Positions 1-64,000 of a DNA stretch of 64,000 nucleotides are shown in pieces. The DNA lies in NCBI RefSeq assembly GCF_036507355.1, contig NZ_AP027877.1; one strand, given 5' to 3'. Position numbers and translations under genes: made by a program. The notes below the pieces were generated by a model, which worked only from the letters and a program-made list of their open reading frames with translations, did no database searches and was not told the origin of the DNA. The DNA is from Escherichia coli. GTDB taxonomy: Bacteria; Pseudomonadota; Gammaproteobacteria; Enterobacterales; Enterobacteriaceae. How positions within the stretch are numbered: the stretch's first letter is position 1; every line of letters begins with the position of its first letter.

Positions 1-80
1 TGCCTGATGCGACGCTGCGCGTCTTGTCAGGGCTACGGTGATTCATCGGATACGCCACTCTGACGGCGCATCCGACAATT
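1..80. repeat. REP/BIME-type extragenic palindromic repeats downstream of aroG
   Basis: gcctgatgcgacgc...gtcttgtcagggctacgg motif typical of E. coli REP units; same motif recurs at 36.6 kb and 54.1 kb. Confidence 0.5.
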
Positions 81-85
81 AAACT

Positions 86-1138
86 TTACCCGCGACGCGC
101 TTTTACTGCATTCGCCAGTTGACGTAACAGAGCATCGGTATCTTCCCAGCCGATGCAGGCATCGGTGATGCTCTTACCGTAGGCCAGCGGCTCCCCGCTC
201 TCGAGGCTCTGATTGCCTTCAACCAGATGACTTTCCACCATCACGCCAATAATGGCCTTTTCGCCACCGGCAATCTGCTGGCAAACGTCAGCACAAACAT
301 CCATCTGCTTTTTGAATTGTTTTGACGAGTTAGCATGGCTGAAATCGATCATCACCTGTGCTGGCAGGCCTGCTTTGTTCAGCCCTTCTTTCACTTCAGC
401 AACGTGCTTCGCGCTGTAGTTAGGCTCTTTACCGCCGCGCAGAATGATATGGCAATCGCCGTTACCGCTGGTATTCACAATCGCCGAATGCCCCCATTTC
501 GTTACGGACAGGAAGCAGTGCGGCGCACCGGCGGCATTAATAGCATCGATAGCCACTTTAATCGTACCGTCGGTGCCATTTTTGAAGCCGACCGGACAAG
601 AAAGCCCTGATGCCAGTTCGCGGTGCACCTGCGATTCGGTGGTACGTGCGCCAATTGCGCCCCAGCTCATCAGGTCAGCGAGATACTGAGGAGTGATCAT
701 ATCGAGAAACTCACCCGCCGCTGGCAGACCGCTGTCGTTAATATCAAGCAGCAATTTACGGGCTATACGCAGACCGTCGTTGATCTGGAAGCTGTTATCC
801 ATATGCGGATCGTTAATCAGCCCTTTCCAGCCCACCGTGGTACGCGGCTTTTCAAAATAGACGCGCATTACGATTTCCAGCTCATCTTTCAGCTCTTCAC
901 GCAGCGCCAGCAAGCGAGTGGCATACTCTTTAGCCGCGACAGGATCATGAATTGAGCACGGGCCAATCACCACCAACAGGCGATCATCATTACCTTTCAG
1001 GATCTTATGGATCGCTTTTCGGGCATGGGCAACCGTATTCGCGGCATTTTCAGTAGCGGGGAATTTTTCCAGCAATGCGACAGGAGGAAGTAACTCTTTG
1101 ATTTCTTTGATGCGTAAATCGTCGTTCTGATAATTCAT
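86..1138 (-). CDS. aroG: DAHP synthase, Phe-sensitive (3-deoxy-7-phosphoheptulonate synthase)
   Basis: 350-aa ORF MNYQNDDLRIKEIKELLPPVALLEKFP... matches remembered E. coli AroG along its length. Confidence 0.95.
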   Translation of the reverse strand: MNYQNDDLRIKEIKELLPPVALLEKFPATENAANTVAHARKAIHKILKGNDDRLLVVIGPCSIHDPVAAKEYATRLLALREELKDELEIVMRVYFEKPRTTVGWKGLINDPHMDNSFQINDGLRIARKLLLDINDSGLPAAGEFLDMITPQYLADLMSWGAIGARTTESQVHRELASGLSCPVGFKNGTDGTIKVAIDAINAAGAPHCFLSVTKWGHSAIVNTSGNGDCHIILRGGKEPNYSAKHVAEVKEGLNKAGLPAQVMIDFSHANSSKQFKKQMDVCADVCQQIAGGEKAIIGVMVESHLVEGNQSLESGEPLAYGKSITDACIGWEDTDALLRQLANAVKARRG

Positions 1139-1207
1139 GTCTGTTCCAGTGTTGCCATACTTATCTTAGTGAATGCAATACTTCCAATCTATATCTTCCG
1201 TCAGAAT

Positions 1208-1225
1208 GTGTAAACGGGGTTTTAC
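1208..1225. promoter_or_regulatory. TyrR box upstream of aroG
   Basis: TGTAAA-N6-TTTACA palindrome (tgtaaacggggttttaca) about 70 bp upstream of the aroG start. Confidence 0.6.
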
Positions 1226-1453
1226 ACTATGAACGGATTAATCCTGGAATTAGCAAGAAAAACGCCAGATTGTCGCGAAAAACGAGATCTCTCCTACAAT
1301 TTCTAACTGTAACTCCTTTGTTTGTTAATTATTTCAAGATTCTCTGCTGCGTTTCATAACCTGGCTGAAATCTTAAACCAATGCCTTATATTCACCTGCA
1401 AATGCACTGTTGGAAGAGGTTATCCGACATAACGACCATAACAGGAGCATCCT

Positions 1454-1834
1454 ATGAAAATGACAAAACTGGCCACATTATTTCTGACTGCCACTCTAAG
1501 CCTTGCCAGCGGTGCCGCACTGGCTGCCGATAGCGGAGCGCAAACTAATAACGGCCAGGCAAACGCCGCCGCTGATGCGGGCCAGGTAGCCCCTGACGCC
1601 CGTGAAAATGTCGCGCCAAATAACGTCGACAATAACGGGGTAAATACCGGTTCTGGCGGCACAATGCTGCATCCGGATGGTTCTTCAATGAACAATGACG
1701 GCATGACCAAAGATGAAGAGCACAAGAACACCATGTGCAAAGATGGTCGCTGTCCGGATATCAATAAAAAGGTACAAACCGGTGATGGCATCAATAATGA
1801 TGTCGATACCAAAACCGACGGTACCACGCAGTAA
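1454..1834 (+). CDS. ybgS: secreted Ala/Asn/Asp-rich small protein YbgS
   Basis: 126-aa ORF with signal peptide [24 protein letters not shown]; conserved position between aroG and zitB. Confidence 0.85.
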
Positions 1835-1855
1835 CCCTGCAAAATAGCCAATAAT

Positions 1856-1886
1856 GGGAGAGCGGAGTCTCTCCCTTTTAATTTTT
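1856..1886 (+). terminator. intrinsic terminator after ybgS
   Basis: gggagag-cggagt-ctctccc hairpin followed by ttttaattttt. Confidence 0.7.
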
Positions 1887-1947
1887 CCCTTCTAAAAGCA
1901 GTATGATGTCATAAAGTTAAGTGAGAATAATTAAGGGATGACTCGTC

Positions 1948-2889
1948 ATGGCGCACTCACACTCACACACGTCCTCACACCTGCCAGAAGATAATAATGC
2001 TCGTCGCTTGTTGTATGCTTTCGGCGTGACTGCCGGGTTTATGCTGGTAGAAGTCATTGGTGGTTTTCTTTCTGGTTCTCTGGCTTTGCTGGCCGATGCG
2101 GGTCATATGTTGACCGATACTGCCGCCCTGCTTTTCGCCCTACTCGCCGTGCAATTTTCACGTCGTCCTCCCACCATTCGCCACACTTTCGGTTGGCTAA
2201 GACTGACCACGCTCGCGGCGTTTGTGAATGCCATCGCCCTCGTGGTAATTACCATTTTGATTGTCTGGGAGGCGATAGAACGCTTCCGCACGCCGCGTCC
2301 GGTCGAGGGCGGCATGATGATGGCAATTGCCGTGGCTGGGTTGCTGGCAAATATACTTTCTTTCTGGTTACTTCATCACGGCAGCGAAGAGAAAAACCTC
2401 AACGTACGAGCAGCGGCACTGCATGTGCTCGGGGACCTGCTGGGTTCGGTTGGGGCTATTATTGCCGCGTTGATTATTATCTGGACCGGCTGGACACCTG
2501 CTGACCCCATTCTCTCGATACTGGTGTCGCTTCTGGTTCTGCGTAGCGCGTGGCGACTGTTGAAAGATAGCGTGAATGAATTACTTGAGGGTGCACCGGT
2601 ATCGCTGGATATCGCTGAACTGAAGCGTCGTATGTGCCGGGAAATCCCGGAAGTCCGCAATGTGCACCATGTGCATGTATGGATGGTAGGCGAGAAGCCG
2701 GTGATGACGTTGCATGTGCAGGTGATCCCGCCACACGATCACGATGCCTTGTTGGATCAGATCCAACACTACCTGATGGATCACTATCAGATTGAGCACG
2801 CCACCATTCAGATGGAATATCAACCTTGTCATGGGCCAGACTGCCACCTGAATGAAGGGGTGTCTGGCCATTCACATCATCACCATTAA
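1948..2889 (+). CDS. zitB: Zn(II)/Cd(II) cation-diffusion-facilitator efflux transporter
   Basis: 313-aa ORF, His-rich N and C termini ([11 protein letters not shown]...HSHHHH), CDF-family membrane protein. Confidence 0.9.
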
Positions 2890-3605
2890 TGGGACAGCGC
2901 GCGTGAGCCTCTTTCACATGCGCTGTTGATCCACATCCGGCTGCCGTTGAGCGCAATAAAGGTCAGGATGATGTACTCCAGAGACATGGCGTAAACGCCC
3001 TGAAGTGCAAAAATAACGACGCTAATCACGTTAATAATCACCCACAACAGCCAGTTTTCCACATACTTACGCGTCATCAGAATCATTGCCACGATAGATA
3101 ACACCATCATGCATGAATCCCAAAACGGGAAAGCGTCCGGTTGCAGTTCAGGCATCACAACCTGTAATCCTAATGCTTGCATGATCATGACTGCCACGCG
3201 GGTCAAAAATGCAAACACCGGATTGATAAATACCGTCATCAGACCAATCGAAACAACGCAAACCGCCAACCAGCTTAGCGCCTTCGGCAATGGCAACCAG
3301 CGAATTTTCAACTCCGCCTCGTTCTGACTGGTTTGTCGCGACCACGCATACCAACCGTAAATATTCGCGGCAAAGAAAAACACCTGTAATAGCAGGCTGG
3401 CATACAGCTGAATCTGAAAGAAAATAATGCCAAACAAGGTGACGTTGATCAGGCCAAAGAAGTAGTTGCTGATCTTCTCCAGACTGGCAAGGCCAATACA
3501 CAGCAACCCGGCGATCGTGCCTACCGCTTCGATCCATGAGAGATCATAACCGCCTGCTCCTATTGGTATATGTACCAGGATATTCTGCACACTAAAAAAA
3601 TCCAT
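2886..3605 (-). CDS. pnuC: nicotinamide riboside transporter
   Basis: 239-aa polytopic membrane ORF immediately downstream of nadA, matches PnuC. Confidence 0.9.
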
Positions 3606-3642
3606 CTTTCCCCCAAAGCGTAACGTTACGCCTTATTATTCG

Positions 3643-4686
3643 TTATCCACGTAGTGTAGCCGCAAAATCCAGCATACGATTGAGCGGCACCAGCGCCCTC
3701 TCTCGCAGCCTTTCATCAACATGAACCTCGTGATTGCTTCCTTCCTGTTCTAATGCCTCTGCGATGGCCTGAAGGCCATTCATGGCCATCCACGGACAAT
3801 GCGCGCAGCTGCGGCAGGTTGCACCCTCACCTGCGGTTGGTGCTTCCAGTAACTCTTTATCTGGCACCGCCTGCTGCATTTTGTAGAAAATACCCCGATC
3901 GGTTGCCACAATAAGCCTCTGATGTGGCAATGTTTTCGCAGCAGCGATCAGTTGACTGGTGGAACCGACCGCATCCGCCATATCGACAATAGCTTGTGGT
4001 GATTCTGGATGCACCAGTATGGCAGCATCCGGGTATTCTTCTTGCAAGCGGGTTAACGCCTGAGTCTTAAATTCATCATGCACAATGCAGGCCCCCTGCC
4101 AGCATAAAATGTCTGCGCCCGTCTGTTTTTGCACGTAACGCCCCAGGTGTTTGTCGGGTGCCCAGATGATTTTTTCACCCAAACTATCCAGATGATCAAT
4201 AAGTTCGACGGCAATGCTTGAAGTTACCACCCAATCTGCCCGCGCTTTTACCGCAGCAGAAGTGTTGGCGTAGACGACGACAGTATGATCGGGATGGGCA
4301 TCGCAAAATGCGTTAAATTCTTCAACAGGGCAGCCGAGATCCAGTGAACATTCAGCCTGAAGTGTCGGCATCAGAATTGTTTTTTCCGGACTGAGAATTT
4401 TGGCGGTTTCTCCCATAAATCTCACCCCAGCGACTAACAACGTAGAAGCGGGATGCTTTGCACCGAAGCGCGCCATTTCCAGAGAATCAGAAATACAGCC
4501 ACCGGTTTCTTCTGCCAGTTGTTGAATTTCGGGATCGGTATAGTAATGGGCAACCATCACCGCATTACGTTCTTTTAGCAGACGTTTTATCTTCTCGCGG
4601 TAATACGCTTTTTCATCAATGCTTAACGGCGTCGGCTTCGGGGGGAAAGGATAAATCGCCGTGTCTGGATCAAACATCACGCTCAT
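3643..4686 (-). CDS. nadA: quinolinate synthase A
   Basis: 347-aa [25 protein letters not shown]... matches E. coli NadA. Confidence 0.95.
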
Positions 4687-4758
4687 CTTACCATCTCGTT
4701 TTACAGGCTTAACGTTAAAACCGACATAAGCGTCATATTCGCTGTTATCGGTGTAATT

Positions 4759-4776
4759 TGTTTTATATACTAAACA
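4759..4776. promoter_or_regulatory. putative NadR operator (NAD box) upstream of nadA
   Basis: palindrome tgttttatatactaaaca (TGTTTA...TAAACA type) about 75 bp upstream of the nadA start. Confidence 0.45.
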
Positions 4777-4932
4777 AGATAGTCGAATGGTGGGGAAAAG
4801 TCACTCGAATTACGCCTAATGTGCAGGATGCGTCATTTTACGCCTAATTCCACCGACATAGAGTTGCTTGCACAGTAAGCTCTGACTATGTCATCAGGTT
4901 TACAAAGTTAAATTGAGGGATGCCTGAATAGC

Positions 4933-4959
4933 AAAAAAGCGTCTTTAGGGCGCTTTTTT
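4933..4959 (-). terminator. duplicated copy of the lysT-operon terminator hairpin
   Basis: aaaaaagcgtctttagggcgctttttt; near-identical to the hairpin at 5089-5115. Confidence 0.6.
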
Positions 4960-4963
4960 ACAT

Positions 4964-4980
4964 TGGTGGGTCGTGCAGGA
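4964..4980 (-). repeat. tRNA-Lys 3'-end fragment (17 nt) within a duplicated terminator unit
   Basis: tggtgggtcgtgcagga identical to the 3' end of the tRNA-Lys genes, followed by a non-tRNA stretch tgactcgcttcgctcgccct... Confidence 0.6.
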
Positions 4981-5088
4981 TGACTCGCTTCGCTCGCCCT
5001 TCGGGCCGTCGCCGCGAGCGGCTCCGTTGTTTCGCTGCGCTCAACTCGAACCTGCTGCAGGTTCGAATCTTTGAATATCTCAGATAGC

Positions 5089-5115
5089 AAAAAAGCGCCT
5101 TTAGGGCGCTTTTTT
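5089..5115 (-). terminator. intrinsic terminator of the lysT tRNA operon
   Basis: aaaaaagcgcctttagggcgctttttt hairpin immediately 3' of the last tRNA on the minus strand. Confidence 0.75.
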
Positions 5116-5119
5116 ACAT

Positions 5120-5195
5120 TGGTGGGTCGTGCAGGATTCGAACCTGCGACCAATTGATTAAAAGTCAACTGCTCTACCAACTGAGCTAACGACCC
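5120..5195 (-). tRNA. lysQ: tRNA-Lys (UUU)
   Basis: 76-nt exact reverse complement of the E. coli tRNA-Lys sequence including 3' CCA. Confidence 0.95.
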
Positions 5196-5228
5196 CTTGC
5201 GGGATTATGCTGCTTTAATCATTCAGGA

Positions 5229-5304
5229 TGGTGGGTCGTGCAGGATTCGAACCTGCGACCAATTGATTAAAAGTCAACTGCTCTACCAACTGAGCTAACG
5301 ACCC
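5229..5304 (-). tRNA. lysZ: tRNA-Lys (UUU)
   Basis: 76-nt tRNA-Lys sequence. Confidence 0.95.
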
Positions 5305-5352
5305 ATACGGGTGTTACCTGAAAGATTTCTACTCGGAACCAATCTTTAAAAT

Positions 5353-5369
5353 TGGTGGGTCGTGCAGGA
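5353..5369 (-). repeat. tRNA-Lys 3'-end fragment (17 nt) in the lysY-lysZ spacer
   Basis: second copy of tggtgggtcgtgcagga plus the same tgactcgcttcgctcgccct-cgggccg continuation seen at 4964. Confidence 0.6.
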
Positions 5370-5450
5370 TGACTCGCTTCGCTCGCCCTACGGGCCGTTG
5401 CTGGCGCAACGTTATCCTTCACGCTTAACATCTGAGTTTGATGTTAAAAT

Positions 5451-5526
5451 TGGTGGGTCGTGCAGGATTCGAACCTGCGACCAATTGATTAAAAGTCAAC
5501 TGCTCTACCAACTGAGCTAACGACCC
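5451..5526 (-). tRNA. lysY: tRNA-Lys (UUU)
   Basis: 76-nt tRNA-Lys sequence. Confidence 0.95.
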
Positions 5527-5529
5527 GAG

Positions 5530-5605
5530 TGGTGGGTGATGACGGGATCGAACCGCCGACCCCCTCCTTGTAAGGGAGGTGCTCTCCCAGCTGAGCTAAT
5601 CACCC
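5530..5605 (-). tRNA. valZ: tRNA-Val (UAC)
   Basis: 76-nt reverse complement of E. coli tRNA-Val (GGGTGATTAGCTCAGCTGGGAGAGCACCTCCCTTACAAGGAGGGGGTCGGCGGTTCGATCCCGTCATCACCCACCA). Confidence 0.95.
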
Positions 5606-5656
5606 GATACTGCGCTGGATACTACAAACTACTTCCACCGAACCCACCGTAATTAG

Positions 5657-5732
5657 TGGTGGGTCGTGCAGGATTCGAACCTGCGACCAATTGATTAAAA
5701 GTCAACTGCTCTACCAACTGAGCTAACGACCC
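5657..5732 (-). tRNA. lysW: tRNA-Lys (UUU)
   Basis: 76-nt tRNA-Lys sequence. Confidence 0.95.
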
Positions 5733-5734
5733 GG

Positions 5735-5810
5735 TGGTGGGTGATGACGGGATCGAACCGCCGACCCCCTCCTTGTAAGGGAGGTGCTCTCCCAGCTGAG
5801 CTAATCACCC
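5735..5810 (-). tRNA. valT: tRNA-Val (UAC)
   Basis: 76-nt tRNA-Val sequence. Confidence 0.95.
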
Positions 5811-5845
5811 GATACTACGCTGGATACTACAACTAACTAGGTTAG

Positions 5846-5921
5846 TGGTGGGTCGTGCAGGATTCGAACCTGCGACCAATTGATTAAAAGTCAACTGCTC
5901 TACCAACTGAGCTAACGACCC
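5846..5921 (-). tRNA. lysT: tRNA-Lys (UUU)
   Basis: 76-nt tRNA-Lys sequence; first gene of the operon on the minus strand. Confidence 0.95.
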
Positions 5922-6085
5922 ACTTTTTCGTTGCTTTCGGTTTGTTTGATATCCCGTGGCAACGGCGGCATATATTACTGATTTCAGACTTGAGCGCAAC
6001 AAAAATTTCGATGTAGATCACTCAACTGCTTATGATTCGCACGACACGACCAGAAATAATGCGACTTCTGGTCGTGTGTTATGCA

Positions 6086-6877
6086 TTACATCGCGTTCAG
6101 ACGTTTTTGTGCCTGTTTAGCGCCATCAGTACCAGGGTATTTACTGATAACCTGCTGGTATACGGCTTTCGCTTTTGCGGTGTCACCTTTGTCCTGCATG
6201 ATGACGCCGACTTTAAACATCGCATCTGCAGCCTTTGGTGACTTCGGATAGTTTTTCACTACCGAAGCAAAATAGTACGCCGCATCATCTTTTTTACCCT
6301 TGTTGTAGTTTAACTGACCCAGCCAATAATTGGCGTTTGGCAGGTAAGTTGAATCAGGGTAATTTTTGATGAAATTCTGAAATGCCACCATTGCGTCATC
6401 CTGGCGGGATTTATCCTGCACCAGCGCAATAGCTGCATTGTAATCCGTGTTTGCATCACCGCTTTTCACCGGCGCGCCAGCATTCGCAGTACCAGCATCA
6501 GCTGTCGGCGTCGTTGATGCCGCCGCACCGCTTTGATCACCGCTGGTTGATTGCGCCGCTGCACCACCGCTGCTGAGGCTGTCGATCTGCAACAGGATCT
6601 GCTTTTGCCGCTCCACGACCTGATTCAGTTGATACTGATTTTCCTGAATCTGACCACGCAGGGAATCAATATCGGATTGATTATCAGAGAGTTGTTGCTG
6701 GAGTTGGGTTAAAAGCTGGCTGTGAGCATTAGAAATACGCTCAAGTTGAGTGACGCGGTCTTCGACCGAGCCTGAGCCGACACTACTGATTGGTGCCTGA
6801 GCAAAAGCGGCCCAGGGGGCCGCTATACCAACCAGTAACGACAGACTCAATAGTTGATGTCTGAAGTTACTGCTCAT
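6086..6877 (-). CDS. cpoB: cell-division coordinator CpoB (YbgF), TPR-repeat periplasmic protein
   Basis: 263-aa ORF with signal peptide, coiled-coil and TPR region; last gene of the tol-pal cluster. Confidence 0.9.
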   Translation of the reverse strand: MSSNFRHQLLSLSLLVGIAAPWAAFAQAPISSVGSGSVEDRVTQLERISNAHSQLLTQLQQQLSDNQSDIDSLRGQIQENQYQLNQVVERQKQILLQIDSLSSGGAAAQSTSGDQSGAAASTTPTADAGTANAGAPVKSGDANTDYNAAIALVQDKSRQDDAMVAFQNFIKNYPDSTYLPNANYWLGQLNYNKGKKDDAAYYFASVVKNYPKSPKAADAMFKVGVIMQDKGDTAKAKAVYQQVISKYPGTDGAKQAQKRLNAM

Positions 6878-6886
6878 GCAATTCTC

Positions 6887-7432
<546 letters not shown>

Positions 7433-7442
7433 TTAATTATTA

Positions 7443-8735
7443 TCACAGATACGGCGACCAGGCAGGGAATTTGACCTGTCCATCAGTTGCCGGAAGACGC
7501 GCTTTGAAACGCCCATCTGTAGAAACCAAATTCAGCACGGATCCCATCCCCTGAGAAGAGCTGTAGATTACCATAGTGCCGTTAGGTGCCAGACTTGGCG
7601 TTTCATCCAGGAACGTGGACGACAGAACTTGTACGCCTCCCGTTGCCAGATCTTGTTTGGCAATGTGCTGCTGCCCACCGTTGGAGCTGACCATTACCAT
7701 AAATTTACCGTCGCTGCTGACATCCGCATCCTGGTTCTGCGAACCTTCCCAGGTAATACGTTGTGGCGCACCGCCGTTGATATTCACTTTATAAACCTGT
7801 GGACGACCGGCCTGGTCAGAAGTAAATGCCAGGTTCTGGCTGTCCGGGAACCAGGTCGGTTCGGTATTGTTACTGCGACCATCAGTCACCTGGCGGATCT
7901 GACCAGAAGCCAAATCCATTACGTACAGGTTCAGGCTACCGGTTTTCGACAAGGCGAATGCCAGTTTGCTGCCGTCTGGCGAGAATGCAGGCGCACCGTT
8001 GTGACGCGGGAATGAAGCCACCTGACGTACAGCGCCGTTTGCCAGCGTTTGGATAACCAGCGCGGAACGACCGCTTTCGAAGGTCACATAAGCCAGTTTA
8101 GAACCGTCTGGTGACCACGCCGGGGACATCAGCGGCTGTGGTGAACGGTGAACGACAAACTGGTTGTAACCGTCATAGTCAGATACGCGCAGTTCATACG
8201 GGAACTGACCGCCGTTGGTCTGAACAACGTAGGCAATACGGGTACGGAACGCACCTTTAATACCGGTCAGTTTTTCAAACACTTCATCACTGGCGGTATG
8301 ACCAGCATAACGCAGCCACTGCTTGTTCACTTTGTACGCGTTCTGAGCAAGTACAGTACCCGGTGCGCCGCCAGTGTCAACAAGTTGATAAGCAACATTG
8401 TAAGAACCATCCGGATTCGGAGTGACCTGACCGACAACTACAGCGTCAATACCCAGCGCGGACCATGCAGCTGGTTGTACTTCCTGCGCACTACCCGGCT
8501 GCTGTGGCAGACGAGCGCGATCTAACGGATTAAATTTACCGCTGTTACGCAAGTCGGCAGCAACGATGCCGCCAATATCTTCAGGTGCCGCACCAGGGCC
8601 CGCCCACTGGAAAGGAACAACTCCAATAGGACGACCGGAATCTACACCGCTGTCGATCACAATGCGGACTTCAGCATGAAGAACTGATGCCCACAATATG
8701 AGAAAACCAAATGCTACTCGTAATGCCTGCTTCAT
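7443..8735 (-). CDS. tolB: Tol-Pal system periplasmic beta-propeller protein
   Basis: [26 protein letters not shown]... matches TolB (430 aa from the second Met). Confidence 0.95.
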
Positions 8736-8867
8736 CATATCTCCCTTATCTGGACCGATGGCCCACGATAATTTAGCAGAATGTTAACAAACTAAAATAC
8801 ACAAAACTACCAGAACCCCGTGGCAACCGGTGCCTGATGTTGACCGTCGGAACAGTCAGCATCGCGA

Positions 8868-10133
8868 TTACGGTTTGAAGTCCAATGGCGCGTTTTTGAA
8901 CACTTCATATACTGCCTGGCTTGGTGGTTTCGGGATCTTCGCAAGTTTAGCTGCTGCCAACGCAGCTTGACAAAGTGCGGGATCGCCACCTTCAGGTTTG
9001 ATATCCAGTAACATACCATCGGGTGCCAGTTTTATGCGCAGCGTACAGGTTTTGCCTGCATAGGACGATGCGTCATAGAACTTACTTTCGATAGCAGATT
9101 TAATCTGCCCGGCATAGTTATTGATATCGGCCCCTGATGCGCCATTGTTTTTAGTATTACCACTCCCGGCAGGCGAAGCATTGTTCCCTTTCGCCCCTCC
9201 CCCCGTTTTCGGTGCATTCTTACCAGAGCTTAGCTCACCGAAAATATCATCTGCCTCTGCGGCAGCTTTTGCTGCAGCGGCTTTTTCAGCTGCTGCTTTT
9301 GCAGCTGCCGCTTTTTTGTCTGCGGCGGCTTTTTCTGCCGCTGCTTTCTTATCAGCTGCTGCCTTTTCTGCAGCCGCTTTTTCTGCTGCTTTTTTGTCGG
9401 CTGCAGCTTTCTCTGCTGCCGCTTTCTTATCAGCTGCAGCCTTTTCAGCAGCCGCTTTCTTCTCAGCTTCTGCCTTGGCTTTTTCAGCAGCTTCAGTTGC
9501 CGCTTTCTTTCTTGCTTCAGCTGCAGCTGCTTCTGCCGCTTCCGCTTTCTTCTTCAGCGCCGCAGCGGCTGCCTCGGCTTTTTTCTGCGCTTCGGCTGCG
9601 GCTTTGGCGGCTTCTGCTTCTGCTTTTTTCTTCGCATCTGCAGCCGCTTTCTTCGCTGCATCTTCCGCAGCTTTAGCATCCGCTTCGGCCTTCGCTTTAG
9701 CATCTGCCGCCGCTTTCGCTGCCGCCTCTTCCGCTTGCTTCTGCTTTAACTCGGCCTGTTTTGCGGCTTCTTCAGCCTGCTTTTTCTGTTCCTGAGCAGC
9801 TAACCGCTCTTTCTCAAGTTGCTTCAGGCGTTCCTGTTCAGCCGCTTGTTTCTCACGCAGTTCTTCAGCAGCCTGCTGTTCCTTCATCTTGCGCTGCTCA
9901 TCAGAACGCTTCGCGCTTGATTCCTGGCTTTGCATGCGTTTGTACTGCTCAACTACCGCACCTGAATCAACCATGACAGCGTCGATGGACGAACCACCGC
10001 CGCCTCCAGCTGAAGCTTCTATATTCTCATCGAACGAACTCCAGATCAGCGCCGCAAATAAGATGACATGCAGCACTGCTGAAATAATTATCGCCCGCTT
10101 GAGCTTGTCGTTTTGTTCGGTTGCCTTTGACAC
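8868..10133 (-). CDS. tolA: Tol-Pal system protein TolA
   Basis: 421-aa ORF with N-terminal TM anchor and long Ala/Lys/Glu-rich helical domain II. Confidence 0.95.
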   Translation of the reverse strand: MSKATEQNDKLKRAIIISAVLHVILFAALIWSSFDENIEASAGGGGGSSIDAVMVDSGAVVEQYKRMQSQESSAKRSDEQRKMKEQQAAEELREKQAAEQERLKQLEKERLAAQEQKKQAEEAAKQAELKQKQAEEAAAKAAADAKAKAEADAKAAEDAAKKAAADAKKKAEAEAAKAAAEAQKKAEAAAAALKKKAEAAEAAAAEARKKAATEAAEKAKAEAEKKAAAEKAAADKKAAAEKAAADKKAAEKAAAEKAAADKKAAAEKAAADKKAAAAKAAAEKAAAAKAAAEADDIFGELSSGKNAPKTGGGAKGNNASPAGSGNTKNNGASGADINNYAGQIKSAIESKFYDASSYAGKTCTLRIKLAPDGMLLDIKPEGGDPALCQAALAAAKLAKIPKPPSQAVYEVFKNAPLDFKP

Positions 10134-10197
10134 TCTCGGTTTCCAAAAACTGTTCGCCTGTTACCCGCTCTCTTTCAAGCAAGGGAAACGCAGATGT

Positions 10198-10626
10198 TTA
10201 GATAGGCTGCGTCATTAAACCAACCGATTTCACACCCGCACTATGTAACAAGTTCAGTGCTTTAATTATTTCATCGTAAGGCACATCTTTTGCGCCACCG
10301 ATCAGAAAGACCGTTTTCGGGTTGGCCTTGAAACGGCTGGACACTTCCGCCACCACCTGCTCTGGTGGTAAACGCTCAAGGCGATCTTTCTCAACCACTA
10401 CGGTGTACTGACCAATACCAGACACTTCAACAATCACTGGCGGATTATCGTTACTGCTCACCGCCTGTGATTCAGTTGCGTCTGGCAGATCGACCTCCAC
10501 GCTCTGGGTGATGATGGGCGCTGTCGCCATAAAGATCAGCAACAGCACCAGCAGTACGTCCAGCAACGGTACAATGTTGATTTCGGACTTGAGATCGCGA
10601 CGACCTCGTCCACGCGCTCTGGCCAT
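10198..10626 (-). CDS. tolR: Tol-Pal system protein TolR
   Basis: 142-aa ExbD/TolR-family ORF. Confidence 0.95.
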   Translation of the reverse strand: MARARGRGRRDLKSEINIVPLLDVLLVLLLIFMATAPIITQSVEVDLPDATESQAVSSNDNPPVIVEVSGIGQYTVVVEKDRLERLPPEQVVAEVSSRFKANPKTVFLIGGAKDVPYDEIIKALNLLHSAGVKSVGLMTQPI

Positions 10627-10629
10627 GGC

Positions 10630-11723
<1,094 letters not shown>

Positions 11724-11872
11724 TTTACATCCCGGTAATGCAACAAAAGTTAGAGCTTTTAAACGCTGCTACTATACGCGCGCGATTGAGGTTTGGGAAT
11801 GAGGGCAAGTTAAGGGAGCGTAAAAATTTATGGGCCTGGAGCGGCCCATAATTTTTTAAAGAGAATTCTGAT

Positions 11873-12166
11873 TTAAAAGAAGAAGAAAATCAGCCCGACA
11901 ATGAGAACAATATCGGCAAGCAATGGGCAAAAAATCCCTTGCCAAAGAACCTTCTGCGGACGAAAGCCCACGCCGTGAATCACACCAGCACAGACGGCCC
12001 ACATCAGCAATAAACCATGCCAGATTTCCAGTTCACTGGTCTTCGCGGCAAAACGAGATGGGTCCCAAAACATACATCCTGCTAACAGAAGCGCCATCAC
12101 GAAGGAAAGCGCCCGCAGGGGGCGCTTGTCCATTACCGCATACAAGGTCGCGATAATCTTACTCAT
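11873..12166 (-). CDS. ybgE: cyd operon membrane protein YbgE
   Basis: 97-aa membrane ORF directly downstream of cydX. Confidence 0.85.
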   Translation of the reverse strand: MSKIIATLYAVMDKRPLRALSFVMALLLAGCMFWDPSRFAAKTSELEIWHGLLLMWAVCAGVIHGVGFRPQKVLWQGIFCPLLADIVLIVGLIFFFF

Positions 12167-12279
12167 CAGATGTCTTCTTGACCGGCTTTGCCTGATTCGA
12201 CGTGCTCAAGCGCCAGCGCGGTGATTACCCCAAACGAACAGGCAAGAAGCGTTCCCAGAATCCATGCGAAATACCACAT
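12166..12279 (-). CDS. cydX: cytochrome bd-I small subunit CydX (YbgT)
   Basis: 37-aa ORF MWYFAWILGTLLACSFGVITALALEHVESGKAGQEDI read by hand from the minus strand; absent from the ORF track because of its size. Confidence 0.85.
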   Translation of the reverse strand: MWYFAWILGTLLACSFGVITALALEHVESGKAGQEDI

Positions 12280-12293
12280 TTTTAGCTCCTTAC

Positions 12294-13433
12294 TTAGTAC
12301 AGAGAGTGGGTGTTACGTTCAATATCTTCTTTGGTGATACGACCGAACATTTTCCAGTAACACCAGGCGGTGTAGAGCAGAATGATCGGTACCAGAACCA
12401 CCGCAACCCAGGTCATGACGTTAAGCGTCAGCTGGCTGGAAGTTGCATCCCACATTGTCAGACTTGCGTTCATCATGGTGCTGGACGGCATCACAAACGG
12501 GAACATTGCGATACCGGCTGTCAGGATGATGCAGGCCAGCGTCAGGGAGGAGAACACAAACGCCCACGCGGCTTTATCCATACGTGCAGTCAGGATGGTC
12601 AGCAGCGGCAGAACCACACCCAGTGCCGGAATAGCCCACAGAATTGGCGTGTTGTTGAAGTTAACCAGCCATGCGCCAGCTTCACGAACCACTTCTTTAT
12701 TCAGTGGGTTAGAGGCTGCGTAATGGTCCATTGTCGATTTCACGACATAACCATCGATACCGTACATCACCCATACGCCAGCCAGTGCGAAGCAGACCAG
12801 TGTCACCAGTGCCGCCACCTGAGCCGTTGCACGGGTACGCAGGTGCAGTTCGCCCACGGTACGCATTTGCAGATAGGTTGCGCCCTGAGTAATGATCATC
12901 CCTACGCTCACCACGCCAGCCAGCAGGCCGAACGGGTTAAGCAGCTGGAAGAAGTTACCGGTGTAGTACAGACGCAGATATTCATCAACGTTGAACGGTA
13001 CGCCCTGCAACAGGTTACCGAACGCTACACCAATCACCAGCGGCGGAACGAAGCTACCAATGAAGATGCCCCAGTCCCACATGTTACGCCAGCGGGTTTC
13101 TTCAATCTTGGAGCGGTAGTCAAAACCGACCGGACGGAAGAACAAAGACGCCAGCACGAGGATCATCGCCACATAGAAGCCGGAGAACGCAGCGGCATAG
13201 ACCATCGGCCAGGCAGCAAAGAGTGCGCCGCCCGCGGTGATCAGCCAAACCTGGTTACCGTCCCAGTGTGGAGCAATGGAGTTAATCATAATTCGACGCT
13301 CGGTGTCGTTACGACCGAGGAAACGGGTGAGCATGCCCACCCCCATGTCGAAACCGTCAGTGACTGCAAAACCAATCAGCAGAACGCCAACCAGCAGCCA
13401 CCAGATAAAACGCAATACTTCATAATCGATCAT
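12294..13433 (-). CDS. cydB: cytochrome bd-I ubiquinol oxidase subunit II
   Basis: 379-aa ORF matching CydB. Confidence 0.95.
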   Translation of the reverse strand: MIDYEVLRFIWWLLVGVLLIGFAVTDGFDMGVGMLTRFLGRNDTERRIMINSIAPHWDGNQVWLITAGGALFAAWPMVYAAAFSGFYVAMILVLASLFFRPVGFDYRSKIEETRWRNMWDWGIFIGSFVPPLVIGVAFGNLLQGVPFNVDEYLRLYYTGNFFQLLNPFGLLAGVVSVGMIITQGATYLQMRTVGELHLRTRATAQVAALVTLVCFALAGVWVMYGIDGYVVKSTMDHYAASNPLNKEVVREAGAWLVNFNNTPILWAIPALGVVLPLLTILTARMDKAAWAFVFSSLTLACIILTAGIAMFPFVMPSSTMMNASLTMWDATSSQLTLNVMTWVAVVLVPIILLYTAWCYWKMFGRITKEDIERNTHSLY

Positions 13434-13448
13434 TTGACGACTCCTGTC

Positions 13449-15017
13449 TTAGCGTGCCGGCTGAGTAGTCGTGGAAGACTGCTCAAAGTGATAGCGACCG
13501 GTTTTCAGGCTGCTTGGGCCGAGGCGTGCAAACTTGAACATTAAGAACAATTCTGCCACCAGGAACAGGGTATACAGGCCGCAAATCAGCACCATTGAGA
13601 AGATGAGATCGCCTGCGGTCAGTGACGAGTTCGCCACAGCTGTCGGCAGCACTTCACCGATAGCCCACGGTTGGCGGCCATATTCAGCCACGAACCAGCC
13701 CGCTTCTACAGCAATCCACGGCAGCGGAATACCGTACAGCGCGGCGCGCAGCAGCCATTTTTTCTCGCCAATGCGGTTGCGGATAACACTCCAGAAAGAG
13801 AGCGCGATGATTGCCAGCAGCAGGAAGCCACACGCCACCATGATACGGAACGCGAAGTACAGCGGCGCTACACGCGGAATGGAGTCTTTGGTTGCCTGTT
13901 GAATCTGAGCTTCAGTCGCATCAGCCACGTTTGGCGTATAGCGTTTCAGCAGCAGACCATAACCGAGGTCTTTCTTCATGCTATTGAACTGGTCACGAAC
14001 CGCCTGGTCGGTAGAACCAGAACGCAGCTGTTCGAGCAGAGAGTACGCCTTCATCCCGTTACGAATGCGTTCTTCATGCTGCACCATCAGTTCTTTCAGG
14101 CCGATAACTGGAGTATCCACGGAACGCGTTGCAATGATGCCCAGCGCGTAAGGGATCTGGATCGCAAATTTGTTCGTCTCCTCTTCCTGATCAGGAATGC
14201 CGAACAGAGTAAAGGCAGCAGGCGCAGGTTGCGTTTCCCACTCGGCTTCAATAGCAGCCAGTTTGGTTTTCTGCACGTCGCCCATTTCGTAGCCGGATTC
14301 ATCACCCAGAACAATAACAGACAGAACGGCAGCCATACCGAAGCTGGCAGCGATAGCAAAGGAGCGTTTAGCGAAGGCGAAGTCACGACCTTTCAGCATA
14401 TACCATGCGCTGATACCGAGGATGAACATCGCGCCAGTCACATAACCAGACGCTACAGTGTGAACGAATTTCACCTGAGCAACCGGGTTAAGCACCAGCT
14501 CGGAGAAGCTCACCATCTCCATACGCATAGTTTCAAAGTTGAAATCGGACGCGATTGGGTTTTGCATCCAGCCGTTCGCAACCAGAATCCACAGTGCGGA
14601 CAGGTTTGAACCGAGCGCCACCAGCCAGGTGACACACATATGCTGAACTTTACCCAGACGATCCCAACCGAAGAAGAACAGACCTACAAAGGTGGATTCG
14701 AGGAAGAAGGCCATCAGACCTTCGATTGCCAGCGGCGCACCGAAGATATCCCCTACATAGTGGGAATAGTAAGACCAGTTAGTCCCGAACTGGAACTCCA
14801 TGGTCAGACCGGTAGCCACACCCAGAGCGAAGTTGATACCAAACAACTTGCCCCAGAACTTGGTCATATCTTTATAAATCTGTTTGCCGGAAAGGACGTA
14901 GACCGTTTCCATAATGGCCAGCAGGAACGCCATACCGAGCGTCAGTGGCACAAAAAGGAAGTGGTACATCGCGGTCAAGGCAAACTGTAAGCGCGACAGT
15001 TCGACTATATCTAACAT
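13449..15017 (-). CDS. cydA: cytochrome bd-I ubiquinol oxidase subunit I
   Basis: [41 protein letters not shown]... matches CydA; start at the second Met gives 522 aa. Confidence 0.95.
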
Positions 15018-15823
15018 CATGACTCCTTGCTCATCGCATGAAGACTCCGAGAGTGAACCCCGTTAGAAAGGGTCACACGCATGCCCCAATACAAAATTAT
15101 TTGCTCGCCTCTATCGTTGCCATTTCATCAAAAGAGGAAAAGACAATGATAAAAAAAGTTACAAATATGTTAATGAATAAACCAAATTGATCCCGTAATT
15201 ATATTACGCCGCAAAATCCTTACAATAAACAGGTTTTTATTGAGCAAATTTGCATTTTTCGACAGTGATCAATTTATAGCGAAATTGTCACGATCTCACC
15301 AATTTGATCTACGACAATTTATCGTGTTTTGCAGAATTTTTTCAAGAATTAAAAATTGATTTATATCAAAACCAATCAAATATGTTAATTATGTATAAAC
15401 CATAGATCATTGGTGATTTTATTGTTAATTTATTGTGAAATATTTATGCAACACAATTATTACAATGAAAAGGTATAGATAAAAAACCAGTATTTTATTT
15501 AACAGAACCGCCTTATCCACTTTTTATAATACCAATTGATTAGAGTAGCCAATTTGTTGCTATTTTACATAACATATTTTTATCAAAGTTAATTGATTGT
15601 TACCTTTATGAGCACCGACCGTAAGCCCGTTATGTTATTGTTTCATTAGTAATAATCACTTAAATGTATCGATGAAACAGGTATGACTTACCGGGAGTGA
15701 TTGTTTCTGAGTGAACAGAGGCCACTTTCGCCTGATAAATGAAAAATGAGCGATTTTTGCAAGTTAGTTTTTCTATAGCCGAGTACGCTCAGCGCCTCGC
15801 TTGATTACAATGAGGTTGCTGCT

Positions 15824-16768
15824 ATGAGTCCTGATAATATCGGTTCGGCTGTCAATCGCTTCTCAGGTTGGCCATCTAATGATTCTCTAAAAACAGATAA
15901 AGAATCAATGACATCACCCGTGACTGTGCAGGTAATAAAGATGATTGCCGCCATCCTTGACCCACATCGGATAGTCGTTGGAATCGATACACTTTATACA
16001 ACGCAGCGCGAAACATTTACCTCAGAGAGTCAACAGCTCATTGAATCAGCATTGCAAACACTTCATGTGATGAATTTAAATAATCTGGAAACAAATCGCG
16101 ATGAAGAAGGTCACTATCTGGCTTTTGAATATAACGTTGACACCTCTGACAGAATAACCGTTTCTGCTTATAATGAAAAAAAGCCTGGCTGCTATGGCCA
16201 ATGTCTTGTAATACAGGATGACGAAACAGACTTATTTAACCTGATAAAAATTAAAATTTTCGAAGCCAGGCATAATTATGTCGCTCAATTGATGAGCGAT
16301 CCGGAATTTATGTTCAAATTCAGTTATAGCGCTCAACAAAATAGATTAGAACCTCATCTTCTGGTTCCCGCTTATTTCCCTCTAAAAACAAACGAACCGG
16401 TTACGCAAGAGGATGTACTGTTACTTTATCGTTTCTTTAAAATGAATGATGATTTTAATAAATTAACATCAGATGAATACATGAGTATCCTGACACCTCT
16501 GATGAAGTGTGAGCGTAGCGTCCACGACAACAACAGGTATGTGACGGGCAAAGATACCCTTCTTCTGGACTATCCTCCTTCTGGTAACCAGATACATTTC
16601 CATGTTTTCCCTGACGAATCAGCAACACTAGTCCTTTATTTTTCAAACAATGACCTTGAATGTTTCGTCTTTGAAAGAGATATTCCTAGCCAGTATCGCT
16701 TTTTCAAAATGTTTACCAATCTGGCACTGGTTATAGATCAGTTAACCGAAGCCAATAAAATACTTTAA
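15824..16768 (+). CDS. hypothetical protein (314 aa), AT-rich island ORF of unknown function
   Basis: long ORF in AT-rich DNA at the edge of the island; no family recognised by eye; not part of the K-12 backbone as I recall it. Confidence 0.55.
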   Translation: MSPDNIGSAVNRFSGWPSNDSLKTDKESMTSPVTVQVIKMIAAILDPHRIVVGIDTLYTTQRETFTSESQQLIESALQTLHVMNLNNLETNRDEEGHYLAFEYNVDTSDRITVSAYNEKKPGCYGQCLVIQDDETDLFNLIKIKIFEARHNYVAQLMSDPEFMFKFSYSAQQNRLEPHLLVPAYFPLKTNEPVTQEDVLLLYRFFKMNDDFNKLTSDEYMSILTPLMKCERSVHDNNRYVTGKDTLLLDYPPSGNQIHFHVFPDESATLVLYFSNNDLECFVFERDIPSQYRFFKMFTNLALVIDQLTEANKIL

Positions 16769-16848
16769 TTTTCTATATATCCCTATGGCTAATATTGCTA
16801 AACAATGCCTGGGGATTAATTTTTATTACTCACGGAAAGATTTAAATA

Positions 16849-17271
16849 ATGATACCATCTCAGATCTCTTTCAATACCCTTCCAGTCAATGCAACATACG
16901 CTTCAGAGACAACAGTTGACACACAAAAATTCTCTGACATCCTCTACTCAGCGGGGTGTTCCCTAAAGGATATGGCTTATCTGAGCAGATGTCTGGCATC
17001 AATACACCCGACTATCGCCAAAAACATTTATGAAACAGAAAATCTCAGCGATCAAAAATTACTGCATATTGATTGCCGTAGTACAAATGAAATCAAGATA
17101 AATATCTTTTTTGGTCAGCAAAGAGAAGGGTTAATTGAAATTAGTTCTGACACAGTTATTTTTTCGATACTGTCTTCATTGATTGACTCCGCCATTTCTA
17201 AATTTCAACACCAAAACCCGGTTAACGGTTTAGTTAATCCTGAAATATTGTATGAGGATTATACTGATTAA
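16849..17271 (+). CDS. hypothetical protein (140 aa), small acidic protein of unknown function
   Basis: co-oriented 80 bp downstream of the 314-aa ORF, same AT-rich composition. Confidence 0.5.
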   Translation: MIPSQISFNTLPVNATYASETTVDTQKFSDILYSAGCSLKDMAYLSRCLASIHPTIAKNIYETENLSDQKLLHIDCRSTNEIKINIFFGQQREGLIEISSDTVIFSILSSLIDSAISKFQHQNPVNGLVNPEILYEDYTD

Positions 17272-17818
17272 ATCCACCCTGTCGCGAAAAATGGCCTGCG
17301 TTATTGCCAGACGTAATAAAACCTTTGATTAACGTTACTCATACTGGTAGCACCTTCATGTACCTCTCTTTTTTACGAAAAATCAAAAGAGCTAACTAAG
17401 GTCATAATTCGCATGAATCATTAACCATTTGTTATTTTCAACATTATTTTTACATTAAGCAGAGATGAATTGCAGTGAAATTCGACTTAAATCTTATGAA
17501 ATGCATTTACTCATGGCTAAAACCACGTCACAAAAATGCAAATTAGAAGTAGATCACAATTATCTCAATACATTAAATCAAGTTAATTTTAAAAATTTAA
17601 CATTCATGACATTAGTTGACATAACACACTGAATTAACATGGAAATTTAAAAACACACTTTAAACAATCATTTCCCGAAAGACATTTTGAAAATAGATCA
17701 ATTGCAACATTACGGTCAGATAAAGACACTCCTGTGATATTAAACCTGTGCCGTTATGAACGGCCATAAATACGACGTGTGTAACTTATTTTACTCTCTG
17801 TCTTACAAAGGATTACCC

Positions 17819-18268
17819 ATGAAGAAAGCAACACTTGTGATTGGCGTTATTGGCGCGGACTGCCATGCAGTAGGCAATAAAGTTCTGGACCGCGTTTTTA
17901 GCAACCACGACTTCAGAGTCATTAATCTGGGCGTAATGGTCAGCCAGGACGAATATATTGATGCTGCCATTGAAACTGGCGCTGACGCGATTGTCGTCTC
18001 CTCTATCTATGGGCATGGCGATATCGACTGTCTGGGCATGCGCGAACGCTGCATCGAGCGTGGACTGGGGGACATCCTGCTCTATGTGGGCGGTAACCTG
18101 GTGGTCGGAAAACATGACTTCGCTGACGTGGAAACCAAATTCAAAGAGATGGGATTTGATCGCGTCTTTGCCCCAAGTCATGACTTAGAAGATGTTTGTC
18201 AGCTGATGGCCCACGATATCAACCAACGTCATGACATTGATACTCGTATTCTTGAAGAGGCTATCTGA
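17819..18268 (+). CDS. glmS: glutamate mutase sigma (S) subunit, B12-binding (methylaspartate mutase small subunit)
   Basis: [24 protein letters not shown]... contains the DxHxxG cobalamin-binding motif and resembles Clostridium GlmS/MutS; start set at the Met preceded by aaaggatt. Confidence 0.88.
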
Positions 18269-19656
18269 TGCAAATCGTCTCTGTCGATATTGGATCGACG
18301 TGGACCAAAGCAGCCCTCTTCACCCGGGAGGGGGACGCGTTAACGTTGGTTAACCACGTACTGACCCCAACCACCACCCATCATCTGGCGAAGGGGTTTT
18401 TCTCCAGCCTGAACCAAGTGTTAAACGTAGATAATGCCCTCCCCCTGTTAAACAGCGGTGAGGTTGCATTGAAGTATTCCTCCTCTGCCAAAGGTGGGCT
18501 GGCGGTTGCCGCAATGGGATTGGTGCCTTCTATCACCCTGGAAACCGCGAAAGTAACCGCTCACTCTGCGGGTGCTAAAATTGCGCAATATTACGCCTAC
18601 AAGCTGAACCGCCGTGATATCCAGGCACTGGAAGAAACGCAGCCCGATATTCTCTTGTTCACCGGCGGCACCGACGGCGGAGAAGAAAGCTACGGACTGA
18701 ATAACGCCCGTGTGCTGGCAGAATCCAAACTCGACTGCGCCATTATTTATGCCGGAAACCGGGATATTCAGGACGAGGTGCAGGAGCTCCTCGGGCATAA
18801 AGACCTGACCATCGTCGACAATGTTCTGCCCGATCTTGACCATCCGAACCCTTTAGCCGCACGCCAGGCTATTTGCGACATATTCCTTAAACGCATCGTT
18901 AAAGGGAAAGGGCTGGATGTCATTGTTGATAAAACAGGCGAAGAACCAATGCCGACACCATGGACGGTCTTTGAACTGGTCAAGGCAATCAGTAACGTCG
19001 ATCACAGCTGGAAAGAGTTCATGCTGATCGACATGGGCGGCGCAACCACCGATGTTTATTCCGTCTGTGCCAACACGCTCTCGCCCGACACCGTTTTACA
19101 CGGCGTACCGGAACCCTTCGTAAAACGGACGGTGGAAGGCGATCTGGGAATGCGCGTCTCGGCAGTGGTGGTTGGTGAAAGTGCGAAAGAGTTAGTCAAT
19201 GTGAATTTTGCTCAGCAACCCGCACAGCTGGACGCTTTTTATCATTACCTCCGTCATCTAGTCGCTCATCCCGACTACTTACCCGCAAATGCAGAAGAGA
19301 AATATTTCGATACCGTCCTGGCCGGACTGTGTGTGGGTTATGCCACCGAAAGACATGCGGGCACCAAAAAAGAGGTCTGCACCTGCGTCGGCAATGTCGA
19401 TTTACAGATGGGACGTGACCTGACAACCGTGCGTAAAGTCGTCGGATCCGGCGGATGGCTCTCGCGTGCCAGTCAGTTCGATATGCATCACTGGTTGAAA
19501 TACCGCGAGTTAAACGACGACGGTAAACGCATTCTCTTACCGACCGAATTTGAATATTACCGCGATTCCCGGGGGCTATTACCACTGCTGGCAAACGTCG
19601 CCAGAGTCGATCCGCTGGCCGCCGCGCGCACCAGTATTCAATGCTTAACCCTATAA
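18268..19656 (+). CDS. glmL: glutamate mutase accessory protein GlmL/MutL (actin-fold ATPase)
   Basis: 462-aa ORF between the S and E subunit genes as in clostridial mutS-mutL-mutE operons. Confidence 0.8.
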   Translation: MQIVSVDIGSTWTKAALFTREGDALTLVNHVLTPTTTHHLAKGFFSSLNQVLNVDNALPLLNSGEVALKYSSSAKGGLAVAAMGLVPSITLETAKVTAHSAGAKIAQYYAYKLNRRDIQALEETQPDILLFTGGTDGGEESYGLNNARVLAESKLDCAIIYAGNRDIQDEVQELLGHKDLTIVDNVLPDLDHPNPLAARQAICDIFLKRIVKGKGLDVIVDKTGEEPMPTPWTVFELVKAISNVDHSWKEFMLIDMGGATTDVYSVCANTLSPDTVLHGVPEPFVKRTVEGDLGMRVSAVVVGESAKELVNVNFAQQPAQLDAFYHYLRHLVAHPDYLPANAEEKYFDTVLAGLCVGYATERHAGTKKEVCTCVGNVDLQMGRDLTTVRKVVGSGGWLSRASQFDMHHWLKYRELNDDGKRILLPTEFEYYRDSRGLLPLLANVARVDPLAAARTSIQCLTL

Positions 19657-19674
19657 CAATTAAGGCTGCAATCA

Positions 19675-21120
19675 ATGGAACTTCGAAATAAGAAATTAAC
19701 CCATGACGAATTCATGACCGAGCGGCAACAGGTACTGAAAACCTGGGAAACCGGCAAGGATGTTGAAAACTTTGAAGATGGCGTTAAATACCAACAAACC
19801 ATCCCTGAGCATAAACGCTTCTCTCTTGCGCTGCTGAAAGCAGACAAGGAAGGTAAAACCCTTAGCCAACCGCGCGCAGGTGTGGCGCTGATGGACGAAC
19901 ACATCGAACTGCTGAAAACACTACAAGAAGAGTGCGATCTGCTGCCAAGCACCATCGATGCATATACCCGTCTGAATCGGTACGAAGAAGCGGCTGTAGG
20001 GATTAAAAAATCCATCGAAGCCGGAACCTCTAAACTGAACGGTTTACCGGTAGTTAACCATGGTGTCGCAGCTTGCCGTCGCCTCACCGAAACCCTGCAA
20101 AAACCGCTACAGATCCGCCACGGCACGCCAGATGCGCGTCTGCTGGCTGAAATCTCAATGGCCAGCGGCTTTACCAGTTATGAAGGCGGTGGCATTTCCT
20201 ACAACATTCCGTATGCCAAACGCGTAACGCTGGAAAAATCGATCCGCGACTGGCAGTACTGCGACCGTTTAATGGGGATGTATGAAGAACACGGGATCCG
20301 CATCAACCGCGAACCGTTTGGCCCACTAACGGGTACGCTGATCCCGCCGTTTATCTCGCATTCTATCGCGATAATCGAAGGCTTGCTGGCACTGGAACAG
20401 GGTGTGAAATCTATCACCGTTGGTTATGGCCAGGTCGGCAGCCTGACGCAGGATGTTGCGGCGATCCAGTCTCTGCGTGAACTTGCACACGAATATTTTC
20501 AGAGCTATGGCTATACCGACTATGAATTGAGTACCGTGTTTCACCAGTGGATGGGCGGCTTTCCGGAAGACGAATCGAAAGCGTTCGCTATTATCTCCTG
20601 GGGTGCAGCCGTCGCGGGGATGTCTGGTGCCACCAAAGTCATCACCAAAAGTCCGCACGAAGCCTGGGGTATCCCGACTGCCGCTGCCAACATTCAGGGG
20701 CTGAAAGCCTCCCGCCAGATGCTCAACATGGTCAATGAGCAGAAATTCCCGCCGTGCCCTGCGGTTGAACTGGAAATTGAACTGATTAAGAGCGAGGTTC
20801 GCGCTGTACTGAATAAAGTGTTCGAACTGGGTAATGGTGATATTGCGCGCGGTACGGTGCTGGCATTTGAAGCGGGCGTACTGGATGTGCCATTTGCGCC
20901 AGCCGCCTGCAACGCGGGCAATATTCTTCCGGTCCGTGACAACACCGGCGCGATACGCGTACTGGAAGCCGGAGCCGTTCCATTGCCAAAAGATATTCTC
21001 GATCTCCACCACGATTACGTTGCGGAACGCGCACGCTTTGAAGGACGCCAACCGACATTCCAGATGGTTGTAGATGACATCAATGCTGTATCCCACAGTA
21101 AATTAATAGGAAGACCATAA
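19675..21120 (+). CDS. glmE: glutamate mutase epsilon (E) catalytic subunit
   Basis: 481-aa ORF MELRNKKLTHDEFMTERQQVL... with extended similarity to clostridial GlmE (QPRAGVALMDEHIELL, PSTIDAYTR, GGGISYNIPYAK, REPFGPLTGTL, FQMVVDD). Confidence 0.9.
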   Translation: MELRNKKLTHDEFMTERQQVLKTWETGKDVENFEDGVKYQQTIPEHKRFSLALLKADKEGKTLSQPRAGVALMDEHIELLKTLQEECDLLPSTIDAYTRLNRYEEAAVGIKKSIEAGTSKLNGLPVVNHGVAACRRLTETLQKPLQIRHGTPDARLLAEISMASGFTSYEGGGISYNIPYAKRVTLEKSIRDWQYCDRLMGMYEEHGIRINREPFGPLTGTLIPPFISHSIAIIEGLLALEQGVKSITVGYGQVGSLTQDVAAIQSLRELAHEYFQSYGYTDYELSTVFHQWMGGFPEDESKAFAIISWGAAVAGMSGATKVITKSPHEAWGIPTAAANIQGLKASRQMLNMVNEQKFPPCPAVELEIELIKSEVRAVLNKVFELGNGDIARGTVLAFEAGVLDVPFAPAACNAGNILPVRDNTGAIRVLEAGAVPLPKDILDLHHDYVAERARFEGRQPTFQMVVDDINAVSHSKLIGRP

Positions 21121-22361
21121 TGAAAATAAAACAGGCTCTGTTCACCGCTGGCTACTCCTCATTCTATTTCGATGACCAGCAGGCGATAAAAAACGGAGCG
21201 GGTCATGACGGCTTTTTTTATACCGGGGAGCCGGTAACACAGGGGTTTAACGCCGTTCGTCAGGCCGGGGAGTGCGTATCGGTACAGTTGATTCTGGAAA
21301 ACGGCGCGGTCGCTGTAGGTGACTGTGCTGCCGTACAGTATTCCGGGGCAGGTGGTCGCGACCCACTGTTCCTCGCAGAGCTCTTTATTCCGTTCCTCAA
21401 CGACCATATCAAGCCATTACTGGTAGGCCGCGATGTGGATGCTTTCCTGCCGAATGCCCGTTTCTTCGACAAATTGCGTATTGACGGCAACTTGCTGCAT
21501 ACCGCCGTGCGCTACGGATTATCACAGGCGCTGCTTGATGCTACCGCGCTGGCAACCGGCCGTCTGAAAACTGAAGTGGTCTGTGATGAATGGCAGTTGC
21601 CACGCGTGGCGGAATCCATTCCATTATTTGGTCAGAGCGGCGACGATCGATATATCGCCGTCGATAAGATGATCCTTAAGGGCATCGACGTGCTGCCCCA
21701 TGCGCTGATTAATAACGTCGAAGAGAAGCTGGGCTTTAAAGGTGAAAAACTGCGCGAATATGTCCGCTGGTTGTCGGATCGCATTCTAAGCAAGCGCACC
21801 AGCGCACGCTACCACCCAACCTTGCACATCGATGTATACGGCACTATCGGTCTGATCTTCGATATGGATCCGCTTCGCTGTGCGCAATACATCGCCAGCC
21901 TGGAAAAAGAAGCGCAAGGCCTGCCGCTCTACATTGAAGGGCCGGTCGATGCCGGTAACAAGCCCGATCAAATTCGCCTGCTGACCGCGATTACCAAAGA
22001 GCTGACGCGCCTCGGTTCCGGCGTGAAAATTGTGGCCGATGAATGGTGTAACACCTACCAGGATGTTGTTGATTTCACTGATGCCGCCAGTTGTCACATG
22101 GTGCAAATCAAAACCCCGGATCTGGGCAGTATTCACAACATCGTCGATGCGGTTCTTTACTGCAACAGCCACAGCATGGAAGCGTACCAGGGCGGCACCT
22201 GCAATGAAACTGATGTCAGTGCCCGCACCTGTGTCCACGTCGCCCTTGCCGCTCGCCCTATGCGTATGCTGGTAAAGCCAGGGATGGGCTTTGACGAAGG
22301 CCTCGATATCGTCTTCAACGAAATGAATCGTACTATCGCGCTGTTGCAGGCTAAGGATTAA
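21120..22361 (+). CDS. mal: 3-methylaspartate ammonia-lyase
   Basis: 413-aa ORF; motifs GDCAAVQYSGAGGRDPLF, PHALINNVEEKLG, HMVQIKTPDLG match clostridial methylaspartase (enolase superfamily). Confidence 0.9.
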   Translation: MKIKQALFTAGYSSFYFDDQQAIKNGAGHDGFFYTGEPVTQGFNAVRQAGECVSVQLILENGAVAVGDCAAVQYSGAGGRDPLFLAELFIPFLNDHIKPLLVGRDVDAFLPNARFFDKLRIDGNLLHTAVRYGLSQALLDATALATGRLKTEVVCDEWQLPRVAESIPLFGQSGDDRYIAVDKMILKGIDVLPHALINNVEEKLGFKGEKLREYVRWLSDRILSKRTSARYHPTLHIDVYGTIGLIFDMDPLRCAQYIASLEKEAQGLPLYIEGPVDAGNKPDQIRLLTAITKELTRLGSGVKIVADEWCNTYQDVVDFTDAASCHMVQIKTPDLGSIHNIVDAVLYCNSHSMEAYQGGTCNETDVSARTCVHVALAARPMRMLVKPGMGFDEGLDIVFNEMNRTIALLQAKD

Positions 22362-22364
22362 CAA

Positions 22365-22565
22365 ATGGCTCGTTCTTTTAAAGTCTTATCGCCAACAGCA
22401 ATCCTCGGGTATGGATTCCCGGAAGAGAGCTTCCGCAAAGCGATGGCAGAATCACCCGATCTGATCGCCGTTGATGCAGGCTCTTCCGATCCAGGCCCCC
22501 ACTACCTCGGGCAGGCAAACCGTTTACCGATCGCGCAGGGGTCAAGCGCGATCTGCGCTATATGA
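22365..22565 (+). CDS. N-terminal segment of a DUF1446 (AtuA-like) protein, separated from the main ORF by a frame change
   Basis: 66-aa ORF ending in ATGA overlap with the next ORF; the next ORF's frame is open upstream to 22475, so the two likely form one gene. Confidence 0.45.
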   Translation: MARSFKVLSPTAILGYGFPEESFRKAMAESPDLIAVDAGSSDPGPHYLGQANRLPIAQGSSAICAI

Positions 22566-23734
22566 TCACCGCAGGCGTGCAAAATAATATACCGGTGGTG
22601 ATCGGAACGGCCGGCGGTTCTGGTGCCGCTCCACACCTGGAGTGGTGCCGAGAAATAATTCATGAGATTGCCCAGGAAGAGCACCTCTCGTTCTCGATGG
22701 CGTTGATCCCGGCAGACGTTGACAAAGCCATCGTCCACCAGGCGCTGGATAACGGCAAAATCACGGCGCTGGATTTTGTCCCGCCGTTAACCCACGACGC
22801 GATTGACGAAAGTACGTATATCGTCGCGCAAATGGGCATCGAACCCTTCCAGCGGGCGCTAAAAGAAGGCGCGCAAGTGGTGCTGGGTGGGCGCGCTTAC
22901 GACCCGGCCTGCTTTGCTGCGCTACCGATCATGCAAGGCTTTGATGAAGGTCTGGCGCTGCATTGTGGGAAAATCCTTGAATGCGCGGCAATCGCCGCAA
23001 CGCCCGGCTCAGGCTCTGACTGTGCGATGGGCATCATTGATGACAACGGCTTTACGCTGAAGACATTTAATCCGAAGCGTAAATTTACCGAAACGTCAGC
23101 AGCTGCACACACACTGTATGAGAAATCCGATCCCTACTTCCTGCCAGGACCTGGCGGCGTGTTGAACCTGAAAGGCTGCACATTTAAAGCAGTCAATGAC
23201 GGCGAAGTCTACGTCAGCGGTTCTAAGCATGAAGAAACGCCGTATGCCCTGAAACTGGAAGGTGCACGACGGGTGGGCTTCCGCTGTCTGACCATCGCCG
23301 GAACGCGCGACCCGATTATGATCGCCGGGATCGATAAACTCATCGATGAAGTCAAAACCAGCGTTTCGCGTAACCTGTCGCTCGACGATGACAGCATTCG
23401 CATCAATTTCCACCTGTACGGCAAAAACGGGGTGATGGGAGACCATGAACCGATGCAAACTGCCGGGCATGAGCTGGGGATTGTTCTTGATGTAGTTGCA
23501 CCGACCCAGGAAATTGCCAATAGCGTTTGCTCGCTGGTGCGCTCTACCATGCTGCACTACGGCTATGAAAACCGCATCGCTACCGCAGGTAATCTGGCGT
23601 TCCCGTTCTCCCCTTCTGATATCCAGGGCGGGCCGGTATACGAATTTTCCATATATCACCTGATTGAAGCCAACGACGCTCTGCGTTTTGATTTCCATAT
23701 TGAACAGGTGACGCCAGAAGGAGTTCAGGCATGA
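22562..23734 (+). CDS. DUF1446 (AtuA-like) family protein, main part
   Basis: 390-aa ORF; combined with the upstream 66-aa ORF gives about 456 aa, the usual DUF1446 size; followed by its usual small DUF4387 partner. Confidence 0.65.
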   Translation: MITAGVQNNIPVVIGTAGGSGAAPHLEWCREIIHEIAQEEHLSFSMALIPADVDKAIVHQALDNGKITALDFVPPLTHDAIDESTYIVAQMGIEPFQRALKEGAQVVLGGRAYDPACFAALPIMQGFDEGLALHCGKILECAAIAATPGSGSDCAMGIIDDNGFTLKTFNPKRKFTETSAAAHTLYEKSDPYFLPGPGGVLNLKGCTFKAVNDGEVYVSGSKHEETPYALKLEGARRVGFRCLTIAGTRDPIMIAGIDKLIDEVKTSVSRNLSLDDDSIRINFHLYGKNGVMGDHEPMQTAGHELGIVLDVVAPTQEIANSVCSLVRSTMLHYGYENRIATAGNLAFPFSPSDIQGGPVYEFSIYHLIEANDALRFDFHIEQVTPEGVQA

Positions 23735-24048
23735 AACAGTCAATTGTCTCACTGGCGCAAGTCATTCGTTCGAAAAATGCCGGACCTTACGAACTGGTTT
23801 TAGATATTTTATTTAAAACGAAAGAAAACTATGAGCGAGTTAAATCATCAGGGCAATTAACCCCAGAACTGATTGCGCGCTTATATCATGTTGAACCTGA
23901 CTTTATTCATCGTATTGTCTGGTTTGATCCTTCTAACGCAGTAAAAATCGTCATGCCACGAGATATTATCTCCGGGAATGTAGGTGACAATGATGTCTAT
24001 GGTGCACAGCAACATGCACCTTTATTAAATATGAGTTTCGATTTGTAA
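23731..24048 (+). CDS. DUF4387 family small protein (partner of DUF1446/AtuA-like proteins)
   Basis: 105-aa ORF translationally coupled (ATGA overlap) to the DUF1446 ORF. Confidence 0.6.
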   Translation: MKQSIVSLAQVIRSKNAGPYELVLDILFKTKENYERVKSSGQLTPELIARLYHVEPDFIHRIVWFDPSNAVKIVMPRDIISGNVGDNDVYGAQQHAPLLNMSFDL

Positions 24049-24131
24049 AAATCCGAATACTTTTAGCCAACTGACATCCCGTCACTTATTGCAGTTCAAC
24101 ACTTCAGCTATTTGTAAGGTTGTAATAGCAG

Positions 24132-24163
24132 GTAGATGCCTGAATCTCTATTCAGGCATCTAC
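24132..24163 (+). terminator. strong stem-loop between the DUF4387 gene and the transporter gene (terminator or attenuator)
   Basis: perfect 14-bp inverted repeat gtagatgcctgaat/attcaggcatctac with 4-nt loop, followed by a T-rich stretch. Confidence 0.4.
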
Positions 24164-24208
24164 TTCTCCTGATTCTGATTTATCGCCGTGCACCTGATGG
24201 AGGAAAAA

Positions 24209-25489
24209 ATGAAGAAAATAAGTTTAACCACGATGATTCTTTTGGCGCTGGTACTTGGAATGATTATCGGCGTAGTGCTCAATAACACTGCTTCACCGGA
24301 AACAGCAAAACTCTATGCGCAAGAAATATCGATATTCACGACGATTTTCTTACGACTGATAAAAATGATTATCGCTCCGTTAGTGGTCTCTACCCTGGTG
24401 GTAGGTATTGCTAAAATGGGCGATGCCAAAGCCCTTGGTCGTATTTTTTCTAAAACACTCTTTTTATTTATTTGCGCCTCATTGCTGTCAATTGCCTTAG
24501 GCTTGATAACGGTAAATTTCTTCATGCCAGGCACAGGAATTAATTTTGTTGCACACGGTGCCGAAACCACAGGAGTGGTCGCGTCAGAACCCTTTACGCT
24601 AAAAGTATTTATTTCGCATGCTTTCCCCACCAGCATTGTCGATGCCATGGCGCACAATGAAATTTTGCAAATCGTGGTGTTCTCAATTTTCCTCGGCTGT
24701 AGCCTGACGGCGATTGGCGAGAAAGGCAGCGCCATCGTTCACGCCTTAGATTCGCTGGCACATGCCATGTTAAAGCTCACTGGCTACGTCATGCTCTTCG
24801 CTCCCCTGACCGTATTCGCCGCTATTTCAGCATTGATTGCTGAACGAGGACTGGCAGTTATGGTGAGCGCCGGGATCTTTATGGGTGAATTTTATTTCAC
24901 CATGTTATTACTTTGGGTGCTGCTTATCGGTCTGGCCATCGTTTATGTCGGCCCCTGCATCAGACGCCTGACCCGCGCCCTTTCGGAACCCGCCCTGCTG
25001 GCATTTACCACATCCAGTTCTGAAGCGGCTTTTCCGGGAACGCTTGAAAAACTGGAGCAATTTGGCGTTTCCCCCAAAATTGCCAGCTTTGTCTTACCCA
25101 TTGGCTACTCATTTAATCTCGTTGGATCAATGGCCTACTGCTCCTTCGCCACAGTTTTCATCGCCCAGGCCTGCAATATCCATTTATCCATCGGTGAGCA
25201 AATCACCATGCTGTTGATCCTGATGTTGACCTCGAAAGGAATGGCTGGCGTACCACGCGCCTCAATGGTGGTTATCGCCGCCACGCTCAACCAGTTCAAT
25301 ATTCCGGAAGCGGGGCTGATCTTGCTGATGGGCGTTGATCCGTTCCTTGATATGGGGCGTTCCGCGACAAACGTCATGAGCAACGCAATGGGCGCTGCGA
25401 TGGTGAGTCGGTGGGAAGGCGAACATTTCGGCGAGGGCTGTCGGGGTAAAGCATTAAAACCCAATGAATCGAACGTTGCTCTGCCCTGA
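24209..25489 (+). CDS. dicarboxylate/amino acid:cation symporter (DAACS family; glutamate/aspartate or C4-dicarboxylate transporter)
   Basis: polytopic membrane ORF with DAACS-like N-terminus; start chosen at MKKISL preceded by a GGAGGA ribosome-binding site (ORF track starts 21 nt earlier at 24188). Confidence 0.8.
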   Translation: MKKISLTTMILLALVLGMIIGVVLNNTASPETAKLYAQEISIFTTIFLRLIKMIIAPLVVSTLVVGIAKMGDAKALGRIFSKTLFLFICASLLSIALGLITVNFFMPGTGINFVAHGAETTGVVASEPFTLKVFISHAFPTSIVDAMAHNEILQIVVFSIFLGCSLTAIGEKGSAIVHALDSLAHAMLKLTGYVMLFAPLTVFAAISALIAERGLAVMVSAGIFMGEFYFTMLLLWVLLIGLAIVYVGPCIRRLTRALSEPALLAFTTSSSEAAFPGTLEKLEQFGVSPKIASFVLPIGYSFNLVGSMAYCSFATVFIAQACNIHLSIGEQITMLLILMLTSKGMAGVPRASMVVIAATLNQFNIPEAGLILLMGVDPFLDMGRSATNVMSNAMGAAMVSRWEGEHFGEGCRGKALKPNESNVALP

Positions 25490-25596
25490 GGGGGATCTTA
25501 AGCAATCAGAAGCCAATGACTACGCATTTTTATAAGCCGGATCATGAAGTTAGACGGCAATTAAGTAACACTAACGTTTAAGGTGAAAAGTGAAAT

Positions 25597-27249
25597 ATGT
25601 CCAAACCATTTATCTGGCAAGAACCGTTTCTACAAAATAAAGACGGTACAGAATATACATTAATTAGCGATCAACATATTACAGTAACGGAATTAGACGG
25701 CGAAGAAGTGATAAAAATCGCTCCTGAAGCATTAACGCTGCTTGCCCGGCAGGCATTTTATGAAGCCTCTTTTTTCTTACGTTCCGCTCATTTGCAACAG
25801 GTCGCCAGCATTCTTAACGATCAGCAGGCCAGCAGTAATGATAAATACGTTGCGTTGCAGTTATTACGTAATGCTGAAGTCTCAGCAAAAGGGGTATTAC
25901 CCAACTGTCAGGATACCGGCACCGCAACTATTGTTGCCAGTAAAGGGCAACAGATATGGACCGGAAGTAACGACGCCGAAGCTTTAAGTAAAGGCATTTA
26001 CAGTACTTTCCAGGAAAATAATCTGCGCTTTTCACAAAATGCGCCGCTGGATATGTATACCGAAGTCAATACGCAAACCAATCTCCCGGCGCAGATTGAT
26101 ATCAGCGCTGTCGCTGGTGATGAGTACCATTTTCTCTGTGTTAATAAAGGGGGCGGCTCCGCCAATAAAGCCGCGCTTTATCAGGAAACCAAATCCTTAT
26201 TGCAACCAGAAAAACTGACCGCATTTTTAATCGAAAAAATGAAATCGCTGGGCACCGCTGCCTGCCCGCCTTACCACATCGCCTTTGCCGTCGGAGGGCT
26301 TTCAGCCGATCAAACCTTAAAAGTTGCCAAGCTGGCCTCAACGAAATATTACGACAATTTGCCCACCAGCGGAAACGAGCAGGGACAAGCATTCCGTGAT
26401 ATTGAGCTGGAAAAAGCGTTGCTCGAGGCCAGTCAGCAATTTGGTATTGGTGCACAATTTGGGGGGAAATATTTCGCTCATGATATTCGCGTCATTCGTC
26501 TGCCGCGTCACGGTGGCTCTTGCCCGATAGCTATGGCGCTCTCCTGTTCTGCCGATCGCAATATCAAAGCAAAAATTAACAAACACGGTATCTGGCTAGA
26601 AAAACTCGAACACAATCCGGGGCAATATATTCCAGCCTCATTGCGGGAAGAAAATCACGCGCAACATGTACAACTGGATCTAAACCGTCCGTTGCGTGAC
26701 GTGATGCTGGATCTCGCCAGATTACCGGTAGGTACCCGCGTGTCGTTAAGTGGTCCCATCGTAGTGGCGCGCGATATCGCCCACGCCAAAATAAAAGCGC
26801 GGCTGGATAGCGGCGAATCGATGCCGGAGTACCTGAAGCATCATATTGTCTATTACGCTGGCCCGGCGAAAACACCGGAGAACATGGCCTGCGGTTCACT
26901 GGGTCCAACCACGGGCGGTCGAATGGATGGTTATGTCGATACCTTCCAGGCGGCCGGCGGCAGTCTGGTGATGTTATCGAAAGGTAACCGCAGCCAGCAG
27001 GTCACCGATGCCTGTCACAAACATGGCGGCTTCAATCTGGGAAGTATTGGCGGTGCAGCTGCGTTACTGGCGCAAGAATATGTCAAAAGTCTGCGTTGCC
27101 TGGAATACCCGGAGCTGGGTATGGAAGCGGTGTGGATGATGGAAGTGGAAAATCTGCCCGCATTCATCCTGGTAGATGATAAAGGCAATAATTTCTTTAG
27201 TCAGTTTGAGCAGCAACACCGCTGCGCCAGTTGCCCTGCGGGACATTAA
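25597..27249 (+). CDS. fumD: class I (Fe-S) fumarate hydratase homologue, mesaconase/fumarase FumD type
   Basis: 550-aa ORF collinear with E. coli FumA ([40 protein letters not shown]); clustered with glutamate mutase and methylaspartase as described for fumD. Confidence 0.85.
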
Positions 27250-27258
27250 GGAAAATGA

Positions 27259-27861
27259 ATGGAAGCGCGAATTTCAACTGAACGGCATGTGCAGCGCCAA
27301 CAGAAATTGAAGGAACAGGTCGATACGCGCGTCGCGGCGGCGATAGAGAAAAAAGGGATCTTGATTGTTTTCACCGGCAACGGCAAAGGGAAATCCACTG
27401 CCGCGTTTGGTACTGTGACGCGCGCGGTGGGTCATGGCAAAACGGTGGGGGTTGCGCAGTACATCAAGGGGCAATGGGACAACGGCGAATACAACCTTCT
27501 CCAGCCGCTGGGGGTTGAGTTTCATATTATGGGAACCGGTTTTACCTGGGAGACACAGAACCGGCAAGCGGATATCGACGCGGCGAAAGAGGTCTGGTCG
27601 GAAAGCAAACGGATGCTGGCTGACAAGCGTTACGACTTAGTGGTGCTTGATGAGCTGACCTATATGCTGGCTTACCATTATTTGGATACCGAAGAAGTGA
27701 TCGCTTCTCTGCAAAACCGCCCGGCACAACAAAGTGTCATTGTCACCGGACGCGGTTGCCACAGTCAGATATTAAAAATGGCGGATACGGTAAGCGAAAT
27801 CCGCCCCGTCAAACATGCTTTTGATAACGGCATTCAGGCCCAGCCGGGTATAGACTGGTAA
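27259..27861 (+). CDS. cob(I)yrinic acid a,c-diamide / cob(I)alamin adenosyltransferase (BtuR/CobA family)
   Basis: 200-aa ORF with P-loop GNGKGKSTAAFG and high overall similarity to E. coli BtuR. Confidence 0.85.
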   Translation: MEARISTERHVQRQQKLKEQVDTRVAAAIEKKGILIVFTGNGKGKSTAAFGTVTRAVGHGKTVGVAQYIKGQWDNGEYNLLQPLGVEFHIMGTGFTWETQNRQADIDAAKEVWSESKRMLADKRYDLVVLDELTYMLAYHYLDTEEVIASLQNRPAQQSVIVTGRGCHSQILKMADTVSEIRPVKHAFDNGIQAQPGIDW

Positions 27862-27864
27862 TAA

Positions 27865-27897
27865 CTGCGCCTGGCATCCCGCCAGGCGCAGGTTTTA
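27865..27897. terminator. bidirectional intrinsic terminator between the adenosyltransferase gene and the convergent LysR gene
   Basis: ctgcgcctggc-atcc-gccaggcgcag hairpin followed by gtttta. Confidence 0.6.
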
Positions 27898-28557
27898 CAT
27901 CTCCTGCGGTACGACCGATTTCGCCAGCAACCATTCACGAAATTGCTGCAAGTGCGGTGAGTCAGACTTCTCTTCCTGCCACGTCATAATAAAACGATTA
28001 CCGGTACGAATAGGCACATCACAGGGAATCACCATATCGCCACTATCCAAATCATGTTGAATAGCGAAACGTGGTAACAGCGCCACGCCGAGATTAGAGC
28101 GCACGGCGGCAATCAGCATTGAAAGCAAATCGAAACGTGGTCCGTTATTGACCAACGGACTGCTAACGCCAGATAAAGCAAACCACTCTTCCCAGCCAGT
28201 AATACGGGTGCTTTGATGCAGAAGCGGTAACTCAGTAAGCAGTTCTGCCACTGACAGCTTTTGATCGGACATTGCAAGCAAACTGCCGCTGCATACCGGC
28301 AAAATCTCCTCATCAAAGAGATATTCTACTTCCGCCCAGGGCGCGCAAAAATTTTCGCGCATAATGACAGCATCGTACTCCCGATTAAGAAAATCGCCGT
28401 TATTAGCTAAAGAATGAATATTAACAATAATATCGGGATGTAACTTTGTGAATTCATGTAAATTTGGGATCAACCAGTGGGTACTAAAAGTAGGATTAAC
28501 GGCAAGTTCAATAACCTGAACCGTAGGCTGCCAGGTCATAATGGTATTGGTATCGCG
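27895..28557 (-). pseudogene. LysR-family transcriptional regulator, C-terminal effector-domain portion (gene interrupted by IS1)
   Basis: 214-aa ORF from an internal Met; reading frame continues upstream (RDTNTI) to the IS1 junction. Confidence 0.8.
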
Positions 28558-28612
28558 GGTGATGCTGCCAACTTACTGATTTAGTGTATGATGGTGTTTT
28601 TGAGGTGCTCCA

Positions 28613-28888
28613 GTGGCTTCTGTTTCTATCAGCTGTCCCTCCTGTTCAGCTACTGACGGGGTGGTGCGTAACGGCAAAAGCACCGCCGGACATCAGCGCT
28701 ATCTCTGCTCTCACTGCCGTAAAACATGGCAACTGCAGTTCACTTACACCGCTTCTCAACCCGGTACGCACCAGAAAATCATTGATATGGCCATGAATGG
28801 CGTTGGATGCCGGGCAACAGCCCGCATTATGGGCGTTGGCCTCAACACGATTTTACGTCACTTAAAAAACTCAGGCCGCAGTCGGTAA
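28613..28888 (+). CDS. insA: IS1 protein InsA
   Basis: 91-aa [46 protein letters not shown]... identical in character to IS1 InsA. Confidence 0.95.
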
Positions 28889-29310
28889 CCTCGCGCATAC
28901 AGCCGGGCAGTGACGTCATCGTCTGCGCGGAAATGGACGAACAGTGGGGCTATGTCGGGGCTAAATCGCGCCAGCGCTGGCTGTTTTACGCGTATGACAG
29001 GCTCCGGAAGACGGTTGTTGCGCACGTATTCGGTGAACGCACGATGGCGACGCTGGGGCGTCTTATGAGCCTGCTGTCACCCTTTGACGTGGTGATATGG
29101 ATGACGGATGGCTGGCCGCTGTATGAATCCCGCCTGAAGGGAAAGCTGCACGTAATCAGCAAGCGATATACGCAGCGAATTGAGCGGCATAACCTGAATC
29201 TGAGGCAGCACCTGGCACGGCTGGGACGGAAGTCGCTGTCGTTCTCAAAATCGGTGGAGCTGCATGACAAAGTCATCGGGCATTATCTGAACATAAAACA
29301 CTATCAATAA
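28807..29310 (+). CDS. insB: IS1 transposase InsB frame (expressed as InsAB' by -1 frameshifting)
   Basis: 167-aa ORF in the -1 frame overlapping the insA 3' end, typical IS1 organisation. Confidence 0.9.
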
Positions 29311-29325
29311 GTTGGAGTCATTACC

Positions 29326-29577
29326 GGTATCGCGTTCCAGCTTATTTAATGTTTCTTTTACTATCCCCAGGTAATACTTCCCAGCATCATTAAGAAAAAT
29401 GCGTTTTTTAGAGTGTGAAAATAACGGAGTACGTAAAAATTCCTCCAGCGCACTTACTTGTCTGAATACTGCACTTTGGGTTAACGCTAACTCCTCTGCC
29501 GCTCTGGTATAACTTTCATGACGTGCGACGACCTCAAAAGTCACCAGCAGTTCCGTTTTAGGTATTTTCCCTCGCAT
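29326..29577 (-). pseudogene. LysR-family transcriptional regulator, N-terminal HTH portion (gene interrupted by IS1)
   Basis: MRGKIPKTELLVTFEVVARHESYTRAAEELALTQSAVFRQVSALEEFLRTPLF... is a LysR-type HTH; the frame runs into IS1 after ...KLERDT. Confidence 0.8.
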
Positions 29578-30243
29578 AATGCCGTCCCTTAAAAATAGTT
29601 TAAACCATCAAAAATACATTACTTATTACGAAGTAATGGTAACCAAAGCAGCAATAAATAATTTATAAGAATCATGATTGACATTTATAAACCAGTAAGC
29701 CTGGCGTGACAAATATCTTAATCAGATAATAATAATCCGAAAAGCACAGCGCCTTTCGAATTATCCGGAATCACATTAAGTGAAAATTATTAAATTGATA
29801 TCATTTATCATATCTGTGGATATTATGATAAACAATCAACAAAGATTTTATTTTTGATTTATAGCATATCCCTCTAAGAATTTTTGCGATGCTGCAATAT
29901 CCGGGGTAAAGACCCGATCCTGGCTGACAAATGGCACGACTTGACGAAAAGCGGTGAACATCGCTTTTGTTGATTTACTTAACGCTACGGTCAAACGCTG
30001 GGAAGCCAGTGCATCAGGTAACGATTCGAAATTCGCCGTCGTTCTTATTCGTGGCTTGCGGTCGGTTGCGGCAATCCACAGTGGCTGTGGTCATGCAGTC
30101 AAGCCTGCAGTCAGATTTCGACCGTGGTTAACCGTTTAAGGCATAAAAAAGGCCATCATACGATGGCCAACCATGTCGAAACCGACAGCCCTTCGCCATT
30201 CCTGTAGAGGGAAGCGGCGAGGGCTATTTCTTATTACAGATAT

Positions 30244-31113
30244 TTATTTCAGAACAGTTTTCAGTGCTTCACCGATATCCGCCAGGCTGCGAACGGTTTT
30301 CACGCCTGCGGCTTCCAGAGCAGCGAATTTCTCATCCGCAGTCCCTTTCCCACCGGCAATGATGGCACCCGCGTGGCCCATACGTTTGCCTTTCGGCGCA
30401 GTCACACCAGCGATGTAACCCACAACTGGCTTGGTAACGTGCTCTTTGATGTACGCAGCTGCTTCTTCTTCAGCGCTACCGCCGATCTCACCGATCATCA
30501 CGATCGCTTCGGTCTGCGGATCTTTTTCGAACATTTCGAGAATGTCGATAAAGTTAGAGCCAGGGATCGGGTCACCGCCGATACCGACACAGGTCGACTG
30601 ACCGAAACCGTAATCCGTGGTCTGTTTAACCGCTTCATAGGTCAGTGTACCGGAACGGGAAACGATACCCACTTTACCCGGTTTGTGAATGTGACCCGGT
30701 TGGATACCAATTTTGCATTCACCCGGGGTGATAACGCCTGGGCAGTTCGGGCCGATCATACGAACGCCGGCTTCATCCAGTTTCACTTTCACAGTCAGCA
30801 TATCCAGCGTCGGGATGCCTTCAGTGATGGTGATAATCAGTTTGATGCCTGCGTCGATGGCTTCCAGAATGGAGTCTTTGCAGAACGGTGCTGGTACGTA
30901 GATAACAGAAGCGGTAGCGCCAGTAGCAGCAACAGCTTCACGCACGGTGTTGAACACCGGCAGGCCGAGGTGGGTAGTACCGCCTTTACCTGGAGTTACG
31001 CCACCAACCATTTTGGTGCCGTATGCAATGGCCTGTTCAGAGTGGAAAGTCCCCTGGCTACCGGTAAAGCCCTGGCAGATAACCTTGGTGTTTTTATCAA
31101 TTAAAATGGACAT
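30244..31113 (-). CDS. sucD: succinyl-CoA synthetase alpha subunit
   Basis: 289-aa ORF matching SucD. Confidence 0.97.
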
Positions 31114-32279
31114 TATTTCCCCTCCACTGCGGCAACAACCTGCTGAGCTGCATCCGTCAGACCTTTTGCTGCAATAATATTCAGGCCGCTGTCAGCCAGT
31201 TTCTTCGCGCCGAGTTCGGCGTTGTTACCTTCCAGACGTACCACGACCGGTACGTTAACACCCACTTCCGCTACCGCGCCGATGATACCGTCAGCGATCA
31301 GATCGCAACGAACGATACCGCCGAAGATGTTAACCAGAACGGCTTTCACTTTGTCGTCAGAGAGGATGATTTTGAACGCTTCGGTTACACGTTCTTTGGT
31401 TGCGCCGCCGCCAACGTCCAGGAAGTTAGCCGGTTCTCCGCCGTGCAGTTTAACGATGTCCATCGTACCCATCGCCAGACCTGCGCCGTTAACCATACAA
31501 CCGATGTTACCGTCCAGCGCAACGTAGTTCAGTTCCCACTGTGCAGCCTGTGCTTCACGTGGATCTTCCTGCGACTGGTCACGCATTTCGCGCAGATCAG
31601 GCTGGCGGAACAGGGCGTTGCCATCAGCGCCCAGTTTGCCGTCGAGGCAAATCAGATCACCCTGTTTGGTGATGACCAGCGGGTTGATTTCGATCAACGC
31701 CAGGTCGCGCTCCAGGAAAATGGTCGCCAGGCCCATGAAGATTTTGGTGAACTGCTGAACCAGTTTACCTTCCAGACCCAGTTTGAACGCCAGCTCGCGT
31801 CCCTGATACGGCATCGGGCCAGTCAGCGGATCAAGCGCAACTTTGTGGATCAGGTGCGGAGTTTCTTCCGCCACTTTTTCGATTTCCACGCCGCCTTCGG
31901 TAGAGGCCATAAAGACCACGCGACGTGAACTACGGTCTACAACGGCACCGAGATACAGCTCTTTAGCGATATCGGTCGCCGCTTCAACCAGAATCTGGTT
32001 AACCGGTTGGCCATTGGCATCTGTTTGATACGTTACCAGACGCTTGCCCAGCCAGTTTTCTGCAAAAGCACGGATGTCTTCTTTACTGTTTACAACTTTC
32101 ACACCGCCCGCTTTACCGCGGCCACCAGCGTGAACCTGACATTTCACTACCCACGGACCGGCACCGATTTTTGAAGCGGCTTCTTCTGCTTCGCGCGGAG
32201 TAGTACAGGCATAACCCACCGGTGCTGGTAAGCCATAGCGGGCAAAAAGTTGTTTTGCCTGATATTCATGTAAGTTCAT
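31113..32279 (-). CDS. sucC: succinyl-CoA synthetase beta subunit
   Basis: 388-aa [23 protein letters not shown]... Confidence 0.97.
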
Positions 32280-32372
32280 GTGTTCTGTCCATCCTTCAGT
32301 AATCGTTATCTTTTAAACCGTAGACCGACACCCTATCCACGTCGGTCTACAGTGCAGGTGAAACTTAAACTA

Positions 32373-33590
32373 CTACACGTCCAGCAGCAGACGCGTCGGA
32401 TCTTCCAGCAACTCTTTGATCGTTACCAGGAAGCCCACGGATTCGCGACCATCGATCAGACGGTGATCGTAGGACAGCGCCAGGTACATCATCGGCAGGA
32501 TCTCAACCTGACCATTCACCGCCATCGGACGATCTTTGATAGCGTGCATACCCAGAATTGCGCTCTGCGGCGGGTTGATGATCGGCGTAGACATCAGGGA
32601 ACCGAACACACCACCGTTGGTGATGGTGAAGTTACCACCGGTCAGATCTTCAACCGTCAGCTTGCCATCACGGCCTTTGACTGCCAGCTCTTTGATTTTC
32701 TTCTCGATGTCTGCCATGCCGAGGGTATCGACATCACGCAGAACCGGCGTCACCAGGCCGCGCGGCGTAGAAACCGCCATGCTGACGTCGAAATAGTTGT
32801 GGTAAACCACGTCATCGCCGTCGATAGAAGCATTCACTTCCGGGTAACGTTTCAGGGCTTCAACCACCGCTTTCACGTAGAAGGACATAAAGCCCAGACG
32901 GATGCCGTGGCGTTTTTCAAACGCTTCACCGTACTGCTTACGCAGATCCATAATCGGCTTCATGTTGACTTCGTTGAACGTGGTCAGCATGGCGGTGGAG
33001 TTTTTCGCTTCCAGCAGACGCTCTGCCACACGCTTACGCAGGCGAGTCATCGGGACACGTTTTTCACTACGTGCAGCCAGAGCCGGTTGCGCCGCCGAAG
33101 CAGCCGCTGCCGGAGCAGACTCTTTCGCCGGAGCTTTCGCCAGATGTTTTTCCACATCTTCACGGGTCAGACGACCACCCACACCGGTGCCTTTAATGGC
33201 GCTGGCGTCGAGGTTGTGTTCAGCCAGCAGGCGACGGATCGCCGGGCTTAACGCATCGTTGTTTTGCTCTTCCAGAGACGCCTGCTGGCGTTGCGCCGGA
33301 GTGGACGCTTTCTCTTCAGATTTGGCGCTGGTTTCTTTACCGGCGCTGTTGCCTTCACGCAGGCGACCAAGGATCTGACGAGACGTTACCGTTGTACCTT
33401 CATCTTCCAGAACCGCATCCAGAATGCCGTCTGCTGATGCCGGTACTTCCAGTACCACTTTGTCAGTTTCGATTTCTACCAGCACTTCATCACGTACGAC
33501 TGCGTCGCCGGGTTTTTTATGCCAGGTTGCGACGGTGGCATCGGCTACGGATTCAGGCAGGTCAGGGACCAGAATATCTACGCTACTCAT
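32373..33590 (-). CDS. sucB: 2-oxoglutarate dehydrogenase E2 (dihydrolipoyl succinyltransferase)
   Basis: 405-aa [32 protein letters not shown]... Confidence 0.97.
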
Positions 33591-33604
33591 TGTGTATCCT
33601 TTAT

Positions 33605-36406
33605 TTATTCGACGTTCAGCGCGTCATTAACCAGATCTTGTTGCTGTTTCTGGTGAACGGACATATACCCTACCGCCGGAGAGGCGGAGGCCGGGCGGCC
33701 TGCATAACGCAGAGAAGCCCCAAACGGAATCACTTCACGGAAATGATGCTGGCTGCAGTACCATGCGCCCTGGTTGAGCGGCTCTTCCTGGCACCAGACA
33801 AAATCCTTGACGTGAGCAAACTGCTGCAACACTTCCTGCATCGCTTTATGCGGGAACGGGTAGAGTTGCTCGATACGCACAATGGCGACATCGTGTTGAT
33901 TGTTCTTACGACGCTGTTCCAGCAGGTCGTAATAAACCTTACCAGAACACATCACTACGCGCTTCACGCCCTTCGGATCAAGCTCGTCGATTTCACCGAT
34001 GGCTGGCAGGAAGGTGCCGTTCGCCAGTTCTTCGAGGCTGGAAACCGCCAGCGGATGACGCAGCAGGGATTTCGGCGACATCACGACCAGCGGACGACGC
34101 ATCCCGCGCAGCGCCTGACGACGCAGCATGTGGTAAACCTGTGCCGGGGTAGACGGTACGCAAACCTGCATGTTTTGCTCAGCACAAAGTTGCAGATAAC
34201 GTTCCAGACGCGCGGAGGAGTGCTCCGGCCCCTGCCCTTCGTAACCGTGCGGCAGCAACATCACCAGCCCACACATCCGGCCCCATTTCTGTTCGCCAGA
34301 GGAGATGAACTGGTCGATAACCACCTGCGCGCCGTTGGCGAAGTCACCGAACTGCGCTTCCCAGATAGTCAGAGTGCGTGGTTCTGCGGTGGCATAACCG
34401 TATTCAAACGCCAGCACTGCTTCTTCAGAAAGTACGGAGTCCCAGACACGGAACGCGCCCTGGCCGTTATGAATATGTTGCAGCGGCGTGTAAGTAGAAC
34501 CGTTAGACTGATTGTGGATCACCGCGTGGCGGTGGAAGAAGGTACCGCGACCGGAGTCTTCACCCGACAGGCGAACCGGAATGCCTTCATCAACCAGCGT
34601 GGCGTAAGCGAGGTTTTCCGCGCCGCCCCAGTCGAACAGTTTCTCACCGGCAGCCATCGCCTGGCGATCGCCATAAATCTTGGCAACGCGAGACTGCATT
34701 TCAACTGCTTCCGGCACCGTGCTGATGCGTTTCGCCAGCTCCTGCAGGCGCTTCATCTCAACTTTGTTCGGGTACTCTTCGTCCCATTCGTGGTTGAGGT
34801 ACGGCGACCAGGTGAAAGAGTGCATGTTCATCGGACGCCACTCTGCCACTACGCAATCGCCAGCATCCAGCGCATCGCGGTACAGGTTAACCATCTCGGT
34901 GGCATCTTCCAGCGTCGCCACTTTTTCCTGCTCCAGCTTGTCAGCGTAGATTTTGCGCGGTGTCGGATGTTTTTTGATTTTCTGATACATCAGCGGCTGG
35001 GTTGCGCTCGGCTCGTCGGCTTCGTTGTGGCCGTGACGGCGGTAGCACACCAGGTCGATGAAGACATCACGTTTAAAGGTGTTACGGAAATCGAGCGCCA
35101 GACGGGTCACAAAGGCAACGGCTTCCGGATCATCCGCGTTAACGTGGAAAATCGGTGCCTGAACCATCTTACCGATATCAGTACAGTACGGTGTAGAACG
35201 GGCATCCAGCGGGTTAGAGGTGGTGAAGCCAACTTGATTGTTGATAACGATACGTACCGTACCGCCAACTTCATAACCACGCGCTTTCGACATGTTCAGG
35301 GTTTCCTGAACCACGCCCTGCCCGGTCACTGCGGCGTCACCGTGGATGGTGATTGGCAGCACTTTGTTGCTGCTCGGCTCATCAAGTCTGTCCAGACGGG
35401 CACGAACAGAGCCGATAACAACCGGGCTTACAATCTCAAGGTGAGACGGGTTAAACGCCAGCGCCAGGTGTACCAGGCCGCCATCGGTCTGGAAGTCAGA
35501 CGAGAAGCCCATGTGGTATTTCACGTCACCCGTGCCGAGGTGTTCTTTATGTTTACCGGCGAACTCGTCGAACAAGTCTTGCGGTTTTTTACCCAGCACG
35601 TTCACCAGCACGTTCAGACGACCACGGTGCGCCATCCCGAGAACCACTTCCCGGGTGCCGCTGTTGCCAGCGTGGCGGATCATCTCTTTAAGCATCGGGA
35701 TTAACGCGTCACCGCCTTCCAGCGAGAAGCGTTTTGCACCAGGGAATTTTGCACCGAGGTAACGTTCAAGGCCTTCAGCGGCGGTCAGTTCGCTTAAGAA
35801 GCGTTTTTTCTCTTCGCTATTGAAAGTCGCGCGACCAGACTCGATACGCTGTTGGATCCAGCGTTTTTCTTCGGTGCTGGTGATGTGCATATACTCGGCA
35901 CCAATCGGGCCGCAGTAGGTTTGCTTGAGGGCTTCCAGCAGCTCGCCGAGTTTCATGGTTTCTTTGCCGCTGGCAAATGAACCGACGTTGAAGGTCTCCT
36001 GGAAGTCTGCTTCGGTCAGATCGTGGAAAGACGGATCCAGATCGGCCACTTTATCTTGCTGCCACAGTCCCAGCGGATCGAGATTCGCATGCTGGTGACC
36101 ACGGAAGCGGTATGCGTTAATGAGCTGCAGGACTTTAACCTGCTTCACATTGGTGTCAGGGTCGGAGATCGTTGAAGAGTAACGTGAAGCGTCTTTCGCC
36201 AGGCGGCGGAAATATTCACGAGTTTGAGAGTGGAATTGATCCGGTTTGACTCCCGTACCAGGTAACTGCTGGAACGTCGAACGCCAGTTAGCGTCAACCG
36301 AGTCAGGATCGGTTAAGAAGTCTTCATAGAGCTGTTCTATCCAGCTCTGGTTTGCGCCAGAGAGGTAAGAAGAGTCCAACCAGGCTTTCAAAGCGCTGTT
36401 CTGCAT
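33605..36406 (-). CDS. sucA: 2-oxoglutarate dehydrogenase E1 component
   Basis: 933-aa [33 protein letters not shown]... Confidence 0.97.
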
Positions 36407-36584
36407 CGTGATCCCTTAAGCATCTTTTTTATGCTTACTTCGCCGTGGATACTACCACGCACAGTGATGTGCGTGCCGGGGTTCACTTGCGAGCTCTTGT
36501 CTACGTAGTGGCTCGCGAAGGAACCTTTAAAAACTGTCTTAGTGTCAGGGGCAGTTTTTAAAGATTTCCTGCATTTCTTTGTTA

Positions 36585-36702
36585 CGCCTGATGCGCTGCG
36601 CTTATCAGGCCTACGGGTAATGACTTGTAGGCCGGATAAGACGTTCACGCCGCATCCGGCACTGGTTGCCTGATGCGACGCTTGCGCGTCTTATCAGGCC
36701 TA
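36585..36702. repeat. REP/BIME palindromic repeat cluster between sucA and sdhB
   Basis: several gcctgatgcg...cttatcaggcctacg units in alternating orientation. Confidence 0.7.
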
Positions 36703-36706
36703 CGGT

Positions 36707-37423
36707 TTACGCATTACGTTGCAACAACATCGACTTGATATGGCCAATGGCGCGCGTCGGGTTCAGCCCCTTCGGACATACACTGACGCAGTTCATGATG
36801 CTGTGACAGCGGAATACACTGAATGCATCGCTCAAACCGTCGAGGCGGCTGTCAGTCTCGGTATCACGGCTATCGATCAGGAAACGATATGCCGCTAACA
36901 AGCCTGCCGGGCCGATAAACTTATCGGGATTCCACCAGAAAGACGGACAAGAGGTTGAACAACATGCGCAGAGAATACATTCATACAGCCCGTCGAGTTT
37001 TTCGCGCTGCTCTGGCATCTGTAAATGCTCACGAGCTGGCGGATTTTGTCCATTATTCAACAGGTAAGGCTTAATTTTCTCATATTGCGCATAGAATTGT
37101 CCCATGTCTACCACCAAATCGCGGATCACCGGTAAACCTGGCAGCGGGCGAATCACAATCTTCTTGCCCGGCTGGTTGAGTGCCGAAATAGGGGTAATAC
37201 AGGCCAGACCATTCTTGCCGTTCATGTTCAGACCGTCGGAACCGCACACACCTTCACGGCAGGAGCGACGGAACGACAGGCTGGGATCTTTCTCTTTTAG
37301 CTGGATAAGCGCATCCAGCAGCATCATGTCGCGACCTTCTTCCGCTTCCAGGGTGTAATCCTGCATACGCGGAGCATCATCAACATCCGGGTTATAGCGA
37401 TAAATTGAAAACTCGAGTCTCAT
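36707..37423 (-). CDS. sdhB: succinate dehydrogenase iron-sulfur subunit
   Basis: 238-aa ORF with Fe-S cysteine clusters. Confidence 0.97.
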   Translation of the reverse strand: MRLEFSIYRYNPDVDDAPRMQDYTLEAEEGRDMMLLDALIQLKEKDPSLSFRRSCREGVCGSDGLNMNGKNGLACITPISALNQPGKKIVIRPLPGLPVIRDLVVDMGQFYAQYEKIKPYLLNNGQNPPAREHLQMPEQREKLDGLYECILCACCSTSCPSFWWNPDKFIGPAGLLAAYRFLIDSRDTETDSRLDGLSDAFSVFRCHSIMNCVSVCPKGLNPTRAIGHIKSMLLQRNA

Positions 37424-37438
37424 TTTCCTGTCTCCGCA

Positions 37439-39205
37439 TTAGTAAGTACGAATCTTCGGCGGGAATGCCGGGCGCAGTTTCGGTTCCATGTTGACGCTTC
37501 GGCGCGTCATGGATTCCGACTCTGGCAGATACAGGGAGTGGCACAGCCAGTTTTCATCATCACGATCCGGGAAGTCGAAGCGGCTATGTGCGCCACGGCT
37601 TTCGGTACGGAAGTTGGCAGAAACAGCCGTTGCATACGCCGTTTCCATCAGGTTATCCAGTTCCAGGCACTCAACGCGCTGGGTGTTGAACTCGCTGGAA
37701 GTGTCATCCAGACGGGCATTTTTCAGACGCTCGCGGATAACTTTCAACTGCTCAAGCCCTTTCGCCATCGCATCACCTTCACGGAAGACCGAGAAGTTAT
37801 GCTGCATACATTCTTGCAGCGCTTTACGAATCGCCACCGGATCTTCACCGTTACGATTATTGTTCCAGCGGTTCAGACGATCCAGAGACGCTTCAACATC
37901 AGACTCGCTGGCATCGCGCAGTGCGCCCTGCTCGGCGATAGACTCTTGCAGATGCAGACCTGCCGCACGACCAAAGACCACCAGGTCCAGCAGCGAGTTG
38001 CCGCCCAGACGGTTAGCGCCGTGTACCGATACACAAGCGATTTCACCTACCGCGAACAGCCCCGGAACAACCACATCTTCGCCTTTCTCATTCACAGTCA
38101 GCGCCTGACCGGTAACTTTGGTCGGAATACCGCCCATCATGTAGTGACAGGTTGGGATAACCGGAATCGGCTCTTTCACCGGATCAACGTGAGCGAAGGT
38201 ACGGGAAAGCTCCAGGATACCCGGCAGACGGGATTCGAGAACTTCTTTACCCAGGTGATCGAGTTTCAGTTTCGCGTGTGGCCCCCACGGACCATCACAG
38301 CCGCGACCTTCACGGATTTCGATCATGATGGAACGCGCCACCACATCACGGCCCGCCAGGTCTTTGGCGTTCGGCGCATAACGCTCCATAAAGCGTTCGC
38401 CATGTTTGTTCAGCAGATAACCGCCTTCACCACGGCAACCTTCGGTGACCAGTACGCCCGCACCGGCAATGCCGGTCGGGTGGAATTGCCACATTTCCAT
38501 ATCCTGCACCGGTACACCTGCACGGATAGCCATGCCGACGCCGTCGCCAGTGTTAATGTGGGCGTTAGTGGTGGACTGATAAATACGCCCTGCTCCGCCA
38601 GTCGCCAGCACGGTAGCGCGGGCTTTGAAATAAACCACTTCACCGGTTTCGATGCACAGTGCGGTACAACCCACCACCGCGCCATCCTGGTTTTTCACCA
38701 GATCCAGCGCATACCACTCAGAGAAAATGGTGGTGTGGTTTTTCAGGTTCTGCTGATAAAGCGTGTGCAACAGTGCGTGACCGGTACGGTCAGCCGCTGC
38801 CGCAGTACGTGCCGCCTGCTCGCCGCCGAAGTTTTTCGACTGACCGCCAAACGGACGTTGATAGATACGACCATCATCAAGACGCGAGAACGGCAGGCCC
38901 ATGTGTTCGAGTTCCAGAATCGCTTCCGGCCCGGTTTTACACATATATTCAATCGCGTCCTGGTCACCGATATAGTCCGACCCTTTCACGGTGTCGTACA
39001 TATGCCATTCCCAGTTATCTTCATGGGTATTACCCAGCGCAACGGTAATGCCGCCTTGCGCAGAAACGGTATGGGAACGGGTCGGGAAGACTTTAGAGAG
39101 CAGCGCACAGGTCTGGCCGCTCTGGGAAATTTGCAGCGCCGCGCGCATACCTGCGCCGCCGGCACCAATCACAACTGCATCAAATTCTCTGACTGGCAAT
39201 TTCAT
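37439..39205 (-). CDS. sdhA: succinate dehydrogenase flavoprotein subunit
   Basis: [24 protein letters not shown]...; start set at the Met overlapping the sdhD stop (TGATG), 588 aa. Confidence 0.97.
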
Positions 39206-39552
39206 CACACACCCCACACCACAACGAATCCATAAATCACGTAAACCACCAGTGCAACGACAATCACCAGTTGCAGCATCAGGCGCAAGGCCAGCGGTTT
39301 AACGTAGTCGGTCAACACCTGCCACATGCCGATCCAGGCATGGATCAAGATAGAAAACAGCGCCAGCAGGGTGAACACTTTGGTGAACGCAGAGGCGAAG
39401 AAACCGATCCAGACTTCATATGTCAGTTCGCCACTGGTAGCGAAAAAACCGACCATATAAATGATGTAGAGCGTCAGGACGATAGCGGTAGCGCGAACGA
39501 GGATGAAATCATGTACGCCATTGCGTCCTAATGCGGAGGCGTTGCTTACCAT
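39205..39552 (-). CDS. sdhD: succinate dehydrogenase membrane anchor subunit
   Basis: 115-aa membrane ORF. Confidence 0.95.
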
Positions 39553-39935
39553 ACGAGGACTCCTGCGAGAAGTGAAAGCACGACAGTAATAACAAAGGAG
39601 ATTTTGGCGGAGCGTTTACCCGCTTCGAATGTTTCTTCCAGATAGCCAAAATCCATCATCATGTGGCGAATACCTACGACGACGTGATACGCCAGAGCGG
39701 TAAGGATGCCCCACATGATAAATTTGACGAAGAAGCTGCCCATAATCGCGGAAGCTTGCTCGAAACCTTCAGGGGAAGAGAGGCTGGTACCCAGAAGCCA
39801 CAGCAGGATGCCCACTGCAACAAAGGTGATCACACCGGAAACGCGATGGAGAATGGACGCTATCGCCGTGATGGGGAACCGGATGGTCTGTAGGTCCAGA
39901 TTAACAGGTCTTTGTTTTTTCACATTTCTTATCAT
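39546..39935 (-). CDS. sdhC: succinate dehydrogenase cytochrome b556 subunit
   Basis: [35 protein letters not shown]...; start at the internal Met giving 129 aa. Confidence 0.93.
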
Positions 39936-40643
39936 GAATAACGCCCACATGCTGTTCTTATTATTCCCTGGGGACTACGGGCACAGAGGTTAACTTTCTG
40001 TTACCTGGAGACGTCGGGATTTCCTTCCTCCGGTCTGCTTGCGGGTCAGACAGCGTCCTTTCTATAACTGCGCGTCATGCAAAACACTGCTTCCAGATGC
40101 GAAAACGACACGTTACAACGCTGGGTGGCTCGGGATTGCAGGGTGTTCCGGAGACCTGGCGGCAGTATAGGCTGTTCACAAAATCATTACAATTAACCTA
40201 CATATAGTTTGTCGGGTTTTATCCTGAACAGTGATCCAGGTCACGATAACAACATTTATTTAATTTTTAATCATCTAATTTGACAATCATTCAACAAAGT
40301 TGTTACAAACATTACCAGGAAAAGCATATAATGCGTAAAAGTTATGAAGTCGGTATTTCACCTAAGATTAACTTATGTAACAGTGTGGAAGTATTGACCA
40401 ATTCATTCGGGACAGTTATTAGTGGTAGACAAGTTTAATAATTCGGATTGCTAAGTACTTGATTCGCCATTTATTCGTCATCAATGGATCCTTTACCTGC
40501 AAGCGCCCAGAGCTCTGTACCCAGGTTTTCCCCTCTTTCACAGAGTGGCGAGCCAAATAACAAACGGGTAAAGCCAGGTTGATGTGCGAAGGCAAATTTA
40601 AGTTCCGGCAGTCTTACGCAATAAGGCGCTAAGGAGACCTTAA
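39936..40643. promoter_or_regulatory. divergent sdhC / gltA regulatory intergenic region
   Basis: about 700-bp AT-rich non-coding interval between divergent sdhC and gltA; includes a TATAAT hexamer at about 40327-40332; individual promoters and binding sites not resolved. Confidence 0.5.
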
Positions 40644-41927
40644 ATGGCTGATACAAAAGCAAAACTCACCCTCAACGGGGACACAGCTGTTGAACTGGAT
40701 GTGCTGAAAGGCACGCTGGGTCAAGATGTTATTGATATCCGTACTCTCGGTTCAAAAGGTGTGTTCACCTTTGACCCAGGCTTCACTTCAACCGCATCCT
40801 GCGAATCTAAAATTACTTTTATTGATGGTGATGAAGGTATTTTGCTGCACCGCGGTTTCCCGATCGATCAGCTGGCGACCGATTCTAACTACCTGGAAGT
40901 TTGTTACATCCTGCTGAATGGTGAAAAACCGACTCAGGAACAGTATGACGAATTTAAAACTACGGTGACCCGTCATACCATGATCCACGAGCAGATTACC
41001 CGTCTGTTCCACGCTTTCCGTCGCGACTCACATCCAATGGCAGTCATGTGTGGTATTACCGGCGCGCTGGCGGCGTTCTATCACGACTCGCTGGATGTTA
41101 ACAATCCTCGTCACCGTGAAATTGCCGCGTTCCGCCTGCTGTCGAAAATGCCGACCATGGCAGCGATGTGTTACAAGTATTCCATTGGTCAGCCATTTGT
41201 TTATCCGCGCAACGATCTCTCCTATGCCGGTAACTTCCTGAATATGATGTTCTCCACGCCGTGCGAACCGTATGAAGTTAATCCGATTCTGGAACGTGCT
41301 ATGGACCGTATTCTGATCCTGCACGCTGACCATGAACAGAACGCCTCTACCTCCACCGTGCGTACCGCTGGCTCTTCGGGTGCGAACCCGTTTGCCTGTA
41401 TCGCAGCAGGTATTGCTTCACTGTGGGGACCTGCGCACGGTGGTGCTAACGAAGCGGCGCTGAAAATGCTGGAAGAAATCAGCTCCGTTAAACACATTCC
41501 GGAATTTGTTCGTCGTGCGAAAGATAAAAATGATTCTTTCCGCCTGATGGGCTTCGGTCACCGCGTGTACAAAAATTACGACCCGCGCGCCACCGTAATG
41601 CGTGAAACCTGCCATGAAGTTCTGAAAGAGCTGGGCACCAAAGATGACCTGCTGGAAGTGGCTATGGAGCTGGAAAACATCGCGCTGAACGACCCGTACT
41701 TTATCGAGAAGAAACTGTACCCGAACGTCGATTTCTACTCTGGTATCATCCTGAAAGCGATGGGTATTCCGTCTTCCATGTTCACCGTCATTTTCGCAAT
41801 GGCACGTACCGTTGGCTGGATCGCCCACTGGAGCGAAATGCACAGTGACGGCATGAAGATCGCCCGTCCGCGCCAGTTGTACACCGGCTATGAAAAACGA
41901 GACTTTAAATCAGATGTTAAACATTAA
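40644..41927 (+). CDS. gltA: citrate synthase
   Basis: 427-aa [39 protein letters not shown]... Confidence 0.97.
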
Positions 41928-41954
41928 TTATCTGATTTGAACCATATATCGTTT

Positions 41955-41987
41955 AGCCCGCCTGAATATCTGGCGGGCTTTTTTTTG
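41955..41987 (+). terminator. intrinsic terminator after gltA
   Basis: agcccgcc-tgaatatct-ggcgggct hairpin followed by tttttttt. Confidence 0.8.
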
Positions 41988-42313
41988 TTCGTTAGTTATG
42001 TCTATCGACAAAAAAACGTAATCGGACACAAATACATAATTACACGTTACAAGAATACATATCCGATAACTAAATAAAATCCTAATTTTTCATTCACCAC
42101 CACCGTTATCCCGCCAATCGATGTAGAATACATTGGGTAGCACCCACAATTAAATAAACTCGTAATAGGATTAATTCACTTTATTTATGATTCGAGAGCT
42201 TTGAGAAACTCTCAAACATAATGTAGCAACATTAATATTATTACATGAGCAAAAAACCACTATTCTGTCGGAATAATTAGTATACTTTATCATAGCCCAT
42301 GAAGGATTCATGT

Positions 42314-42880
42314 ATGTTTAAAGGACAAAAAACACTGGCCGCCCTGGCCATATCTCTACTATTCGCTTCACCTGTTTTTGCTGCAGATGAAGGATCTGGT
42401 GAAATCCACTTTAAAGGTGAAGTTATTGAAGCACCTTGTGAAATTCACCCTGATGACCTTGATATGAACATTGACCTGGGTGAAGTAACCACATCCCACA
42501 TAAATCGAGAACATCATAGCGAGAAAAAACCTGTCAATATTCGCTTAATCAACTGTGATATTGCAGACTGGGATGATGGCAACGGTGGCGTGGTCTCAAA
42601 GGTAGGCGTGACCTTCGACAGCACAGCTAAAACGACAGGTGCAACGCCGCTCCTTAGTAACATCAGTGCTGGCGAGGCTACCGGCGTTGGCGTACGTCTC
42701 ATGAACAAAGATGAATCATTTGTTGTATTGGGAACAGAAGCGCCAACAATTGACTTATTGGCAAGTTCAACAGAACAAACGTTAAACTTCTTTGCCTGGA
42801 TGGAACAGATGGATAACGCAGTTTCGGTTACCGCGGGGGCCGTTACTGCTAACGCAACTTACGTTCTGGATTACCAATAA
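42314..42880 (+). CDS. ybgD: fimbrial (pilin) subunit, chaperone-usher type
   Basis: MFKGQKTLAALAISLLFASPVFA signal peptide plus pilin-like body; 188 aa from this Met. Confidence 0.9.
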   Translation: MFKGQKTLAALAISLLFASPVFAADEGSGEIHFKGEVIEAPCEIHPDDLDMNIDLGEVTTSHINREHHSEKKPVNIRLINCDIADWDDGNGGVVSKVGVTFDSTAKTTGATPLLSNISAGEATGVGVRLMNKDESFVVLGTEAPTIDLLASSTEQTLNFFAWMEQMDNAVSVTAGAVTANATYVLDYQ

Positions 42881-42888
42881 TCCTTTTT

Positions 42889-42913
42889 AAGGCGGCTGAT
42901 TAGCCGCCTTTTG
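42889..42913 (+). terminator. stem-loop after ybgD (partial terminator or attenuator before the usher gene)
   Basis: aaggcggct-gatt-agccgcctt hairpin followed by ttgcg. Confidence 0.5.
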
Positions 42914-42929
42914 CGAATATTGTTCAGGT

Positions 42930-45389
42930 ATGGATGCCGTGAATATTTATCGACTCTCTGTTCTTTCCTGTCTGGCAATGGTAACCCCTCCTGCGCTGGC
43001 AGCTGAATTTAACCTTAACGTTCTCGATAAGTCGATTCGGGATAGCGTTGATATTTCGTTGCTCAATCAAAAAGGCGTCGTAGCTCCCGGCGATTACTTT
43101 GTTAGTGTTACGGTTAATAATAATAAAATCAGTAATGGGCAACAAATTCGCTGGCAAAAATCTGGCGATAAAATTATTCCTTGTATCAATGAATCGCTGA
43201 TCGAACTCTTCGGACTTAAATCCGACTTTCGTAAAAAATTACCGGCAATAAAAGAATGTGTCGATTTTAGTGTCTTCCCTAAAATCATCTTTACTTTCGA
43301 TCAGGCAAATCAACAGCTCAATATTACAATCCCGCAGGCATGGCTGGCGTGGCATTCAGAAAACTGGACGCCACCCTCAACGTGGAATAACGGTATTCCT
43401 GGCTTCCTGATGGATTACAACCTGTTTGCCAGCACTTATCGCCCACAAAGCGGCAGCAGCAGCAACAACCTGAACGCCTATGGCACCACGGGCCTCAACG
43501 CCGGGGCATGGCGTCTGCGCAGCGATTATCAGCTTAGCCAGTCCGATAGCGGCGACAACCGTGAACAATCCGGGGCGATTTCACGGACCTACCTGTTCCG
43601 CCCGTTACCGCAAATAGGTTCCCGATTAACCCTGGGCGAAACCGATTTTAGCTCTAACATTTTTGATGGTTTCTCCTATACCGGTGCGGCGTTAGCCAGC
43701 GACGATCGAATGCTCCCCTGGGAGTTACGCGGCTACGCGCCGCAAATCAGCGGCATCGCACAGACTAACGCCACGGTCACGATAAGCCATTCTGGTCGCG
43801 TGATTTACCAGAAAAAAGTTCCGCCAGGCCCATTTATTATTGATGACCTGAATCAGTCAGTGCAAGGTACACTGGATGTCAAAGTGAGCGAAGAAGATGG
43901 ACGGGGGAATAACTTCCAGGTTTCAGCGGCCTCTACCCCGTTCCTGACGCGTCAGGGCCAGGTGCGCTATAAACTGGCTGCCGGTCGCCCGCGTTCCTCT
44001 ATGTCGCACCACACCGAGGATGAAACCTTCATTAGCCATGAAGTCTCCTGGGGGATGCTCTCCAACACTTCACTATATGGCGGCATGCTTCTCGCAGGCG
44101 ATGACTATCGTTCCGGCGCGCTGGGTATTGGGAAAAATATGCTCTGGCTGGGGGCGCTGTCGTTTGACGTGACCTGGGCCGACAGCCATTTTGATACTCA
44201 ACAGGATGAGCAGGGTTACAGCTACCGCTTTAACTACAGCAAACAGGTTGATGCGACCAACAGCACCATCTCATTGGCAGCCTATCGCTTCTCCGATCGC
44301 CATTTTCACAGCTACGCTAACTACATTGATCACAAATACAATGACGCCGACGCGCAGGATGAAAAGCAAACCATCAGCCTCTCCTTCGGTCAGCCTATTA
44401 CTCCGCTGAATCTTAATCTCTACGCCAACATCCTGCATCAGAGCTGGTGGAATGCGGATACCTCCACCACGGCCAACATTACCGTCGGTTTTAACGTCGA
44501 CATTGGCGACTGGAAAGATATTTCTGTCTCGACCTCGTTCAACACCACCCATTATGAAGATAAAGATCGCGACAACCAGATTTACTTTTCGATCTCCTTA
44601 CCGATTGGGGAAAGTGGTCGACTGGGTTATGACATGCAGAACAACAGTAATACTACCACCCACCGCATGTCGTGGAACGATACCCTGGATGAACGAAACA
44701 GTTGGGGAATGTCGGCTGGAATACAATCCGATCGCCCGGATAACGGTGCGCAGGTCAGCGGCAATTACCAACACCTCAGTTCGGCGGGGGAATGGGATCT
44801 GACCGGAACCTATGCCGCCAATGATTACACTTCCGCCAGTGCCAGTTGGAGCGGCTCGTTTACCGCGACTCAACATGGCGCGGCATTCCATCGCCGCAGT
44901 TCCACCAATGAACCACGCCTGATGGTCAGCACCGACGGCGTGGGCGATATTCCGATTCAGGGCAATATTGACTACACCAACCGCTTTGGTATTACCGTGG
45001 TACCGTTTGTTTCCAGCTACCAGCCTACGACGGTGGCGGTCAATATGAACGACTTGCCTGACGGCGTTACCGTTTCCGAAAACGTGGTGAAAGAAACCTG
45101 GACCGAAGGCGCCATCGGCTTTAAATCGCTGGCGTCCCGCGCCGGGAAAGATCTCAACGTCATTATCAGCGATGCTAACGGGCATTTCCCGCCGCTCGGT
45201 GCCGATGTTCGCCAGGCTGAAGGCGGTGTCAGCGTCGGGATGGTTGGCGAAAACGGTCACGCATGGCTGAGTGGGGTCGATGAAAATCAACAATTTACCG
45301 TGCACTGGGGCGACCAGAAAACGTGTGCCATTCATCTGCCGGAACATCTGGAAGATGTGACTAAGCGCCTGATTTTACCCTGTCATTAA
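42930..45389 (+). CDS. ybgQ: fimbrial outer-membrane usher protein
   Basis: 819-aa ORF with usher-family features; K-12 YbgQ starts 3 codons later. Confidence 0.9.
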   Translation: MDAVNIYRLSVLSCLAMVTPPALAAEFNLNVLDKSIRDSVDISLLNQKGVVAPGDYFVSVTVNNNKISNGQQIRWQKSGDKIIPCINESLIELFGLKSDFRKKLPAIKECVDFSVFPKIIFTFDQANQQLNITIPQAWLAWHSENWTPPSTWNNGIPGFLMDYNLFASTYRPQSGSSSNNLNAYGTTGLNAGAWRLRSDYQLSQSDSGDNREQSGAISRTYLFRPLPQIGSRLTLGETDFSSNIFDGFSYTGAALASDDRMLPWELRGYAPQISGIAQTNATVTISHSGRVIYQKKVPPGPFIIDDLNQSVQGTLDVKVSEEDGRGNNFQVSAASTPFLTRQGQVRYKLAAGRPRSSMSHHTEDETFISHEVSWGMLSNTSLYGGMLLAGDDYRSGALGIGKNMLWLGALSFDVTWADSHFDTQQDEQGYSYRFNYSKQVDATNSTISLAAYRFSDRHFHSYANYIDHKYNDADAQDEKQTISLSFGQPITPLNLNLYANILHQSWWNADTSTTANITVGFNVDIGDWKDISVSTSFNTTHYEDKDRDNQIYFSISLPIGESGRLGYDMQNNSNTTTHRMSWNDTLDERNSWGMSAGIQSDRPDNGAQVSGNYQHLSSAGEWDLTGTYAANDYTSASASWSGSFTATQHGAAFHRRSSTNEPRLMVSTDGVGDIPIQGNIDYTNRFGITVVPFVSSYQPTTVAVNMNDLPDGVTVSENVVKETWTEGAIGFKSLASRAGKDLNVIISDANGHFPPLGADVRQAEGGVSVGMVGENGHAWLSGVDENQQFTVHWGDQKTCAIHLPEHLEDVTKRLILPCH

Positions 45390-45403
45390 TTAAGGAAAAG
45401 ACG

Positions 45404-46135
45404 ATGACATTTGTTAAAGGATTCCCTTTGATTCTTCTGGTTGCCAGTATGTGCAGCCACGGCGCAGTGCAGCCTGACCGCACGCGCATCATCTTTAATA
45501 GCAAAGATAAAGCAACCAGCCTGCGCGTGGAAAACCGCAGCGATAAACTCCCCTACCTCGCCTATTCATGGATAGAAAATGAAAAGGGAGAGAAAAGCGA
45601 TGAATTTCTCGTCGCCCTGCCGCCTATCCAGCGACTGGAGCCAAAAGCGACTTCGCAGGTTCGGATCATGAAACAAGCCGCCACCGCGAAATTACCCACC
45701 GATCGCGAATCTCTCTTTTACTATAACCTGCGTGAAATTCCGCCTGTCCCGGAAGGCAGCGAGGGCCATGCGATCCTGCAAGTCGCCGTCCAAAGTCGCA
45801 TTAAGCTATTCTGGCGGCCCGCCGCATTACGCAAAAAAATGGGCGATCATGTTGAGCAACAGCTACAGGTTAGCCAGCAGAATAACCAGCTTACCCTGAA
45901 AAACCCGACCGGATACTATCTGACTATTGCCTATCTTGGGCGGGATGAGAAAGGCGTGCTGCCTGGCTTTAAAAGCACGATGGTCGCACCGTTCAGTTCG
46001 GTCACCACCAGCACGGGCAGCTATAGCGGCAAGCAGTTTTATATTGGCTACATGGACGACTACGGCGCATTGCGTATGAACACGCTCTCCTGCCAGCGGC
46101 AATGCCGCCTGCAGCCGGTGGAGAATAAAAAATGA
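45404..46135 (+). CDS. ybgP: fimbrial periplasmic chaperone
   Basis: 243-aa PapD-like chaperone ORF. Confidence 0.9.
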
Positions 46136-47193
46136 GATTCGCCAAAGGCGTGTTGCTCGCCATCTGTCTGATTTTTTTGCCGCTAAAAGCGGCGCTGGCG
46201 CTGAACTGCTATTTTGGTACCACAAACGGTGCTGTAGAAAAATCGGAAGCTATTATGCCCTTCGCCGTTCCGGCCAATTCCAAACCCGGCGATAAAATCT
46301 GGGAATCTGACGATATAAAAATTCCGGTCTACTGTGACAACAACACAAACGGTAATTTTGAAAGCGAGCACGTCTACGCCTGGGTAAACCCTTACCCCGG
46401 TATTCAGGATCCCTATTATCAATTGGGCGTAACCTATGAAGGCGTGGACTATGACGCAAGCCTTGGGAAAAGCCGCATCGACACGAATCAGTGCATCGAC
46501 AGTAAGAATATTGATATTTACACCCCGGAGCAGATCATTGCGATGGGCTGGCAAAATAAACTTTGCTCCGGCGATCCAACCGTTATGCACAAATCGCGGA
46601 CGTTTGTGGCGCGTATGCGGCTTTACGTTAAAGTTCGCGCCATGCCGCCCCATGATTATCAGAGCAAACTCAGCGATTACATCGTCGTACAGTTTGATGG
46701 CGCAGGCAGCGTGAACGAAGACCCTACCGCGAAGAGTCTGAAATATCACATTACCGGTCTGGAAAATATCCGCGTGCTGGATTGCAGCGTCAACTTTGCT
46801 ATCTCACCTGAAACCCAGGTCGTTGATTTTGGCCGATTTAACGTGCTGGATATTCGTCGCCATACGATGTCGCAGCAATTTAAAATAACTACAACCAAAT
46901 CACAAAACGACCAGTGTACCGACGGTTTTAAAGTCAGCTCTTCGTTTTATACCGATGAAACCCTTATCGACGAAGATAAATCACTGCTCATTGGCAATGG
47001 CCTGAAGCTTCGATTGTTGGATGAAAATGCCTCACCCTATACTTTCAACAAATACAGTGAATATGCCGATTTTACCAGCGACCTGTTAGTGTATGAAAAA
47101 ACCTACACGGCAGAATTGTCATCCACGCCGGGTACGCCCATCGACGTTGGTCCCTTTGATACAGTGGTACTTTTCAAAATTAACTACAACTGA
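46132..47193 (+). CDS. ybgO: fimbrial adhesin-like tip protein
   Basis: 353-aa ORF with signal peptide, last gene of the fimbrial operon. Confidence 0.85.
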
Positions 47194-47341
47194 TTTAGCC
47201 TATTGCCCTTTCCAGCCGGAGAGGGCTTCTTCGGTTAATTGCCAATTTTCCGGCTTTTATTGATTACCGTTATTTTTTCCATGCCCGGCATTCTTTATGC
47301 TGTATCGATACACCAAAGAGTAAATAATGAGGGAGCAAAGG

Positions 47342-48388
47342 ATGCCAGTTTTGCAGTGGGGAATGTTATGTGTGCTATCACTTCTCCTTTCTATTGGTTT
47401 ACTCGCGGTACATCTCCCGGCGGCATTATTACTTGGGCCGATGATCGCCGGGATCATCTTCAGTATGCGCGGGGTTACCCTGCAACTCCCCCGCTCCGCT
47501 TTTCTCGCCGCGCAGGCCATTCTTGGCTGCATGATTGCGCAAAACTTGACCGGTTCGATCCTGACCACGCTGGCGGTTAACTGGCCGATTGTGTTAGCTA
47601 TTTTACTGGTGACGTTGCTTTCCAGCGCTATCGTGGGATGGCTACTGGTGCGCTATAGCTCACTGCCCGGAAATACTGGTGCCTGGGGCTCCTCGCCTGG
47701 CGGCGCGGCGGCAATGGTCGCTATGGCGCAAGATTACGGCGCAGATATTCGCCTGGTGGCGTTTATGCAATATCTGCGAGTGCTGTTCGTCGCGGGGGCC
47801 GCGGTCCTGGTCACCCGCATGATGCTGGGTGATAACGCTGAAGCGGTTAACCAGCAAATCGTCTGGTTCCCGCCAGTGAGCATTAATCTCCTGCTTACGA
47901 TTTTGCTCGCGGTCGTTGCCGGTACGGCGGGATGCCTGCTGCGTCTTCCTTCCGGCACGATGCTCATCCCGATGCTGGCGGGCGCAGTGCTCCAGTCTGG
48001 TCAGCTCATCACCATCGAACTACCAGAATGGCTGCTGGCGATGGCGTATATGGCAATTGGCTGGCGGATTGGTCTTGGTTTCGATAAACAAATCTTACTG
48101 CGGGCACTACGCCCGCTACCGCAAATCCTGCTGTCGATTTTTGCTCTGCTGGCTATTTGTGCGGGTATGGCGTGGGGGCTGACCCGGTTTATGCACATTG
48201 ATTTTATGACTGCCTACCTCGCCACCAGCCCCGGCGGGCTTGATACCGTGGCGGTCATCGCCGCAGGGAGCAATGCCGATATGGCGCTCATTATGGCGAT
48301 GCAAACCCTACGCCTGTTCAGTATTTTGCTGACAGGGCCTGCCATTGCGCGGTTTATTTCAACCTATGCACCGAAGCGATCGGCCTAG
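47342..48388 (+). CDS. abrB: AbrB-family membrane protein (AidB regulator, YbgN)
   Basis: [19 protein letters not shown]... polytopic membrane protein; 348 aa from this Met. Confidence 0.9.
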
Positions 48389-49176
48389 TGCTGGCAGCCA
48401 GGGCACCAGTAAAACGGGCGAGATGACAGCGTGGTTTTCTCAATGATGCCGCCACAACGTTCGCACGGTTCTCCATCACGATGAAAAACCTTAAAGCGGA
48501 ACAGCGCGCCGTGATGTTTTTTCTCATCCACCTGCCCCCGCGTAGCGTAGGAAAATCGAGGAATATCCAGTAACGCGTGTGCGAGTGCATCCAGTTGCGC
48601 CGCATTGAGATCTTTCGCTTTATGATTTCCAGTCACCCCAACCTGCCAGAGGATCTCCACCCGCAAATAATTGCCAAGCCCAGCCAGAAACGCCTGATCG
48701 AGCAGTAATCCAGCAAACTGACGGTTACGAAAGCGCGGCGACAATAACCGTTCTTTCACCACCTCCGGCGTCAGATTCGGATCCAGCACATCGGGACCAA
48801 CGCGTTGTAAAAACGGATGCGTGGTCAGTTGTTCCGGGGTCAACATCTCAATATCCGAGGCGCTATAAAGCAGAATGGTTTTGTCAGCCGTTTGCAGTTT
48901 TACCCGCAATACTCGCGTGGTCTGCGGCTCTTCGCCGGTATCAACCACGCGCCAGACGCCGTAAAGCTGATTATGGCTGTAGAGCGTTAAGTCGTTGGAA
49001 AAATGAGTTAACAGCGCCTTACCACGCGTTTCCACATGGGTAACGTGTTGACCGATAAGTGGTGATTGATAAGATTTTAACTGCGGGAAAGCAAACCAGA
49101 CATCAGTTAGTGGTTTGCCTTTGATCGCCGCCTCCAGGTTATCCGCTGCACGGCGGATCTCCGGGCCTTCAGGCAT
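48385..49176 (-). CDS. nei: endonuclease VIII (DNA glycosylase/AP lyase)
   Basis: 263-aa [31 protein letters not shown]... with C-terminal zinc finger CxxC...CxxC. Confidence 0.95.
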
Positions 49177-49211
49177 GGTGATATCCTTTTTTCATTCTTT
49201 ATTAAACGGGG

Positions 49212-49946
49212 TTATGCTGCGACAACAATCCCCTTTTCGGCAAATGCAGAGCGTAGTCGGCGGGCGAACGCCAGTGCGTGCTCGCCGTCGCCATGCAGGC
49301 AGACCGTTTGCGCCGTGACCGTTGCCCATTCGCCGGTGATACTTTTGACTCTGCCGTGTTGCACCATCTCCAACGTTTGCGCCAGCGCCTGTTCTTCGTT
49401 TTCAATCAACGCGCCTGACTGGCTTCGCGGCACCAGCGAGCCGTCAGCCTGATAACCGCGATCGGCAAACACTTCCTCGCGCGTTGTCAGGCCATATTGC
49501 TTGCCTGCACGAATCAGCTCGCTTCCTGCCAGCCCAACGAGAACCAATGCTGGATCGCAAGCGTATACCGCTCTGGCGATGGCGTCTGCCAGTTGTGCTT
49601 CTTTCGCCGCCTGGTTGTACAACATGCCGTGCGGTTTGACATGACGCATTACGCCGCCTTGCGCACGGGTAATCGTTGCCAGCGCGCCAATTTGATACAG
49701 CGTCTGGGCGTAAACGGTTTCTGGCGGCAGCTGCATAGCGCTGCGACCAAAATTTTCCCTGTCGGGAAAACTCGGATGAGCGCCAATCGCGACACCATTT
49801 TTTATTGCTTCACGCACGCAAGCCTGCATGGTTTGCGCATCGCCTGCATGAAATCCACAGGCAATATTGGCAGAGGAAACCAGCGTTAATAGCTCTGCGT
49901 CGCTGGTGCAGCCTTCGCCCAGATCGGCGTTCAGGTCAATTTTCAT
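49212..49946 (-). CDS. pxpA: 5-oxoprolinase subunit A (LamB/YcsF family)
   Basis: 244-aa [15 protein letters not shown]... Confidence 0.93.
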
Positions 49947-50868
49947 TGTGCAGCCGCCACGCTAATTGTTCGAAATAACGTTGCTGATCTTGCCGCGCTT
50001 TCAGTGCCTCTTCCAGTGAACACTGGACAAAATGAATCGGCTGACCGAGCGGAATTTGCGCCAGATGGTACATATCAGCCTCAATGATACAGGCAATACG
50101 CGGGTAACCACCGGTGGTCTGTGCGTCGTTCATCAACACAATGGGCTGCCCGTTATGCGGCACCTGCACCACGCCCGGTAACAAACCGTGAGATAACAGT
50201 TCGCGATCGGTGGTGCGTTTTAAAATTTGCCCCTGTAAGCGATAGCCCATGCGGTTACTTTGCGAGCTAAGCTGCCAGGGCGAACGCCAGAATGCATCCT
50301 GCGAGGCGCGATCGAACTCATGATATTCCGGGCCCGGCAAGGCGCGAATGCGGTTGCCCCACAGCAGCTGTTTAACGCCCTGCGCTTCCATAAAATCACG
50401 CTTCGATTTGCCAATCGGGAGTCGGTCACCATCCTTCAGTAAACGGCCTTCCAGCCCGCCAATCCCCACTTTGAGATCGGTGCTGCATGACCCCATTACC
50501 GGCGGAACATCAATACCACCCGCGACCGCCAGATAACTGCGCATCCCGTGCTGCGGGCGTTTAAGCGTTAAACGCTGGCCTGCTTTCATCGGCAATCGCC
50601 AGCCGGTCCAGACGGCATTATCATCCAGCAGCGCTTCGCAACCGGCACCCGTCAGAGCAAACCCCCCATCAGTTTCGAACTCAACCGTTAACTGACCGAG
50701 CGTGATCTCCAGCGCGGGGGCATTGGCGTCATTACCCACCAGCAGGTTAGCAATGCGCAGCGCAGGCATATCCAGTGCGCCGCAGTGGCTGATACCCGAC
50801 TGGCGAAAACCGTGACGACCGCCATCTTGCACAGTGGTATACATGCCCGCACGAATAATCTTCAGCAT
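49936..50868 (-). CDS. pxpC: 5-oxoprolinase subunit C
   Basis: 310-aa ORF, middle gene of the pxp cluster. Confidence 0.9.
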
Positions 50869-51518
50869 ACTCCCTCCTTTTGCGGTACAAAGCGCACGCT
50901 GTCTCCCGGACGTAATAAGATGGGTTCGTCACGCGCCGGATCAAACAGGCTGAGTGAGGTATGACCAATCAACTGCCAGCCACCCGGCGTTGCCAGCGGA
51001 TAAACACCAGTCTGCGGCCCGCCGATCCCGACAGAACCTGCCGGAACGAGCAAGCGCGGTTCAGCGCGCCGTGGCGTGTGTAGTTGTTCCGGCAAACTCC
51101 CGAGATACGGGAAGCCCGGTTGAAAACCTAAAAACCAGACCACGTATTCCACGGAGGAGTGCAATTCAACAACCTGTTTTTCGCTCAACCCGCAATGCGC
51201 CGCGACCACCGCCAAATCCGGTCCGCCTGCACCACCGTAAACCACCGGAATTTCAATAAAGCGAGACTCAGGTTCCAGGGCCTCGCTCTCCTCCCACCAG
51301 CGTTGCAAACGCTCTATGGCATCCAGCGCCAGCGACTCAGGATTACGCAAAATCACCGTGATATTGTTCATGCCGGGAATGGCTTCAACCACATTCGGCA
51401 TATCCACCAGACGCTGCGCCAGTCGCCAGATCCGTTTCTGGCTAGCCAGCGTCACCGGCGGTTCCAGTTCCAGCACTACCGCCGTTTCACCTATCAGATA
51501 ACAACGCGCTCGTTGCAC
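50862..51518 (-). CDS. pxpB: 5-oxoprolinase subunit B
   Basis: 218-aa ORF, overlapping pxpC. Confidence 0.9.
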
Positions 51519-51540
51519 TTTCGATCCCTCTGATTATTCG

Positions 51541-52284
51541 TTATGCAGGATTAGGAATATCAATAAAGGTCACATCAAGATCGGTATTTTCATTCAGCCA
51601 CTCGCTCAATGCGCGAATACCACCGCGTTCAGTGGCATGGTGACCTGCAGCATAAAAATGCAATCCCTGCTCGCGGGCTGAATGAATGGTCTGTTCAGAA
51701 ACTTCGCCAGTAATAAAAGCATCCACGCCAAAACGCGCGGCGCTATCGATAAAACTTTGCCCGCCGCCCGTGCACCAGGCGACGCGCTGGACCACCTCAG
51801 GTCCGGTATCGCCACACCATAACGGCTTACGTCCCAGACGCGCTTCAATCCAGGAAGCCAGCTCCAGTCCCGGCACAGGCATGGTCAGTTCGCCCCACGG
51901 CACCAACGGCTCAATTTCGCCCATGACCGTAATCCCCAGTAACGCCGCCAGCTGTGCGTTATTGCCCAGCTCAGGATGTGCGTCAAGCGGCAAATGCCAG
52001 CCATACAGGTTGATATCATTCGCCAGCAACGTTTTTAAACGGTTACGCTTCATGCCGCGAATGACCGGAGATTCGCCTTTCCAGAAGTAGCCATGATGCA
52101 CAATGACCGCATCCGCGCCCAGACGCACTGCCTCATCGAGCAAAGCCTGGCTGGCAGTGACACCGGTAACAATTTTTTGCACCGTCTCTTTGCCTTCCAC
52201 CTGCAAACCATTCGGCGCGTAATCACTAATCGCCGCGCTGTTCAGTTTTTCGTTAATCAGTTGTTCCAGTTCGGTGTTTTTCAT
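51541..52284 (-). CDS. ybgI: Nif3-family metal-binding protein (GTP cyclohydrolase 1 type 2 homologue)
   Basis: 247-aa ORF MKNTELEQLINEKLNSAAISDYAPNGLQVEG... Confidence 0.93.
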   Translation of the reverse strand: MKNTELEQLINEKLNSAAISDYAPNGLQVEGKETVQKIVTGVTASQALLDEAVRLGADAVIVHHGYFWKGESPVIRGMKRNRLKTLLANDINLYGWHLPLDAHPELGNNAQLAALLGITVMGEIEPLVPWGELTMPVPGLELASWIEARLGRKPLWCGDTGPEVVQRVAWCTGGGQSFIDSAARFGVDAFITGEVSEQTIHSAREQGLHFYAAGHHATERGGIRALSEWLNENTDLDVTFIDIPNPA

Positions 52285-52371
52285 CTTCGCGCCTTCCGTA
52301 TTCTGATAGCTACACCGTTAACATAGCGTTACCTCGCCTGTTCGTCGATAGCCAATCTTTTGACATATTAA

Positions 52372-54036
<1,665 letters not shown>

Positions 54037-54044
54037 CAGGTCAA

Positions 54045-54183
54045 ACCGATGCCTGATGCGACGCTTAACGCGTCTTATCAGGTCTACGTATTTCCTGCAA
54101 TTTATTGAATTTGCACAAATTTGTAGGCTGGATAAGGCGTTTACGCCGCATCCGGCATCTGGGCTCGATTGCCTGACGCGTCT
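54045..54183. repeat. REP/BIME palindromic repeat cluster between dtpD and phrB
   Basis: gcctgatgcgacgcttaacgcgtcttatcaggtctacg and related units. Confidence 0.7.
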
Positions 54184-54184
54184 G

Positions 54185-55603
54185 TTATTTCCCCTTCCGC
54201 GCCGCCTCATACGCTGCCAACGTTTGTACTCTCGCCTCTTTGTGATCGACTATCGGTTGCGGATAATCCAGCGTCACACCTGCTTTCTGCGCCCACTTCC
54301 ACGGCTCATGCACCGCTTTCCCCGGTACATTGCGCAGTTCCGGTAGCCACTGGCGGATAAACTCGCCTTCGCGGTCAAATTTCTCGCCCTGGGTTGTCGG
54401 GTTGAAAATACGAAAATACGGCGCTGCATCAGTACCCGTAGAAGCCGCCCACTGCCAGCCACCGTTATTGGCTGCCAAATCACCATCAATCAGCTGCGAC
54501 ATGAAATATCGCTCGCCTTCGCGCCAGTCGATCAACAAATCTTTCACCAGAAAACTGGCTGTAATCATCCGTAGCCTGTTATGCATCCAGCCAGTGCTAT
54601 TAAGCTGACGCATGGCAGCATCGACAATCGGGTATCCCGTTATGCCTTCCTGCCAGGCCTTTAAATGGGCGGGATTGCTTTGCCACTGTACACGATCCGT
54701 CCAGGCAATAAACGGACAATGTTTACACAACGAGGGGTAATATGTCATCAGATGACGGTAAAACTCGCGCCAGATCAGCTCATTAAGCCAGACACTACCG
54801 GCCCCACCGTCCAGCGCCTGCGGCTGTTCCGCCAACAGGCGATGCAAACACTGGCGAGGTGATAACCCGCCCGTTGCCAGGCTGGCGGACAAACGACTGG
54901 TGCCTTCCACTGCCGGAAAATCTCGTTGTTGCTCATATTCTCCGGCACCGTTCTGGCAAAACTGGCGTAATTGCGCAATCGCCGCTTTTTCTTCCACCGG
55001 GAAATGCGCAGTATCGAAAGACTGACGAGGATAATTCAGCGTAATGGATGGCGCGGGCTTTATCGATCCGCTACTACGAACTTTTGGTGCAGCGACGCAC
55101 TCCGGCATCCCTTCCCGCAGCCGTTTCAGCCAGGCATTCTTAAAAGGCGTAAAGACTTTGTACATCTCATGATTGCCGGTCATCACCGCGCCAGGCGGCA
55201 GGATCACGCTGTCATCAAATCCTTCACACACCACGTTACGCAGCGTTCTCTCAACCTGCACATCCCGCGCCCGCTCATTCACCTCATACTGATAGTTATA
55301 AAAAAGATGAGTAACGCTGTTTTCCGCGCACACCTGTTTAACTATTTCGACGCTGGCGGCAAAGTCATCCACTTCACGGAACAATAAAGGAATGCCTTTT
55401 TCCGCCAGCGCGATTTGTAGCCCGTTCAGTTGAGCATTGATAAGTTCAGCCTGACGCGGCGACATATTATGCGCCGCCCACTGGCGTGGTGTAGCGATAT
55501 ACAACGCCAGCACGCGTGCAGACGAATTGCGGCAGGCGGCAGCCAGCGCGAGATTATCGTGCAGACGTAAATCCTGGCGAAACCAGACCAGATGAGTAGT
55601 CAT
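54185..55603 (-). CDS. phrB: deoxyribodipyrimidine photolyase
   Basis: 472-aa ORF MTTHLVWFRQDLRLHDNLALAAAC... Confidence 0.95.
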   Translation of the reverse strand: MTTHLVWFRQDLRLHDNLALAAACRNSSARVLALYIATPRQWAAHNMSPRQAELINAQLNGLQIALAEKGIPLLFREVDDFAASVEIVKQVCAENSVTHLFYNYQYEVNERARDVQVERTLRNVVCEGFDDSVILPPGAVMTGNHEMYKVFTPFKNAWLKRLREGMPECVAAPKVRSSGSIKPAPSITLNYPRQSFDTAHFPVEEKAAIAQLRQFCQNGAGEYEQQRDFPAVEGTSRLSASLATGGLSPRQCLHRLLAEQPQALDGGAGSVWLNELIWREFYRHLMTYYPSLCKHCPFIAWTDRVQWQSNPAHLKAWQEGITGYPIVDAAMRQLNSTGWMHNRLRMITASFLVKDLLIDWREGERYFMSQLIDGDLAANNGGWQWAASTGTDAAPYFRIFNPTTQGEKFDREGEFIRQWLPELRNVPGKAVHEPWKWAQKAGVTLDYPQPIVDHKEARVQTLAAYEAARKGK

Positions 55604-56109
55604 AAAACTCCTGAATGGCGCAAGTTAATCACACGCGGCCAAAGTTCGAAATAACGCTGCCCTGAAAGCCAGGCGTCAGGATAAAGCGCCATATAGTGTT
55701 TGATACGCATCAGCGGCGCAAGAAGTGGTTGCTCGCCACGGCGATAACTGTCGATAAGCGCAGCCAGCTGCTGGCGTTCTGTGGAATCAATATGCGGGCG
55801 AAAATAACCCTGAACGTGCATCAAAACGTTGGTGTGATCGCGCGGGTTGGCGGGATGAGAAAGCAAAACAATTACGCGTTGGCGGTACTGGCTGTAAAAA
55901 TCATCCAGATTTTGCCACTGATGAATATCAGCCACAAACGGGCCAAGTTTGCGGTATTCCGGCTGAGAATGAGCCAGAAAGACGAGTTTATAGCGGCTGT
56001 GATAATCGAGAAGCGCCCCGCGCGTTAAGCCATGTTCTTTCAGTCGATGTAACTCATGAAGGGCGAAGATACGGATTAGGGTGCTGTCATCAAATCGTTG
56101 CTGATTCAT
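55600..56109 (-). CDS. ybgA: DUF1722-family protein YbgA
   Basis: 169-aa ORF overlapping the phrB start. Confidence 0.9.
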   Translation of the reverse strand: MNQQRFDDSTLIRIFALHELHRLKEHGLTRGALLDYHSRYKLVFLAHSQPEYRKLGPFVADIHQWQNLDDFYSQYRQRVIVLLSHPANPRDHTNVLMHVQGYFRPHIDSTERQQLAALIDSYRRGEQPLLAPLMRIKHYMALYPDAWLSGQRYFELWPRVINLRHSGVL

Positions 56110-56339
56110 TACTGCTCCTGAGATATTAACAGGAGTAAGTGTAGACGTTGGGAAATGATTTTTGTGAAGTTAATCCGCTAGCAGGGCAAGATTACGAAAG
56201 CGCGCTCCCCGCAAGCAACTCATCAAGGTAGTTAATCATGGCTTAACACGATATTACGCCAGAAGTCACCATTTCCAAAACACAGCGCCGCTATAAAGTC
56301 GGCTATGTCAGAGCCCGCCACATAAACAGCAAAACCTAC

Positions 56340-56567
56340 ATGACCACGTACTACTCACGACACCCCTGCCTGAACCTTAAGGGCGACTGGCTGAAAGAGG
56401 CCGGATTTGATACCGGGCGGGGTGTCACGGTGAAGATTTCGGAGGGGTGCCTGACCATTATCGCTGACAGTGACGAGGTGCAGGAGCTGCGGGAGGAACT
56501 TTATCAGGTTAAACAGGTGGTTAAGGGGATACGGAGCGGGATGTTTAGTGTGCTGGACGAGAGTTAA
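56340..56567 (+). CDS. SymE-family (type I toxin-antitoxin toxin-like, AbrB/SpoVT fold) protein homologue
   Basis: 75-aa ORF; HPCLNLKGDWLKEAGFDTGRGVTVKISEGCLTIIAD resembles the core of E. coli SymE ([35 protein letters not shown]). Confidence 0.65.
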   Translation: MTTYYSRHPCLNLKGDWLKEAGFDTGRGVTVKISEGCLTIIADSDEVQELREELYQVKQVVKGIRSGMFSVLDES

Positions 56568-56573
56568 ATAATA

Positions 56574-56612
56574 AAAAAGCCGGGAAGATGTTATTTTCTT
56601 CCCGGCTTTTTT
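56574..56612. terminator. bidirectional intrinsic terminator between the symE-like gene and the Rhs immunity gene
   Basis: aaaaagccgggaaga...tcttcccggctttttt hairpin flanked by A and T runs. Confidence 0.7.
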
Positions 56613-56904
56613 AAAGTTTATTTATAGCTTGGTTAATTTCAAATAATAATGAGACAATATCTTTCGCAGAACCATTATAAATGGGGGTATCCCAATCAAA
56701 GTCCTTTATTAAACAAATATAAAAATTCCCATTTAAATTAAAAGATGGTCGCCACCCAACATCCAAAAGATACCCACCAGGATATTCAACTTGGAGCATA
56801 TCTTCCTTAAGTTCATCTCGCTGTTCATTAAGAGGGATGCTTTGTTTCAGGGAGAAGTCATTAAAAATTACATTCCCTTTTTTTCCTAAGAAATCAATGT
56901 TCAT
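56611..56904 (-). CDS. putative Rhs toxin immunity protein
   Basis: 97-aa AT-rich ORF whose start overlaps the Rhs stop (ATGA), the classic position of Rhs immunity genes. Confidence 0.65.
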   Translation of the reverse strand: MNIDFLGKKGNVIFNDFSLKQSIPLNEQRDELKEDMLQVEYPGGYLLDVGWRPSFNLNGNFYICLIKDFDWDTPIYNGSAKDIVSLLFEINQAINKL

Positions 56905-58151
56905 GGTGTTGTTAGCCTTCGGAATTCATCAAGTGATATGGGATGTCCATGTATTGTCCCACCGCTAAGTTCAACTCGAACCCATTGAGATTCTTTACCC
57001 TCACTGGCCCCAATAACTTTCCCCATATCTTTTACTTTCCATGGTTTACCGTTGGTAACAGGTGTGCCTGTATTAAAAACATCGTATTCCAGCGTTTTAA
57101 TATCAATATCGGGAGAATATTTTGCCGGGCCTGATTTTGTTGATTTAATTATATCCTTCCATGATTTGTTTTTTGGAGGAAAATGTTTGTATCCATGATT
57201 TGTCCATTCAGGTTGCCCACACTTTAAACCTAACGGGTCGATCCACCCCAACGGATTCGGCGCGTATTGGTATAAATTTAATCCACCAAGCAGCCCTATC
57301 GGATCCGTTACCATGAACCGCCCGACATCCGGATCATAGTACCTGTGCAGATTGTAGTGCAGCCCCGTTTCCCTGTCGAGGTACTGTCCCTGGTAGCGCA
57401 GGTTCTGCTCCACCCTGCCGTGGTCCTTCTCCTGTATCGTGTTACCCCAGACCTGATACCCCGTCTCCCACACGATTCTCCCGTCGCTGTCCGTCATCTC
57501 TTCCGGCGCACCGTTCACATCCGTGTGAAAATACAGTATCCGGTTCGGGCCCTCTTTGCCTGCCTTATCCACCCGCGCCAGCGGTTCATAACTCCCCGGG
57601 TCCCTGTAGATGTACAGGCTGCCTGTTCCCTCCGGCCTGCTCTCCTGCGCCAGCCGCATTCCGTCCCATAAAAATTTTGTCCGGTTGTACGGTTTACCGT
57701 CAGGGCTGATGTGCTGTTTTTCCGTCCGCCTCCCCAGTGCATCGTACACATACCGGTATGCCCCCCGCGCTGTCGTCACTTCCACCATCCGGTGTTCCGC
57801 ATCATAACGGTAACTCTGCGTTCCGCTCCGGCCCTCCTTTTCCACCGCACGGCCAAATTCGTCATAACGGTAGTGCACACCACGGTAAGACATCAGCCGG
57901 TTGAACGGCACCACGCTGTTTTCTGCCGTGGCCCTTTCCCCCGCGCGCCTCCCCAGCAGGTTTCCCGCCGCGTCGTACTGCCAGCTCGCCAGATACCCCT
58001 CATCCTCCGAACGGCACGCCGTGATGCGCCCCGTGGGGTCGTAGAAGTAATCCGTTTCCCCCCGCCGGCTGTGCCGCGTCTTCAGCAGTTCATCCTCGCC
58101 ACTGTAGCTGTACTGCCGGTCCGTGAACGTCTCCGGTACCACCCCGCGCAT
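56901..58151 (-). CDS. Rhs protein C-terminal part: last YD repeats, DPxGL boundary motif and about 107-aa variable C-terminal toxin domain
   Basis: YD-repeat sequence, then DPIGLLGGLNLYQYAPNPLGWIDPLGL followed by an AT-rich divergent tail; in frame with the upstream Rhs ORF across a single TAG. Confidence 0.85.
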   Translation of the reverse strand: MRGVVPETFTDRQYSYSGEDELLKTRHSRRGETDYFYDPTGRITACRSEDEGYLASWQYDAAGNLLGRRAGERATAENSVVPFNRLMSYRGVHYRYDEFGRAVEKEGRSGTQSYRYDAEHRMVEVTTARGAYRYVYDALGRRTEKQHISPDGKPYNRTKFLWDGMRLAQESRPEGTGSLYIYRDPGSYEPLARVDKAGKEGPNRILYFHTDVNGAPEEMTDSDGRIVWETGYQVWGNTIQEKDHGRVEQNLRYQGQYLDRETGLHYNLHRYYDPDVGRFMVTDPIGLLGGLNLYQYAPNPLGWIDPLGLKCGQPEWTNHGYKHFPPKNKSWKDIIKSTKSGPAKYSPDIDIKTLEYDVFNTGTPVTNGKPWKVKDMGKVIGASEGKESQWVRVELSGGTIHGHPISLDEFRRLTTP

Positions 58152-58220
58152 CCCGCTGTATGTCTCCCTGCGCTTCAGCCGCCCGCCGGGGTCGTAAAGC
58201 TGCCGCGTGCTCAGTCGCCC

Positions 58221-60380
58221 CTAGCTTCTGAGCACCTCACGGTGCAGGTGGTCGCGCGTGAACTCGCTGATGACCTCCCGGTCCAGATTTATCTGCTGGA
58301 GATGGCCGCTGCCGTAGTACAGATGGCGCTGCGTTCTGCCGTCCGGAAAGGTGGTGGCAGTCCGGTTGCCCAGTTCATCGTACTGGTGGGTCAGGATGCC
58401 CTGCGCCGTCTCCTCGCTCAGCATCCGCCCCAGTCTGTCGTAGCTGAAGCAGATAACTTCCGGCGCGTCAGTTTCGTGCCGCTGGCGGCGGATTTCACCG
58501 CCCCGGTCCCCGGTGAACACCACTTCCGTGACCGCGTTCAGCGCGTTGTAGCGGTACGACTGGCGGCAGCCGTCCGGATTTATCTGCTCCGCCAGACGGT
58601 CCAGCACGTCATGGCGGAACCGGTAGCGTTCTCCGTTCTCGTTCGTGAGCGTGACCAGACGCCCGTAAGCGTCGTACCCGAACGCCGTCCTGCGCCCCAT
58701 CGCGTCCGTCCGGCTGCGCACCCGGCCCTGCCCGTCCCGCTGCCAGCGCGTTATCCTCCCCATCGGGCTGGTGTACTTCACCAGACTGCCCGCCGCGTCT
58801 GACTGGTAATTCACCGTGCGGCCGTCCGCCAGTATCACCTCCGTCAGATGACCGCTGTCGTCATACCCGTAGCGCGTGCTGTGGCTCTCCGCATCCGTCA
58901 TTCTGATAAGCCGCGTGCGTTCGTCGTAGAACCACGCCGTCTGCGAGCCGGAGCAGTCCGTGTGCCGCATGAGCTGCCCGTCTTCATTCCACTGGAGGTG
59001 TTTATTCCCCCCGCGCGCATCCGTTATCTGCACCACCTGGCCGTGGTGGTCATACTGATACCGGGTGTTCTGCTGCAGCGGGTCGGTCACGGCAAGAAGG
59101 TTGCCGCGTTCATCGTACACACAGCGCCAGGTGTTTCCCGCCGCGTCCACCTCCGTTTCCGGCTGGTGCCACACCGGGTGCCACTGTGTCTGCGCCACCC
59201 GCCCCAGCGGGTCGTGCGTCTCCGTGATATGCCCCTGCCGGTCATACACATAGCGCCATTTGCCGCCCTGAGGGTCGGTCATCCCCAGCAACAGTCGTTC
59301 TTCGTCGCTCCAGCGGAATGTCGTCACCTGTCCGGCTTCGTCCTGGTACGCCGTCACCTGATTCTGCGCATCCCACTGGTGATAACGTGTGCGCCCCAGT
59401 CCGTCCGTCACGCACAGCCTGCGCTGCGCCAGGTCCCACGCCAGCCGGTACTGTTCACCGCTGTCCGTGTGGTGCCCCGTCACCCGCCATGCCGCGTCAT
59501 CCGGACCGTCATACCAGCCCCACTGGTAATAATACCCTTCGCCGCCCGGCTGGCGGTGCAGCGTCATGCAGTGGTTTTCGTCGTAAGCAAACTCACGCAG
59601 CAGGTGCCCCGTGCTGTCGTACACGCCGTTCAGGTGGCCGGCCTCGTCATAGCTGTAACGACGCAGCAGTAAAGGTGCAGTCTCAGGGAAATGCTGATAA
59701 ATCTGTGTCACCCGCCGGGGATGCGCCGCCAGTTCGTAATACAGACGGATGCACGGACGCTGCTGTTCGCCGCTGATTTCCACAATGCGGCCCCGGTCGT
59801 CGTAGTACAGATTCAGACAGTTGCTGTTACGGTCGCCCAGCATTTTCAGCCGCTGGCGCTGCGGGTGGTGCGGGTCGCCTTCAAACAACCAGTGGATACC
59901 ATCATCGCTGCTGATAAGCCAGTGCCCCTGCTCACCACGCCTTACCGCCAGCCCTTCACCGGGGCTGTAAAACCCGCCCCCCGGCAGTACGGCTTCCATA
60001 TCCAGGCGTCGCCCCATACCCGACACAAAGGTCATGCAGTTTTCGTCTGCGCCACCCGGCAATACAAATGCCACCTGACACTGGTACACCTGCTCGTTAT
60101 CACGGAGAAACTGGCTCTGTATTTCCAGCCCTTGTTCACCGTCATTAATCCCTACCCGTGTTACCTGAACTGGCGTGTAGTGAAGATCCTTTACCTGTTT
60201 CTCCAGTTTTTTCATTTGCTGTTCAATCTGGGAGGCTAATTCGTCTCCTTCCTGCATCTGGCCCCGACTGATAATGAGTGCAGCGTCGGGATCGCTGAGG
60301 CGCAGCATATTAATAGTGCTGTCCTGAATAATATTCCCGGGAAAAGTTACAACAGTTTCATTGAGATAATACTCCGTCAT
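58221..60380 (-). CDS. Rhs repeat protein, N-terminal and core part (terminated by an in-frame amber codon)
   Basis: 719-aa GC-rich ORF with many YD/RHS repeats; collinear with the K-12 RhsC core but with a different first ~110 aa; AGGA ribosome-binding site upstream of the ATG. Confidence 0.85.
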   Translation of the reverse strand: MTEYYLNETVVTFPGNIIQDSTINMLRLSDPDAALIISRGQMQEGDELASQIEQQMKKLEKQVKDLHYTPVQVTRVGINDGEQGLEIQSQFLRDNEQVYQCQVAFVLPGGADENCMTFVSGMGRRLDMEAVLPGGGFYSPGEGLAVRRGEQGHWLISSDDGIHWLFEGDPHHPQRQRLKMLGDRNSNCLNLYYDDRGRIVEISGEQQRPCIRLYYELAAHPRRVTQIYQHFPETAPLLLRRYSYDEAGHLNGVYDSTGHLLREFAYDENHCMTLHRQPGGEGYYYQWGWYDGPDDAAWRVTGHHTDSGEQYRLAWDLAQRRLCVTDGLGRTRYHQWDAQNQVTAYQDEAGQVTTFRWSDEERLLLGMTDPQGGKWRYVYDRQGHITETHDPLGRVAQTQWHPVWHQPETEVDAAGNTWRCVYDERGNLLAVTDPLQQNTRYQYDHHGQVVQITDARGGNKHLQWNEDGQLMRHTDCSGSQTAWFYDERTRLIRMTDAESHSTRYGYDDSGHLTEVILADGRTVNYQSDAAGSLVKYTSPMGRITRWQRDGQGRVRSRTDAMGRRTAFGYDAYGRLVTLTNENGERYRFRHDVLDRLAEQINPDGCRQSYRYNALNAVTEVVFTGDRGGEIRRQRHETDAPEVICFSYDRLGRMLSEETAQGILTHQYDELGNRTATTFPDGRTQRHLYYGSGHLQQINLDREVISEFTRDHLHREVLRS

Positions 60381-61163
60381 AATGATATGAGTCCTTTTTA
60401 ATTAATAAATTATTTAATGATGGTTTTTGTTTATTTTTAGTCATGAAAATGATACCCATCACTGCTTTACAGCACACTTTATCTTTCCAGCCATAATCAC
60501 TAATAATATTAAGCAATTACCAATATTTACACCGACCAGAGCGGATACATAGTTATGTATTTAACAATCCCAATATATTCACTATGCAAATAAAACCACT
60601 AGTAACAGACACGCTACCGCCTCCATATAAAAATGGACACCTTATAAAATTGTATCTTGCATAGAAAAAGCTGAAATATCGGATGCGTTTTAATTATCCA
60701 CTATAAGTCTATAAGCTTTTTATTAACAACAAAACATCTTATTGGATTAGATATGTTAACAATTAATTATTCTTAATATATCAATAAAGTATATATTACT
60801 CTCTTTACTATCTGCTTTTCTTGCGGTAGCGATACTAATAGCAAAATTCGGAATTTATTTAGATGCTGGAATTAGAAAAAGGGATGGCGGCCTTCTCACC
60901 TTACCCTGAAGTCTCAGGAAAGTGTGTAAGGAAGTATGCAACCTAACTGGAGATTTCTGATGATCTAGCCGCTTAGAGCGACAATGAAGGTGACCGCATC
61001 CTGGGTAGCCCTATGAAAGGATACTATTGAAACTTGATGCTAAAACAGTGATGAAATGAATAACACGATGGAAACGTCTTCCATGTTAATTATCATGGAA
61101 GACGTTGATGTAAAATACCTAAACCAGCCCCCTGATACGAGGCTGGCTTAAGCGCGCAGGCAA

Positions 61164-61370
61164 TCAATAAAAATCACCGGTTGCCTTTTCGGCCTGATCC
61201 ATCCAAACCGGTTTATCGCTGGTTTTCGACCAGACGCGATGCAGGTAGCTGTAAAAGCGGGCGCGGTCTTTCCAGAAAAGCATGAAAGGCAGCGCCAGAA
61301 CGCCCGCTGCAACCGCATAAGTACGGCGTAAAAAGATAAGCCATGCAGGATATTCTCTGTAGAGTTCCAT
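61164..61370 (-). CDS. ybfA: DUF2517-family small membrane protein YbfA
   Basis: 68-aa [36 protein letters not shown]... Confidence 0.9.
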
Positions 61371-61579
61371 ACTTTTCTCCCCCTTTTGTATCTACCCGGT
61401 GAATAGCACCGGAAAAATGAATTTGTTTATCTGATGAAAATAGTACCGCTTTTTGTGTAATTTTACTACTCATCCGACCACTTATTTTTGCTTATTGATG
61501 GTTTATTTACATTCACCCTGTAATTAAGTTACACAAAAGTTAAATTAATACTAAACATTAGTTAAATCATGGCTTTTGC

Positions 61580-61609
61580 CATTTTTATACTTTTTTTACA
61601 CCCCGCCCG
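61580..61609 (+). promoter_or_regulatory. KdpE response-regulator binding site in the kdpFABC promoter
   Basis: catttttatactttttttacaccccgcccg, the T-rich direct-repeat box remembered for the kdp promoter, about 75 bp upstream of kdpF. Confidence 0.6.
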
Positions 61610-61682
61610 CAGATTTTTGCGAAATCTTTGCAGCCAGAATTCTACCCTTCCGGTATCACTTTTAGGCCACTGGAGGTGCACT

Positions 61683-61772
61683 GTGAGTGCAGGCGTGATA
61701 ACCGGCGTATTGCTGGTGTTTTTATTACTGGGTTATCTGGTTTATGCCCTGATCAATGCGGAGGCGTTCTGA
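61683..61772 (+). CDS. kdpF: K+-transporting ATPase small subunit KdpF
   Basis: 29-aa peptide (M)[28 protein letters not shown] with GTG start; stop overlaps the kdpA ATG. Confidence 0.85.
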
Positions 61773-63445
61773 TGGCTGCGCAAGGGTTCTTACTGATCGC
61801 CACGTTTTTACTGGTGTTAATGGTGCTGGCGCGTCCTTTAGGCAGCGGGCTGGCGCGGCTGATTAATGACATTCCTCTTCCAGGTACAGCGGGCGTTGAA
61901 CGCGTACTCTTTCGTTTACCTGGCGTCTCTGACCATGAGATGAACTGGAAGCAATATCTCTGTGCCATTCTCGGCCTGAACATGCTGGGGCTGGCGGTGC
62001 TTTTTTTTATGTTGCTCGGTCAGCACTATCTGCCGCTTAATCCACAGCAGTTGCCGGGGCTGTCATGGGATCTGGCGCTGAATACCGCCGTCAGCTTTGT
62101 CACGAATACCAACTGGCAATCTTATAGCGGTGAAACCACGTTGAGCTATTTCAGCCAGATGGCGGGCTTAACGGTGCAAAACTTTCTTTCTGCCGCCAGC
62201 GGGATTGCGGTGATTTTTGCCTTCATCCGTGCATTTACTCGCCAGAGCATGAGCACACTCGGGAATGCCTGGGTCGATCTGCTACGCATCACGTTATGGG
62301 TGCTAGTCCCTGTGGCGTTGTTGATCGCACTGTTTTTTATTCAACAAGGTGCGCTGCAAAACTTTCTGCCCTATCAGGCAGTGAATACCGTTGAAGGAGC
62401 GCAACAGCTGTTACCCATGGGTCCGGTGGCTTCTCAGGAAGCGATCAAGATGCTCGGTACTAACGGCGGTGGCTTCTTTAATGCCAACTCGTCGCATCCG
62501 TTTGAAAACCCAACCGCACTGACCAACTTCGTGCAGATGCTGGCGATCTTCTTGATCCCAACAGCGCTGTGCTTTGCCTTTGGTGAAGTGACGGGCGATC
62601 GCCGCCAGGGGCGCATGTTGCTGTGGGCGATGTCAGTGATTTTTGTCATCTGCGTAGGCGTGGTGATGTGGGCAGAAGTTCAGGGTAATCCTCATCTGCT
62701 GGCGCTCGGCGCAGACAGCAGCATCAATATGGAAGGTAAAGAGAGCCGTTTCGGCGTGCTGGTCAGTAGCCTGTTTGCGGTCGTGACTACGGCGGCTTCC
62801 TGTGGCGCGGTGATTGCGATGCATGATTCGTTTACCGCTCTCGGTGGCATGGTGCCGATGTGGCTGATGCAAATTGGTGAAGTGGTATTCGGCGGTGTCG
62901 GTTCTGGTCTTTACGGCGTGATGCTGTTTGTCCTGCTGGCGGTGTTTATTGCCGGGCTGATGATTGGTCGTACACCGGAATATCTGGGTAAAAAAATCGA
63001 CGTACGTGAGATGAAATTGACTGCACTGGCGATTCTGGTTACTCCAACACTGGTGCTGATGGGCGCGGCGCTGGCGATGATGACCGACGCCGGACGTAGC
63101 GCCATGCTCAACCCTGGCCCGCATGGTTTTAGCGAAGTGCTGTACGCCGTGTCATCCGCCGCTAACAACAACGGCAGCGCCTTTGCCGGATTAAGCGCCA
63201 ACTCTCCGTTCTGGAACTGTTTACTGGCGTTCTGCATGTTTGTCGGTCGCTTCGGGGTGATTATCCCGGTGATGGCAATTGCCGGTTCGCTGGTGAGTAA
63301 AAAGAGCCAACCCGCCAGCTCCGGCACGCTGCCAACGCACGGCCCGCTGTTTGTTGGCCTGTTAATCGGCACCGTGTTGCTGGTTGGCGCACTGACCTTT
63401 ATCCCTGCCCTGGCGCTTGGTCCGGTGGCGGAATATCTCTCCTGA
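61772..63445 (+). CDS. kdpA: K+-transporting ATPase subunit A
   Basis: [38 protein letters not shown]...; 557 aa from this Met. Confidence 0.95.
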
Positions 63446-63467
63446 TGATATTGAGTGAGCACTGAAT

Positions 63468-64000
63468 ATGAGTCGTAAACAACTGGCGCTATTCGAACCA
63501 ACACTTGTCGTTCAGGCGCTGAAAGAAGCGGTGAAAAAATTAAACCCGCAGGCGCAATGGCGCAATCCGGTGATGTTTATCGTCTGGATCGGCAGTCTGC
63601 TGACCACCTGTATTAGCATCGCGATGGCAAGCGGTACGATGCCTGGCAATGCGCTGTTTAGTGCGGCAATTAGCGGTTGGCTGTGGATCACCGTACTGTT
63701 CGCTAATTTCGCCGAGGCGCTGGCAGAAGGCCGCAGTAAAGCGCAGGCCAACAGTCTGAAAGGGGTGAAAAAAACTGCCTTTGCCCGCAAGCTGCGTGAG
63801 CCGAAATATGGCGCTGTGGCAGACAAAGTTCCTGCCGATCAACTGCGTAAAGGCGATATCGTACTGGTAGAAGCTGGCGATATTATCCCCTGCGATGGTG
63901 AAGTTATTGAAGGGGGTGCATCGGTGGATGAAAGCGCCATCACCGGGGAATCGGCACCGGTGATCCGTGAATCCGGCGGCGATTTTGCCTCCGTCACTGG
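63468..64000 (+). CDS. kdpB: K+-transporting P-type ATPase subunit B (5' partial, runs off the window end)
   Basis: hand translation [37 protein letters not shown]... matches the KdpB N-terminus. Confidence 0.9.

Follow-up and report, generated by a model that had tools for sequence, protein, structure and literature searches.

The lysT tRNA operon of this Escherichia coli strain raises the question of why pieces of tRNA-Lys and a second copy of the terminator lie among otherwise intact tRNA genes in the 64,000-nucleotide stretch of contig NZ_AP027877.1 that was analyzed here (the window). The operon (5120..5921, minus strand) comprises five tRNA-Lys(UUU) and two tRNA-Val(UAC) genes, as called by ARAGORN and matched by the Rfam tRNA model, and it is placed between cpoB (upstream) and nadA (downstream), with the gene order and flanks of K-12. 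The 17-mer TGGTGGGTCGTGCAGGA occurs seven times in the window, against 0.00 expected from 100 shuffles, with five copies inside tRNA-Lys genes and two orphans at 4964-4980 and 5353-5369. The identity of the orphans with tRNA-Lys covers 18 nt, ATCCTGCACGACCCACCA on the coding strand, which corresponds to tRNA positions 59-76; an earlier note on this DNA, which described two extra tRNA-Lys 3' ends lacking the rest of the tRNA, was therefore correct except for their length, given as 17 nt. That note also described a shared non-tRNA sequence beside the orphans. Such a sequence is present, as part of a 57-nt stretch common to both (4956-5012 and 5345-5401; 93% identity; repeat family D4), but on the transcribed minus strand it precedes the tRNA fragment and does not follow it. 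The terminator region forms a 54-nt direct repeat (4928-4981 and 5084-5137; 98% identity; repeat family D3) with a spacing of 156 bp, so that the terminator does occur twice as had been claimed, although the two copies are not adjacent and one of the two units lies between them. Together they make up a tandem repeat with a 156-bp period and ~1.35 copies (4928..5137, minus strand), in which the period contains the 18-nt tRNA end, ATGT, the terminator, and an RtT body. The neighbors of the operon are pnuC, nadA, cpoB, pal, and tolB, among which there is no integrase, phage, or mobile gene beside or between the repeats, in agreement with the earlier note, and no similarity to phages was detected.

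Each of the two orphan ends coincides with the 3' terminus of a match to the Rfam family RtT (RF00391). The match at 5353-5519 (minus strand; unit B) scores 54.4 bits, and the match at 4964-5095 (minus strand; unit A) scores 51.5 bits, compared with a gathering score of 45. The 5' part of the Rfam model is stretched into lysY by way of a 44-nt insertion, and the true extent of unit B is therefore 5353-5450. Both units lie on the same strand as a tRNA gene and downstream of it, unit B after lysY and unit A after lysQ and its terminator; both end in the last 18 nt of the upstream tRNA, within the ~18 to 19 nt of the family; and both have the conserved body structure described below. The lysT units are an already known kind of element at a known place, and the doubled terminator and the orphan tails are the ends of two RtT copies, real but ordinary. 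In RefSeq genomes, PGAP assigns the label "RtT sRNA" to the trailer copy behind lysQ only, and the short-form units of the spacers carry no annotation, possibly because their match overlaps a tRNA. The joint account, in which RtT repeats in the lysT operon are gained and lost by way of their repeats and share the fate of trailer RNA, is given a probability of about 0.78. Elsewhere in the window, the Rfam scan gave matches above threshold to the CpoB/ybgF thermometer (6848-6986, minus strand), isrA (56309-56437, minus strand), naRNA4 (36630-36700, plus strand), and ES036 (54080-54122, minus strand).

Unit B (5353..5450, minus strand; Rfam, 54.4 bits; body model R1, 45.2 bits) is a short-form RtT-like unit that occupies most of the lysY-lysZ spacer and has the sequence of the K-12 lysY-lysZ unit. 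In the direction of transcription, it consists of a 5' hairpin (5425-5447), the outer-stem 5' strand CGTGAAGGAT (5414-5423), hairpins H1 (5396-5411), H2 (5385-5395; GCCC-GUA-GGGC), and H3 (5376-5382; GCGAAGC), and the 18-nt tRNA-Lys 3' end (5353-5370). The strand CGTGAAGGAT pairs with ATCCTGCACG of the tail, and ACCCACCA stays single stranded. In the centroid fold, the 5' hairpin, the outer stem, H1, and H2 are formed (z = -3.55).

Unit A (4964..5083, minus strand; Rfam, 51.5 bits; model R1, 65 bits) is a trailer-form RtT unit situated between the two terminators. It begins with an inverted copy of the tRNA-Lys T-arm (5057-5069), followed by a direct copy of the 5' half of the T-arm, GCAGGTTCGA (5046-5055), the four-hairpin body (4981-5046), and the 18-nt tRNA-Lys 3' end (4964-4981). 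The hairpins of the body are H0 (~5029-5045), a variant of H1 (~5007-5026), H2 (4996-5006), and H3 (GCGAAGC; 4987-4993). The outer-stem 5' strand was sought in unit A by a position-anchored test and is absent, and the overall fold of the unit is no better than those of shuffled sequences (z = -1.25). An arginine-rich frame resembling tpr (RRRPEGRAKR) is also seen in unit A (4958-5044, minus strand), with TTG as its sole start; its K-12 counterpart lies at locus L003, 1388-1477 (minus strand), and the ATG of the tyrT copies comes from GGATGAGAA, which is missing in unit A.

The two terminator copies that enclose unit A, each with its ATGT linker, have the fold and the U6 run of intrinsic terminators, and they were missed by a simple scanner because A and T runs extend the stem. 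Copy 1 (5084..5119, minus strand; hairpin, 5089-5115) directly follows lysQ, folds with -19.1 kcal/mol (z = -5.75), and is the working intrinsic terminator of the operon; the identical sequence of K-12 has been taken as the operon terminator there (PMC4176162). Copy 2 (4928..4963, minus strand; hairpin, 4933-4959) follows unit A and folds with -12.3 kcal/mol; a G-to-A change in this strain breaks one pair of its stem and weakens the hairpin, whereas the K-12 copy is intact.

The constraint on the body was assessed with related units gathered by a 19-mer from the body, of which 59 distinct cores and 38 distinct long forms were aligned. In the 38 long forms, 94% of the cells of a four-hairpin model are paired, and 11 pairs show compensatory changes, a number reached in none of 500 shuffles, while slid controls gave at most 4. 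In H3, four of five pairs have compensatory changes, H0 switches among G-C, C-G, and U-A, and the loops are mostly of the GNA type. This covariation strongly supports a structural constraint on the RtT hairpin body, the layout of which differs from the pairing in the consensus line of Rfam. A closing stem formed by a terminal inverted repeat, GACTCG...CGAGTC, was also considered and rejected in favor of hairpin H0, as 76% of its cells are paired and 484 of 500 shuffles are as high. For the outer stem, cognate specificity was evaluated with the position-anchored test, given that a free search for the best 12-nt complement had too high a background. Out of six possible pairs, the 5' strand forms 5.1 with the cognate and 3.3 with noncognate tails for Lys, 5.7 versus 3.1 for Tyr, and 5.0 versus 3.4 for Arg; the signal for Pro is weak.

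The body recurs across Enterobacterales, and in many genera its tails follow the neighboring gene. The last 18 to 19 nt of the upstream tRNA are reproduced in 66 of 68 units, a count that covers those of 77 units for which upstream DNA was available, and the two exceptions, one Klebsiella Lys unit and one Citrobacter Tyr unit, share 11 to 12 nt only. These 68 units follow tRNA-Lys-UUU (28), Tyr (20), Arg-ACG (9), Pro-CGG (8), Pro-UGG (2), and Arg-CCG (1), and the match to the cognate tRNA also holds where the tRNA of a species differs from the E. coli sequence. The agreement in 66 of 68 units indicates that the junction is nearly always in the T-loop and that the tails evolve in concert with the neighboring gene. 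The arrangement of tRNA-Lys, terminator, unit, and terminator is present after the last tRNA-Lys gene in Klebsiella, Citrobacter, Enterobacter, Pluralibacter, and Erwinia. In the valU-valX-valY-lysV operon of K-12, the lysV trailer likewise carries a terminator, a trailer-form RtT, and a terminator, nearly base for base as behind lysQ, and this module (locus L130, 630-820) has no annotation in the K-12 record. The recurrence of the module from K-12 lysV to Erwinia indicates that the arrangement is old and not a recent accident.

Among known elements, the closest comparison is the RtT of tyrT-tyrV (rttR), on which the family was founded and with which the lysT units share a homologous hairpin body, a same-strand site behind a tRNA gene, a cognate 3' end, and a tandem arrangement that includes trailer sequence. 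The Lys units differ in the tail and the outer stem, which come from tRNA-Lys instead of tRNA-Tyr, and in score, with 133 to 137 bits for the four K-12 tyrT copies and 51 to 54 bits for the Lys units. Compared with rttR, unit B is short, lacking H0 and the 5' half of the T-arm, and unit A lacks the outer-stem 5' strand; the ATG of the tpr ORF of rttR is not conserved in the Lys units. The classical repeats downstream of tyrT and tyrV are 178 bp long, and each contains the last 19 nt of tRNA-Tyr. They follow the same logic of a period that runs from a tRNA 3' end through the trailer to the next copy of the 3' end, which implies that copy number can be changed by unequal crossing-over. The lysT repeat differs in its period of 156 bp, its ~1.35 copies, and the presence of an intrinsic terminator in each period.

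The comparison of the operon across E. coli strains that the earlier note called for shows that the unit sites are polymorphic and that units are gained or lost whole. The K-12 operon has five units (after lysT, lysW, lysY, lysZ, and the lysQ terminator), whereas the present strain has two. The three differences between them are exact indels of 98 to 100 nt, each consisting of a body and one copy of the 18-nt repeat, and all five unit sites were found in both states among the sampled strains. The trailer unit and one tRNA-Lys gene are missing from O157:H7, and strain E50 carries none of the units. The unit-less allele, found in O157:H7 and E50, consists of lysQ, one terminator, and the TTCAGGCATC flank, which is exactly the product predicted from recombination between the 54-nt repeats, since this removes unit A precisely. 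Among 5,426 complete E. coli genomes, a 256-nt site-specific query located unit A between lysQ and nadA in 2,510 (~46%), and the unit-less lysQ-nadA junction was found in 2,908 of the 5,426, so that the two counts together approximate the whole collection. For unit B, a rough junction test gave ~2,635 genomes. Other short junction queries were confounded by the joining of nearby pieces and by the second trailer module, after K-12 lysV. In E. coli IH5, a stretch near xapR matches the operon query without annotated tRNAs, unlike the K-12 valU operon at that place.

Because direct repeats bracket each unit, whole units can be gained or lost precisely. In each element, a cassette of consecutive small hairpins, H0 to H3 (without H0 in the short form) and mostly with GNA-type loops, takes the place of the T-loop in a truncated tRNA-Lys copy, which is why positions 59-76 of the tRNA form the end of the element. 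In the proposed mechanism, the direct repeats undergo homologous recombination, slippage, or gene conversion, by which whole units are added or deleted and the tails of the units are kept identical to the local tRNA; repeat-mediated exchange would thus give rise to the copy number differences between strains. Repeat-mediated recombination accounts for gain and loss and does not account for the joining of one body to six tRNA tails. For each unit there are strains that do without it, which speaks against an essential role.

The fate of the transcribed units is suggested by work on K-12, in which the operon gives a single ~1,100-nt transcript (Agrawal, Mohanty and Kushner 2014, PMC4176162); this size fits termination right after lysQ, as we infer from the size itself. 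Removal of the terminator by RNase P has been demonstrated for lysV, whose terminator is identical, and is presumed for lysQ; the enzyme then proceeds 3' to 5' along the transcript (PMC4176162). In K-12, the long spacers are treated as 3' trailers of the Lys pre-tRNAs that undergo degradation, with trimming by RNase II and PNPase and possible internal cuts by RNase E (PMC4176162). By extension from K-12, unit B would be cotranscribed in the 3' trailer of lysY and removed during tRNA maturation. Unit A, lying beyond the working terminator, would be reached by read-through only, and the second terminator would act as a backstop before nadA. Northern blots of wild-type K-12 with oligonucleotide probes to the spacers revealed few intermediates, and no stable spacer RNA was reported (PMC4176162), which counts against the release of a small RNA like that of tyrT rtT from the Lys units.

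The reading just given leaves the source of the body aside, and one alternative, which we regard as possible but with the odds well against it, addresses this directly: the body may be a mobile hairpin cassette of the REP/BIME type, domesticated or decaying, that inserts at or beside the terminal helix of stable-RNA genes and then spreads locally through recombination. The joining of one body to six tRNA species is consistent with this reading, as is its attachment to 5S rRNA. In Siccibacter colletis, an RtT-type body lies just downstream of 5S rRNA at three loci (L123, 121-184; L125, 9989-10052, minus strand; L126, 264-327), scoring 57.3 bits with our own model and 34 bits with Rfam RtT, below the threshold, and it terminates not in a tRNA tail but in a duplicate of the 3' end of 5S rRNA (AACTGCCAGGCAT with trailer). 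In addition, an intergenic repeat of ~76 nt, often in two or three tandem copies, has the H0-H1-H2-H3 layout and the RtT core sequence without being attached to a tRNA end; it is dispersed away from tRNA genes in Alcanivorax sp. 24 (L074 to L094), Salinicola (L096), a Pseudomonas MAG (L107), and Alishewanella (L098). The cassettes of the Alcanivorax type score 21 to 33 bits over the full model length, part of which is built in, as the dispersed repeats were found through the 19-mer of the body, and an Rfam scan of two Alcanivorax loci (L078 and L085) and of the Pseudomonas locus gave no match. The body is oriented opposite to the host RNA gene in one MAG, and a similarity of rtT to BIME-like elements has been noted before (PMC2965389). 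With REP/BIME elements, the lysT units share small GC-rich hairpin modules in transcribed intergenic DNA that are strain variable and sometimes in tandem. However, the E. coli loci examined have the cassette only beside the cognate stable-RNA gene and capped by its 3' end, and the 64-kb window has two body matches only, both within the operon, and thus no dispersed copies. Against mobility, neither terminal inverted repeats nor a target duplication was found, the closing stem considered above being unsupported by covariation, and no transposase is linked. The enterobacterial units also speak against it, as all 68 of the 77 for which upstream DNA was available lie behind the cognate gene and on its strand. 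Tentatively, and at low probability, RtT may not be peculiar to tyrT and could instead represent one form of a four-hairpin cassette with GNA-type loops that is widespread in gammaproteobacteria and is capped by the 3' strand of the terminal helix of its host stable RNA; with the same reserve, such a cassette would span six tRNA species with a break in the T-loop, 5S rRNA, and free dispersed tandem repeats.

In a Holophagaceae MAG (L016, 8376-8706), a minus-strand gene resembling a tRNA or tmRNA is followed by a hairpin, and a copy of the last 20 nt of the gene lies ~300 nt further on. An RtT-type body on the opposite strand (53.8 bits) is situated in between, inside a 12-bp outer stem.

RNAs derived from tRNA spacers can be regulatory, as is the case for the 3' external transcribed spacer of glyW-cysT-leuZ. 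This RNA resembles the RtT units as a non-tRNA by-product of the processing of a tRNA operon transcript, and it has no sequence relationship to them. A further reading is that the lysT units yield a functional mimic of the tRNA end, a released RtT-Lys RNA with a CCA tail on a stem. Such an RNA, working either in trans or in cis, might contribute to tRNA processing or, as has been suggested for the RNA from tyrT, to the stringent response. We regard this reading as unlikely. The conserved covarying structure and the outer stem that tracks the cognate tRNA are what such a role would call for, and RtT-family RNAs have been detected by Northern blotting in Actinobacillus and are differentially expressed in Klebsiella. 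For the tyrT rtT RNA itself, secondary citations report that it arises by processing and that it has a link to how cells respond when amino acids are limiting. A regulatory role for the Lys units, such as a tyrT-like effect under amino-acid limitation, might be proposed by homology only. Each Lys unit is missing in some healthy strains, however, and one sampled strain has none in its spacers; the absence of a reported stable spacer RNA in wild-type K-12 (PMC4176162) and the strong terminator that precedes unit A also count against a released functional RNA.

The earlier note viewed the fragments as scars of duplication or recombination, and in its strict form, that of neutral leftovers of unequal crossing-over among tRNA-Lys genes with no constrained sequence of their own, this reading is improbable. 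Part of it stands, as the fragments are copies of the tRNA-Lys 3' end whose number has been altered between strains by recombination at repeats. The units are individually dispensable and strain variable, deletion-promoting repeats bracket them, and no stable product was found in wild-type K-12 (PMC4176162), all of which neutral scars would also explain. What does not stand is the view of the fragments as incidental scars, given that they are the 3' ends of members of a curated family, and the ~30-nt non-tRNA sequence beside them belongs to a conserved run of hairpins whose base changes are compensatory. The body is common to the Tyr, Pro, and Arg operons and to distant genera, and the trailer module has persisted from Escherichia to Erwinia despite the deletion-prone repeats that flank it, neither of which is expected of neutral debris.

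The reading of the units as integrative-element remnants, in which old attR-like sites were left by the integration of a phage or island into tRNA-Lys and then decayed, is largely refuted and has very little probability left, because, although integrases that target tRNA genes typically duplicate the segment from the T-loop to the 3' end and the junction here is nearly always in the T-loop, 18 to 19 nt from the end, the surroundings contain neither an integrase nor a mobile gene, a comparison with 50,697 phage records showed no similarity, the "inserts" are merely 98 to 156 bp and recur behind nearly every K-12 tRNA-Lys, the sequence adjacent to the junction is not T-loop-like, contrary to what a site-specific crossover requires, and the trailer duplication runs 36 nt past the tRNA end. 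The units thus resemble tRNA att sites in having a direct repeat of the tRNA 3' end from the T-loop, and they differ from them in lacking an integrase, cargo, and phage similarity and in having repeats that bracket ~100 to 156 bp. In the sensitive BLAST search of the trailer unit against the phage records, by which a phage or island origin was rejected, only a misfiled Salmonella contig and two tiny fragments were returned. The contig, a chromosomal one of 515 kb from Salmonella Infantis (AFYI01000003.1) filed within the phage collection, carries a tRNA-Pro gene and, behind it, a ~169-bp tandem of two annotated RtT units, both of which have a terminator of their own.

On the RtT account, the apparent pseudo-tRNA fragments and the doubled terminator of the lysT operon should be annotated as RtT-family units and not as signs of island integration or assembly error, and these units are one reason why the operon differs in length between E. 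coli strains. If the wider view of the cassette is true, the lysT units would be products of a process that could be a mobility recognizing hairpins, or template switching or conversion at the ends of stable-RNA genes. How one cassette came to be capped, in modular fashion, by the tails of many stable RNAs is the sole part of the finding that might repay more work, and the natural alleles, with 0 to 5 units per operon, are ready material for testing the role of the cassette and the acquisition of its tails.

Follow-up and report, generated by a model that had tools for sequence, protein, structure and literature searches.

A probably decayed copy of the O157:H7-type methylaspartate-pathway cluster between cydA and sucD in Escherichia coli

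The 64-kb stretch of the Escherichia coli genome analysed here (the window) carries a variable segment between cydA and sucD, where homology to HB101/K-12-type genomes stops at 15394 and picks up again at 30141, and homology to TPR-type strains stops at 15659 (BLAST). An earlier reading of this DNA, made from the sequence alone, had placed an island at 15824-29870; the variable segment between the two genes is there, and those coordinates are approximate beside the BLAST boundaries of 15395-30141. Its identification of the flanks stands, both proteins being 100% identical to their Sakai counterparts, and cydA is so annotated in all compared genomes. The single perfect FNR consensus of this neighbourhood, a pattern match at 15356-15369, is part of the cydA regulatory region, and a terminator-like hairpin lies on the sucD side at 30151-30168. 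The features of the locus are as follows.

13449-15020, minus strand: cydA, left backbone flank
15021-15394: cydA upstream regulatory region, common to K-12-type genomes
15395-30141: accessory segment as a whole, variable relative to K-12-type genomes
15824-16768, plus strand: orphan ORF, homologue of ECs_0767, GC 0.385, outside the pathway module
16849-17271, plus strand: orphan ORF, 95.7% identical to its Sakai homologue ECs_0766, GC 0.366
17272-17818: AT-rich leader or promoter region 5' of glmS, 547 bp, GC 0.32
17819-18268, plus strand: glmS, B12-binding small subunit of glutamate (methylaspartate) mutase; NF002612, 253 bits, cut-off 110; 99.3% identical to Sakai
18268-19656, plus strand: glmL/mutL, glutamate mutase accessory (reactivating) protein; NF040745, 510 bits, cut-off 475
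19675-21120, plus strand: glmE, catalytic subunit of glutamate mutase; TIGR01503, 864 bits, cut-off 390
21120-22361, plus strand: mal, 3-methylaspartate ammonia-lyase; TIGR01502, 542 bits, cut-off 286
22365-23734, plus strand: cmlA (AtuA/DUF1446 family; Pfam AtuA), predicted citramalate lyase large subunit, frameshifted
23731-24048, plus strand: cmlB (DUF4387), predicted citramalate lyase small subunit, intact, GC 0.384; 100% identical to Sakai
24209-25489, plus strand: DAACS (SDF) dicarboxylate/amino-acid:cation symporter; DctA 312 bits and GltP 302 bits, both below cut-off
25597-27249, plus strand: fumD, class I fumarase/mesaconase; NF011921 (PRK15392), 1276 bits, cut-off 1060; 98.7% identical to Sakai ECs_0757
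27259-27861, plus strand: cobO/btuR-type (cobA/cobO) cob(I)alamin adenosyltransferase; TIGR00708, 247 bits, cut-off 168
27865-27891: GC-rich hairpin (stem of 11 bp) separating cobO from the convergent lysR
27895-28557, minus strand: 3' part of lysR (effector-binding domain, about residues 85-301); GcvA-like LysR substrate domain, matching Sakai LysR residues 77-301
28558-29325, plus strand: IS1, 768 bp, insA/insB, inserted in lysR, with terminal inverted repeats
29326-29577, minus strand: 5' part of lysR (HTH domain, residues 1-84)
29851-30039, minus strand: two hutH (histidine ammonia-lyase) remnants, residues 511-556 and 378-397; tblastn and DNA match to the EC17GD31 hut operon
30043-30145, plus strand: two remnants of the rtcB 3' end, abutting the sucD downstream region
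30244-31113, minus strand: sucD, right backbone flank

Family calls were judged against curated NCBIfam cut-offs. GlmS, GlmE and GlmL/MutL are all full length and above their equivalog cut-offs, and Mal, FumD and the CobO/BtuR-type adenosyltransferase likewise score above theirs, so that the families proposed from the sequence alone hold for all of these genes; the fumD product falls under the FumA cut-off. A DAACS transporter gene is also present as proposed, and falls below both the DctA and the GltP cut-offs; such a gene sits beside cmlB in three other genomes as well (L015-L017). The LysR regulator, too, was correctly recognized, though its gene is split by IS1. The hairpin at 27865-27891 is likely a bidirectional terminator.

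The same reading had left two gene pairs without an assignment, and this remains true of only one of them. Neither orphan ORF has a match in NCBIfam, Pfam, PADLOC or PHROGs, and the ECs_0767-type protein is represented by only 5 protein clusters among 5.8 billion. An AF2 model of this 314-aa product (15824-16768) has a pLDDT of 46, too low to use. Its identity with a conserved P-loop protein of 313-317 aa that follows cmlB in other phyla was considered and rejected (E = 2.7). In a related Escherichia (L011), a 63%-identical homologue of the ECs_0767-type orphan adjoins cydA and the glm cluster is missing there, and in Pseudescherichia vulneris (L016) the same locus holds the cluster but lacks the orphan pair. 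The segment is thus a mosaic, in which pair and cluster each occur without the other, and not the one 14-kb unit formerly described; it comprises the low-GC orphan pair outside the pathway, the glm cluster, and hutH and rtcB scars. The leader of glmS contains no FNR consensus at one mismatch or fewer and no Rfam match, and repeat and promoter scans of it gave nothing above chance. Scanning 14900-30400 against Rfam at E <= 1 likewise gave no match, hence no cobalamin or other riboswitch.

The second pair, AtuA/DUF4387, matches citramalate lyase. An intact E. coli orthologue of the larger protein (L001) aligns over its full length with PDB 9ERQ_A, 'citramalate lyase subunit A', at ~90% identity, and the smaller one matches 9ERQ_B, 'citramalate lyase subunit B' (E = 5e-57). 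The two genes adjoin and overlap, their products are highly identical to the chains of 9ERQ, and the pair follows mal in five further genomes (L012, L013 and L015-L017). It corresponds to CmlA/CmlB of PDB 9ERQ/9EVF, the activity being predicted from the names given by the depositors and from one preprint (10.64898/2026.01.16.699985). According to that preprint, CmlAB of Raoultella planticola is in use for the conversion of citramalate to pyruvate and acetate, growth on mesaconate is Cml dependent, and acetyl-CoA becomes labelled; our literature search found no primary CmlAB publication. In RefSeq the two genes are labelled 'AtuA family' and 'DUF4387', and in Sakai 'methylaspartate ammonia-lyase' and 'acyl-CoA synthetase'; a correction of these annotations would be useful.

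In the window, cmlA carries a 1-bp deletion (G4 to G3) at about 22506-22509, after codon 49, and its translation breaks there, whereas it is intact in L001, L005 and L007. Homologues of both subunits are present, with no intact citramalate lyase. The deletion region contains more than 35 invariant residues, and the N-terminal 66 residues of CmlA are highly conserved; translation restarting at M67 (ATG at 22562) might still yield a shortened CmlA. The G3 allele occurs in none of 1120 E. coli genomes, and its being private to the window fits a sequencing error in the G homopolymer, which this could be, or a private mutation equally well. The lesion in lysR is of another kind. The 9-bp target duplication GGTATCGCG stands on both sides of IS1 (28549-28557 and 29326-29334); the duplication is clean, and the insertion certainly real. 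Searches for the IS1-lysR junction in 5426 complete E. coli genomes and among the GTDB representatives gave no match.

Taking the observed gene identities, lesions, synteny and distribution together, the segment is very probably the enterobacterial methylaspartate-pathway (glutamate fermentation) cluster of O157:H7, in a copy that has decayed. In an intact copy, the DAACS symporter would take up the substrate, presumably glutamate, and the AdoCbl-dependent GlmS/GlmE would convert L-glutamate to (2S,3S)-3-methylaspartate, with GlmL keeping the mutase active and CobO supplying adenosylcobalamin. Methylaspartate ammonia-lyase would then release NH3 and form mesaconate, which FumD would hydrate to (S)-citramalate, a step shown biochemically for the O157:H7 enzyme, and CmlAB, a two-subunit AtuA/DUF1446 plus DUF4387 lyase with its activity taken from the literature, would split citramalate into pyruvate and acetate. 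The LysR-type regulator accompanying the cluster is presumed, from co-occurrence only, to be its activator. Intact copies would in this way encode the whole route to pyruvate and acetate. The earlier prediction of a potential to convert glutamate via mesaconate to (S)-citramalate is right as to the families, and falls short in that the route would continue past (S)-citramalate through cmlAB and is compromised here. With cmlA frameshifted and lysR split by IS1, we infer that the last step and regulation have probably been lost in the window copy.

An unlikely alternative is that the module is fully functional, with the cmlA frameshift a homopolymer sequencing error and LysR either dispensable or a repressor whose disruption by IS1 derepresses the operon. 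The deletion does sit in a G4 run, the rest of the module is intact, with identities to Sakai of 98.7% or more, and the cluster is silent even with an intact lysR, so that loss of LysR need not lower expression further; the absence of G3 from other genomes speaks for error and mutation alike. However, the IS1 insertion is beyond doubt, and GcvA-like LysR regulators accompanying catabolic operons are usually activators.

The proposed pathway, decayed in the window, shares its chemistry with that of Clostridium tetanomorphum, from glutamate via methylaspartate, mesaconate and (S)-citramalate to pyruvate and acetate (PMC4682846), and GlmS/E, MutL and Mal are homologous to their clostridial counterparts. 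The two systems differ in the mesaconase (single-chain class I fumarase FumD here, two-subunit MesAB in C. tetanomorphum), in the lyase (CmlAB, AtuA plus DUF4387, versus a CitDEF-type acyl-carrier complex) and in the regulator (LysR versus GntR). In R. planticola, CmlAB (PDB 9ERQ, 9EVF) is encoded at the same position downstream of mal, whereas the window's cmlA is frameshifted.

The cluster is already known, as the sequence-only reading had remarked, and the window copy is an ordinary one. Its gene order is that of O157:H7 Sakai ECs_0755-0767 at a DNA identity of 99.2%, EDL933 likewise matches, and the Sakai cluster occupies the same cydA-sucD locus with the same hutH and rtcB scars; it lacks the IS1 in lysR and the 1-bp deletion in cmlA, whereas the window copy has both, and among the complete E. 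coli genomes searched neither lesion recurs (IS1 junction 0/5426; cmlA deletion 0/1120). We found the cluster in 1117 of 5426 complete E. coli genomes (~21%), and 26.5% of E. coli was reported by Kronen & Berg (2015; PMC4682846). These authors characterized FumD of O157:H7 (ATCC 700728) as a mesaconase/fumarase with a kcat/Km for mesaconate of 2e6 M-1 s-1, could not detect methylaspartate ammonia-lyase activity in any condition tried, and found no glutamate flux or growth phenotype in O157:H7. The physiological role had been called unresolved, in agreement with the same study, which found no expressing condition and left the fate of citramalate unclear; a predicted last enzyme of the pathway has since been identified, and the question of where citramalate goes is largely closed.

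That a classical mobile genomic island entered the locus by site-specific integration and displaced mngRAB is very improbable. In favour of an island, the cluster is absent from K-12 and confined to about a fifth of E. coli, and the left end has low-GC stretches. MngR, MngA and MngB are indeed missing, as earlier stated, from the cydA-sucD interval and from the rest of the 64-kb window (tblastn, all E > 0.3). Yet the idea that the cluster stands in their place is misleading: one strain carries both the cluster and mngRAB (L002), another neither (L003), and a third has a TPR gene where others have the cluster (L004). Since cluster and mngRAB coexist in some strains, the gap between cydA and sucD is an indel hot spot and not the site of a one-for-one swap. 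Moreover, the ORFs and annotated features of 15395-30141 contain neither an integrase nor a tRNA gene, direct repeats at the two junctions amount to chance-level matches of at most 14 nt with nothing significant, and the GC of the operon genes (0.49-0.55) is that of the backbone, falling to 0.32-0.39 in cmlB and around the orphan pair. Riflebacteria and one further genome (L012, L013) keep the gene order glmS-mutL-glmE-mal-AtuA-DUF4387(...fumarase), as do Yersinia, Pseudescherichia and Aeromonas, each of these three with a LysR gene. The cluster of P. vulneris at the same cydA-sucD locus argues against a mobile island and suggests an old resident worn down by deletions instead of a recent insertion.

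That the segment serves a haloarchaeal-type methylaspartate cycle (acetate assimilation via mesaconyl-CoA) or supplies 3-methylaspartate for biosynthesis is scarcely credible, because genes for a mesaconate CoA-transferase, a mesaconyl-CoA hydratase, a beta-methylmalyl-CoA lyase or an NRPS/PKS are all missing from the ORFs of 15395-30141, and mesaconase and predicted citramalate lyase genes are present instead.

For the decayed fermentation cluster, the right end of the segment offers a history. The stretch 29596-30141 contains the hutH and rtcB remnants, the former, two fragments of 46 and 20 codons, being all that the window retains of a hut operon, with no intact hutH, hutU, hutI or hutG. 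In the extended hut-glm island of EC17GD31 (ST648-type, L010), the left part up to lysR is shared at 98.2% identity, and intact hutH-hutG-hutI-hutD-permease-hutU and rtcB lie between lysR and sucD, where the window has four fragments of 40-138 bp each. The form with a complete hut (histidine utilization) operon occurs in 144 of 5426 genomes (~2.7%). These scars show that the O157-type arrangement apparently arose from the longer hut-glm form by a deletion of ~9 kb, and, together with IS1 insertions that struck near lysR independently in three or more strains, they suggest relaxed selection on the cluster. Our literature search found no description of hut-glm adjacency in E. coli. The same coupling has been described as an 'oxidative histidine pathway' in gut Firmicutes (Blautia coccoides), where Hut leads from histidine to glutamate and the methylaspartate pathway on to short-chain acids (bioRxiv 10.64898/2026.06.22.733842); that study used E. 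coli as a non-histidine-metabolizing control, without hut-carrying E. coli strains, and the window has lost hut.

We tentatively raise the possibility, doubtful as it is, that the ancestral E. coli element was a ~24-kb hut-glm-cml island for a full B12-dependent route from histidine via glutamate to pyruvate and acetate, and that the common O157-type cluster is a truncated relic without its natural feed or inducer (histidine, urocanate or a Hut intermediate). If this is true, relic status would explain the missing expression conditions as well as IS1 hits and frameshifts such as those in the window, and hut-carrying strains would be the proper choice for demonstrating the physiological working of the pathway. 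In the search for an inducing condition, hut-carrying E. coli are better candidates than O157:H7, and the strain sequenced here is a poor one.

The ORFs between cydA and sucD are foreign to K-12, and BLAST places the variable segment at 15395–30141, with K-12/HB101-type homology stopping at 15394 and restarting at 30141; in comparison with strains whose locus bears a TPR gene, homology on the left reaches 15659. The sequence-only reading had proposed an island without mngRAB at 15824–29870, limits that prove slightly narrow. The observation itself is real, given the BLAST boundaries and the lack of any MngR, MngA or MngB homologue in the whole 64-kb window (tblastn, E > 0.3). The main features are:

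12294–15020, minus strand: cydB and cydA, left backbone flank
15824–16768: orphan ORF 1, 314 aa, no family match
16849–17271: orphan ORF 2, 140 aa, no family match
17819–18268: glmS, above the curated NCBIfam equivalog cut-off
18268–19656: glmL, above the curated NCBIfam equivalog cut-off
19675–21120: glmE, above the curated NCBIfam equivalog cut-off
21120–22361: methylaspartate ammonia-lyase (mal), above the curated NCBIfam equivalog cut-off
24209–25489: DAACS transporter, matched by the DctA and GltP models below their cut-offs only
25597–27249: class I fumarase of the PRK15392 type, above its own NCBIfam cut-off and below that of FumA
27259–27861: cobA/cobO adenosyltransferase, above the curated NCBIfam equivalog cut-off
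30244–32279, minus strand: sucD and sucC, right backbone flank

The families named at first reading thus hold for the enzymes, while for the transporter the scores under both cut-offs leave the substrate not assignable; the regulator belongs to the LysR family and resembles GcvA. As rightly recognised at first reading, the cluster is the one already known from O157:H7; the window holds a private, partly inactivated copy of it. Identity with O157:H7 Sakai, EDL933 and many others is 99.2% over 13.2 kb, the gene order is that of Sakai ECs_0755–ECs_0767, and the proteins are 95.7–100% identical to their Sakai counterparts. At least 80% of the segment is carried by 1117 of 5426 complete E. coli genomes (20.6%). 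The same cluster was described in PLoS One by Kronen and Berg (2015; PMC4682846), who named and characterized FumD as a mesaconase/fumarase, gave the cluster a frequency of 26.5% in E. coli and 90.6% in O157:H7, and found neither a citramalate-cleaving activity nor an expression condition for its genes.

The pathway had been read as ending at (S)-citramalate, with two overlapping genes downstream of mal, of the AtuA (DUF1446) and DUF4387 families, left as an unknown pair. That pair matches PDB 9ERQ and 9EVF, named by their depositors ‘Citramalate lyase, subunit A (cmlA)’ and ‘subunit B (cmlB)’: the AtuA-family protein of E. coli strain MEW, which is intact, aligns with its PDB chain at full length and about 90% identity (E = 9e-292), and the DUF4387 protein of the window matches at E = 5e-57. 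A 2026 preprint employs ‘Cml’ (cmlAB) of Raoultella planticola, obtained as a gift from the Berg laboratory (10.64898/2026.01.16.699985). The order glmS-mutL-glmE-mal-AtuA-DUF4387 is kept in Yersinia, Pseudescherichia and Aeromonas and, close to a fumarase gene, in one Riflebacteria genome and one further genome (L012 and L013), a conserved synteny that independently supports the cmlAB assignment. In view of the PDB entries, the labels in current records are outdated, both those of RefSeq Sakai (L007 10472–12156; cmlA a second ‘3-methylaspartate ammonia-lyase’, cmlB ‘acyl-CoA synthetase’) and those of PGAP (‘AtuA family’ and ‘DUF4387’). Directly after cmlB, L012 (9712–10665) and L013 (9677–10618) encode a conserved 313–317 aa protein with a Walker-A motif (GAEGxGKST), 62% identical across phyla, without a Pfam match and absent from the E. 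coli cluster.

With the pair read as citramalate lyase, intact copies carry the genes for every step from glutamate through citramalate to pyruvate, acetate and NH3. The DAACS carrier would import the substrate, AdoCbl-dependent GlmSE would rearrange glutamate to methylaspartate, with GlmL as reactivase and CobO providing AdoCbl, and methylaspartate would be deaminated to mesaconate, which FumD would hydrate to citramalate for cleavage by CmlAB. Homology shows what the enzymes are, and the FumD and CmlAB activities follow the literature and PDB naming; we infer how the genes are regulated, what the transporter carries and what physiological role the pathway has. A LysR gene travels with the cluster in four genomic contexts (cydA-sucD in E. 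coli and again in Pseudescherichia, and unrelated loci of Yersinia and Aeromonas), a co-occurrence that makes it the putative cluster regulator. An Rfam scan of 14900–30400 found no riboswitch, the glmS leader lacks an FNR site, and promoter and repeat scans of that leader yielded nothing beyond chance. The FNR consensus (TTGATnnnnATCAA) is matched perfectly at two window positions: 15356–15369, upstream of cydA in backbone still shared with K-12 and 25 bp short of the island junction, and 31684–31697, within sucC.

The proposed genetic potential is compromised in this copy by damage to cmlA and lysR; every other gene of the cluster is full length. In cmlA, one G is missing from a G4 run at about 22506–22509 compared with strains MEW and ABW_A19, Sakai and one strain carrying both cluster and mngRAB, which shifts the frame after codon 49. 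Homologues as distant as 62% identity share more than 35 invariant positions within the N-terminal 66 CmlA residues, so the 49-residue product and one restarted at M67 are both unlikely to be active, and the route should stall at citramalate. Of 1120 E. coli genomes with cmlA, none has the deletion, which may be a sequencing error, as its site is a homopolymer. A 768-bp IS1 (28558–29325), bordered by a 9-bp duplication, GGTATCGCG, interrupts the lysR gene between codons 84 and 85, and the cluster here is probably without its activator; the junction was found in none of 5426 E. coli genomes or the GTDB species representatives. IS1 has struck this neighbourhood independently in three strains: inside lysR in the window, 269 bp further on and upstream of lysR in MEW (L001 17319–18086), and, in EC2641 (L009 2806–3573), between truncated copies of a transporter gene and lysR, where fumD and cobO have been lost in an IS1-associated deletion.

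A classical mobile island can be rejected, with no integrase or tRNA gene among the segment's ORFs and annotated features, no significant repeats flanking it, and an operon GC equal to that of the backbone. GC falls abruptly within the operon, from 0.547 in cmlA to 0.384 in the overlapping cmlB (23731–24048). All self-repeats of the window are accounted for by an array at 5120–5921 (minus strand) of seven tRNA genes, five tRNA-Lys UUU and two tRNA-Val UAC, the counterpart of the K-12 lysT-valT cluster. The sucB(odhB)-sucC intergenic region (32329–32342) has 14 bp of unmatched sequence versus 286 bp in ABW_A19 and 195 bp in HB101, length differences that mark a variable element, possibly REP/BIME.

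The segment is a mosaic. The orphan ORFs lie in 32–39% GC DNA (ORF GC 0.37–0.39) and belong to no family in NCBIfam, Pfam, PADLOC or PHROGs; the 314-aa protein falls in only five protein clusters among 5.8 billion, and an AlphaFold model was unusable (pLDDT 46). A 63%-identical homologue of it adjoins cydA without the glm cluster in an Escherichia relative (flanks about 89% identical), and the cydA-sucD cluster of Pseudescherichia vulneris comes without the orphans, so the orphans are independent residents of the locus. The P. vulneris locus (L016 3005–16743; glm-mal-cmlAB-transporter-fumD-lysR) also lacks cobO, hut and mng, and its shared position suggests that the cluster–locus association is older than E. 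coli or arose by flanking-homology transfer.

Nor does the cluster sit ‘in place of’ mngRAB, as first claimed, since at least five arrangements exist: mngRAB only (K-12); cluster, rtcB and mngRAB; cluster, hut and rtcB; cluster with scars only (O157 and the window); and a TPR gene, either alone or together with mngRAB. The scars lie in the lysR-sucD spacer (29596–30141), which holds two minus-strand hutH fragments (residues 511–556 and 378–397) and two fragments of the rtcB 3′ end. At the same position, EC17GD31 (L010 23236–33132) and 143 other genomes have an intact hutH-hutG-hutI-hutD-permease-hutU, then rtcB and sucD, so that a complete hut operon adjoins the glutamate cluster in 144 of 5426 E. 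coli genomes; compared with this form, the window and Sakai show a 9081-bp deletion and two small ones. Our literature search turned up no description of this gene neighbourhood in E. coli. The hut scars and repeated IS1 strikes are a modest evolutionary footnote, and they suggest hut-carrying E. coli as the better system in which to resolve the physiology of the pathway.

Follow-up and report, generated by a model that had tools for sequence, protein, structure and literature searches.

Two AT-rich genes between cydA and the glutamate mutase operon of Escherichia coli are probably fast-evolving Escherichia ORFans

Results

Two co-oriented ORFs at the edge of an alternative chromosomal segment

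We analysed a window of 64,000 nucleotides of the E. coli chromosome and focused on two neighbouring open reading frames, ORF1 and ORF2, which lie between the regulatory region of cydA and glmS. The 2.8-kb stretch that carries them is chromosomal and shares 99% identity with O157:H7, O55:H7, O169:H41 and other E. coli strains. The features of the locus are as follows.

15021-15394: conserved cydA regulatory region, adjoining the spacer 15395..15823
15395..15823, no strand: AT-rich island-specific spacer 5' of ORF1, adjoining the conserved cydA regulatory region; presumed to contain the ORF1 promoter
15812..15815, plus strand: GAGG Shine-Dalgarno-like motif read from the sequence, 8 nt before the ORF1 ATG
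15824..16768, plus strand: ORF1, ATG start, 314 aa; ORF call and RefSeq CDS ('hypothetical protein')
16769..16848, plus strand: ORF1-ORF2 spacer of 80 bp, 95% identical between E. coli alleles
16834-16839, plus strand: weak GGAAAG ribosome-binding motif 9 nt before the ORF2 ATG, weaker than the ORF1 motif
16849..17271, plus strand: ORF2, ATG start, 140 aa; ORF call and RefSeq CDS
17272..17818, no strand: ORF2-glmS spacer of 547 bp, about 30% GC by composition; presumably the control region of the glm operon

An earlier note, made from the sequence, had described two co-oriented ORFs of 314 and 140 aa with an 80-bp gap, and these coordinates were reproduced exactly. Their position between the cydA regulatory region and the glutamate mutase operon also stands, with both ORFs upstream of glmS, which begins at 17819. 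In O157:H7 Sakai the same order is found: cydA (ECs_0768), ECs_0767 (the equivalent of ORF1, WP_001359073-like), ECs_0766 (the equivalent of ORF2, WP_000613119-like) and glutamate mutase S (ECs_0764).

Homology to K-12 extends through cydB/cydA to 15394 and begins again at 30141, at the end of sucD. Past 15394 no residual K-12 similarity was detected by local alignment (score 19, against a shuffle mean of 20.9). The gap in homology therefore defines 15395-30140 as a 14.7-kb alternative segment, which stands in place of mngR-mngA-mngB of K-12. The segment encodes ORF1, ORF2, glmS, glmL, glmE, methylaspartate ammonia-lyase, an AtuA-like gene, DUF4387, a transporter, fumarase FumD, cobO and a LysR regulator. 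Since the left edge of the segment lies 430 bp before the start of ORF1, the description of the pair as lying at an island edge is correct. A search for flanking repeats that might mark a mobile cassette returned only short imperfect ones, at about the level of a rough hand estimate of chance.

The lower GC content noted before was likewise confirmed. ORF1 and ORF2 have a GC content of 0.385 and 0.366 and a GC3 of 0.359 and 0.348, compared with a GC3 of 0.53-0.65 in the neighbouring cydAB and glmSLE genes. In sliding 400-bp windows, GC drops to 0.35-0.41 over the ORFs and to about 0.30 in both flanking spacers; cydAB reach about 0.52-0.57, and the glm genes 0.50-0.54. Both predicted proteins are acidic, hydrophilic and soluble, with masses of 36 kDa (ORF1, pI 4.83) and 16 kDa (ORF2, pI 4.67), the latter in agreement with the earlier note, which called the ~140-aa product small and acidic. 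No signal peptide, membrane segment or hydrophobic segment was found in either.

Between cydA and ORF1, the spacer as a whole shares 85.6% identity with its E. albertii counterpart and 96% with a second E. coli allele; the ORF2-glmS spacer shows 92% identity, with 6 gap columns, when E. coli alleles are compared, and includes a 55-aa ORF (17465-17632) that carries no annotation in the current RefSeq. A terminator scan found no terminator-like site between ORF1 and ORF2 or 3' of ORF2. Promoter and terminator scans of the locus gave no more matches than shuffled sequence, and for this reason no promoter was assigned to ORF1. An Rfam search of the flanking spacers returned no match, and specifically no cobalamin riboswitch.

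Coding status and selection

To judge how often ORFs of this length arise by chance, we shuffled the AT-rich interval 15395-17818 3000 times and recorded the longest ORF in each shuffle. A length of 314 aa was never reached (0/3000; maximum 149 aa), and 140 aa was reached in 3/3000. ORF1 shows a dN/dS of 0.42 both against another E. coli allele (88% amino acid identity) and against the E. albertii allele (63% amino acid identity; Fisher p=2e-7), and ORF2 a dN/dS of 0.31 (p=0.005). In a six-frame control, the annotated frame had the lowest dN/dS and no stops, and was mirrored by one antisense frame that shares its third positions. Across its 314 codons ORF1 has zero indels relative to E. albertii at about 23% nucleotide divergence; 9 gap columns occur in the spacer next to it. 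ORF2 is collinear with an E. albertii copy over 134 codons, again without indels, and that copy carries one in-frame stop at codon 36. Furthermore, in a sample of 39 genomes taken at even intervals along the match ranking, each one annotates both ORFs as CDS (39/39). By four independent lines (ORF length, substitution pattern, indels and annotation), ORF1 and ORF2 are genuine protein-coding genes, evidently under purifying selection.

Their rate of change sets them apart from their surroundings. In the same genome pairs, the neighbours cydA, cydB, glmS, glmL and glmE have a dN/dS of 0.00-0.16 and a dN of at most 0.009, whereas dN within E. coli is 0.044-0.057 for ORF1 and ORF2 and reaches 0.22 for ORF1 against E. 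albertii. The two proteins thus evolve 10-100 times faster than those of their neighbours, with dN/dS still below 1.

Homologue and family searches

ORF1 was searched exhaustively and ORF2 by word-seeded searches. For ORF1, 5.8 billion proteins searched with word seeding yielded five clusters of the same protein only, and 1.84 billion representative proteins, searched exhaustively with a profile, yielded only fragments of it. A scan of one genome per species (100,044 species) found ORF1 at Escherichia loci only, plus two metagenome-assembled contigs labelled Collinsella and Citrobacter; these are 92-94% identical to E. coli and look mis-binned. For ORF2, 5.8 billion proteins were searched twice with word seeding, once with the single sequence and once with a profile, and only Escherichia/Shigella proteins came back.

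Family searches were equally blank, in line with the earlier failure to recognise any family. Pfam, NCBIfam, PADLOC, PHROGs and PDB sequences, searched with single sequences and profiles, gave nothing significant for ORF1 or ORF2, and PADLOC-DB gave 0 families for either protein at E<=1. We regard two sub-threshold matches as noise: NCBIfam PRK07667 'kinase' (E=0.042, ORF1 residues 35-102), where the stretch VVGIDTLYTTQRET lacks a GxxxxGK[ST] P-loop, and DNTTIP1_dimer (E=0.31). All database names for the proteins are 'hypothetical' or 'uncharacterized protein', and a full-text literature search found no mention of either gene by locus tag or protein accession. The earlier view of this as the least explained coding DNA holds for the surroundings of the locus, where both ORFs are 'hypothetical protein' without a family. 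No homology to a housekeeping protein emerged, and sequence evolution indicates that the ORFs are translated.

Distribution, inheritance and decay

Of 5426 complete E. coli genomes, 1138 (21%) carry the pair, each with a single chromosomal copy. Carriers include O157:H7, O55:H7, O145:H28 and E. albertii, and strain labels extend the annotated intact pair beyond attaching/effacing pathogens to ETEC O169:H41 and to poultry, mastitis and wastewater isolates. With tblastn, nothing matched at E<=1 in 50,697 phage records. No true plasmid copies of ORF1 or ORF2 were found; three apparent 'plasmid' matches were rejected, as these records of 0.7-4.9 Mb are mislabelled chromosomes.

In some E. albertii (L014-L016), the order is cydA, ORF1, ORF2 and then glm, with ORF2 carrying the stop at codon 36. 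Since E. coli and E. albertii share this arrangement, it is older than their split. Other E. albertii-like contigs, including L002, show cydA, ORF1, a 258-aa ORF and then sucD, with the glm cluster absent; in these contigs without glm, similarity to the window stops at 16875, 27 bp into ORF2.

Decay has taken several routes in independent events, through frameshift, a nonsense codon, inserted ERIC elements and deletion mediated by IS elements. ORF1 is frameshifted in the E. albertii type strain. In Escherichia sp. MOD1-EC7003, both ORFs are broken by ERIC elements of about 125 bp and two-thirds of ORF2 is deleted, with the glm genes intact; the insert holds the exact ERIC1R primer sequence (ATGTAAGCTCCTGGGGATTCAC). 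In E. coli 23CRST031, everything from 15741 to the LysR gene has been lost to IS903B/IS1, and Shigella dysenteriae 1617 encodes a truncated ORF2 only. Taken as a comparison of gene orders and alleles, these data indicate that the pair is inherited vertically at one fixed chromosomal locus, the cydA flank, and has been lost repeatedly, with ORF1 outlasting ORF2.

Expression and predicted structure

In published RNA-seq data covering 11 laboratory and environmental conditions, ORF1 and ORF2 have RPKM values of at most 12, and published proteomics contains no detection of either product. Because the genes are AT-rich and have AT-rich spacers on both sides, H-NS-type (xenogeneic) silencing of ORF1 and ORF2 is likely.

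Structure models of the two proteins are of low confidence (pLDDT 46 for ORF1 and 39 for ORF2). Disordered N-termini are predicted at residues 1-31 of ORF1 and 1-24 of ORF2. A similar pattern of 2-3 helices, a three-stranded sheet and a long helix is predicted three times over, in the N-terminal half of ORF1, the C-terminal half of ORF1 and in ORF2; the low-confidence ORF2 model places helices at 25-34, 39-50 and 54-60, then three strands and a helix at 101-122. A derivation of ORF1 by tandem duplication of an ORF2-like module is unproven, as the best hhalign match (E=0.013 over 28 columns) is not significant. The invariant ORF1 residues C127, H260 and N276 are, by eye, spaced like a papain triad, which we note as a lead at most: peptidase families give no match at E<=10, and the structure model itself is not reliable.

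The first 25 residues are rich in Ser, Thr, Asn, Gln and Pro, with 13 such residues in ORF2 and 11 in ORF1 (mean 6.4, sd 2.5 over 50 ORFs of the window). By this crude composition test ORF2 ranks first and ORF1 second among the 50. The first 25 residues of ORF2 include zero basic residues, and no charged residue precedes E20. This composition may hint, weakly, at secretion or at simple disorder.

Discussion

Our analysis suggests, with a fair degree of probability, that ORF1 and ORF2 are two genuine Escherichia ORFans: fast-evolving, weakly constrained, AT-rich, near-silent and dispensable genes at the cydA flank that are neither components of the methylaspartate pathway nor an obligate toxin-antidote pair in which ORF2 would be the antidote. 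H-NS-type silencing would confine their expression to a niche or condition outside those sampled. Their products would most likely bind other macromolecules rather than act as enzymes; a binding role is favoured because a catalytic motif is lacking, the N-termini are predicted disordered and are rich in Ser/Thr/Asn/Pro, and the predicted modules consist of helices, a three-stranded sheet and a long helix.

Bacterial ORFans, the taxonomically restricted genes of E. coli, were reportedly characterised by Daubin and Ochman in Genome Research in 2004. ORF1 and ORF2 show the features of such genes: they have no homologues beyond a narrow clade (by exhaustive searches for ORF1 and word-seeded ones for ORF2), are A+T-rich relative to the host, and evolve at an elevated rate with dN/dS below 1. 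They are also poorly expressed, dispensable and annotated as 'hypothetical protein', as E. coli ORFans are. The resemblance is incomplete, however. At 314 aa, ORF1 is long for an ORFan, and the pair is not associated with phages and has kept the same chromosomal site in different Escherichia species, beside a core respiratory operon.

Both genes were already annotated as hypothetical proteins in more than 1000 genomes. What our study adds is evidence of selection acting on them, of their ancestral locus, of their separability from each other and from glm, and of their having no relatives elsewhere. About one-fifth of complete E. coli genomes carry the pair, without an assigned function, beside the cytochrome bd-I operon. 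Experimenters thereby gain a cleaner start, with real selected genes that are separable from the glutamate-fermentation cluster and do not form an obligate two-gene module. If it is true that the proteins are secreted or related to conflict, they would add a genus-specific factor to the biology of EHEC; as the evidence stands, they are ordinary ORFans, which are numerous in E. coli.

A more ambitious version of this reading, which we consider unlikely though worth stating, is that ORF1, with or without ORF2, founds a new Escherichia-specific fold family that acts in interactions with the host, phages or competitors, for example as a type III secretion effector or an immunity-like binder. It would be subject to H-NS-type silencing outside the gut niche, and its fast evolution would reflect an arms race and not mere relaxed constraint.

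The earlier note had likened the pair to effector/chaperone, toxin/immunity or two-gene defence modules. None of our tests supports these likenesses: no such families were matched, there are no phage or plasmid copies, and inheritance is vertical. Among them, the proposal that one protein or both serve as type III effectors exported through LEE or ETT2, with ORF2 as a small effector or the partner of ORF1, strikes us as rather improbable. Tir-CesT is an example of a type III effector with an adjacent class I chaperone. The locus resembles that system in pairing a larger protein with a small acidic one of about 140 aa encoded after it, in its AT-richness, and in its polar, predicted disordered N-termini, the two richest in Ser/Thr/Asn/Gln/Pro among the 50 ORFs compared in the window; the lack of basic residues and of early charge at the ORF2 N-terminus fits an effector too. 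AT-richness and fast evolution are shared with many non-LEE effectors, and O157:H7, O55:H7, O145:H28 and E. albertii are among the carriers. However, neither protein is similar to any effector or chaperone family. ORF2 has no Pfam match to CesT/SycE-type chaperones, and both the order of its predicted secondary structure and its disordered N-terminus are unlike those of class I chaperones. ORF1 is kept where ORF2 is not, and the locus is a metabolic island rather than a pathogenicity island, a prophage or an effector exchange locus. Judging by strain labels, many strains with the intact pair are not labelled attaching/effacing, so that carriers appear to include other pathotypes, and the N-terminal composition test is a crude one.

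We find it hard to credit that the pair is a conflict module, whether a toxin-antitoxin system, a toxin-immunity or orphan immunity arrangement, or a two-gene anti-phage defence system. Like type II toxin-antitoxin and toxin-immunity pairs, ORF1 and ORF2 are small co-oriented genes for acidic proteins, AT-rich, rapidly evolving and patchily present, and they sit at a locus with alternative cassettes. The order of decay, in which ORF2 is lost first and ORF1 is kept, would even fit a toxin (ORF2) with its antidote or immunity protein (ORF1). Yet the ORFs have no toxin, antitoxin or immunity domain, with PADLOC, Pfam, NCBIfam and PHROGs all without a match, and the 80-bp gap leaves no translational coupling. 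The pair is single-copy and non-mobile, at one chromosomal site, with none on phages or plasmids. Its setting is not a defence island or a mobile element with horizontal spread; the neighbours are cydAB and the glutamate-fermentation genes, metabolic and not defensive, at the same locus across species. Transcription is almost nil, in contrast to the usual constitutive expression of antitoxin and defence genes. The downstream partner can be lost and the upstream one kept: ORF1 is intact where ORF2 is deleted (L002) or carries a nonsense codon (L014-L016). ORF2 therefore cannot serve ORF1 as its antidote, nor can the two be an obligate pair of that kind; the argument does not extend to the reverse polarity.

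The neighbouring operon suggests a further role, as Escherichia-specific accessory or regulatory factors of the glutamate mutase/methylaspartate cluster, acting in its assembly, in cobalamin handling or in expression control. The ORFs lie directly upstream of glmS and are co-oriented with it. The glm operon is present in 1135 complete E. coli genomes and the pair in 1138, so linkage is essentially complete within E. coli, and the same arrangement recurs in some E. albertii. In O157:H7, the cluster comprises glutamate mutase, methylaspartase, the FumD mesaconase, a transporter, CobA and a LysR regulator, and homologous clusters occur in Klebsiella, Citrobacter, Enterobacter, Salmonella, E. fergusonii, Yersinia and Morganella (Kronen & Berg 2015, PMC4682846). 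Our protein and genome searches found no ORF1 or ORF2 homologues in Klebsiella, Citrobacter, Enterobacter, Salmonella, Yersinia or Morganella; since these genera bear the cluster, ORF1 and ORF2 are not conserved parts of the pathway. Across taxa, co-occurrence with glmS/glmL/glmE/mal breaks down, and linkage is complete within E. coli only; in no other genus do the ORFs form part of the cluster. Their base composition also differs (GC3 of 0.35 against 0.53-0.59 in the glm genes), the 547-bp AT-rich spacer parts ORF2 from glmS, and their dN/dS values are 3-25 times as high as in the glm genes. Moreover, the cluster survives without the ORFs, as in MOD1-EC7003, where glm is intact and both ORFs are disrupted, and ORF1 survives without the cluster in some E. 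albertii (L002). An accessory role in this pathway is improbable, and it is contradicted by the cross-genus distribution.

Finally, that the ORFs are non-functional, either untranslated or decaying remnants still open only through short divergence times, is very improbable: extremely low expression, the want of proteomic detection, repeated independent disruptions and a relatively high dN/dS would fit it, but the selection tests contradict it, with dN/dS significantly below 1 in the annotated frame for both genes, ORF lengths that shuffled sequence reaches never (314 aa) or rarely (140 aa), both genes annotated intact in each of the 39 genomes sampled, and an ORF1 that runs without indel or stop at 23% divergence beside a spacer with 9 gap columns.

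Disruption and deletion of the ORF1-ORF2 pair, and an alternative cassette at the locus

In Escherichia sp. MOD1-EC7003, where the glutamate-mutase (glm) genes are intact, the 314-aa ORF1 and the 140-aa ORF2 are interrupted by two enterobacterial repetitive intergenic consensus (ERIC) elements of ~121-128 bp, one of which contains the exact ERIC1R primer sequence:

10349-10469 and 11091-11218 (coordinates of that locus): ERIC elements within ORF1 and ORF2

ERIC copies usually lie in intergenic DNA, but these two are located inside ORF1 and ORF2, and they therefore act as gene-disrupting insertions. In E. coli 23CRST031 (NZ_AP045800.1, 2805572-2808516), a deletion associated with IS903B and IS1 has removed ORF1, ORF2 and nearly the entire glm island; what remains is the island-specific spacer, as far as position 15741 of the window, and part of the LysR gene.

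The pair is also flanked by an imperfect inverted repeat:

15683-15706 and 17662-17685: 24-nt arms, 79% complementary

We judged this repeat to be a product of chance. By a rough hand estimate, rather than a tool result, about 4 such repeat pairs are expected per 3 kb at the same composition. In addition, none of the observed deletion boundaries falls at the repeat.

At the sucD-cydA locus, an E. albertii-like contig carries a third alternative cassette (L002, 9907-10683), in which a 258-aa ORF takes the place of ORF2 and of the glm cluster in its entirety. This ORF has a signal-peptide-like N-terminus and no Pfam match on record, and a truncated copy is present in another compared locus (L011, 11862-12206).

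Backbone RNA features and database records

The window contains the expected backbone RNA features, none of them unusual:

4964-5921: tRNA-Lys/Val cluster with RtT elements
6848-6986: CpoB/ybgF thermometer
36630-36700: naRNA4
54080-54122: ES036
56309-56437: isrA

ORF1 was additionally found on contigs of the MAGs 'Collinsella sp.' (L009) and 'Citrobacter sp.' (L010), with 92-94% identity to E. coli; almost certainly, these contigs come from E. coli and were placed in the wrong bins. The chromosomal ORF1-ORF2 locus occurs in three PLSDB 'plasmid' records, NZ_CP141089.1 (4.94 Mb), NZ_CP134663.1 (4.90 Mb) and CP088669.1 (0.73 Mb), which, judged by their size, are mislabelled chromosomes or chromosome fragments.

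Follow-up and report, generated by a model that had tools for sequence, protein, structure and literature searches.

Closest described systems

Earlier work on enterobacteria (Kronen and Berg 2015, PMC4682846) described a gene cluster that encodes glutamate mutase GlmSE with GlmL, methylaspartate ammonia-lyase and a DUF1446 protein of unknown function, together with a glutamate transporter and the mesaconase FumD, as well as a cobalamin adenosyltransferase and a LysR regulator. The same study detected no citramalate lyase activity, did not settle what becomes of citramalate, and noted that DUF1446 genes are misannotated as methylaspartate ammonia-lyase, an error of long standing. That gap is filled by CmlAB, an enzyme of Raoultella planticola that cleaves (S)-citramalate to pyruvate and acetate, a function taken from PDB entry names and from one preprint that used the enzyme. 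One of these entries, 9EVF, was released on 2025-10-08 as "Citramalate lyase - ADP - pyruvate complex". NCBIfam holds no model for either CmlA or CmlB.

The 64,000-nucleotide stretch of Escherichia coli DNA analysed here (the window) carries exactly the cluster of Kronen and Berg, in the order glmS-glmL-glmE-mal-cmlA-cmlB-gltP-fumD-cobO, and every gene but cmlA is full length. The genes that surround cmlA are as follows.

17819-18268, plus strand: glmS, full length
18268-19656, plus strand: glmL, full length
19675-21120, plus strand: glmE, full length
21120-22361, plus strand: mal, methylaspartate ammonia-lyase, full length
23731..24048, plus strand: cmlB (DUF4387, PF14330), 105 aa, intact, with a 4-nt overlap with the cmlA stop
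24209-25489, plus strand: dicarboxylate/amino-acid symporter, full length
25597-27249, plus strand: fumD, class I fumarase/mesaconase, full length (FumD function from PMC4682846)
27259-27861, plus strand: cobO, full length

The "DUF1446 protein downstream of mal" of O157:H7 (PMC4682846) is the same gene in the same operon position, and the DNA of the O157:H7 orthologue (L002) is 99% identical. The O157:H7 gene is intact and was of unknown function in 2015, whereas the window copy is split.

Identity of the split gene

Sequence comparison identifies the split gene as cmlA, which encodes citramalate lyase subunit A (the large subunit of CmlAB), at approximately 92% identity to CmlA. An intact E. 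coli orthologue matches chain A of PDB 9ERQ/9EVF, "Citramalate lyase, subunit A (cmlA)", over residues 1-456 (E = 1e-292), and an AlphaFold2 model made with 30 homologues (pLDDT 85) resembles 9evf_A with a TM score of 0.91 at 92% identity. When repaired, the window gene is collinear with the R. planticola protein over all 456 residues at the same approximate 92% identity. As in CmlA systems, CmlB (DUF4387) lies directly downstream in the same methylaspartate-pathway operon; the ORF at 23731-24048 matches PDB 9erq_B, "Citramalate lyase, subunit B (cmlB)", with E = 5e-57. Unlike CmlA, a chain of 456 aa, the window copy is one G short, is divided into fragments of 66 and 390 aa, and leaves residues 50-66 unencoded.

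In the intact protein, AtuA (PF07287) spans residues 63-394 (E = 7e-19), and the 66-aa ORF alone gave no Pfam match. A previous reading of the window from its letters (the sequence-only reading) had named the gene DUF1446. The family was correct, but the protein is no longer only a domain of unknown function. The 390-aa fragment (BED23233.1) was deposited as "3-methylaspartate ammonia-lyase", and "acyclic terpene utilization AtuA family protein" is the RefSeq name of the intact gene. In place of AtuA/DUF1446 or methylaspartate ammonia-lyase, the family should be called citramalate lyase subunit A.

A one-base deletion divides cmlA

The two fragments of cmlA and the lesion that separates them are located as follows.

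22365..22565, plus strand: cmlA 5′ fragment, 66-aa ORF; GenBank BED23232.1 (hypothetical protein, VEE46_30000)
22509..22511, plus strand: lesion, a 1-bp deletion at a G3 run with a -1 frame change, from the alignment, indel list and repair test
22562..23734, plus strand: cmlA 3′ fragment, 390-aa ORF, native residues 67-456, with the AtuA (PF07287) match; GenBank BED23233.1

At the cmlA position, PapM-32-1, O157:H7 PV15-279 and EC-1639 each have one 1371-nt CDS that encodes 456 aa. All intact orthologues examined carry G4 where the window has G3, so that the context reads CTCGGGGCAGG in the intact genes and CTCGGGCAGG in the window at 22509-22511. This single G is the sole indel in the alignment and indel list that separates the window's cmlA from the intact orthologues. 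Inserting one G into the window restored an uninterrupted 456-aa ORF (the repair test), and two substitutions, R104Q and I326L, separate the repaired CmlA from its closest E. coli protein. Since cmlA carries only a single lesion, the pseudogene is young.

The alignment with orthologues that the sequence-only reading had proposed thus yields three intact E. coli genes with a single frame and one extra G, in keeping with its suggestion that one DUF1446/AtuA gene of about 456 aa, the length of the intact orthologues, is split by a frame change. Its ORF coordinates and lengths, the ATGA overlap, the frame open to 22475 and a C5 run at 22496-22500 are all correct on the sequence. Its bracket for the frameshift, 22480-22560, does contain 22509-22511; the C5 run, its candidate for the mutated site, is identical in the intact genes and is ruled out.

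The 66-aa ORF consists of codons 1-49 of native CmlA followed by codons 50-66 (QANRLPIAQGSSAICAI), which are out of frame and end at a TGA, the first stop in the shifted frame. At the junction, the native peptide would read ...HYLGAGKPFTDR and the out-of-frame one ...HYLGQANR. The 390-aa ORF starts at an ATG that is the internal Met67 of intact CmlA, and its frame stays open 5′ of this ATG back to 22475, preceded by a TGA at 22472-22474. The two ORFs share an ATGA overlap at 22562-22565, which simply results from the native codons TAT-ATG-ATC (Tyr66-Met67-Ile68). Native residues 50-66 are therefore encoded by neither ORF, and the 390-aa ORF is the remainder of cmlA, not a separately evolved gene. 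The uninterrupted frame of about 456 aa that is expected of the CmlA family is absent from the window; its frame being interrupted by the 1-bp deletion, the window copy is a pseudogene of the family and not a functional member.

Probable consequence for the protein and the pathway

Residues 1-66 are among the best conserved of the protein, with 29 invariant columns among 30 homologues reaching down to 61% identity. The 66-aa ORF is therefore not unrelated to DUF1446 but holds the conserved N-terminus of the family. Nine invariant residues (G51, K52, F54, T55, V60, K61, R62, D63 and L64) fall within the lost stretch. The structural model places beta1 at 5-9, alpha1 at 20-28, beta2 at 33-37, a conserved loop at 38-56 and alpha2 at 57-73, with Met67 inside alpha2; from this AlphaFold2 model the 390-aa product is predicted to be without beta1, alpha1, beta2, the conserved loop and half of alpha2.

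These observations are best explained by a recent, strain-level frameshift pseudogene of cmlA, a reading in which we place high confidence. One G was lost from the G4 run, most plausibly through replication slippage. The frame then shifts after codon 49, adds 17 wrong residues and ends at a TGA that overlaps the Met67 codon, leaving residues 50-66, with their nine family-invariant positions, missing from both pieces and beta1 and beta2 detached from the fold. With residues 50-66 lost and the strands detached, the enzyme would most probably be inactive. Reinitiation at Met67 through the ATGA may yield a truncated protein, itself presumably inactive. Loss of CmlA function is very likely, judging from conservation and the predicted structural position of the missing part. 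The methylaspartate (mesaconate) route of glutamate breakdown, which this operon encodes, would then stop at citramalate, with its last step lost.

The regulator of the operon has suffered a separate insertion.

27895..28557, minus strand: 3′ remnant of a LysR-family regulator, 214-aa ORF, divergently placed and truncated by IS1
28558..29325, plus strand: IS1, 768 bp; IS1 transposase NF033558, E = 2e-42

The IS1 is flanked by the 9-bp target duplication GGTATCGCG (28549-28557 and 29326-29334), and its 768 bp are extra relative to PapM-32-1 (L001). The LysR remnant is missing its HTH domain, and its match to LysR profiles is confined to their effector-binding part. Among the sequences fetched, IS1 sits in the LysR gene of the window only; L001, L004 and L005 have a complete LysR gene of 301 aa. 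L004, which is nearly identical to the window, has the frameshift with an intact LysR gene, so the frameshift preceded IS1, and the operon's LysR regulator was destroyed later. This loss fits a decaying locus. Together, the frameshift and the IS1-disrupted LysR gene predict that methylaspartate glutamate catabolism is incomplete in this strain.

Distribution of the allele

A megablast search with positions 22300-23800 (1501 nt) against 5426 complete RefSeq E. coli genomes found the cmlA locus in 1122 of them, and all 70 of the 70 matches listed span 1502 nt against the 1501-nt query. An 81-nt query across the site, at ≥99% identity, recovered the window's GGG allele in 0 of 1120 complete RefSeq E. 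coli genomes with the locus, and the allele is therefore rare. The window's own genome lies outside the complete-genome collection searched, where its best match is 99.4%. Beyond E. coli, the homologues aligned (down to 61% identity) come from Enterobacterales, Accumulibacter, Riflebacteria, Lentisphaerae and others and are single proteins of 450-465 aa; across the many phyla listed, nearly all homologues are likewise single 450-465-aa proteins, with rare exceptions. A two-ORF layout shared by orthologues, which would have spoken for two conserved proteins, is thus not what is seen.

The GGG allele is present on different haplotypes. Over 2924 nt, contig L006 differs by this one G alone from six complete genomes, among them E. 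coli 7/2, 50579417 and AR_0067, and it is about 2% divergent from the window. Since GGG occurs on the haplotype of L006 and on that of the window, the deletion arose independently at least twice. Recurrence was surveyed by predicting the peptides that would follow from 1-nt deletions or insertions at homopolymer runs and looking up their exact sequences in public assemblies; the counts below are rough, as they vary with the gene caller and require an exactly identical peptide.

cmlA C5 (22496), deletion peptide: 27 contigs
cmlA G4 (22509), the window's allele: 14 contigs
cmlA G4 (22539), deletion peptide: 20 contigs
mal G4 runs, deletion peptides: 3-6 contigs
cmlB C4, deletion peptide: 15 contigs
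glmL runs, deletion peptides: 21-201 contigs
cydA G4 (core gene), deletion peptide: 17 contigs, partly visibly error-laden long-read assemblies
nadA G4 (core gene), deletion peptide: at least 24 contigs
sdhB C4 (core gene), deletion peptide: 0 contigs

The idea that the cmlA G4 run is an unusual hotspot was rejected, as the counts for neighbouring and core genes are comparable (0 to 201 contigs). The count of the window's allele is unremarkable, and it is one among many homopolymer-slippage alleles. Other slippage alleles of the operon resemble it in being one-base deletions at G/C runs and differ in lying at other positions.

In glmL, which is intact in the window, deletion peptides from the G4/T5 and C5 runs (18393-18401 and 18441-18445) were found on 201 and 21-23 contigs, respectively. 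A related 47-aa GlmL fragment, outside the predicted peptides, takes its name from O145:H28 and occurs on 955 contigs, so a glmL frameshift may be fixed in a large E. coli lineage.

Possible sequencing error and possible selected switching

Homopolymer indels are a typical error of long-read assembly, and the window derives from a 4.64-Mb complete-genome contig, so the genome could in truth read GGGG with an intact cmlA. Among the core genes, 11 of the 17 contigs with the equivalent cydA G4-deletion peptide belong to the class above 1 Mb, and in the one cydA locus shown, from an NCTC assembly, the gene is broken into several pieces. G4-deletion "alleles" of core genes do occur in error-prone long-read assemblies, and an error in any single record would be possible if that record stood alone. 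The window's allele, however, does not stand alone. The exact 66-aa product is encoded on the 14 contigs, all from other samples. The same GGG is found in the separately deposited draft isolate assembly GCA_905398585.1 (L004), of the same lineage and 99.98% identical to the window over 13.5 kb (3 mismatches), in the Logan contig L007, which has the window's haplotype, and in several metagenome contigs with SPAdes- or MEGAHIT-style names. A run of four bases is not error-prone for short reads. With the same allele in independent and near-identical assemblies, an error is improbable, and to judge from these sequences the cmlA GGG allele is probably real.

The public assemblies are not uniformly clean. 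Logan contig L013 (DRR424364), at 1-5034, carries the wild-type GGGG yet shows 13 gaps against the window, with glmE and mal in many pieces, and looks error-rich; some frameshift "alleles" among public assemblies are therefore artefacts.

A different reading accepts the deletion but not its neutrality. The same G was lost on two or more haplotypes, and public assemblies contain deletions at each of the three cmlA runs; this could conceivably mean that the C5 at 22496 and the G4 runs at 22509 and 22539, all within the first 180 nt, are recurrent and possibly reversible on/off sites under selection rather than points of neutral decay. If so, E. coli lineages would repeatedly turn off citramalate lyase, and hence methylaspartate glutamate fermentation, under selection. 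We give this reading only a slim chance, and the counts for the neighbouring and core genes are comparable to those for cmlA, as noted above. A simple frameshift pseudogene of cmlA remains preferred.

A possible functional split gene or recoding

The stop-start geometry of the locus offers a further possibility, in which the reinitiated 390-aa product, alone or with the 66-aa peptide, would form an active lyase with CmlB. An ATGA overlap can support translational coupling, and the rest of cmlA carries no further lesion. Against this, the 25 nt before the ATG at 22562 hold no Shine-Dalgarno motif, the ATG itself encodes Met67, conserved and internal to the intact protein, and the TGA arises only from native codons read out of frame. 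Residues 50-66, nine of them invariant, are in neither product, and the 390-aa piece is also without beta1, alpha1, beta2 and half of alpha2. A natural split is suggested by none of the homologues listed. It is very doubtful, then, that the two pieces make a working enzyme. An internal promoter for the 390-aa ORF was also considered and rejected, as there is no promoter-like site before the ATG at 22562.

Recoding, by programmed -1 frameshifting or by transcriptional slippage, would instead restore a full-length CmlA-like protein. Genes with programmed -1 frameshifting, such as dnaX and IS1 insAB′, have two overlapping ORFs joined by a -1 shift, as does the window, where the frames overlap from 22475 to 22562 and a shift of -1 would be needed. 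The downstream RNA (22512-22620) folds somewhat better than its shuffles (z = -2.0, with 10 of 200 shuffles as stable), though it is the same sequence as in the intact genes and the RNA 3′ of the lesion is ordinary coding sequence of intact cmlA. Unlike dnaX and IS1 insAB′, the window lacks both a slippery heptamer and a conserved arrangement, and the ancestral gene was a single ORF. In the zero frame within 22475-22562 there is no X XXY YYZ heptamer, only single-site A-AAC, T-TTA and similar motifs, and slippage at A-AAC, a weak site, would still put another residue in place of the invariant K52. A run of three G is far too short for transcriptional slippage. The two-ORF layout is absent from all 1120 complete E. 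coli genomes that were compared, which argues that no evolved recoding signal is present here, and recoding is barely credible. Of the options that the sequence-only reading had offered, an inactivating mutation is thus favoured, a sequencing error unlikely and programmed frameshifting without support.

Annotation and other features of the window

The window's cmlA is an ordinary pseudogene of a gene whose function is already known, and it represents one more case of an E. coli accessory operon eroding through homopolymer indels, with little import beyond annotation. For that annotation, the CDSs deposited as "hypothetical protein" and "3-methylaspartate ammonia-lyase" should be merged into a single cmlA pseudogene.

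Between cydA and glmS (15824-17271), at the island's edge, lie ORFs of 314 and 140 aa that have no Pfam match on record and are hypothetical in RefSeq. The core flank at 1-16300 (aroG, tolA, tolB, cydA, cydB and others) reaches at best 99.1% identity to complete RefSeq E. coli, its best matches being O169:H41 strains; with identity no higher than this, the strain's lineage is poorly represented among complete RefSeq genomes. On the minus strand of the same flank, positions 4964-5921 hold a cluster of seven tRNA genes, of which five are Lys-UUU and two Val-UAC, interspersed with two RtT-like repeats.

Follow-up and report, generated by a model that had tools for sequence, protein, structure and literature searches.

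Organisation of the locus

The window, by which we mean the whole 64-kb stretch of DNA analysed here, is at best ~99% identical to complete E. coli genomes. Between cydAB and sucDC, an insertion site read from the window and from the O157:H7 annotation, it carries an island whose genes follow the order glmS-glmL-glmE-mal-[DUF1446/DUF4387 pair]-transporter-fumD-cobO-LysR, as given by the listing of open reading frames (ORFs) and by the RefSeq annotation of the orthologous O157:H7 locus. The features of the island are the following:

17819-18268, + strand: glmS, glutamate (methylaspartate) mutase subunit S (ORF, O157 RefSeq annotation)
18268-19656, + strand: glmL, accessory protein GlmL (ORF, O157 RefSeq annotation)
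19675-21120, + strand: glmE, glutamate (methylaspartate) mutase subunit E (ORF, O157 RefSeq annotation)
21120-22361, + strand: mal, methylaspartate ammonia-lyase, directly upstream of cmlA (ORF, O157 annotation)
22365-23734, + strand: cmlA, AtuA/DUF1446 family, very probably the citramalate lyase large subunit, a pseudogene here (split ORFs, Pfam AtuA, match to 9ERQ_A)
22506-22511, + strand: site of the cmlA deletion, GGGG to GGG (alignment with two intact E. coli alleles, indel list)
22562-23734, + strand: residual cmlA ORF of 390 aa, starting at the native Met66 (ORF listing)
23731-24048, + strand: cmlB, DUF4387, very probably the citramalate lyase small subunit, intact, 105 aa (match to 9erq_B, Pfam DUF4387)
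24130-24165, + strand: hairpin in the cmlB-transporter intergenic region, 14-16 bp stem, 4-nt loop (folding)
24209-25489, + strand: dicarboxylate/amino acid:cation symporter, GltP-like (ORF, O157 annotation)
25597-27249, + strand: fumD, class I fumarase/mesaconase, mesaconate to (S)-citramalate (ORF, O157 annotation; biochemistry in PMC4682846)
27259-27861, + strand: cobO, cob(I)yrinic acid a,c-diamide adenosyltransferase (ORF, O157 annotation)
27895-29577, - strand: divergent LysR-family regulator gene, split by IS1 (O157 comparison, profile matches)
28558-29325, + strand: IS1 insertion, 768 bp (9-bp target duplication GGTATCGCG; insA and insB match NF033558)

The ORFs and the O157 annotation thus place the DUF1446/DUF4387 pair where an earlier note on this DNA, made from the sequence alone, had put it, between the ammonia-lyase gene mal and the transporter and fumD genes. 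The AtuA/DUF1446 reading frame is opened by an ATG at 22365, 3 nt past the mal stop codon. The claim that the two genes of the pair are translationally coupled agrees with their junction, in which the DUF4387 ATG overlaps the DUF1446 TGA as ATGA and is preceded by an AAGGAG Shine-Dalgarno sequence.

Three further features of the window were recorded. The hairpin at 24130-24165 is built on a perfect 14-bp inverted repeat (-25.6 kcal/mol, z-score -4.84) and may be a candidate partial terminator or mRNA-stabilising hairpin between two transcription units. Between cydA and glmS, a low-GC stretch (~37%) holds two + strand ORFs, 15824-16768 (314 aa) and 16849-17271 (140 aa), which are hypothetical in the O157 annotation; neither gave a match with NCBIfam or PADLOC, and Pfam returned nothing significant for the 314-aa ORF. 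Finally, a GC peak of 0.64 at ~58000-60000 coincides with an RHS repeat-associated core gene in the annotation of the best-matching E. coli genomes.

The pair is very probably citramalate lyase CmlAB

Kronen and Berg left it open what becomes of citramalate in enterobacteria with the glutamate mutase island; they pointed to DUF1446 downstream of mal, both in Enterobacteriaceae and in Dictyoglomus, reported that citrate lyase, isocitrate lyase and methylisocitrate lyase give no citramalate lyase activity, and found no conditions under which the O157 cluster was expressed (2015, PMC4682846). The earlier note had seen no gene for citramalate lyase or citramalyl-CoA lyase in the window, and a tblastn search with E. 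coli CitC, CitD, CitE, CitF, CitG and CitX, which found no match in the 64 kb, bears this out.

Profile HMM searches with Pfam assigned the large subunit to AtuA (PF07287, E 1.5e-17, residues 63-394) and the small subunit to DUF4387 (PF14330, E 2.9e-39). A PDB sequence search was more telling. The intact O157 protein aligns end to end with residues 1-456 of chain 9erq_A (E 1.3e-291), whose molecule name is "Citramalate lyase, subunit A (cmlA)", and the DUF4387 protein of the window matches 9erq_B (E 5.2e-57), named "Citramalate lyase, subunit B (cmlB)". With one missing G restored, the cmlA of the window encodes a 456-aa protein with 92.3% identity to 9ERQ_A, and its CmlB is 84.6% identical to 9ERQ_B. 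The entry 9ERQ, released 2025-10-22, is titled "Citramalate lyase - AMPPNP - citramalate complex", and 9EVF, released 2025-10-08, "Citramalate lyase - ADP - pyruvate complex". The locus thus combines a large subunit orthologous over its full length to 9ERQ chain A, a DUF4387 small subunit orthologous to chain B immediately downstream, and an operon context of glutamate mutase, methylaspartase and class I fumarase/mesaconase.

Function has been approached with the cmlAB genes of Raoultella planticola, which gave mesaconate- and Cml-dependent growth and acetyl-CoA labelling in E. coli; Acs was upregulated, which was linked to the acetate produced by Cml, and the products were taken to be pyruvate and free acetate, formed by a direct, CoA-independent cleavage (bioRxiv 10.64898/2026.01.16.699985). 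This preprint and the 2015 study come from the same laboratory.

We consider it very probable that the ORF pair represents the E. coli-lineage orthologues of cmlA and cmlB, coding for a CoA- and ACP-free citramalate lyase that completes the methylaspartate pathway of the island, and that the copy found here is frameshifted. The reaction itself, (S)-citramalate to pyruvate and acetate, is supported by the names given by the PDB depositors, by the titles and ligands of the entries and by the one preprint, and the activity of the E. coli-lineage CmlAB is predicted from orthology. The full-length match to the citramalate lyase chains and the Raoultella preprint uphold the proposal of the earlier note that the pair is a candidate for the step after citramalate, and its description of the pair as having no assigned function has been overtaken by the PDB entries of October 2025, which name the genes cmlA/cmlB. 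Since the function of CmlAB has been public from that date, nothing in this assignment is new as a discovery. Annotation stands to gain from it: against the PDB name citramalate lyase, the labels "AtuA family" and "DUF4387" that RefSeq and Pfam give to the pair are outdated, as is the label methylaspartate ammonia-lyase that some records give to the large subunit, and NCBIfam holds no model that matches either CmlA or CmlB. CmlA orthologues were found under the name "acyclic terpene utilization AtuA family protein" or, wrongly, "3-methylaspartate ammonia-lyase" (P0002, P0060 and P0072).

Gene neighbourhood and distribution

The gene-neighbourhood survey that the earlier note had called for was run on one genome per GTDB species, using tblastn with the island proteins, and covered 80 loci with CmlA relatives of at least 56% identity. 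These loci belong to Enterobacterales, Riflebacteria, Aminicenantes/Acidobacteriota, Lentisphaerae, Spirochaetales, Chloroflexi, Bacillota and others. The co-location that had been described as conserved is indeed so: of the 80 species loci, 75 have mal immediately upstream of cmlA and 77 have cmlB immediately downstream, 71 contain glmE and 52 contain a class I fumarase. Among the loci without one of these partners, several are truncated contigs. The same operon recurs on independent metagenome contigs, from Riflebacteria and other phyla. CitD, CitE and CitF were found by tblastn in no mal-linked locus of the survey. More distant relatives, at ~40-44% identity, are always paired with DUF4387 but occur in unrelated contexts; the tie to glutamate fermentation is confined to the orthologous clade of at least 56% identity. 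Within the species, 1,125 of the 5,426 complete E. coli genomes (~21%) carry the pair, and with it a complete glutamate fermentation pathway that goes unannotated because the RefSeq, Pfam and NCBIfam labels lag behind.

Several loci depart from this arrangement. In Accumulibacter (L037), Desulfospira (L069), Haliea (L085) and Shewanella surugensis (L088), close cmlAB orthologues (56-68% identity) stand away from glm and mal, and citramalate may have a different origin there; the Haliea locus has a CitE-like gene ~9 kb upstream. One metagenome contig (L010:3286-8492) carries three tandem AtuA/DUF4387 pairs, none of them linked to mal, with genes for an acyl-CoA synthetase and a family III CoA-transferase alongside; the family seems to have branched out to several substrates. 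In 46 non-enterobacterial glm-mal-cmlAB loci, cmlB is followed by a gene for a conserved protein of ~300-335 aa, hereafter protein X (for example L004:10698-11654, L003:10712-11665 and L006:10677-11618; alignment A4). Protein X, which is absent from Enterobacterales, has the conserved motifs HSDVKH and CTGxRTH and gave no Pfam, NCBIfam or PDB sequence match; its AlphaFold model resembles a P-loop ATPase of the TsaE type with a fused AlaX/ThrRS-editing-like domain.

Two other identities for the pair were weighed against these data. A role in terpene (Atu) degradation, with an incidental link to the island, would follow from the Pfam and RefSeq label of the large subunit, acyclic terpene utilization AtuA family, and from the scattered contexts of its distant relatives; it is nevertheless very improbable, given that the clade is linked to mal in nearly all its species and that a close orthologue has crystal structures in complex with citramalate and with pyruvate. 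The annotation lists no atu genes near the orthologous O157 locus, and on this ground the terpene role was rejected. That the large ORF encodes a second methylaspartate ammonia-lyase has a basis in the source name of the homologues P0002, P0060 and P0072, a labelling already noted by Kronen and Berg (PMC4682846), and yet its likelihood is close to nil. Pfam detects AtuA only in the large ORF, with neither MAAL_N nor MAAL_C; these domains of the enolase superfamily, from which the CmlA fold differs, belong to the gene upstream of cmlA, the true mal, and the second methylaspartase was rejected accordingly. We thus retain the assignment of the pair to CmlAB.

A probable frameshift in cmlA and an IS1 insertion in the regulator gene

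Where the earlier note had spoken of one DUF1446 ORF, a 1-nt deletion leaves cmlA here as two ORFs in different frames, 22365-22565 (66 aa) and 22562-23734 (390 aa), so that the window holds no intact large-subunit ORF. Alignment with two intact E. coli alleles shows that one G is missing from a GGGG run at window position ~22508 (L001 position 12210); the native frame is kept over codons 1-48 and is followed by a -1 frameshift. Because it restarts at the native Met66, the 390-aa residual ORF lacks the invariant DAGSSDPGP motif (D42, G44, P45) and the nearly invariant D63. The copy of cmlA in the window is, judged from its sequence, probably inactive.

The LysR gene, intact in O157:H7 (906 bp), is interrupted by an IS1 (768 bp, with the 9-bp target duplication GGTATCGCG) that parts the HTH from the effector-binding domain. 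On the minus strand, the C-terminal remnant of 213 aa occupies 27895-28539 and matches only profile positions ~94-292 of LysR-type models, while the N-terminal HTH fragment occupies 29326-29577; insA and insB of the element match the IS1 family transposase model NF033558. Owing to the cmlA frameshift and the split LysR regulator gene, the citramalate step has most likely been lost in this genome, and expression of the island probably as well. Together the two lesions indicate that loss of the pathway is under way in this genome.

The deletion could also be an assembly or sequencing error, in which case the gene pair would be intact and functional in the real organism. It sits in a homopolymer run; the 45-mer of cmlA that bears it occurs in 0 of the 5,426 complete E. 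coli genomes, as against 812 of 5,426 for the intact 46-mer used as a control; and the island ORFs other than cmlA are full length, the remainder of the island being collinear with O157 at 99.2% identity. On the other side, only three single-base indels separate the window from O157 across 15.5 kb, and the two besides that of cmlA both fall outside called ORFs, so indel error is not pervasive; moreover, a bona fide IS1 with its target duplication in the regulator gene of the same island fits a locus already decaying, and argues that the decay is genuine. We regard such an error as unlikely, if deserving of real weight, and favour a true frameshift in cmlA.

Pathway and proposed mechanism

In the pathway as we reconstruct it, glutamate would be converted to methylaspartate by GlmS/GlmE, with GlmL and CobO as helpers; Mal would then yield mesaconate, FumD would convert this to (S)-citramalate, and CmlAB would cleave citramalate to pyruvate and acetate. 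Since the PDB entries hold both chains, CmlAB is a heteromer of the 456-aa and 105-aa subunits. Alignment of the large subunit revealed residues conserved across the family (D42, G44, G87, R177, D180, H200, K203, E206 and C207). In DUF4387, R13, K15, N16, D25, K72, R77 and D88 are invariant and Q93, Q94 and H95 nearly so, and CmlB bears the conserved motifs RSKNAGP and YGAQQHAPL. Other members carry DUF4387 at the C-terminal end of AtuA within one fused protein, as at residues 503-604 of P0146. Because of these invariant residues and this fusion, DUF4387 is probably part of the active site, to which it would supply conserved charged residues, and not a regulator.

According to the entry titles, CmlAB was crystallised with citramalate and AMPPNP and with pyruvate and ADP, which suggests a probable catalytic part for the bound adenine nucleotide. 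In a retro-aldol cleavage between C2 and C3 of citramalate, a carboxylate would accept electrons poorly, and the most likely course is that CmlAB uses ATP to turn the C4 carboxylate into a short-lived acyl phosphate. This phosphorylation would enable the retro-aldol cleavage without the thioester, bound to an acyl carrier protein, on which the classical lyases rely. Free acetate would appear once the phosphoryl group had gone back to ADP or been released. A parallel is offered by ATP-citrate lyase, in which ATP activates the carboxylate (citryl phosphate) ahead of a C-C cleavage for which a thioester would otherwise be required.

The nucleotide could instead be allosteric or structural, which counts against this scheme. 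Cleavage would then be a nucleotide-independent, metal-assisted retro-aldol reaction through an aci-carboxylate intermediate, of the isocitrate lyase/dimethylmalate lyase type; in favour of such a route, the preprint gives a direct CoA-independent cleavage to pyruvate and free acetate with the ATP cost unmentioned (bioRxiv 10.64898/2026.01.16.699985). We rate the metal-assisted route as unlikely but worth keeping in mind. A broader proposal is put forward tentatively, with somewhat less than even confidence: the nucleotide would be a catalytic co-substrate, the reaction would pass through a citramalyl-phosphate intermediate, CmlAB would be the founding member of an ATP-assisted, acetate-releasing class of C-C lyases that extends across the AtuA/DUF4387 superfamily (2,381 representative clusters, without exception paired or fused), and protein X would be an accessory factor. 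If true, this class would take in multi-copy loci, L010 among them, as well as the proposed AtuA step in terpene degradation. The depositors of 9ERQ/9EVF may already have established part of the ATP-assisted mechanism.

Comparison with known systems

The likeness of CmlAB to ATP-citrate lyase is a mechanistic analogy only, as the latter has an unrelated fold, requires CoA and releases acetyl-CoA. Another route from citramalate to pyruvate and a C2 unit combines succinyl-CoA:citramalate CoA-transferase with the CitE/HpcH-like (S)-citramalyl-CoA lyase (PMC4682846); unlike CmlAB it is CoA-dependent and gives acetyl-CoA, and tblastn detected no CitE-like gene in the window or in any mal-linked locus.

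The AtuA of the Atu pathway is nearer in sequence, belonging like CmlAB to the Pfam family PF07287 with DUF4387, and its proposed chemistry is alike, with acetate lost from a 3-hydroxy-3-alkyl acid by C-C cleavage, although one review assigns this step (a proposed HIHG-CoA:acetate lyase) to LiuE. By analogy, acetate-eliminating chemistry may be common to the whole AtuA family. AtuA differs from CmlA in being a fused protein of ~600-615 aa, encoded in an atu operon and proposed to act on a CoA ester, and the two share ~35-40% identity; at the present locus there are two separate genes instead of a fused AtuA-DUF4387 in an atuABCDEFGH cluster.

Closest of all are the CmlAB of 9ERQ/9EVF and that of Raoultella planticola, which have the same architecture of 456 aa and 105 aa as the pair in the window, and the operon context of CmlAB in Enterobacterales is that of the window as well; the differences are the frameshift in cmlA and the IS1 element within the regulator gene here. 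The classical citramalate lyase (EC 4.1.3.22) of Clostridium tetanomorphum, which is homologous to CitDEF, catalyses the same net reaction as CmlAB and holds the same place in the methylaspartate pathway, in clusters with glm and mal genes; such clostridial citDEF clusters were documented by Kronen and Berg in 2015 (PMC4682846). The two enzymes have no sequence or fold relationship, and CmlAB thus represents a non-orthologous replacement: the pair in the window has neither CitDEF-type homology nor accessory citC, citX and citG genes, and CmlAB differs from the CitDEF type in binding a nucleotide and in operating without an acyl carrier subunit, without citC/citX/citG and without thioester chemistry. 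The gap left in 2015 is thereby filled by CmlAB, an enzyme with no relation to the classical complex.

Follow-up and report, generated by a model that had tools for sequence, protein, structure and literature searches.

A perfect stem-loop in the methylaspartate island of Escherichia coli, at positions 24132-24163 of the window (the whole 64,000-nt stretch of DNA analyzed here), is most likely an ordinary mRNA boundary between the enzyme genes and the transporter gene of the cluster, and not a classical terminator. Its structure, the compensatory conservation of that structure, its strand, its missing U-tract and its position at a segment boundary are established. As to its function, we tentatively infer, at a little below an even chance, a protective or processing stem-loop that stabilizes the six-gene segment upstream and uncouples gltP-fumD-cobO from it.

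The window matches E. coli of the O157, O55 and O145 type. The locus is a methylaspartate-pathway (glutamate-fermentation) island located between cydA and sucD. Its genes follow the order glmS, glmL, glmE, methylaspartate ammonia-lyase, an AtuA-family gene and DUF4387, then a 160-nt gap, and then the symporter, FumD and CobO genes, with a convergent LysR-family gene closing the cluster 3' of cobO (Table 1). The labels that an earlier note had given to these genes from the letters alone (mutase, lyase, DUF4387, transporter, class I fumarase, adenosyltransferase) were all confirmed, and the FumD protein of the methylaspartate cluster has been characterized as a mesaconase by Kronen and Berg (PMC4682846). 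The spacer is the sole long non-coding gap dividing the six packed genes from gltP-fumD-cobO, and the hairpin lies within it, 83 nt past the DUF4387 stop codon and 45 nt ahead of the symporter ATG. Around the symporter start, the sequence CC(T/G)ATGGAG is conserved across all genera aligned. A promoter scan returned no sigma-70-like promoter on the + strand of the spacer in either E. coli or C. braakii, and Rfam scans gave no match up to E = 10 across window positions 17000-31000; five orthologous spacers were likewise without a match with the cutoff at E = 1. At the other end of the cluster, about 115 nt upstream of glmS, E. coli and Citrobacter have in common a box, ATTTTGAAAATAGATCAATTGC (window 17684-17705; L069:2861-2884), which includes TTGA-N7-TCAA, with a spacing that exceeds the FNR consensus by one base, and which may be a regulatory site of the main promoter.

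Table 1. Features around the stem-loop, in window coordinates.
Feature	Position	Strand	Sequence or remark
Upstream block, six overlapping or tightly packed genes glmS-glmL-glmE-mal-atuA-DUF4387	17819..24048	+	
DUF4387 gene	23731-24048	+	Pfam PF14330, E 2.6e-39
Intercistronic spacer, 160 nt, contains the hairpin	24049..24208	+	
Hairpin 5' arm	24132-24145	+	GTAGATGCCTGAAT
Hairpin apical loop	24146-24149	+	CTCT (CUCU as RNA)
Hairpin 3' arm	24150-24163	+	ATTCAGGCATCTAC
Tail 3' of the stem	24164..24178	+	UUCUCCUGAUUCUGA; no U-tract
Symporter Shine-Dalgarno and start	24199..24211	+	GGAGG 24199-24203, ATG 24209-24211
Downstream block gltP-fumD-cobO	24209..27861	+	
SDF-family (GltP-like) symporter	24209-25489	+	PF00375
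FumD, class I fumarase/mesaconase	25597-27249	+	
CobO adenosyltransferase	27259-27861	+	
Stem-loop after cobO	27865..27891	+	passes terminator score, d = +2.9

Direct reading of the sequence gives a perfect 14-bp inverted repeat around a 4-nt loop, with 100% complementarity between the arms. The earlier note was thus correct in describing a perfect stem-loop at 24132-24163 and in placing it between the DUF4387 and transporter genes, inside the 160-nt spacer that separates them. As RNA, the stem can be lengthened to 16 bp through the optional pairs G24131.U24164 and A24130-U24165 (span 24130-24165), and the folding energy ranges from -21 to -24.7 kcal/mol depending on the version of the stem (14-16 bp). 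Compared with shuffled sequence, the local fold (-24.7 kcal/mol) has a z of -5.3 and was equaled by 0 of 200 shuffles; the whole 160-nt spacer folds at -42 kcal/mol (z = -2.4). Analytically, 0.002 perfect stems of at least 14 bp with loops of 3-10 nt are expected per 64 kb, and a 14-bp perfect stem was reached in 1 of 200 dinucleotide shuffles of the window. The hairpin is no product of chance. By perfect stem length it ranks second in the 64-kb window, behind a 17-bp stem-loop at 56572-56613.

Orthologues of the locus were collected with a protein-anchored scan for DUF4387, using one genome per species, which yielded 58 loci. Spacers alignable with that of E. coli are present in Citrobacter, Klebsiella, Enterobacter, Lelliottia, Pluralibacter, Buttiauxella, Salmonella enterica arizonae/diarizonae and another Escherichia species, and their hairpins occupy the same alignment columns with largely different sequence (e.g. 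GGCGUGCGUCUGAGC-UGCUGUCCAG-GCUCAGGCGCACGCC). Covariation was assessed for a 15-pair helix over 36 spacers from about 10 genera. Standard pairs are formed in 93.6% of cells, both sides have changed in compensatory fashion at 13 of the 15 pairs, and a single pair takes up to 4-5 pair types across genera. The observed pairing and covariation were matched by 0 of 500 column shuffles, and pairing fell to 20-48% when the partner columns were slid by 1-3 positions as a control. The same helix was predicted independently by RNAalifold, and a covariance model matches the window at 24127-24170 with 43.2 bits (E 5e-11). Among the helix cells, G.U wobbles outnumber A.C mismatches by 55 to 14; read from the opposite strand, the G.U pairs would become mismatches. 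Since a DNA palindrome or an antisense RNA would give no such bias, the asymmetry points to an RNA stem in the sense transcript, not a DNA operator, as the structure under selection.

The dimensions of the stem vary from lineage to lineage, with 7-16 bp in the stem and 4-11 nt in an apical loop whose sequence is not conserved, and a core CCTGA...TCAGG is kept in most genera. The variability of stem length and loop is that expected for a barrier stem, as opposed to a recognition site. A constant ~45-50 nt lie between the stem and the gltP ATG in E. coli, sp. MOD1 and the Citrobacter group. A strong hairpin occurs soon after the DUF4387 stop codon in every lineage examined, including the non-alignable Yersinia, Pseudescherichia and Morganella, and it persists where gltP is missing and DUF4387 is followed by fumD, in Escherichia whittamii and sp. 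E1V33. This retention in the absence of gltP suggests that the stem is tied to the end of the upstream block. In the latter two genomes (E1V33, L004:6316-6586; E. whittamii, L005:6316-6606), which lack a symporter gene, a spacer of 270-290 nt separates DUF4387 from fumD and carries a 13-bp hairpin with a CCUG/CAGG core ~33 nt past the DUF4387 stop codon; the E. whittamii hairpin is analogous and possibly homologous to that of E. coli, the automatic alignment being ambiguous. Insertions of about 120-190 nt are found in the spacers of two further genomes, directly after the stop codon in K. oxytoca (L024:6329-6515) and 3' of the stem in C. amalonaticus S646 (L013:about 6455-6575), where a repeat has been inserted and the hairpin is degraded. 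Both insertions presumably resemble ERIC/IRU repeats, and S646 provides a single hint that maintenance of the stem depends on an intact spacer.

Within E. coli, the locus is present as a single copy per genome in 1123-1124 of 5426 complete genomes. The allele seen in the window, with its perfect stem, accounts for 610 of 1124 records, and the frequent variants alter the loop or turn a pair into a wobble: A24154G, which makes a U.G pair, in 316 records, and A24136G, which makes a G.U pair, in 96. Another 32 records fall in a band of 90-95% identity, of which the one fetched combines a CTCT>TTTT loop with A24154G, and the pair-breaking variants T24161C and C24157G fall among the remaining 70. 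Assuming that all 32 lower-band records resemble the fetched one, the stem is fully paired in about 94% of carriers. In E. coli strain 100416 (L060:2249-3000), an IS1 insertion/deletion has removed the DUF4387 gene together with the 5' arm of the hairpin, with its junction near window position 24139/24140. A Collinsella sp. metagenome-assembled genome includes a contig (JAIJJM010000101.1, L002) that shows 100% identity to the E. coli DUF4387 gene, spacer and hairpin, and that is probably E. coli contamination of the bin.

The methylaspartate island is decaying in several strains, with different strains losing different genes. In the window, the AtuA-family gene (22365-23734) has suffered a 1-nt deletion at about 22508 relative to O145 RM9872, which leaves ORFs of 66 aa and 390 aa. 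The LysR-family gene (27895-29577) is split by an IS1 whose left end lies at 28558, leaving a contiguous 214-aa substrate-binding part (27895-28539), and the IS1 transposase ORF spans 28807-29310. In O145 RM9872 the LysR gene is intact (301 aa), and frameshifts are found in glmL and the ammonia-lyase gene. The hairpin is still perfect in the window despite the IS1-cut LysR gene, but the decay of the island makes its function in this particular strain uncertain.

Termination was evaluated with a d'Aubenton-Carafa-type score, d, for which positive controls ranged from +2.9 to +36.2. The hairpin has the stable stem-loop of an intrinsic terminator and lacks the U-rich tract that should follow it: with its tail UUCUCCUG..., it reaches d = -10.2, below the threshold, and was not called by the terminator scan. 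Of the first 4 residues of the E. coli tail, 3 are U, so some intrinsic termination is conceivable, and its T-score is 2.40, versus 4.0-5.1 for most terminator controls and 1.99 for the weakest (the cobO terminator). Nor is a U-tract conserved among orthologues. In typical members of the Citrobacter group the tail begins with ACCCUACA and has a T-score of 0.05-0.13, and the hairpins of this group score between -35 and -64, with the exception of Citrobacter sp. R56 at -7. The sole counterpart above 0 is the hairpin that follows DUF4387 in Yersinia alsatica, which precedes a real U-run, UUUUUUCU (d = +10.3); that of Pseudescherichia scores -4.7. On the + strand of the cluster, one stem-loop passes the threshold, that after cobO, which is the likely end of the transcription unit, and the hairpin is one of three that stay below it and the sole non-coding one among them. 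A classical intrinsic terminator was rejected on the grounds of the sub-threshold score and of tails without a U-tract in E. coli and typical Citrobacter-group members. In annotation, the hairpin should not carry a terminator label. The sequence past the stem is notable for its base composition in the Citrobacter group, where C makes up 38% and G 9% of the first 30 nt, placing them in the top 0.3% of windows; in E. coli the composition is unremarkable, with 10 C versus 6 G and a weak C-over-G bias.

Three other hairpins of the window were noted in the course of this analysis. The last codons of DUF4387 encode a small terminator-like hairpin (24001-24020, GGUGCACAGCAACAUGCACC then UUUAUUAAAU), which, being below threshold (d = -19.9) and kept just partly in other genera, probably arises incidentally from the conserved peptide YGAQQHAPLL. 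The 17-bp palindrome at 56572-56613 (TAAAAAAGCCGGGAAGA...TCTTCCCGGCTTTTTTA) is flanked by A- and T-runs on both sides, scores d = +29.5 and looks like a bidirectional intrinsic terminator. At 61073-61106, a near-perfect 34-bp palindrome (AACGTCTTCCATGTTAA/TTATCATGGAAGACGTT) has a 13-bp perfect outer stem.

The high stability of the hairpin and its missing U-tract indicate that it most likely acts after or alongside transcription. In the reading that we tentatively prefer, that of a protective or processing stem-loop, the cluster would be co-transcribed across the spacer, and the hairpin would form in the sense-strand mRNA, in the untranslated gap after the sixth cluster gene. Transcripts would end or be cut downstream of the stem, through the action of Rho in the untranslated spacer or of an endonuclease, and 3'-to-5' exonucleases would shorten them as far as the stem. 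The expected outcome would be a stable glmS-to-DUF4387 segment, with the gltP-fumD-cobO part made or kept at a different level. The earlier note had read the hairpin as transcriptional punctuation, by attenuation or by differential mRNA stability. That idea is supported in part: the hairpin is a selected sense-strand structure at a segment boundary, as punctuation of a polycistronic mRNA would predict, and this is evidenced by covariation, by the excess of G.U over A.C and by the wobble and loop nature of the variants. Attenuation by classical intrinsic termination is not supported, given d = -10.2 against +3 to +36 for the controls and orthologue tails that are almost free of U, so differential stability fits better. 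The searchable literature yielded no usable transcript evidence for ECs0750-0757 or for the enzymes of the cluster.

A genome-wide survey (PMC5927463) describes conserved protective stem-loops at segment boundaries in about 12% of E. coli operons. Like those of malE-malF, pufBALMX and menBCE (PMC5927463), the hairpin is a stable sense-strand stem-loop without a U-tract, which that class does not require, located at a segment junction and conserved in structure between Enterobacteriaceae. The expected outcome, here as in those systems, would be unequal mRNA levels of co-transcribed genes. Two differences should be kept in mind: the malEFG element is a multi-copy REP whereas the present hairpin is single-copy, and most of the surveyed elements (PMC5927463) are located within the coding sequence downstream, while the hairpin is intergenic. 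The hairpin also resembles the stem-loops at Rho-dependent 3' ends, being energetically stable and having neither a U-rich tail nor an upstream A-tract. The C-over-G bias downstream of such stem-loops is strong in the Citrobacter-group orthologues and weak in E. coli, however, and the ~45 nt of untranslated RNA between the stem and the gltP start offer little length for a rut site. Judged by its anatomy, the hairpin would be expected to act in the manner of the protective stem-loops found in differentially decaying operons and at Rho-dependent 3' ends. Intrinsic terminators and attenuators between co-oriented genes, of which the rplL-rpoB intercistronic attenuator is an example, share with it a strong stem-loop that could lower downstream expression, but differ in the U-tract, which is absent in E. 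coli and the Citrobacter group and present in the Yersinia alsatica counterpart. REP/BIME and ERIC elements are likewise intergenic palindromes of enterobacterial operons, yet they occur in many copies per genome.

Further considerations temper the preferred reading of a protective or processing stem-loop: the constraint and the second hairpin seen in the Citrobacter group hint at a region more elaborate than a simple barrier, and template-switch mutation can renew perfect palindromes, mimicking compensatory change. The hairpin might instead be a leaky intrinsic terminator or attenuator, which would stop a fraction of polymerases and lower the transcription of gltP-fumD-cobO relative to the enzyme genes. 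We regard this as unlikely but worth keeping in view, since the E. coli tail starts with UUCU and its score lies just under the threshold, the weakest control scoring +2.9. The true U-run of Yersinia alsatica and the score of Pseudescherichia suggest, moreover, that the ancestral role may have been to end transcripts after DUF4387 or to reduce their number. What speaks against it is that the stem covaries even though in Citrobacter, Klebsiella, Enterobacter, Salmonella and Buttiauxella it precedes the U-poor ACCCUACA, and that in E. coli the first two U residues of the tail would be taken up into the G.U and A-U extension of the stem. A role in the 5' leader of gltP seems no likelier than leaky attenuation. 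Here the hairpin would be a 5' stabilizing stem left after upstream cleavage, for which the papBA-type model of 5' protection (PMC5927463) is a precedent, or a helix of a larger RNA controlling gltP translation or read-through. The constant distance between stem and ATG would be explained, as would the AU-rich single-stranded sequence upstream of the stem and the state of the Citrobacter-group spacer, which is constrained more than synonymous sites and combines a possible long-range helix with a second hairpin that covaries. E. coli, though, has neither that second hairpin nor the conserved blocks; the apical loop is unconserved, no Rfam family matches, the long-range helix is without two-sided covariation, and the hairpin persists after DUF4387 in lineages without gltP.

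The remaining explanations place the selected feature in the DNA or dispense with selection altogether. A perfect palindrome in a 160-bp spacer, with a CCTGA...TCAGG core in most genera and a LysR-family gene at the end of the cluster, could be the operator of a dimeric regulator, such as the LysR-type protein of the island, at an internal gltP promoter. An operator is expected to conserve half-site sequence and spacing without strand asymmetry; here 13 of 15 positions have changed together in both arms, the arms range from 7 to 16 bp and the spacing from 4 to 11, and the bias of 55 G.U against 14 A.C is unexpected for recognition of duplex DNA. With neither E. coli nor C. braakii showing a sigma-70-like promoter on the + strand of its spacer, and with a hairpin that is perfect although the LysR gene is cut by IS1, an operator appears highly improbable. 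It is also doubtful, if less extremely so, that the hairpin has no function and is a neutral palindrome, either young or renewed by quasi-palindrome template-switch mutation. Such neutrality would agree with the decay of the island in E. coli (frameshifts in atuA, glmL and mal; IS1 in LysR), with the degraded stem of C. amalonaticus S646 and with the report that methylaspartate ammonia-lyase activity was not detected in O157:H7 ATCC 700728 (PMC4682846). It agrees poorly with a stem kept in the same place over about 10 genera with many independent pair types, with the marked strand asymmetry, or with the concentration of variants in loop and wobble positions among 1124 E. coli records.

Several other identities were considered and rejected. 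Neither a pattern search of the window combined with a 44-mer BLAST against 5426 E. coli genomes, nor covariance model R1 run over 350 kb of related sequence, returned anything other than this locus, which excludes a repeat family (REP, MITE or IS end). Targeting of the C/A-rich boxes of the spacer (ACACAACAAC-like) by the GcvB sRNA was dismissed because GcvB R1 duplex energies do not surpass those of dinucleotide shuffles (z about 0). A comparison of the gltP spacer with the region upstream of Citrobacter glmS gave no meaningful common regulator box, just an AT-rich 10-mer and CCCTACA near both ribosome-binding sites, the latter of which may be chance. A short reading frame across the hairpin, starting at ATG 24137 or, in Citrobacter, at an ATG of the conserved block, is contradicted by spacer lengths that differ by non-multiples of 3 and by an unconserved start. 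By inspection, there are no core-site motifs and no nearby integrase to suggest an integron attC or other recombination site.

The spacer of the Citrobacter group (L037:6316-6492; alignment A1 columns 1-185) presents features beyond the shared stem. Its conservation is 0.85, versus 0.66-0.70 at 4-fold degenerate sites, and it contains a second covarying hairpin at columns 27-35/55-63, in which G.U cells outnumber A.C cells by 53 to 1. A possible long-range helix, GGUUGGU/ACCARCC, has five variable positions, all of them wobble-compatible and with one-sided changes. Near-invariant blocks in the spacers of the Citrobacter/Klebsiella/Enterobacter/Salmonella arizonae group (TTCATGCGGTTGGTCAC, ACCCTACA, TTTATCCGATGGAG), and near-invariant single-stranded blocks of the Citrobacter-type RNA (UUCAUGCGGUUGGUCAC, ACCCUACA, UUUAUCCGAUGGAG), complete the picture; the conserved blocks of the group are absent from E. 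coli. It is conceivable, though we consider it a distinctly slim prospect, that the E. coli hairpin is the sole universally retained helix of an undescribed cis-regulatory RNA of ~170 nt gating gltP and the genes downstream. The full candidate RNA is found in Citrobacter, Klebsiella, Enterobacter, Salmonella arizonae/diarizonae, Buttiauxella, Lelliottia and Pluralibacter, corresponds to no Rfam family, and could respond to a metabolite, a protein or Rho. If real, it would gate the glutamate transporter and the downstream genes of a B12-dependent glutamate-fermentation cluster.

About a fifth of complete E. coli genomes, O157:H7, O55:H7 and O145 among them, carry the methylaspartate island, as do many opportunistic Enterobacteriaceae; its expression and regulation are essentially unstudied. 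The hairpin is an unannotated element of an ordinary kind and, read as a protective stem-loop, would add a clean, covariation-supported example to those that lack a U-tract. A conserved RNA structure at the boundary between enzyme and transporter genes would provide a mutable handle on the balance between the two halves of the cluster.

Follow-up and report, generated by a model that had tools for sequence, protein, structure and literature searches.

A CobA-type cob(I)alamin adenosyltransferase gene distinct from housekeeping btuR at the end of the glutamate-fermentation cluster of Escherichia coli

Introduction

In the pdu and eut operons of Salmonella and Escherichia coli, an adenosyltransferase (PduO and EutT, respectively) is encoded together with an adenosylcobalamin (AdoCbl)-dependent enzyme, beside a reactivase and in addition to the housekeeping adenosyltransferase. 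The protein families of PduO and EutT are unrelated to that of CobA, the type to which the housekeeping enzymes CobA of Salmonella enterica and BtuR of E. coli belong. The reactivase, reductase and adenosyltransferase of the pdu system form a cycle (PMC2982820), which is a precedent for the locus described here. The gene cobA2 of the E. coli glm cluster resembles pduO and eutT in all these points of placement. However, its product is of the CobA type, and the cluster encodes neither a microcompartment nor a dedicated corrin reductase.

The closest described locus is the glutamate-fermentation cluster of Enterobacteriaceae, from which FumD was characterised by Kronen and Berg (2015; PMC4682846). 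The legend to their Fig. 5 includes "CobA, cob(I)alamin adenosyltransferase" in the gene list for the clusters of this family. For Firmicutes, the legend to Fig. 4 names no adenosyltransferase gene in the clusters, so that the association is confined to a single lineage. According to the same study, the cluster is present in 26.5% of E. coli and in 90.6% of O157:H7 strains, and the O157:H7 cluster was not induced under any condition tried; the fate of citramalate was left open. Given the RefSeq annotation and this figure, cobA2 and its placement are already known, and their description will not surprise specialists. As well, a heterologous glutamate mutase allows an icd mutant of E. coli K-12 to grow with cyanocobalamin alone (bioRxiv 10.1101/2025.11.12.688011), and since the mutase works there with the housekeeping enzyme, an extra copy cannot be strictly required.

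Here, we analysed a window of 64,000 nt of E. coli DNA (contig NZ_AP027877.1 of assembly GCF_036507355.1) and asked how its cobA2 compares with these systems. The practical value is modest, namely that the cluster for glutamate fermentation in pathogenic E. coli and relatives would possess its own cofactor-activation gene. With such a gene, glutamate mutase would join the B12-dependent pathways that each have an adenosyltransferase of their own, as with PduO and EutT, here through an enzyme of the CobA type. The gene is relevant to pathway reconstitution as well as to the question whether glutamate fermentation in the gut is limited by B12 handling.

Organisation of the cluster in the window

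cobA2 is the final gene in a same-strand run located between cydAB and sucABCD (Table 1). The original prediction had placed it next to the glutamate mutase genes, which is right as to the cluster but not as to the neighbour, because the adjoining gene is fumD and glmE ends 6.1 kb upstream. GlmL, which had been named as the accessory protein of the same cluster, is indeed encoded there, as its product matches NF040745 (510.1 bits, cut-off 475) and TIGR01319 (893.9 bits). The small mutase subunit GlmS matches NF002612 with 252.3 bits (cut-off 110), and the match begins at residue 22 of the ORF that opens at 17756; the start given in Table 1 is the mapped RefSeq start of the O157:H7 locus. The symporter, whose name and start were also taken from that locus, scores under the equivalog cut-offs for both GltP and DctA.

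Table 1. Features of the cluster and of the surroundings of cobA2 in the window
Feature	Position	Strand	Assignment and remarks
glmS	17819..18268	+	Cobalamin-binding small subunit of glutamate (methylaspartate) mutase; presumed cofactor client
glmL (mutL)	18268..19656	+	Mutase accessory protein, putative reactivase
glmE	19675..21120	+	Glutamate mutase catalytic subunit; TIGR01503, 863.7 bits (cut-off 390.1)
mal	21120..22361	+	Methylaspartate ammonia-lyase; TIGR01502, 542.2 bits (cut-off 286.15)
cmlA (AtuA/DUF1446 family)	22365..23734	+	Citramalate lyase subunit A; split here into two ORFs
cmlB (DUF4387)	23731..24048	+	Citramalate lyase subunit B; PDB 9ERQ_B, E 5.2e-57
Dicarboxylate/amino acid:cation symporter gene (GltP/DctA-like)	24209..25489	+	Presumed glutamate importer; RefSeq name and start from the O157:H7 locus
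fumD	25597..27249	+	Class I fumarase/mesaconase, directly 5' of cobA2; NF011921, 1275.6 bits (cut-off 1060)
Shine-Dalgarno-like AAGGA	27248..27252	+	Overlaps the fumD stop (TAA, 27247-27249), 6 nt before the cobA2 ATG
cobA2 (RefSeq name cobO)	27259..27861	+	Intact gene for a predicted CobA/BtuR-type ATP:cob(I)alamin adenosyltransferase, 200 aa
GC-rich hairpin	27865..27891	+	11 pairs, 9 of them G-C; 4 nt past the cobA2 stop, between convergent genes
LysR-family regulator gene	27895..29577	-	Convergent with cobA2; interrupted here by IS1

CmlA and CmlB, which were unexplained in the 2015 paper, match the PDB entries 9ERQ and 9EVF, deposited as citramalate lyase subunits; for the intact CmlA of O157:H7, the match to 9ERQ_A ("Citramalate lyase, subunit A (cmlA)") has an E-value of 1.3e-291. 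The RefSeq names of the two products are still "AtuA family" and "DUF4387". On the strength of these matches, the cluster would encode a complete route from glutamate to pyruvate and acetate, and the gap of 2015 concerning citramalate seems to be closed. In a 2026 preprint, CmlAB of Raoultella planticola was used to cleave citramalate to pyruvate and acetate.

Family assignment of cobA2

The cobA2 ORF starts with ATG and comprises 200 codons on the + strand. Its product exceeds the cut-offs of two NCBIfam models, NF004637 (295.6 bits, cut-off 185) and the cobA equivalog TIGR00708 (246.6 bits, cut-off 167.75), and it covers Pfam PF02572 (CobA_CobO_BtuR; 6e-64) over the whole model, from position 1 to 172 of 172. 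Against the solved structures of S. enterica CobA, to which it is approximately 67% identical, the E-values are 2.5e-88 (1G5R/1G5T/1G64) and 1.4e-86 (4HUT), and residues 2-196 of 1G5R_A correspond without any gap to residues 6-200 of cobA2, the N-terminal helix included. The proteins share one fold family, and the cobA2 product has four additional N-terminal residues. These matches, which are far beyond chance, bear out the earlier reading of the 200-aa ORF as clearly BtuR/CobA-like, and the P-loop sequence quoted at that time, GNGKGKSTAAFG, is present in the protein. As far as homology can tell, the ORF is thus confirmed as a real gene for a CobA/BtuR-type adenosyltransferase.

The cluster CobA of O157:H7 (WP_000388207.1, "cobO"; ECs0756 by position in strain Sakai) is identical in protein to that of the window, with 4 synonymous nucleotide differences between the genes. 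The O157:H7 locus has the same neighbours and lies at the same site between cydAB and sucABCD; unlike it, the window has an IS1 in the LysR gene and a frameshift in cmlA. Searches of the literature returned no enzymatic, genetic or expression experiment on cobA2, and for the Sakai tags ECs0751-0758 the mentions of expression or function were limited to the suc genes.

cobA2 as a paralogue of housekeeping btuR

The cobA2 protein was compared with the BtuR of other E. coli genomes, the own btuR of the strain being located outside the window, and the two are identical at 132 of 196 positions (67%) without gaps; the nucleotide identity between the genes is 68-69% among the matches listed. Housekeeping btuR of E. 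coli is flanked by yciK and rluB, in the vicinity of topA and the trp operon, whereas cobA2 follows fumD and faces a LysR gene. A sensitive nucleotide search with cobA2 covered 5,426 complete E. coli genomes, 5,422 of which gave a match. The best match reached at least 95% identity in 1,122 records and 60-80% in the remainder, and the low-identity matches represent housekeeping btuR. Those cobA2-bearing E. coli genomes that were listed (H1-H6) gave matches in 2 places each, the median per genome being 1.

Both types of locus were also found within the same genome in nine cases outside this search, such as Citrobacter youngae, where they lie on one scaffold (L006 and L030). The cluster gene and the housekeeping gene therefore coexist, as would be expected of an adenosyltransferase that is dedicated to one pathway. 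In the neighbour-joining tree of 84 sequences, cobA2 does not group with the housekeeping sequences, and all cluster-linked CobA copies form a single monophyletic clade (n = 15) with a fumD-linked copy of Morganella morganii as its sister.

The claim that the gene differs from housekeeping BtuR is thus upheld by protein identity, phylogeny and location alike. Two proteins that are 67% identical also leave no room for an identical btuR relocated to this place, and a relocated or recently duplicated btuR can be rejected on this identity, on the separate clade and on synonymous sites that are saturated relative to the other cluster copies. A recent duplicate is further excluded by K28, S42, H85 and Y121 of the cluster copies, which match the majority state of the whole family and not the housekeeping states.

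Distribution, linkage and age of the cluster

Bacterial species were scanned with one genome each, which yielded 80 loci in two clearly separated groups. The first group comprises 13 species-level loci, whose CobA proteins are 80-86% identical to cobA2, in several Citrobacter spp., a Raoultella MAG, Lelliottia nimipressuralis, two Buttiauxella spp. and Klebsiella michiganensis. According to a tblastn synteny table, the order glmL-glmE-mal-cmlA-cmlB-transporter-fumD-cobA with a convergent LysR gene is kept in all 13 of them, with cobA on the strand of the other operon genes, and the gap between fumD and cobA is 9-13 nt. The remaining 66 loci of the scan are 65-71% identical and lack the cluster genes; yciK is located upstream in all 66, and rluB was detected downstream in 61. 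Independent Pfam labels gave the same gene order for two Salmonella-labelled assemblies (L083 and L084), both with a fumD-cobA gap of 9 nt. Across species, therefore, the gene shares an operon-like cluster with the mutase and its putative reactivase, as the adenosyltransferase of a dedicated pathway should.

The two Salmonella-labelled loci have additional genes (7244-8245; 11993-14845), with a glutaminase gene between the transporter gene and fumD. Past the LysR gene and before sucD, they encode a TP_methylase (uroporphyrinogen methyltransferase-like), a PocR/AraC-type regulator and an Asp/Glu racemase.

At least 80% of the 13-kb cluster is present in 1,117 E. coli genomes, nearly equal to the 1,122 with cobA2. 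No more than a few kb separate the cluster from sucD in K. michiganensis, the Salmonella-labelled assemblies and seven Citrobacter loci as well, and synonymous sites are saturated between the cluster cobA genes of E. coli and Citrobacter (pS 0.69-0.84), which is equally true of housekeeping btuR. Because of the sucD-adjacent location in other genera and this divergence, the cluster is, judged from its sequence, an old accessory locus in about a fifth of E. coli and not a recent acquisition. The idea of a recent strain-specific island is weakened by the same shared site. Accordingly, of the "island-borne paralogue" that had been proposed, the paralogue stands, with its own clade and 67% identity, while the word island overstates how recently the locus arrived.

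Among the cluster copies, dN/dS is 0.03-0.08, so that cobA2 is under purifying selection comparable with that on the housekeeping gene.

Conserved and clade-specific residues

The P-loop GNGKGKST occupies residues 40-47 of cobA2, and the identical string occurs in 120 of 120 cluster-type representatives. Phe95 and Trp97 of cobA2 correspond to Phe91 and Trp93 of S. enterica CobA. These two side chains reportedly push out the lower ligand, by which cob(II)alamin becomes four-coordinate. The motif FTW is present in 118 of the 120 cluster-type representatives. In S. enterica numbering, which is used hereafter, the P-loop residues G36 to K41 and T43 are invariant in the 84 enterobacterial sequences aligned, and so are R9, R51, F91, W93, E128, R161, H182 and D195; the P-loop and these residues are accordingly common to cobA2 and housekeeping CobA/BtuR. 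T42 is replaced by Ser in the cluster clade, by which the hydroxyl is kept. The substitutions that discriminate the cluster clade are R28K, T42S, P70D, R74Y, Q85H, V86I, A88G, T102I, H111E, L121Y, V133L, D136H and L140T. The states K28, S42, H85 and Y121 are common or commonest in the family as a whole, and E111 is the commonest only narrowly.

Position 165 is Arg in 68 of 68 housekeeping sequences and Ser, Ala or Thr in 15 of 15 cluster copies (Ser in the window protein), with Arg in none of the 120 cluster-type database representatives. In S. enterica CobA, flavodoxin-dependent activity, but not catalysis, reportedly requires Arg9 and Arg165. One could therefore imagine a specialised CobA that uses a reductant other than flavodoxin A, accepts other cobamides of the gut or hands AdoCbl over directly to GlmS, and the loss of Arg165 would agree with it, as would the 13 further clade substitutions, which alter side-chain character and in several cases charge (R74Y, P70D, H111E, D136H), and the N-terminal extension of 4 residues on the cluster copies. 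We nevertheless regard this as rather improbable, since Arg9 is kept, the E. coli cluster contains no candidate reductase gene, and position 165 is not conserved in the wider CobA family, so that the absence of Arg is not unusual for a working CobA. Among 150 diverse CobA representatives, this position is Pro in 35, Arg in 19, Glu in 18 and Ala in 16. Arg165 thus seems to characterise the housekeeping enzymes of enterobacteria, and the notion that it is a universal CobA residue, the loss of which would mean inactivity, was rejected on the same variation.

It is accordingly doubtful that the cluster CobA clade, having lost Arg165, is independent of flavodoxin A, with another electron donor or with direct delivery to GlmS or GlmL. 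If this were true, the clade would be the first case in which a CobA-type enzyme serves a particular client, as PduO-type enzymes do, and the consistent loss of Arg165 makes a testable hypothesis on the electron donor.

Expression signals and proposed role

Signals around cobA2 were sought at the level of consensus matches. The gap between fumD and cobA2 is 9 nt, and together with the AAGGA motif it suggests co-transcription and possibly translational coupling. The hairpin behind cobA2 is the top-ranked terminator-like site, as a consensus match with a weak T-run on the + strand, and it is likely to be a bidirectional terminator at the operon end. Gap, motif and hairpin would fit cobA2 as the co-transcribed last gene of the operon. 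A scan at Rfam gathering thresholds returned no cobalamin riboswitch in the whole window and, between 15 and 30 kb, neither another B12-sensing element nor an RNA element of any other kind, and a sigma-70 promoter scan of the cluster gave 19 sites against 24 expected from shuffles, that is, no enrichment.

We consider it probable that cobA2 encodes an active CobA-type adenosyltransferase that is expressed with the glm operon and supplies or re-adenosylates the cofactor of glutamate mutase. A dedicated supply or regeneration of AdoCbl for the mutase had been suggested by the original prediction, and comparative genomics supports such a role, because the linkage is invariant, the 9-nt gap is accompanied by a Shine-Dalgarno motif, the copies form a single clade and dN/dS is as low as given above. 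What speaks against it is that induction of the O157:H7 cluster failed, that a glutamate mutase needs no more than the housekeeping machinery in K-12, that no adenosyltransferase gene is listed for the Firmicute clusters, that the scan returned no B12-sensing element, and that the regulator gene and cmlA are disrupted in the window. cobA2 would then be transcribed last in glmS-glmL-glmE-mal-cmlAB-transporter-fumD-cobA2, an operon that would convert glutamate to pyruvate and acetate. By analogy with the homologous S. enterica enzyme, CobA2 would bind MgATP via an inverted P-loop and force cob(II)alamin into the four-coordinate state by its Phe and Trp side chains; the cobalt would be reduced to Co(I), which would attack C5' of ATP and yield adenosylcobalamin and triphosphate. 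Upon induction of the operon, CobA2 might raise the local adenosylation of salvaged corrinoids for newly made GlmS and GlmE, and it might re-adenosylate the cob(II)/(III)alamin that GlmL frees from inactivated mutase. These roles would parallel those of PduO with PduGH and PduS (PMC2982820) and of EutT with EutA.

The CobA of M. morganii that is sister to the cluster clade (L062) helps to weigh another explanation. It is 69% identical to cobA2 and 196 aa long. Directly upstream of its gene lie homologues of the transporter gene and of fumD (the latter 70% identical), and a LysR gene follows it. Like the cluster clade, the protein has S42, H85, I86 and Y121 but, unlike cobA2, it has kept Arg165. 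The arrangement may represent the ancestral context of the CobA copies in the clusters. The transporter-fumD-cobA-LysR module (6573-18664) adjoins cobT-cobC-cobS-cobU-cbiP-cbiO-cbiQ, and glm genes are absent within 10 kb upstream. A CobA beside cob operon genes that retains Arg165 is consistent with a general-purpose enzyme, and the family-common K28, S42, H85 and Y121 suggest an origin of the cluster copies outside the enterobacterial housekeeping lineage. cobA2 could accordingly have been the sole adenosyltransferase of a donor, and its product, though active, might now merely add to the general AdoCbl pool without any special relation to the mutase; that in K-12 the housekeeping enzyme is enough for a glutamate mutase (bioRxiv 10.1101/2025.11.12.688011) points in the same direction. 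However, a useless duplicate should decay, yet the gene remains intact, at a dN/dS of 0.03-0.08, in 13 species that retain the housekeeping copy. Its position and its gap of 9-13 nt after fumD are unvarying, and in the window it is intact while two neighbouring genes are broken. Such a redundant enzyme is hence an unlikely explanation, and a function tied to glutamate mutase is the one that we prefer.

Damage to the locus and further observations

Two genes of the locus are disrupted in the window. In comparison with O157:H7, cmlA has lost 1 nt near 22509, and the resulting frameshift leaves ORFs at 22365..22565 and 22562..23734, by which the last step of the pathway has probably been lost in this strain. 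In addition, an IS1 of 768 bp (28558-29325) interrupts the LysR gene, which is intact in O157:H7, and is flanked by a 9-bp target duplication, GGTATCGCG, at 28549-28557 and 29326-29334; the IS1/LysR junction is absent from all complete E. coli genomes in the collection. With the regulator and cmlA disrupted, the operon may be silent or decaying, although cobA2 is intact, and the pathway that it would serve may be non-working here.

These breaks could hint that cobA2 itself is an inactive remnant or a mis-called ORF. The ORF is, however, of full length and its protein identical to that of O157:H7, every catalytic motif residue examined is present and purifying selection is strong, all of which makes such an interpretation highly improbable.

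Single-base indels relative to O157:H7 also occur at 15151 and 16781, between cydA and glmS. In this interval, two + strand ORFs (15824-16768, 314 aa; 16849-17271, 140 aa) are annotated as hypothetical in O157:H7 and gave no match in NCBIfam, and the indel at 16781 falls just past the end of the 314-aa ORF. Elsewhere in the window, seven tRNA genes stand in tandem over 4964-5921 on the - strand, with RtT RNA matches between them (Rfam gathering level). Further matches at this level are the CpoB/ybgF thermometer (6848-6986), naRNA4 (36630-36700), ES036 (54080-54122) and isrA (56309-56437).
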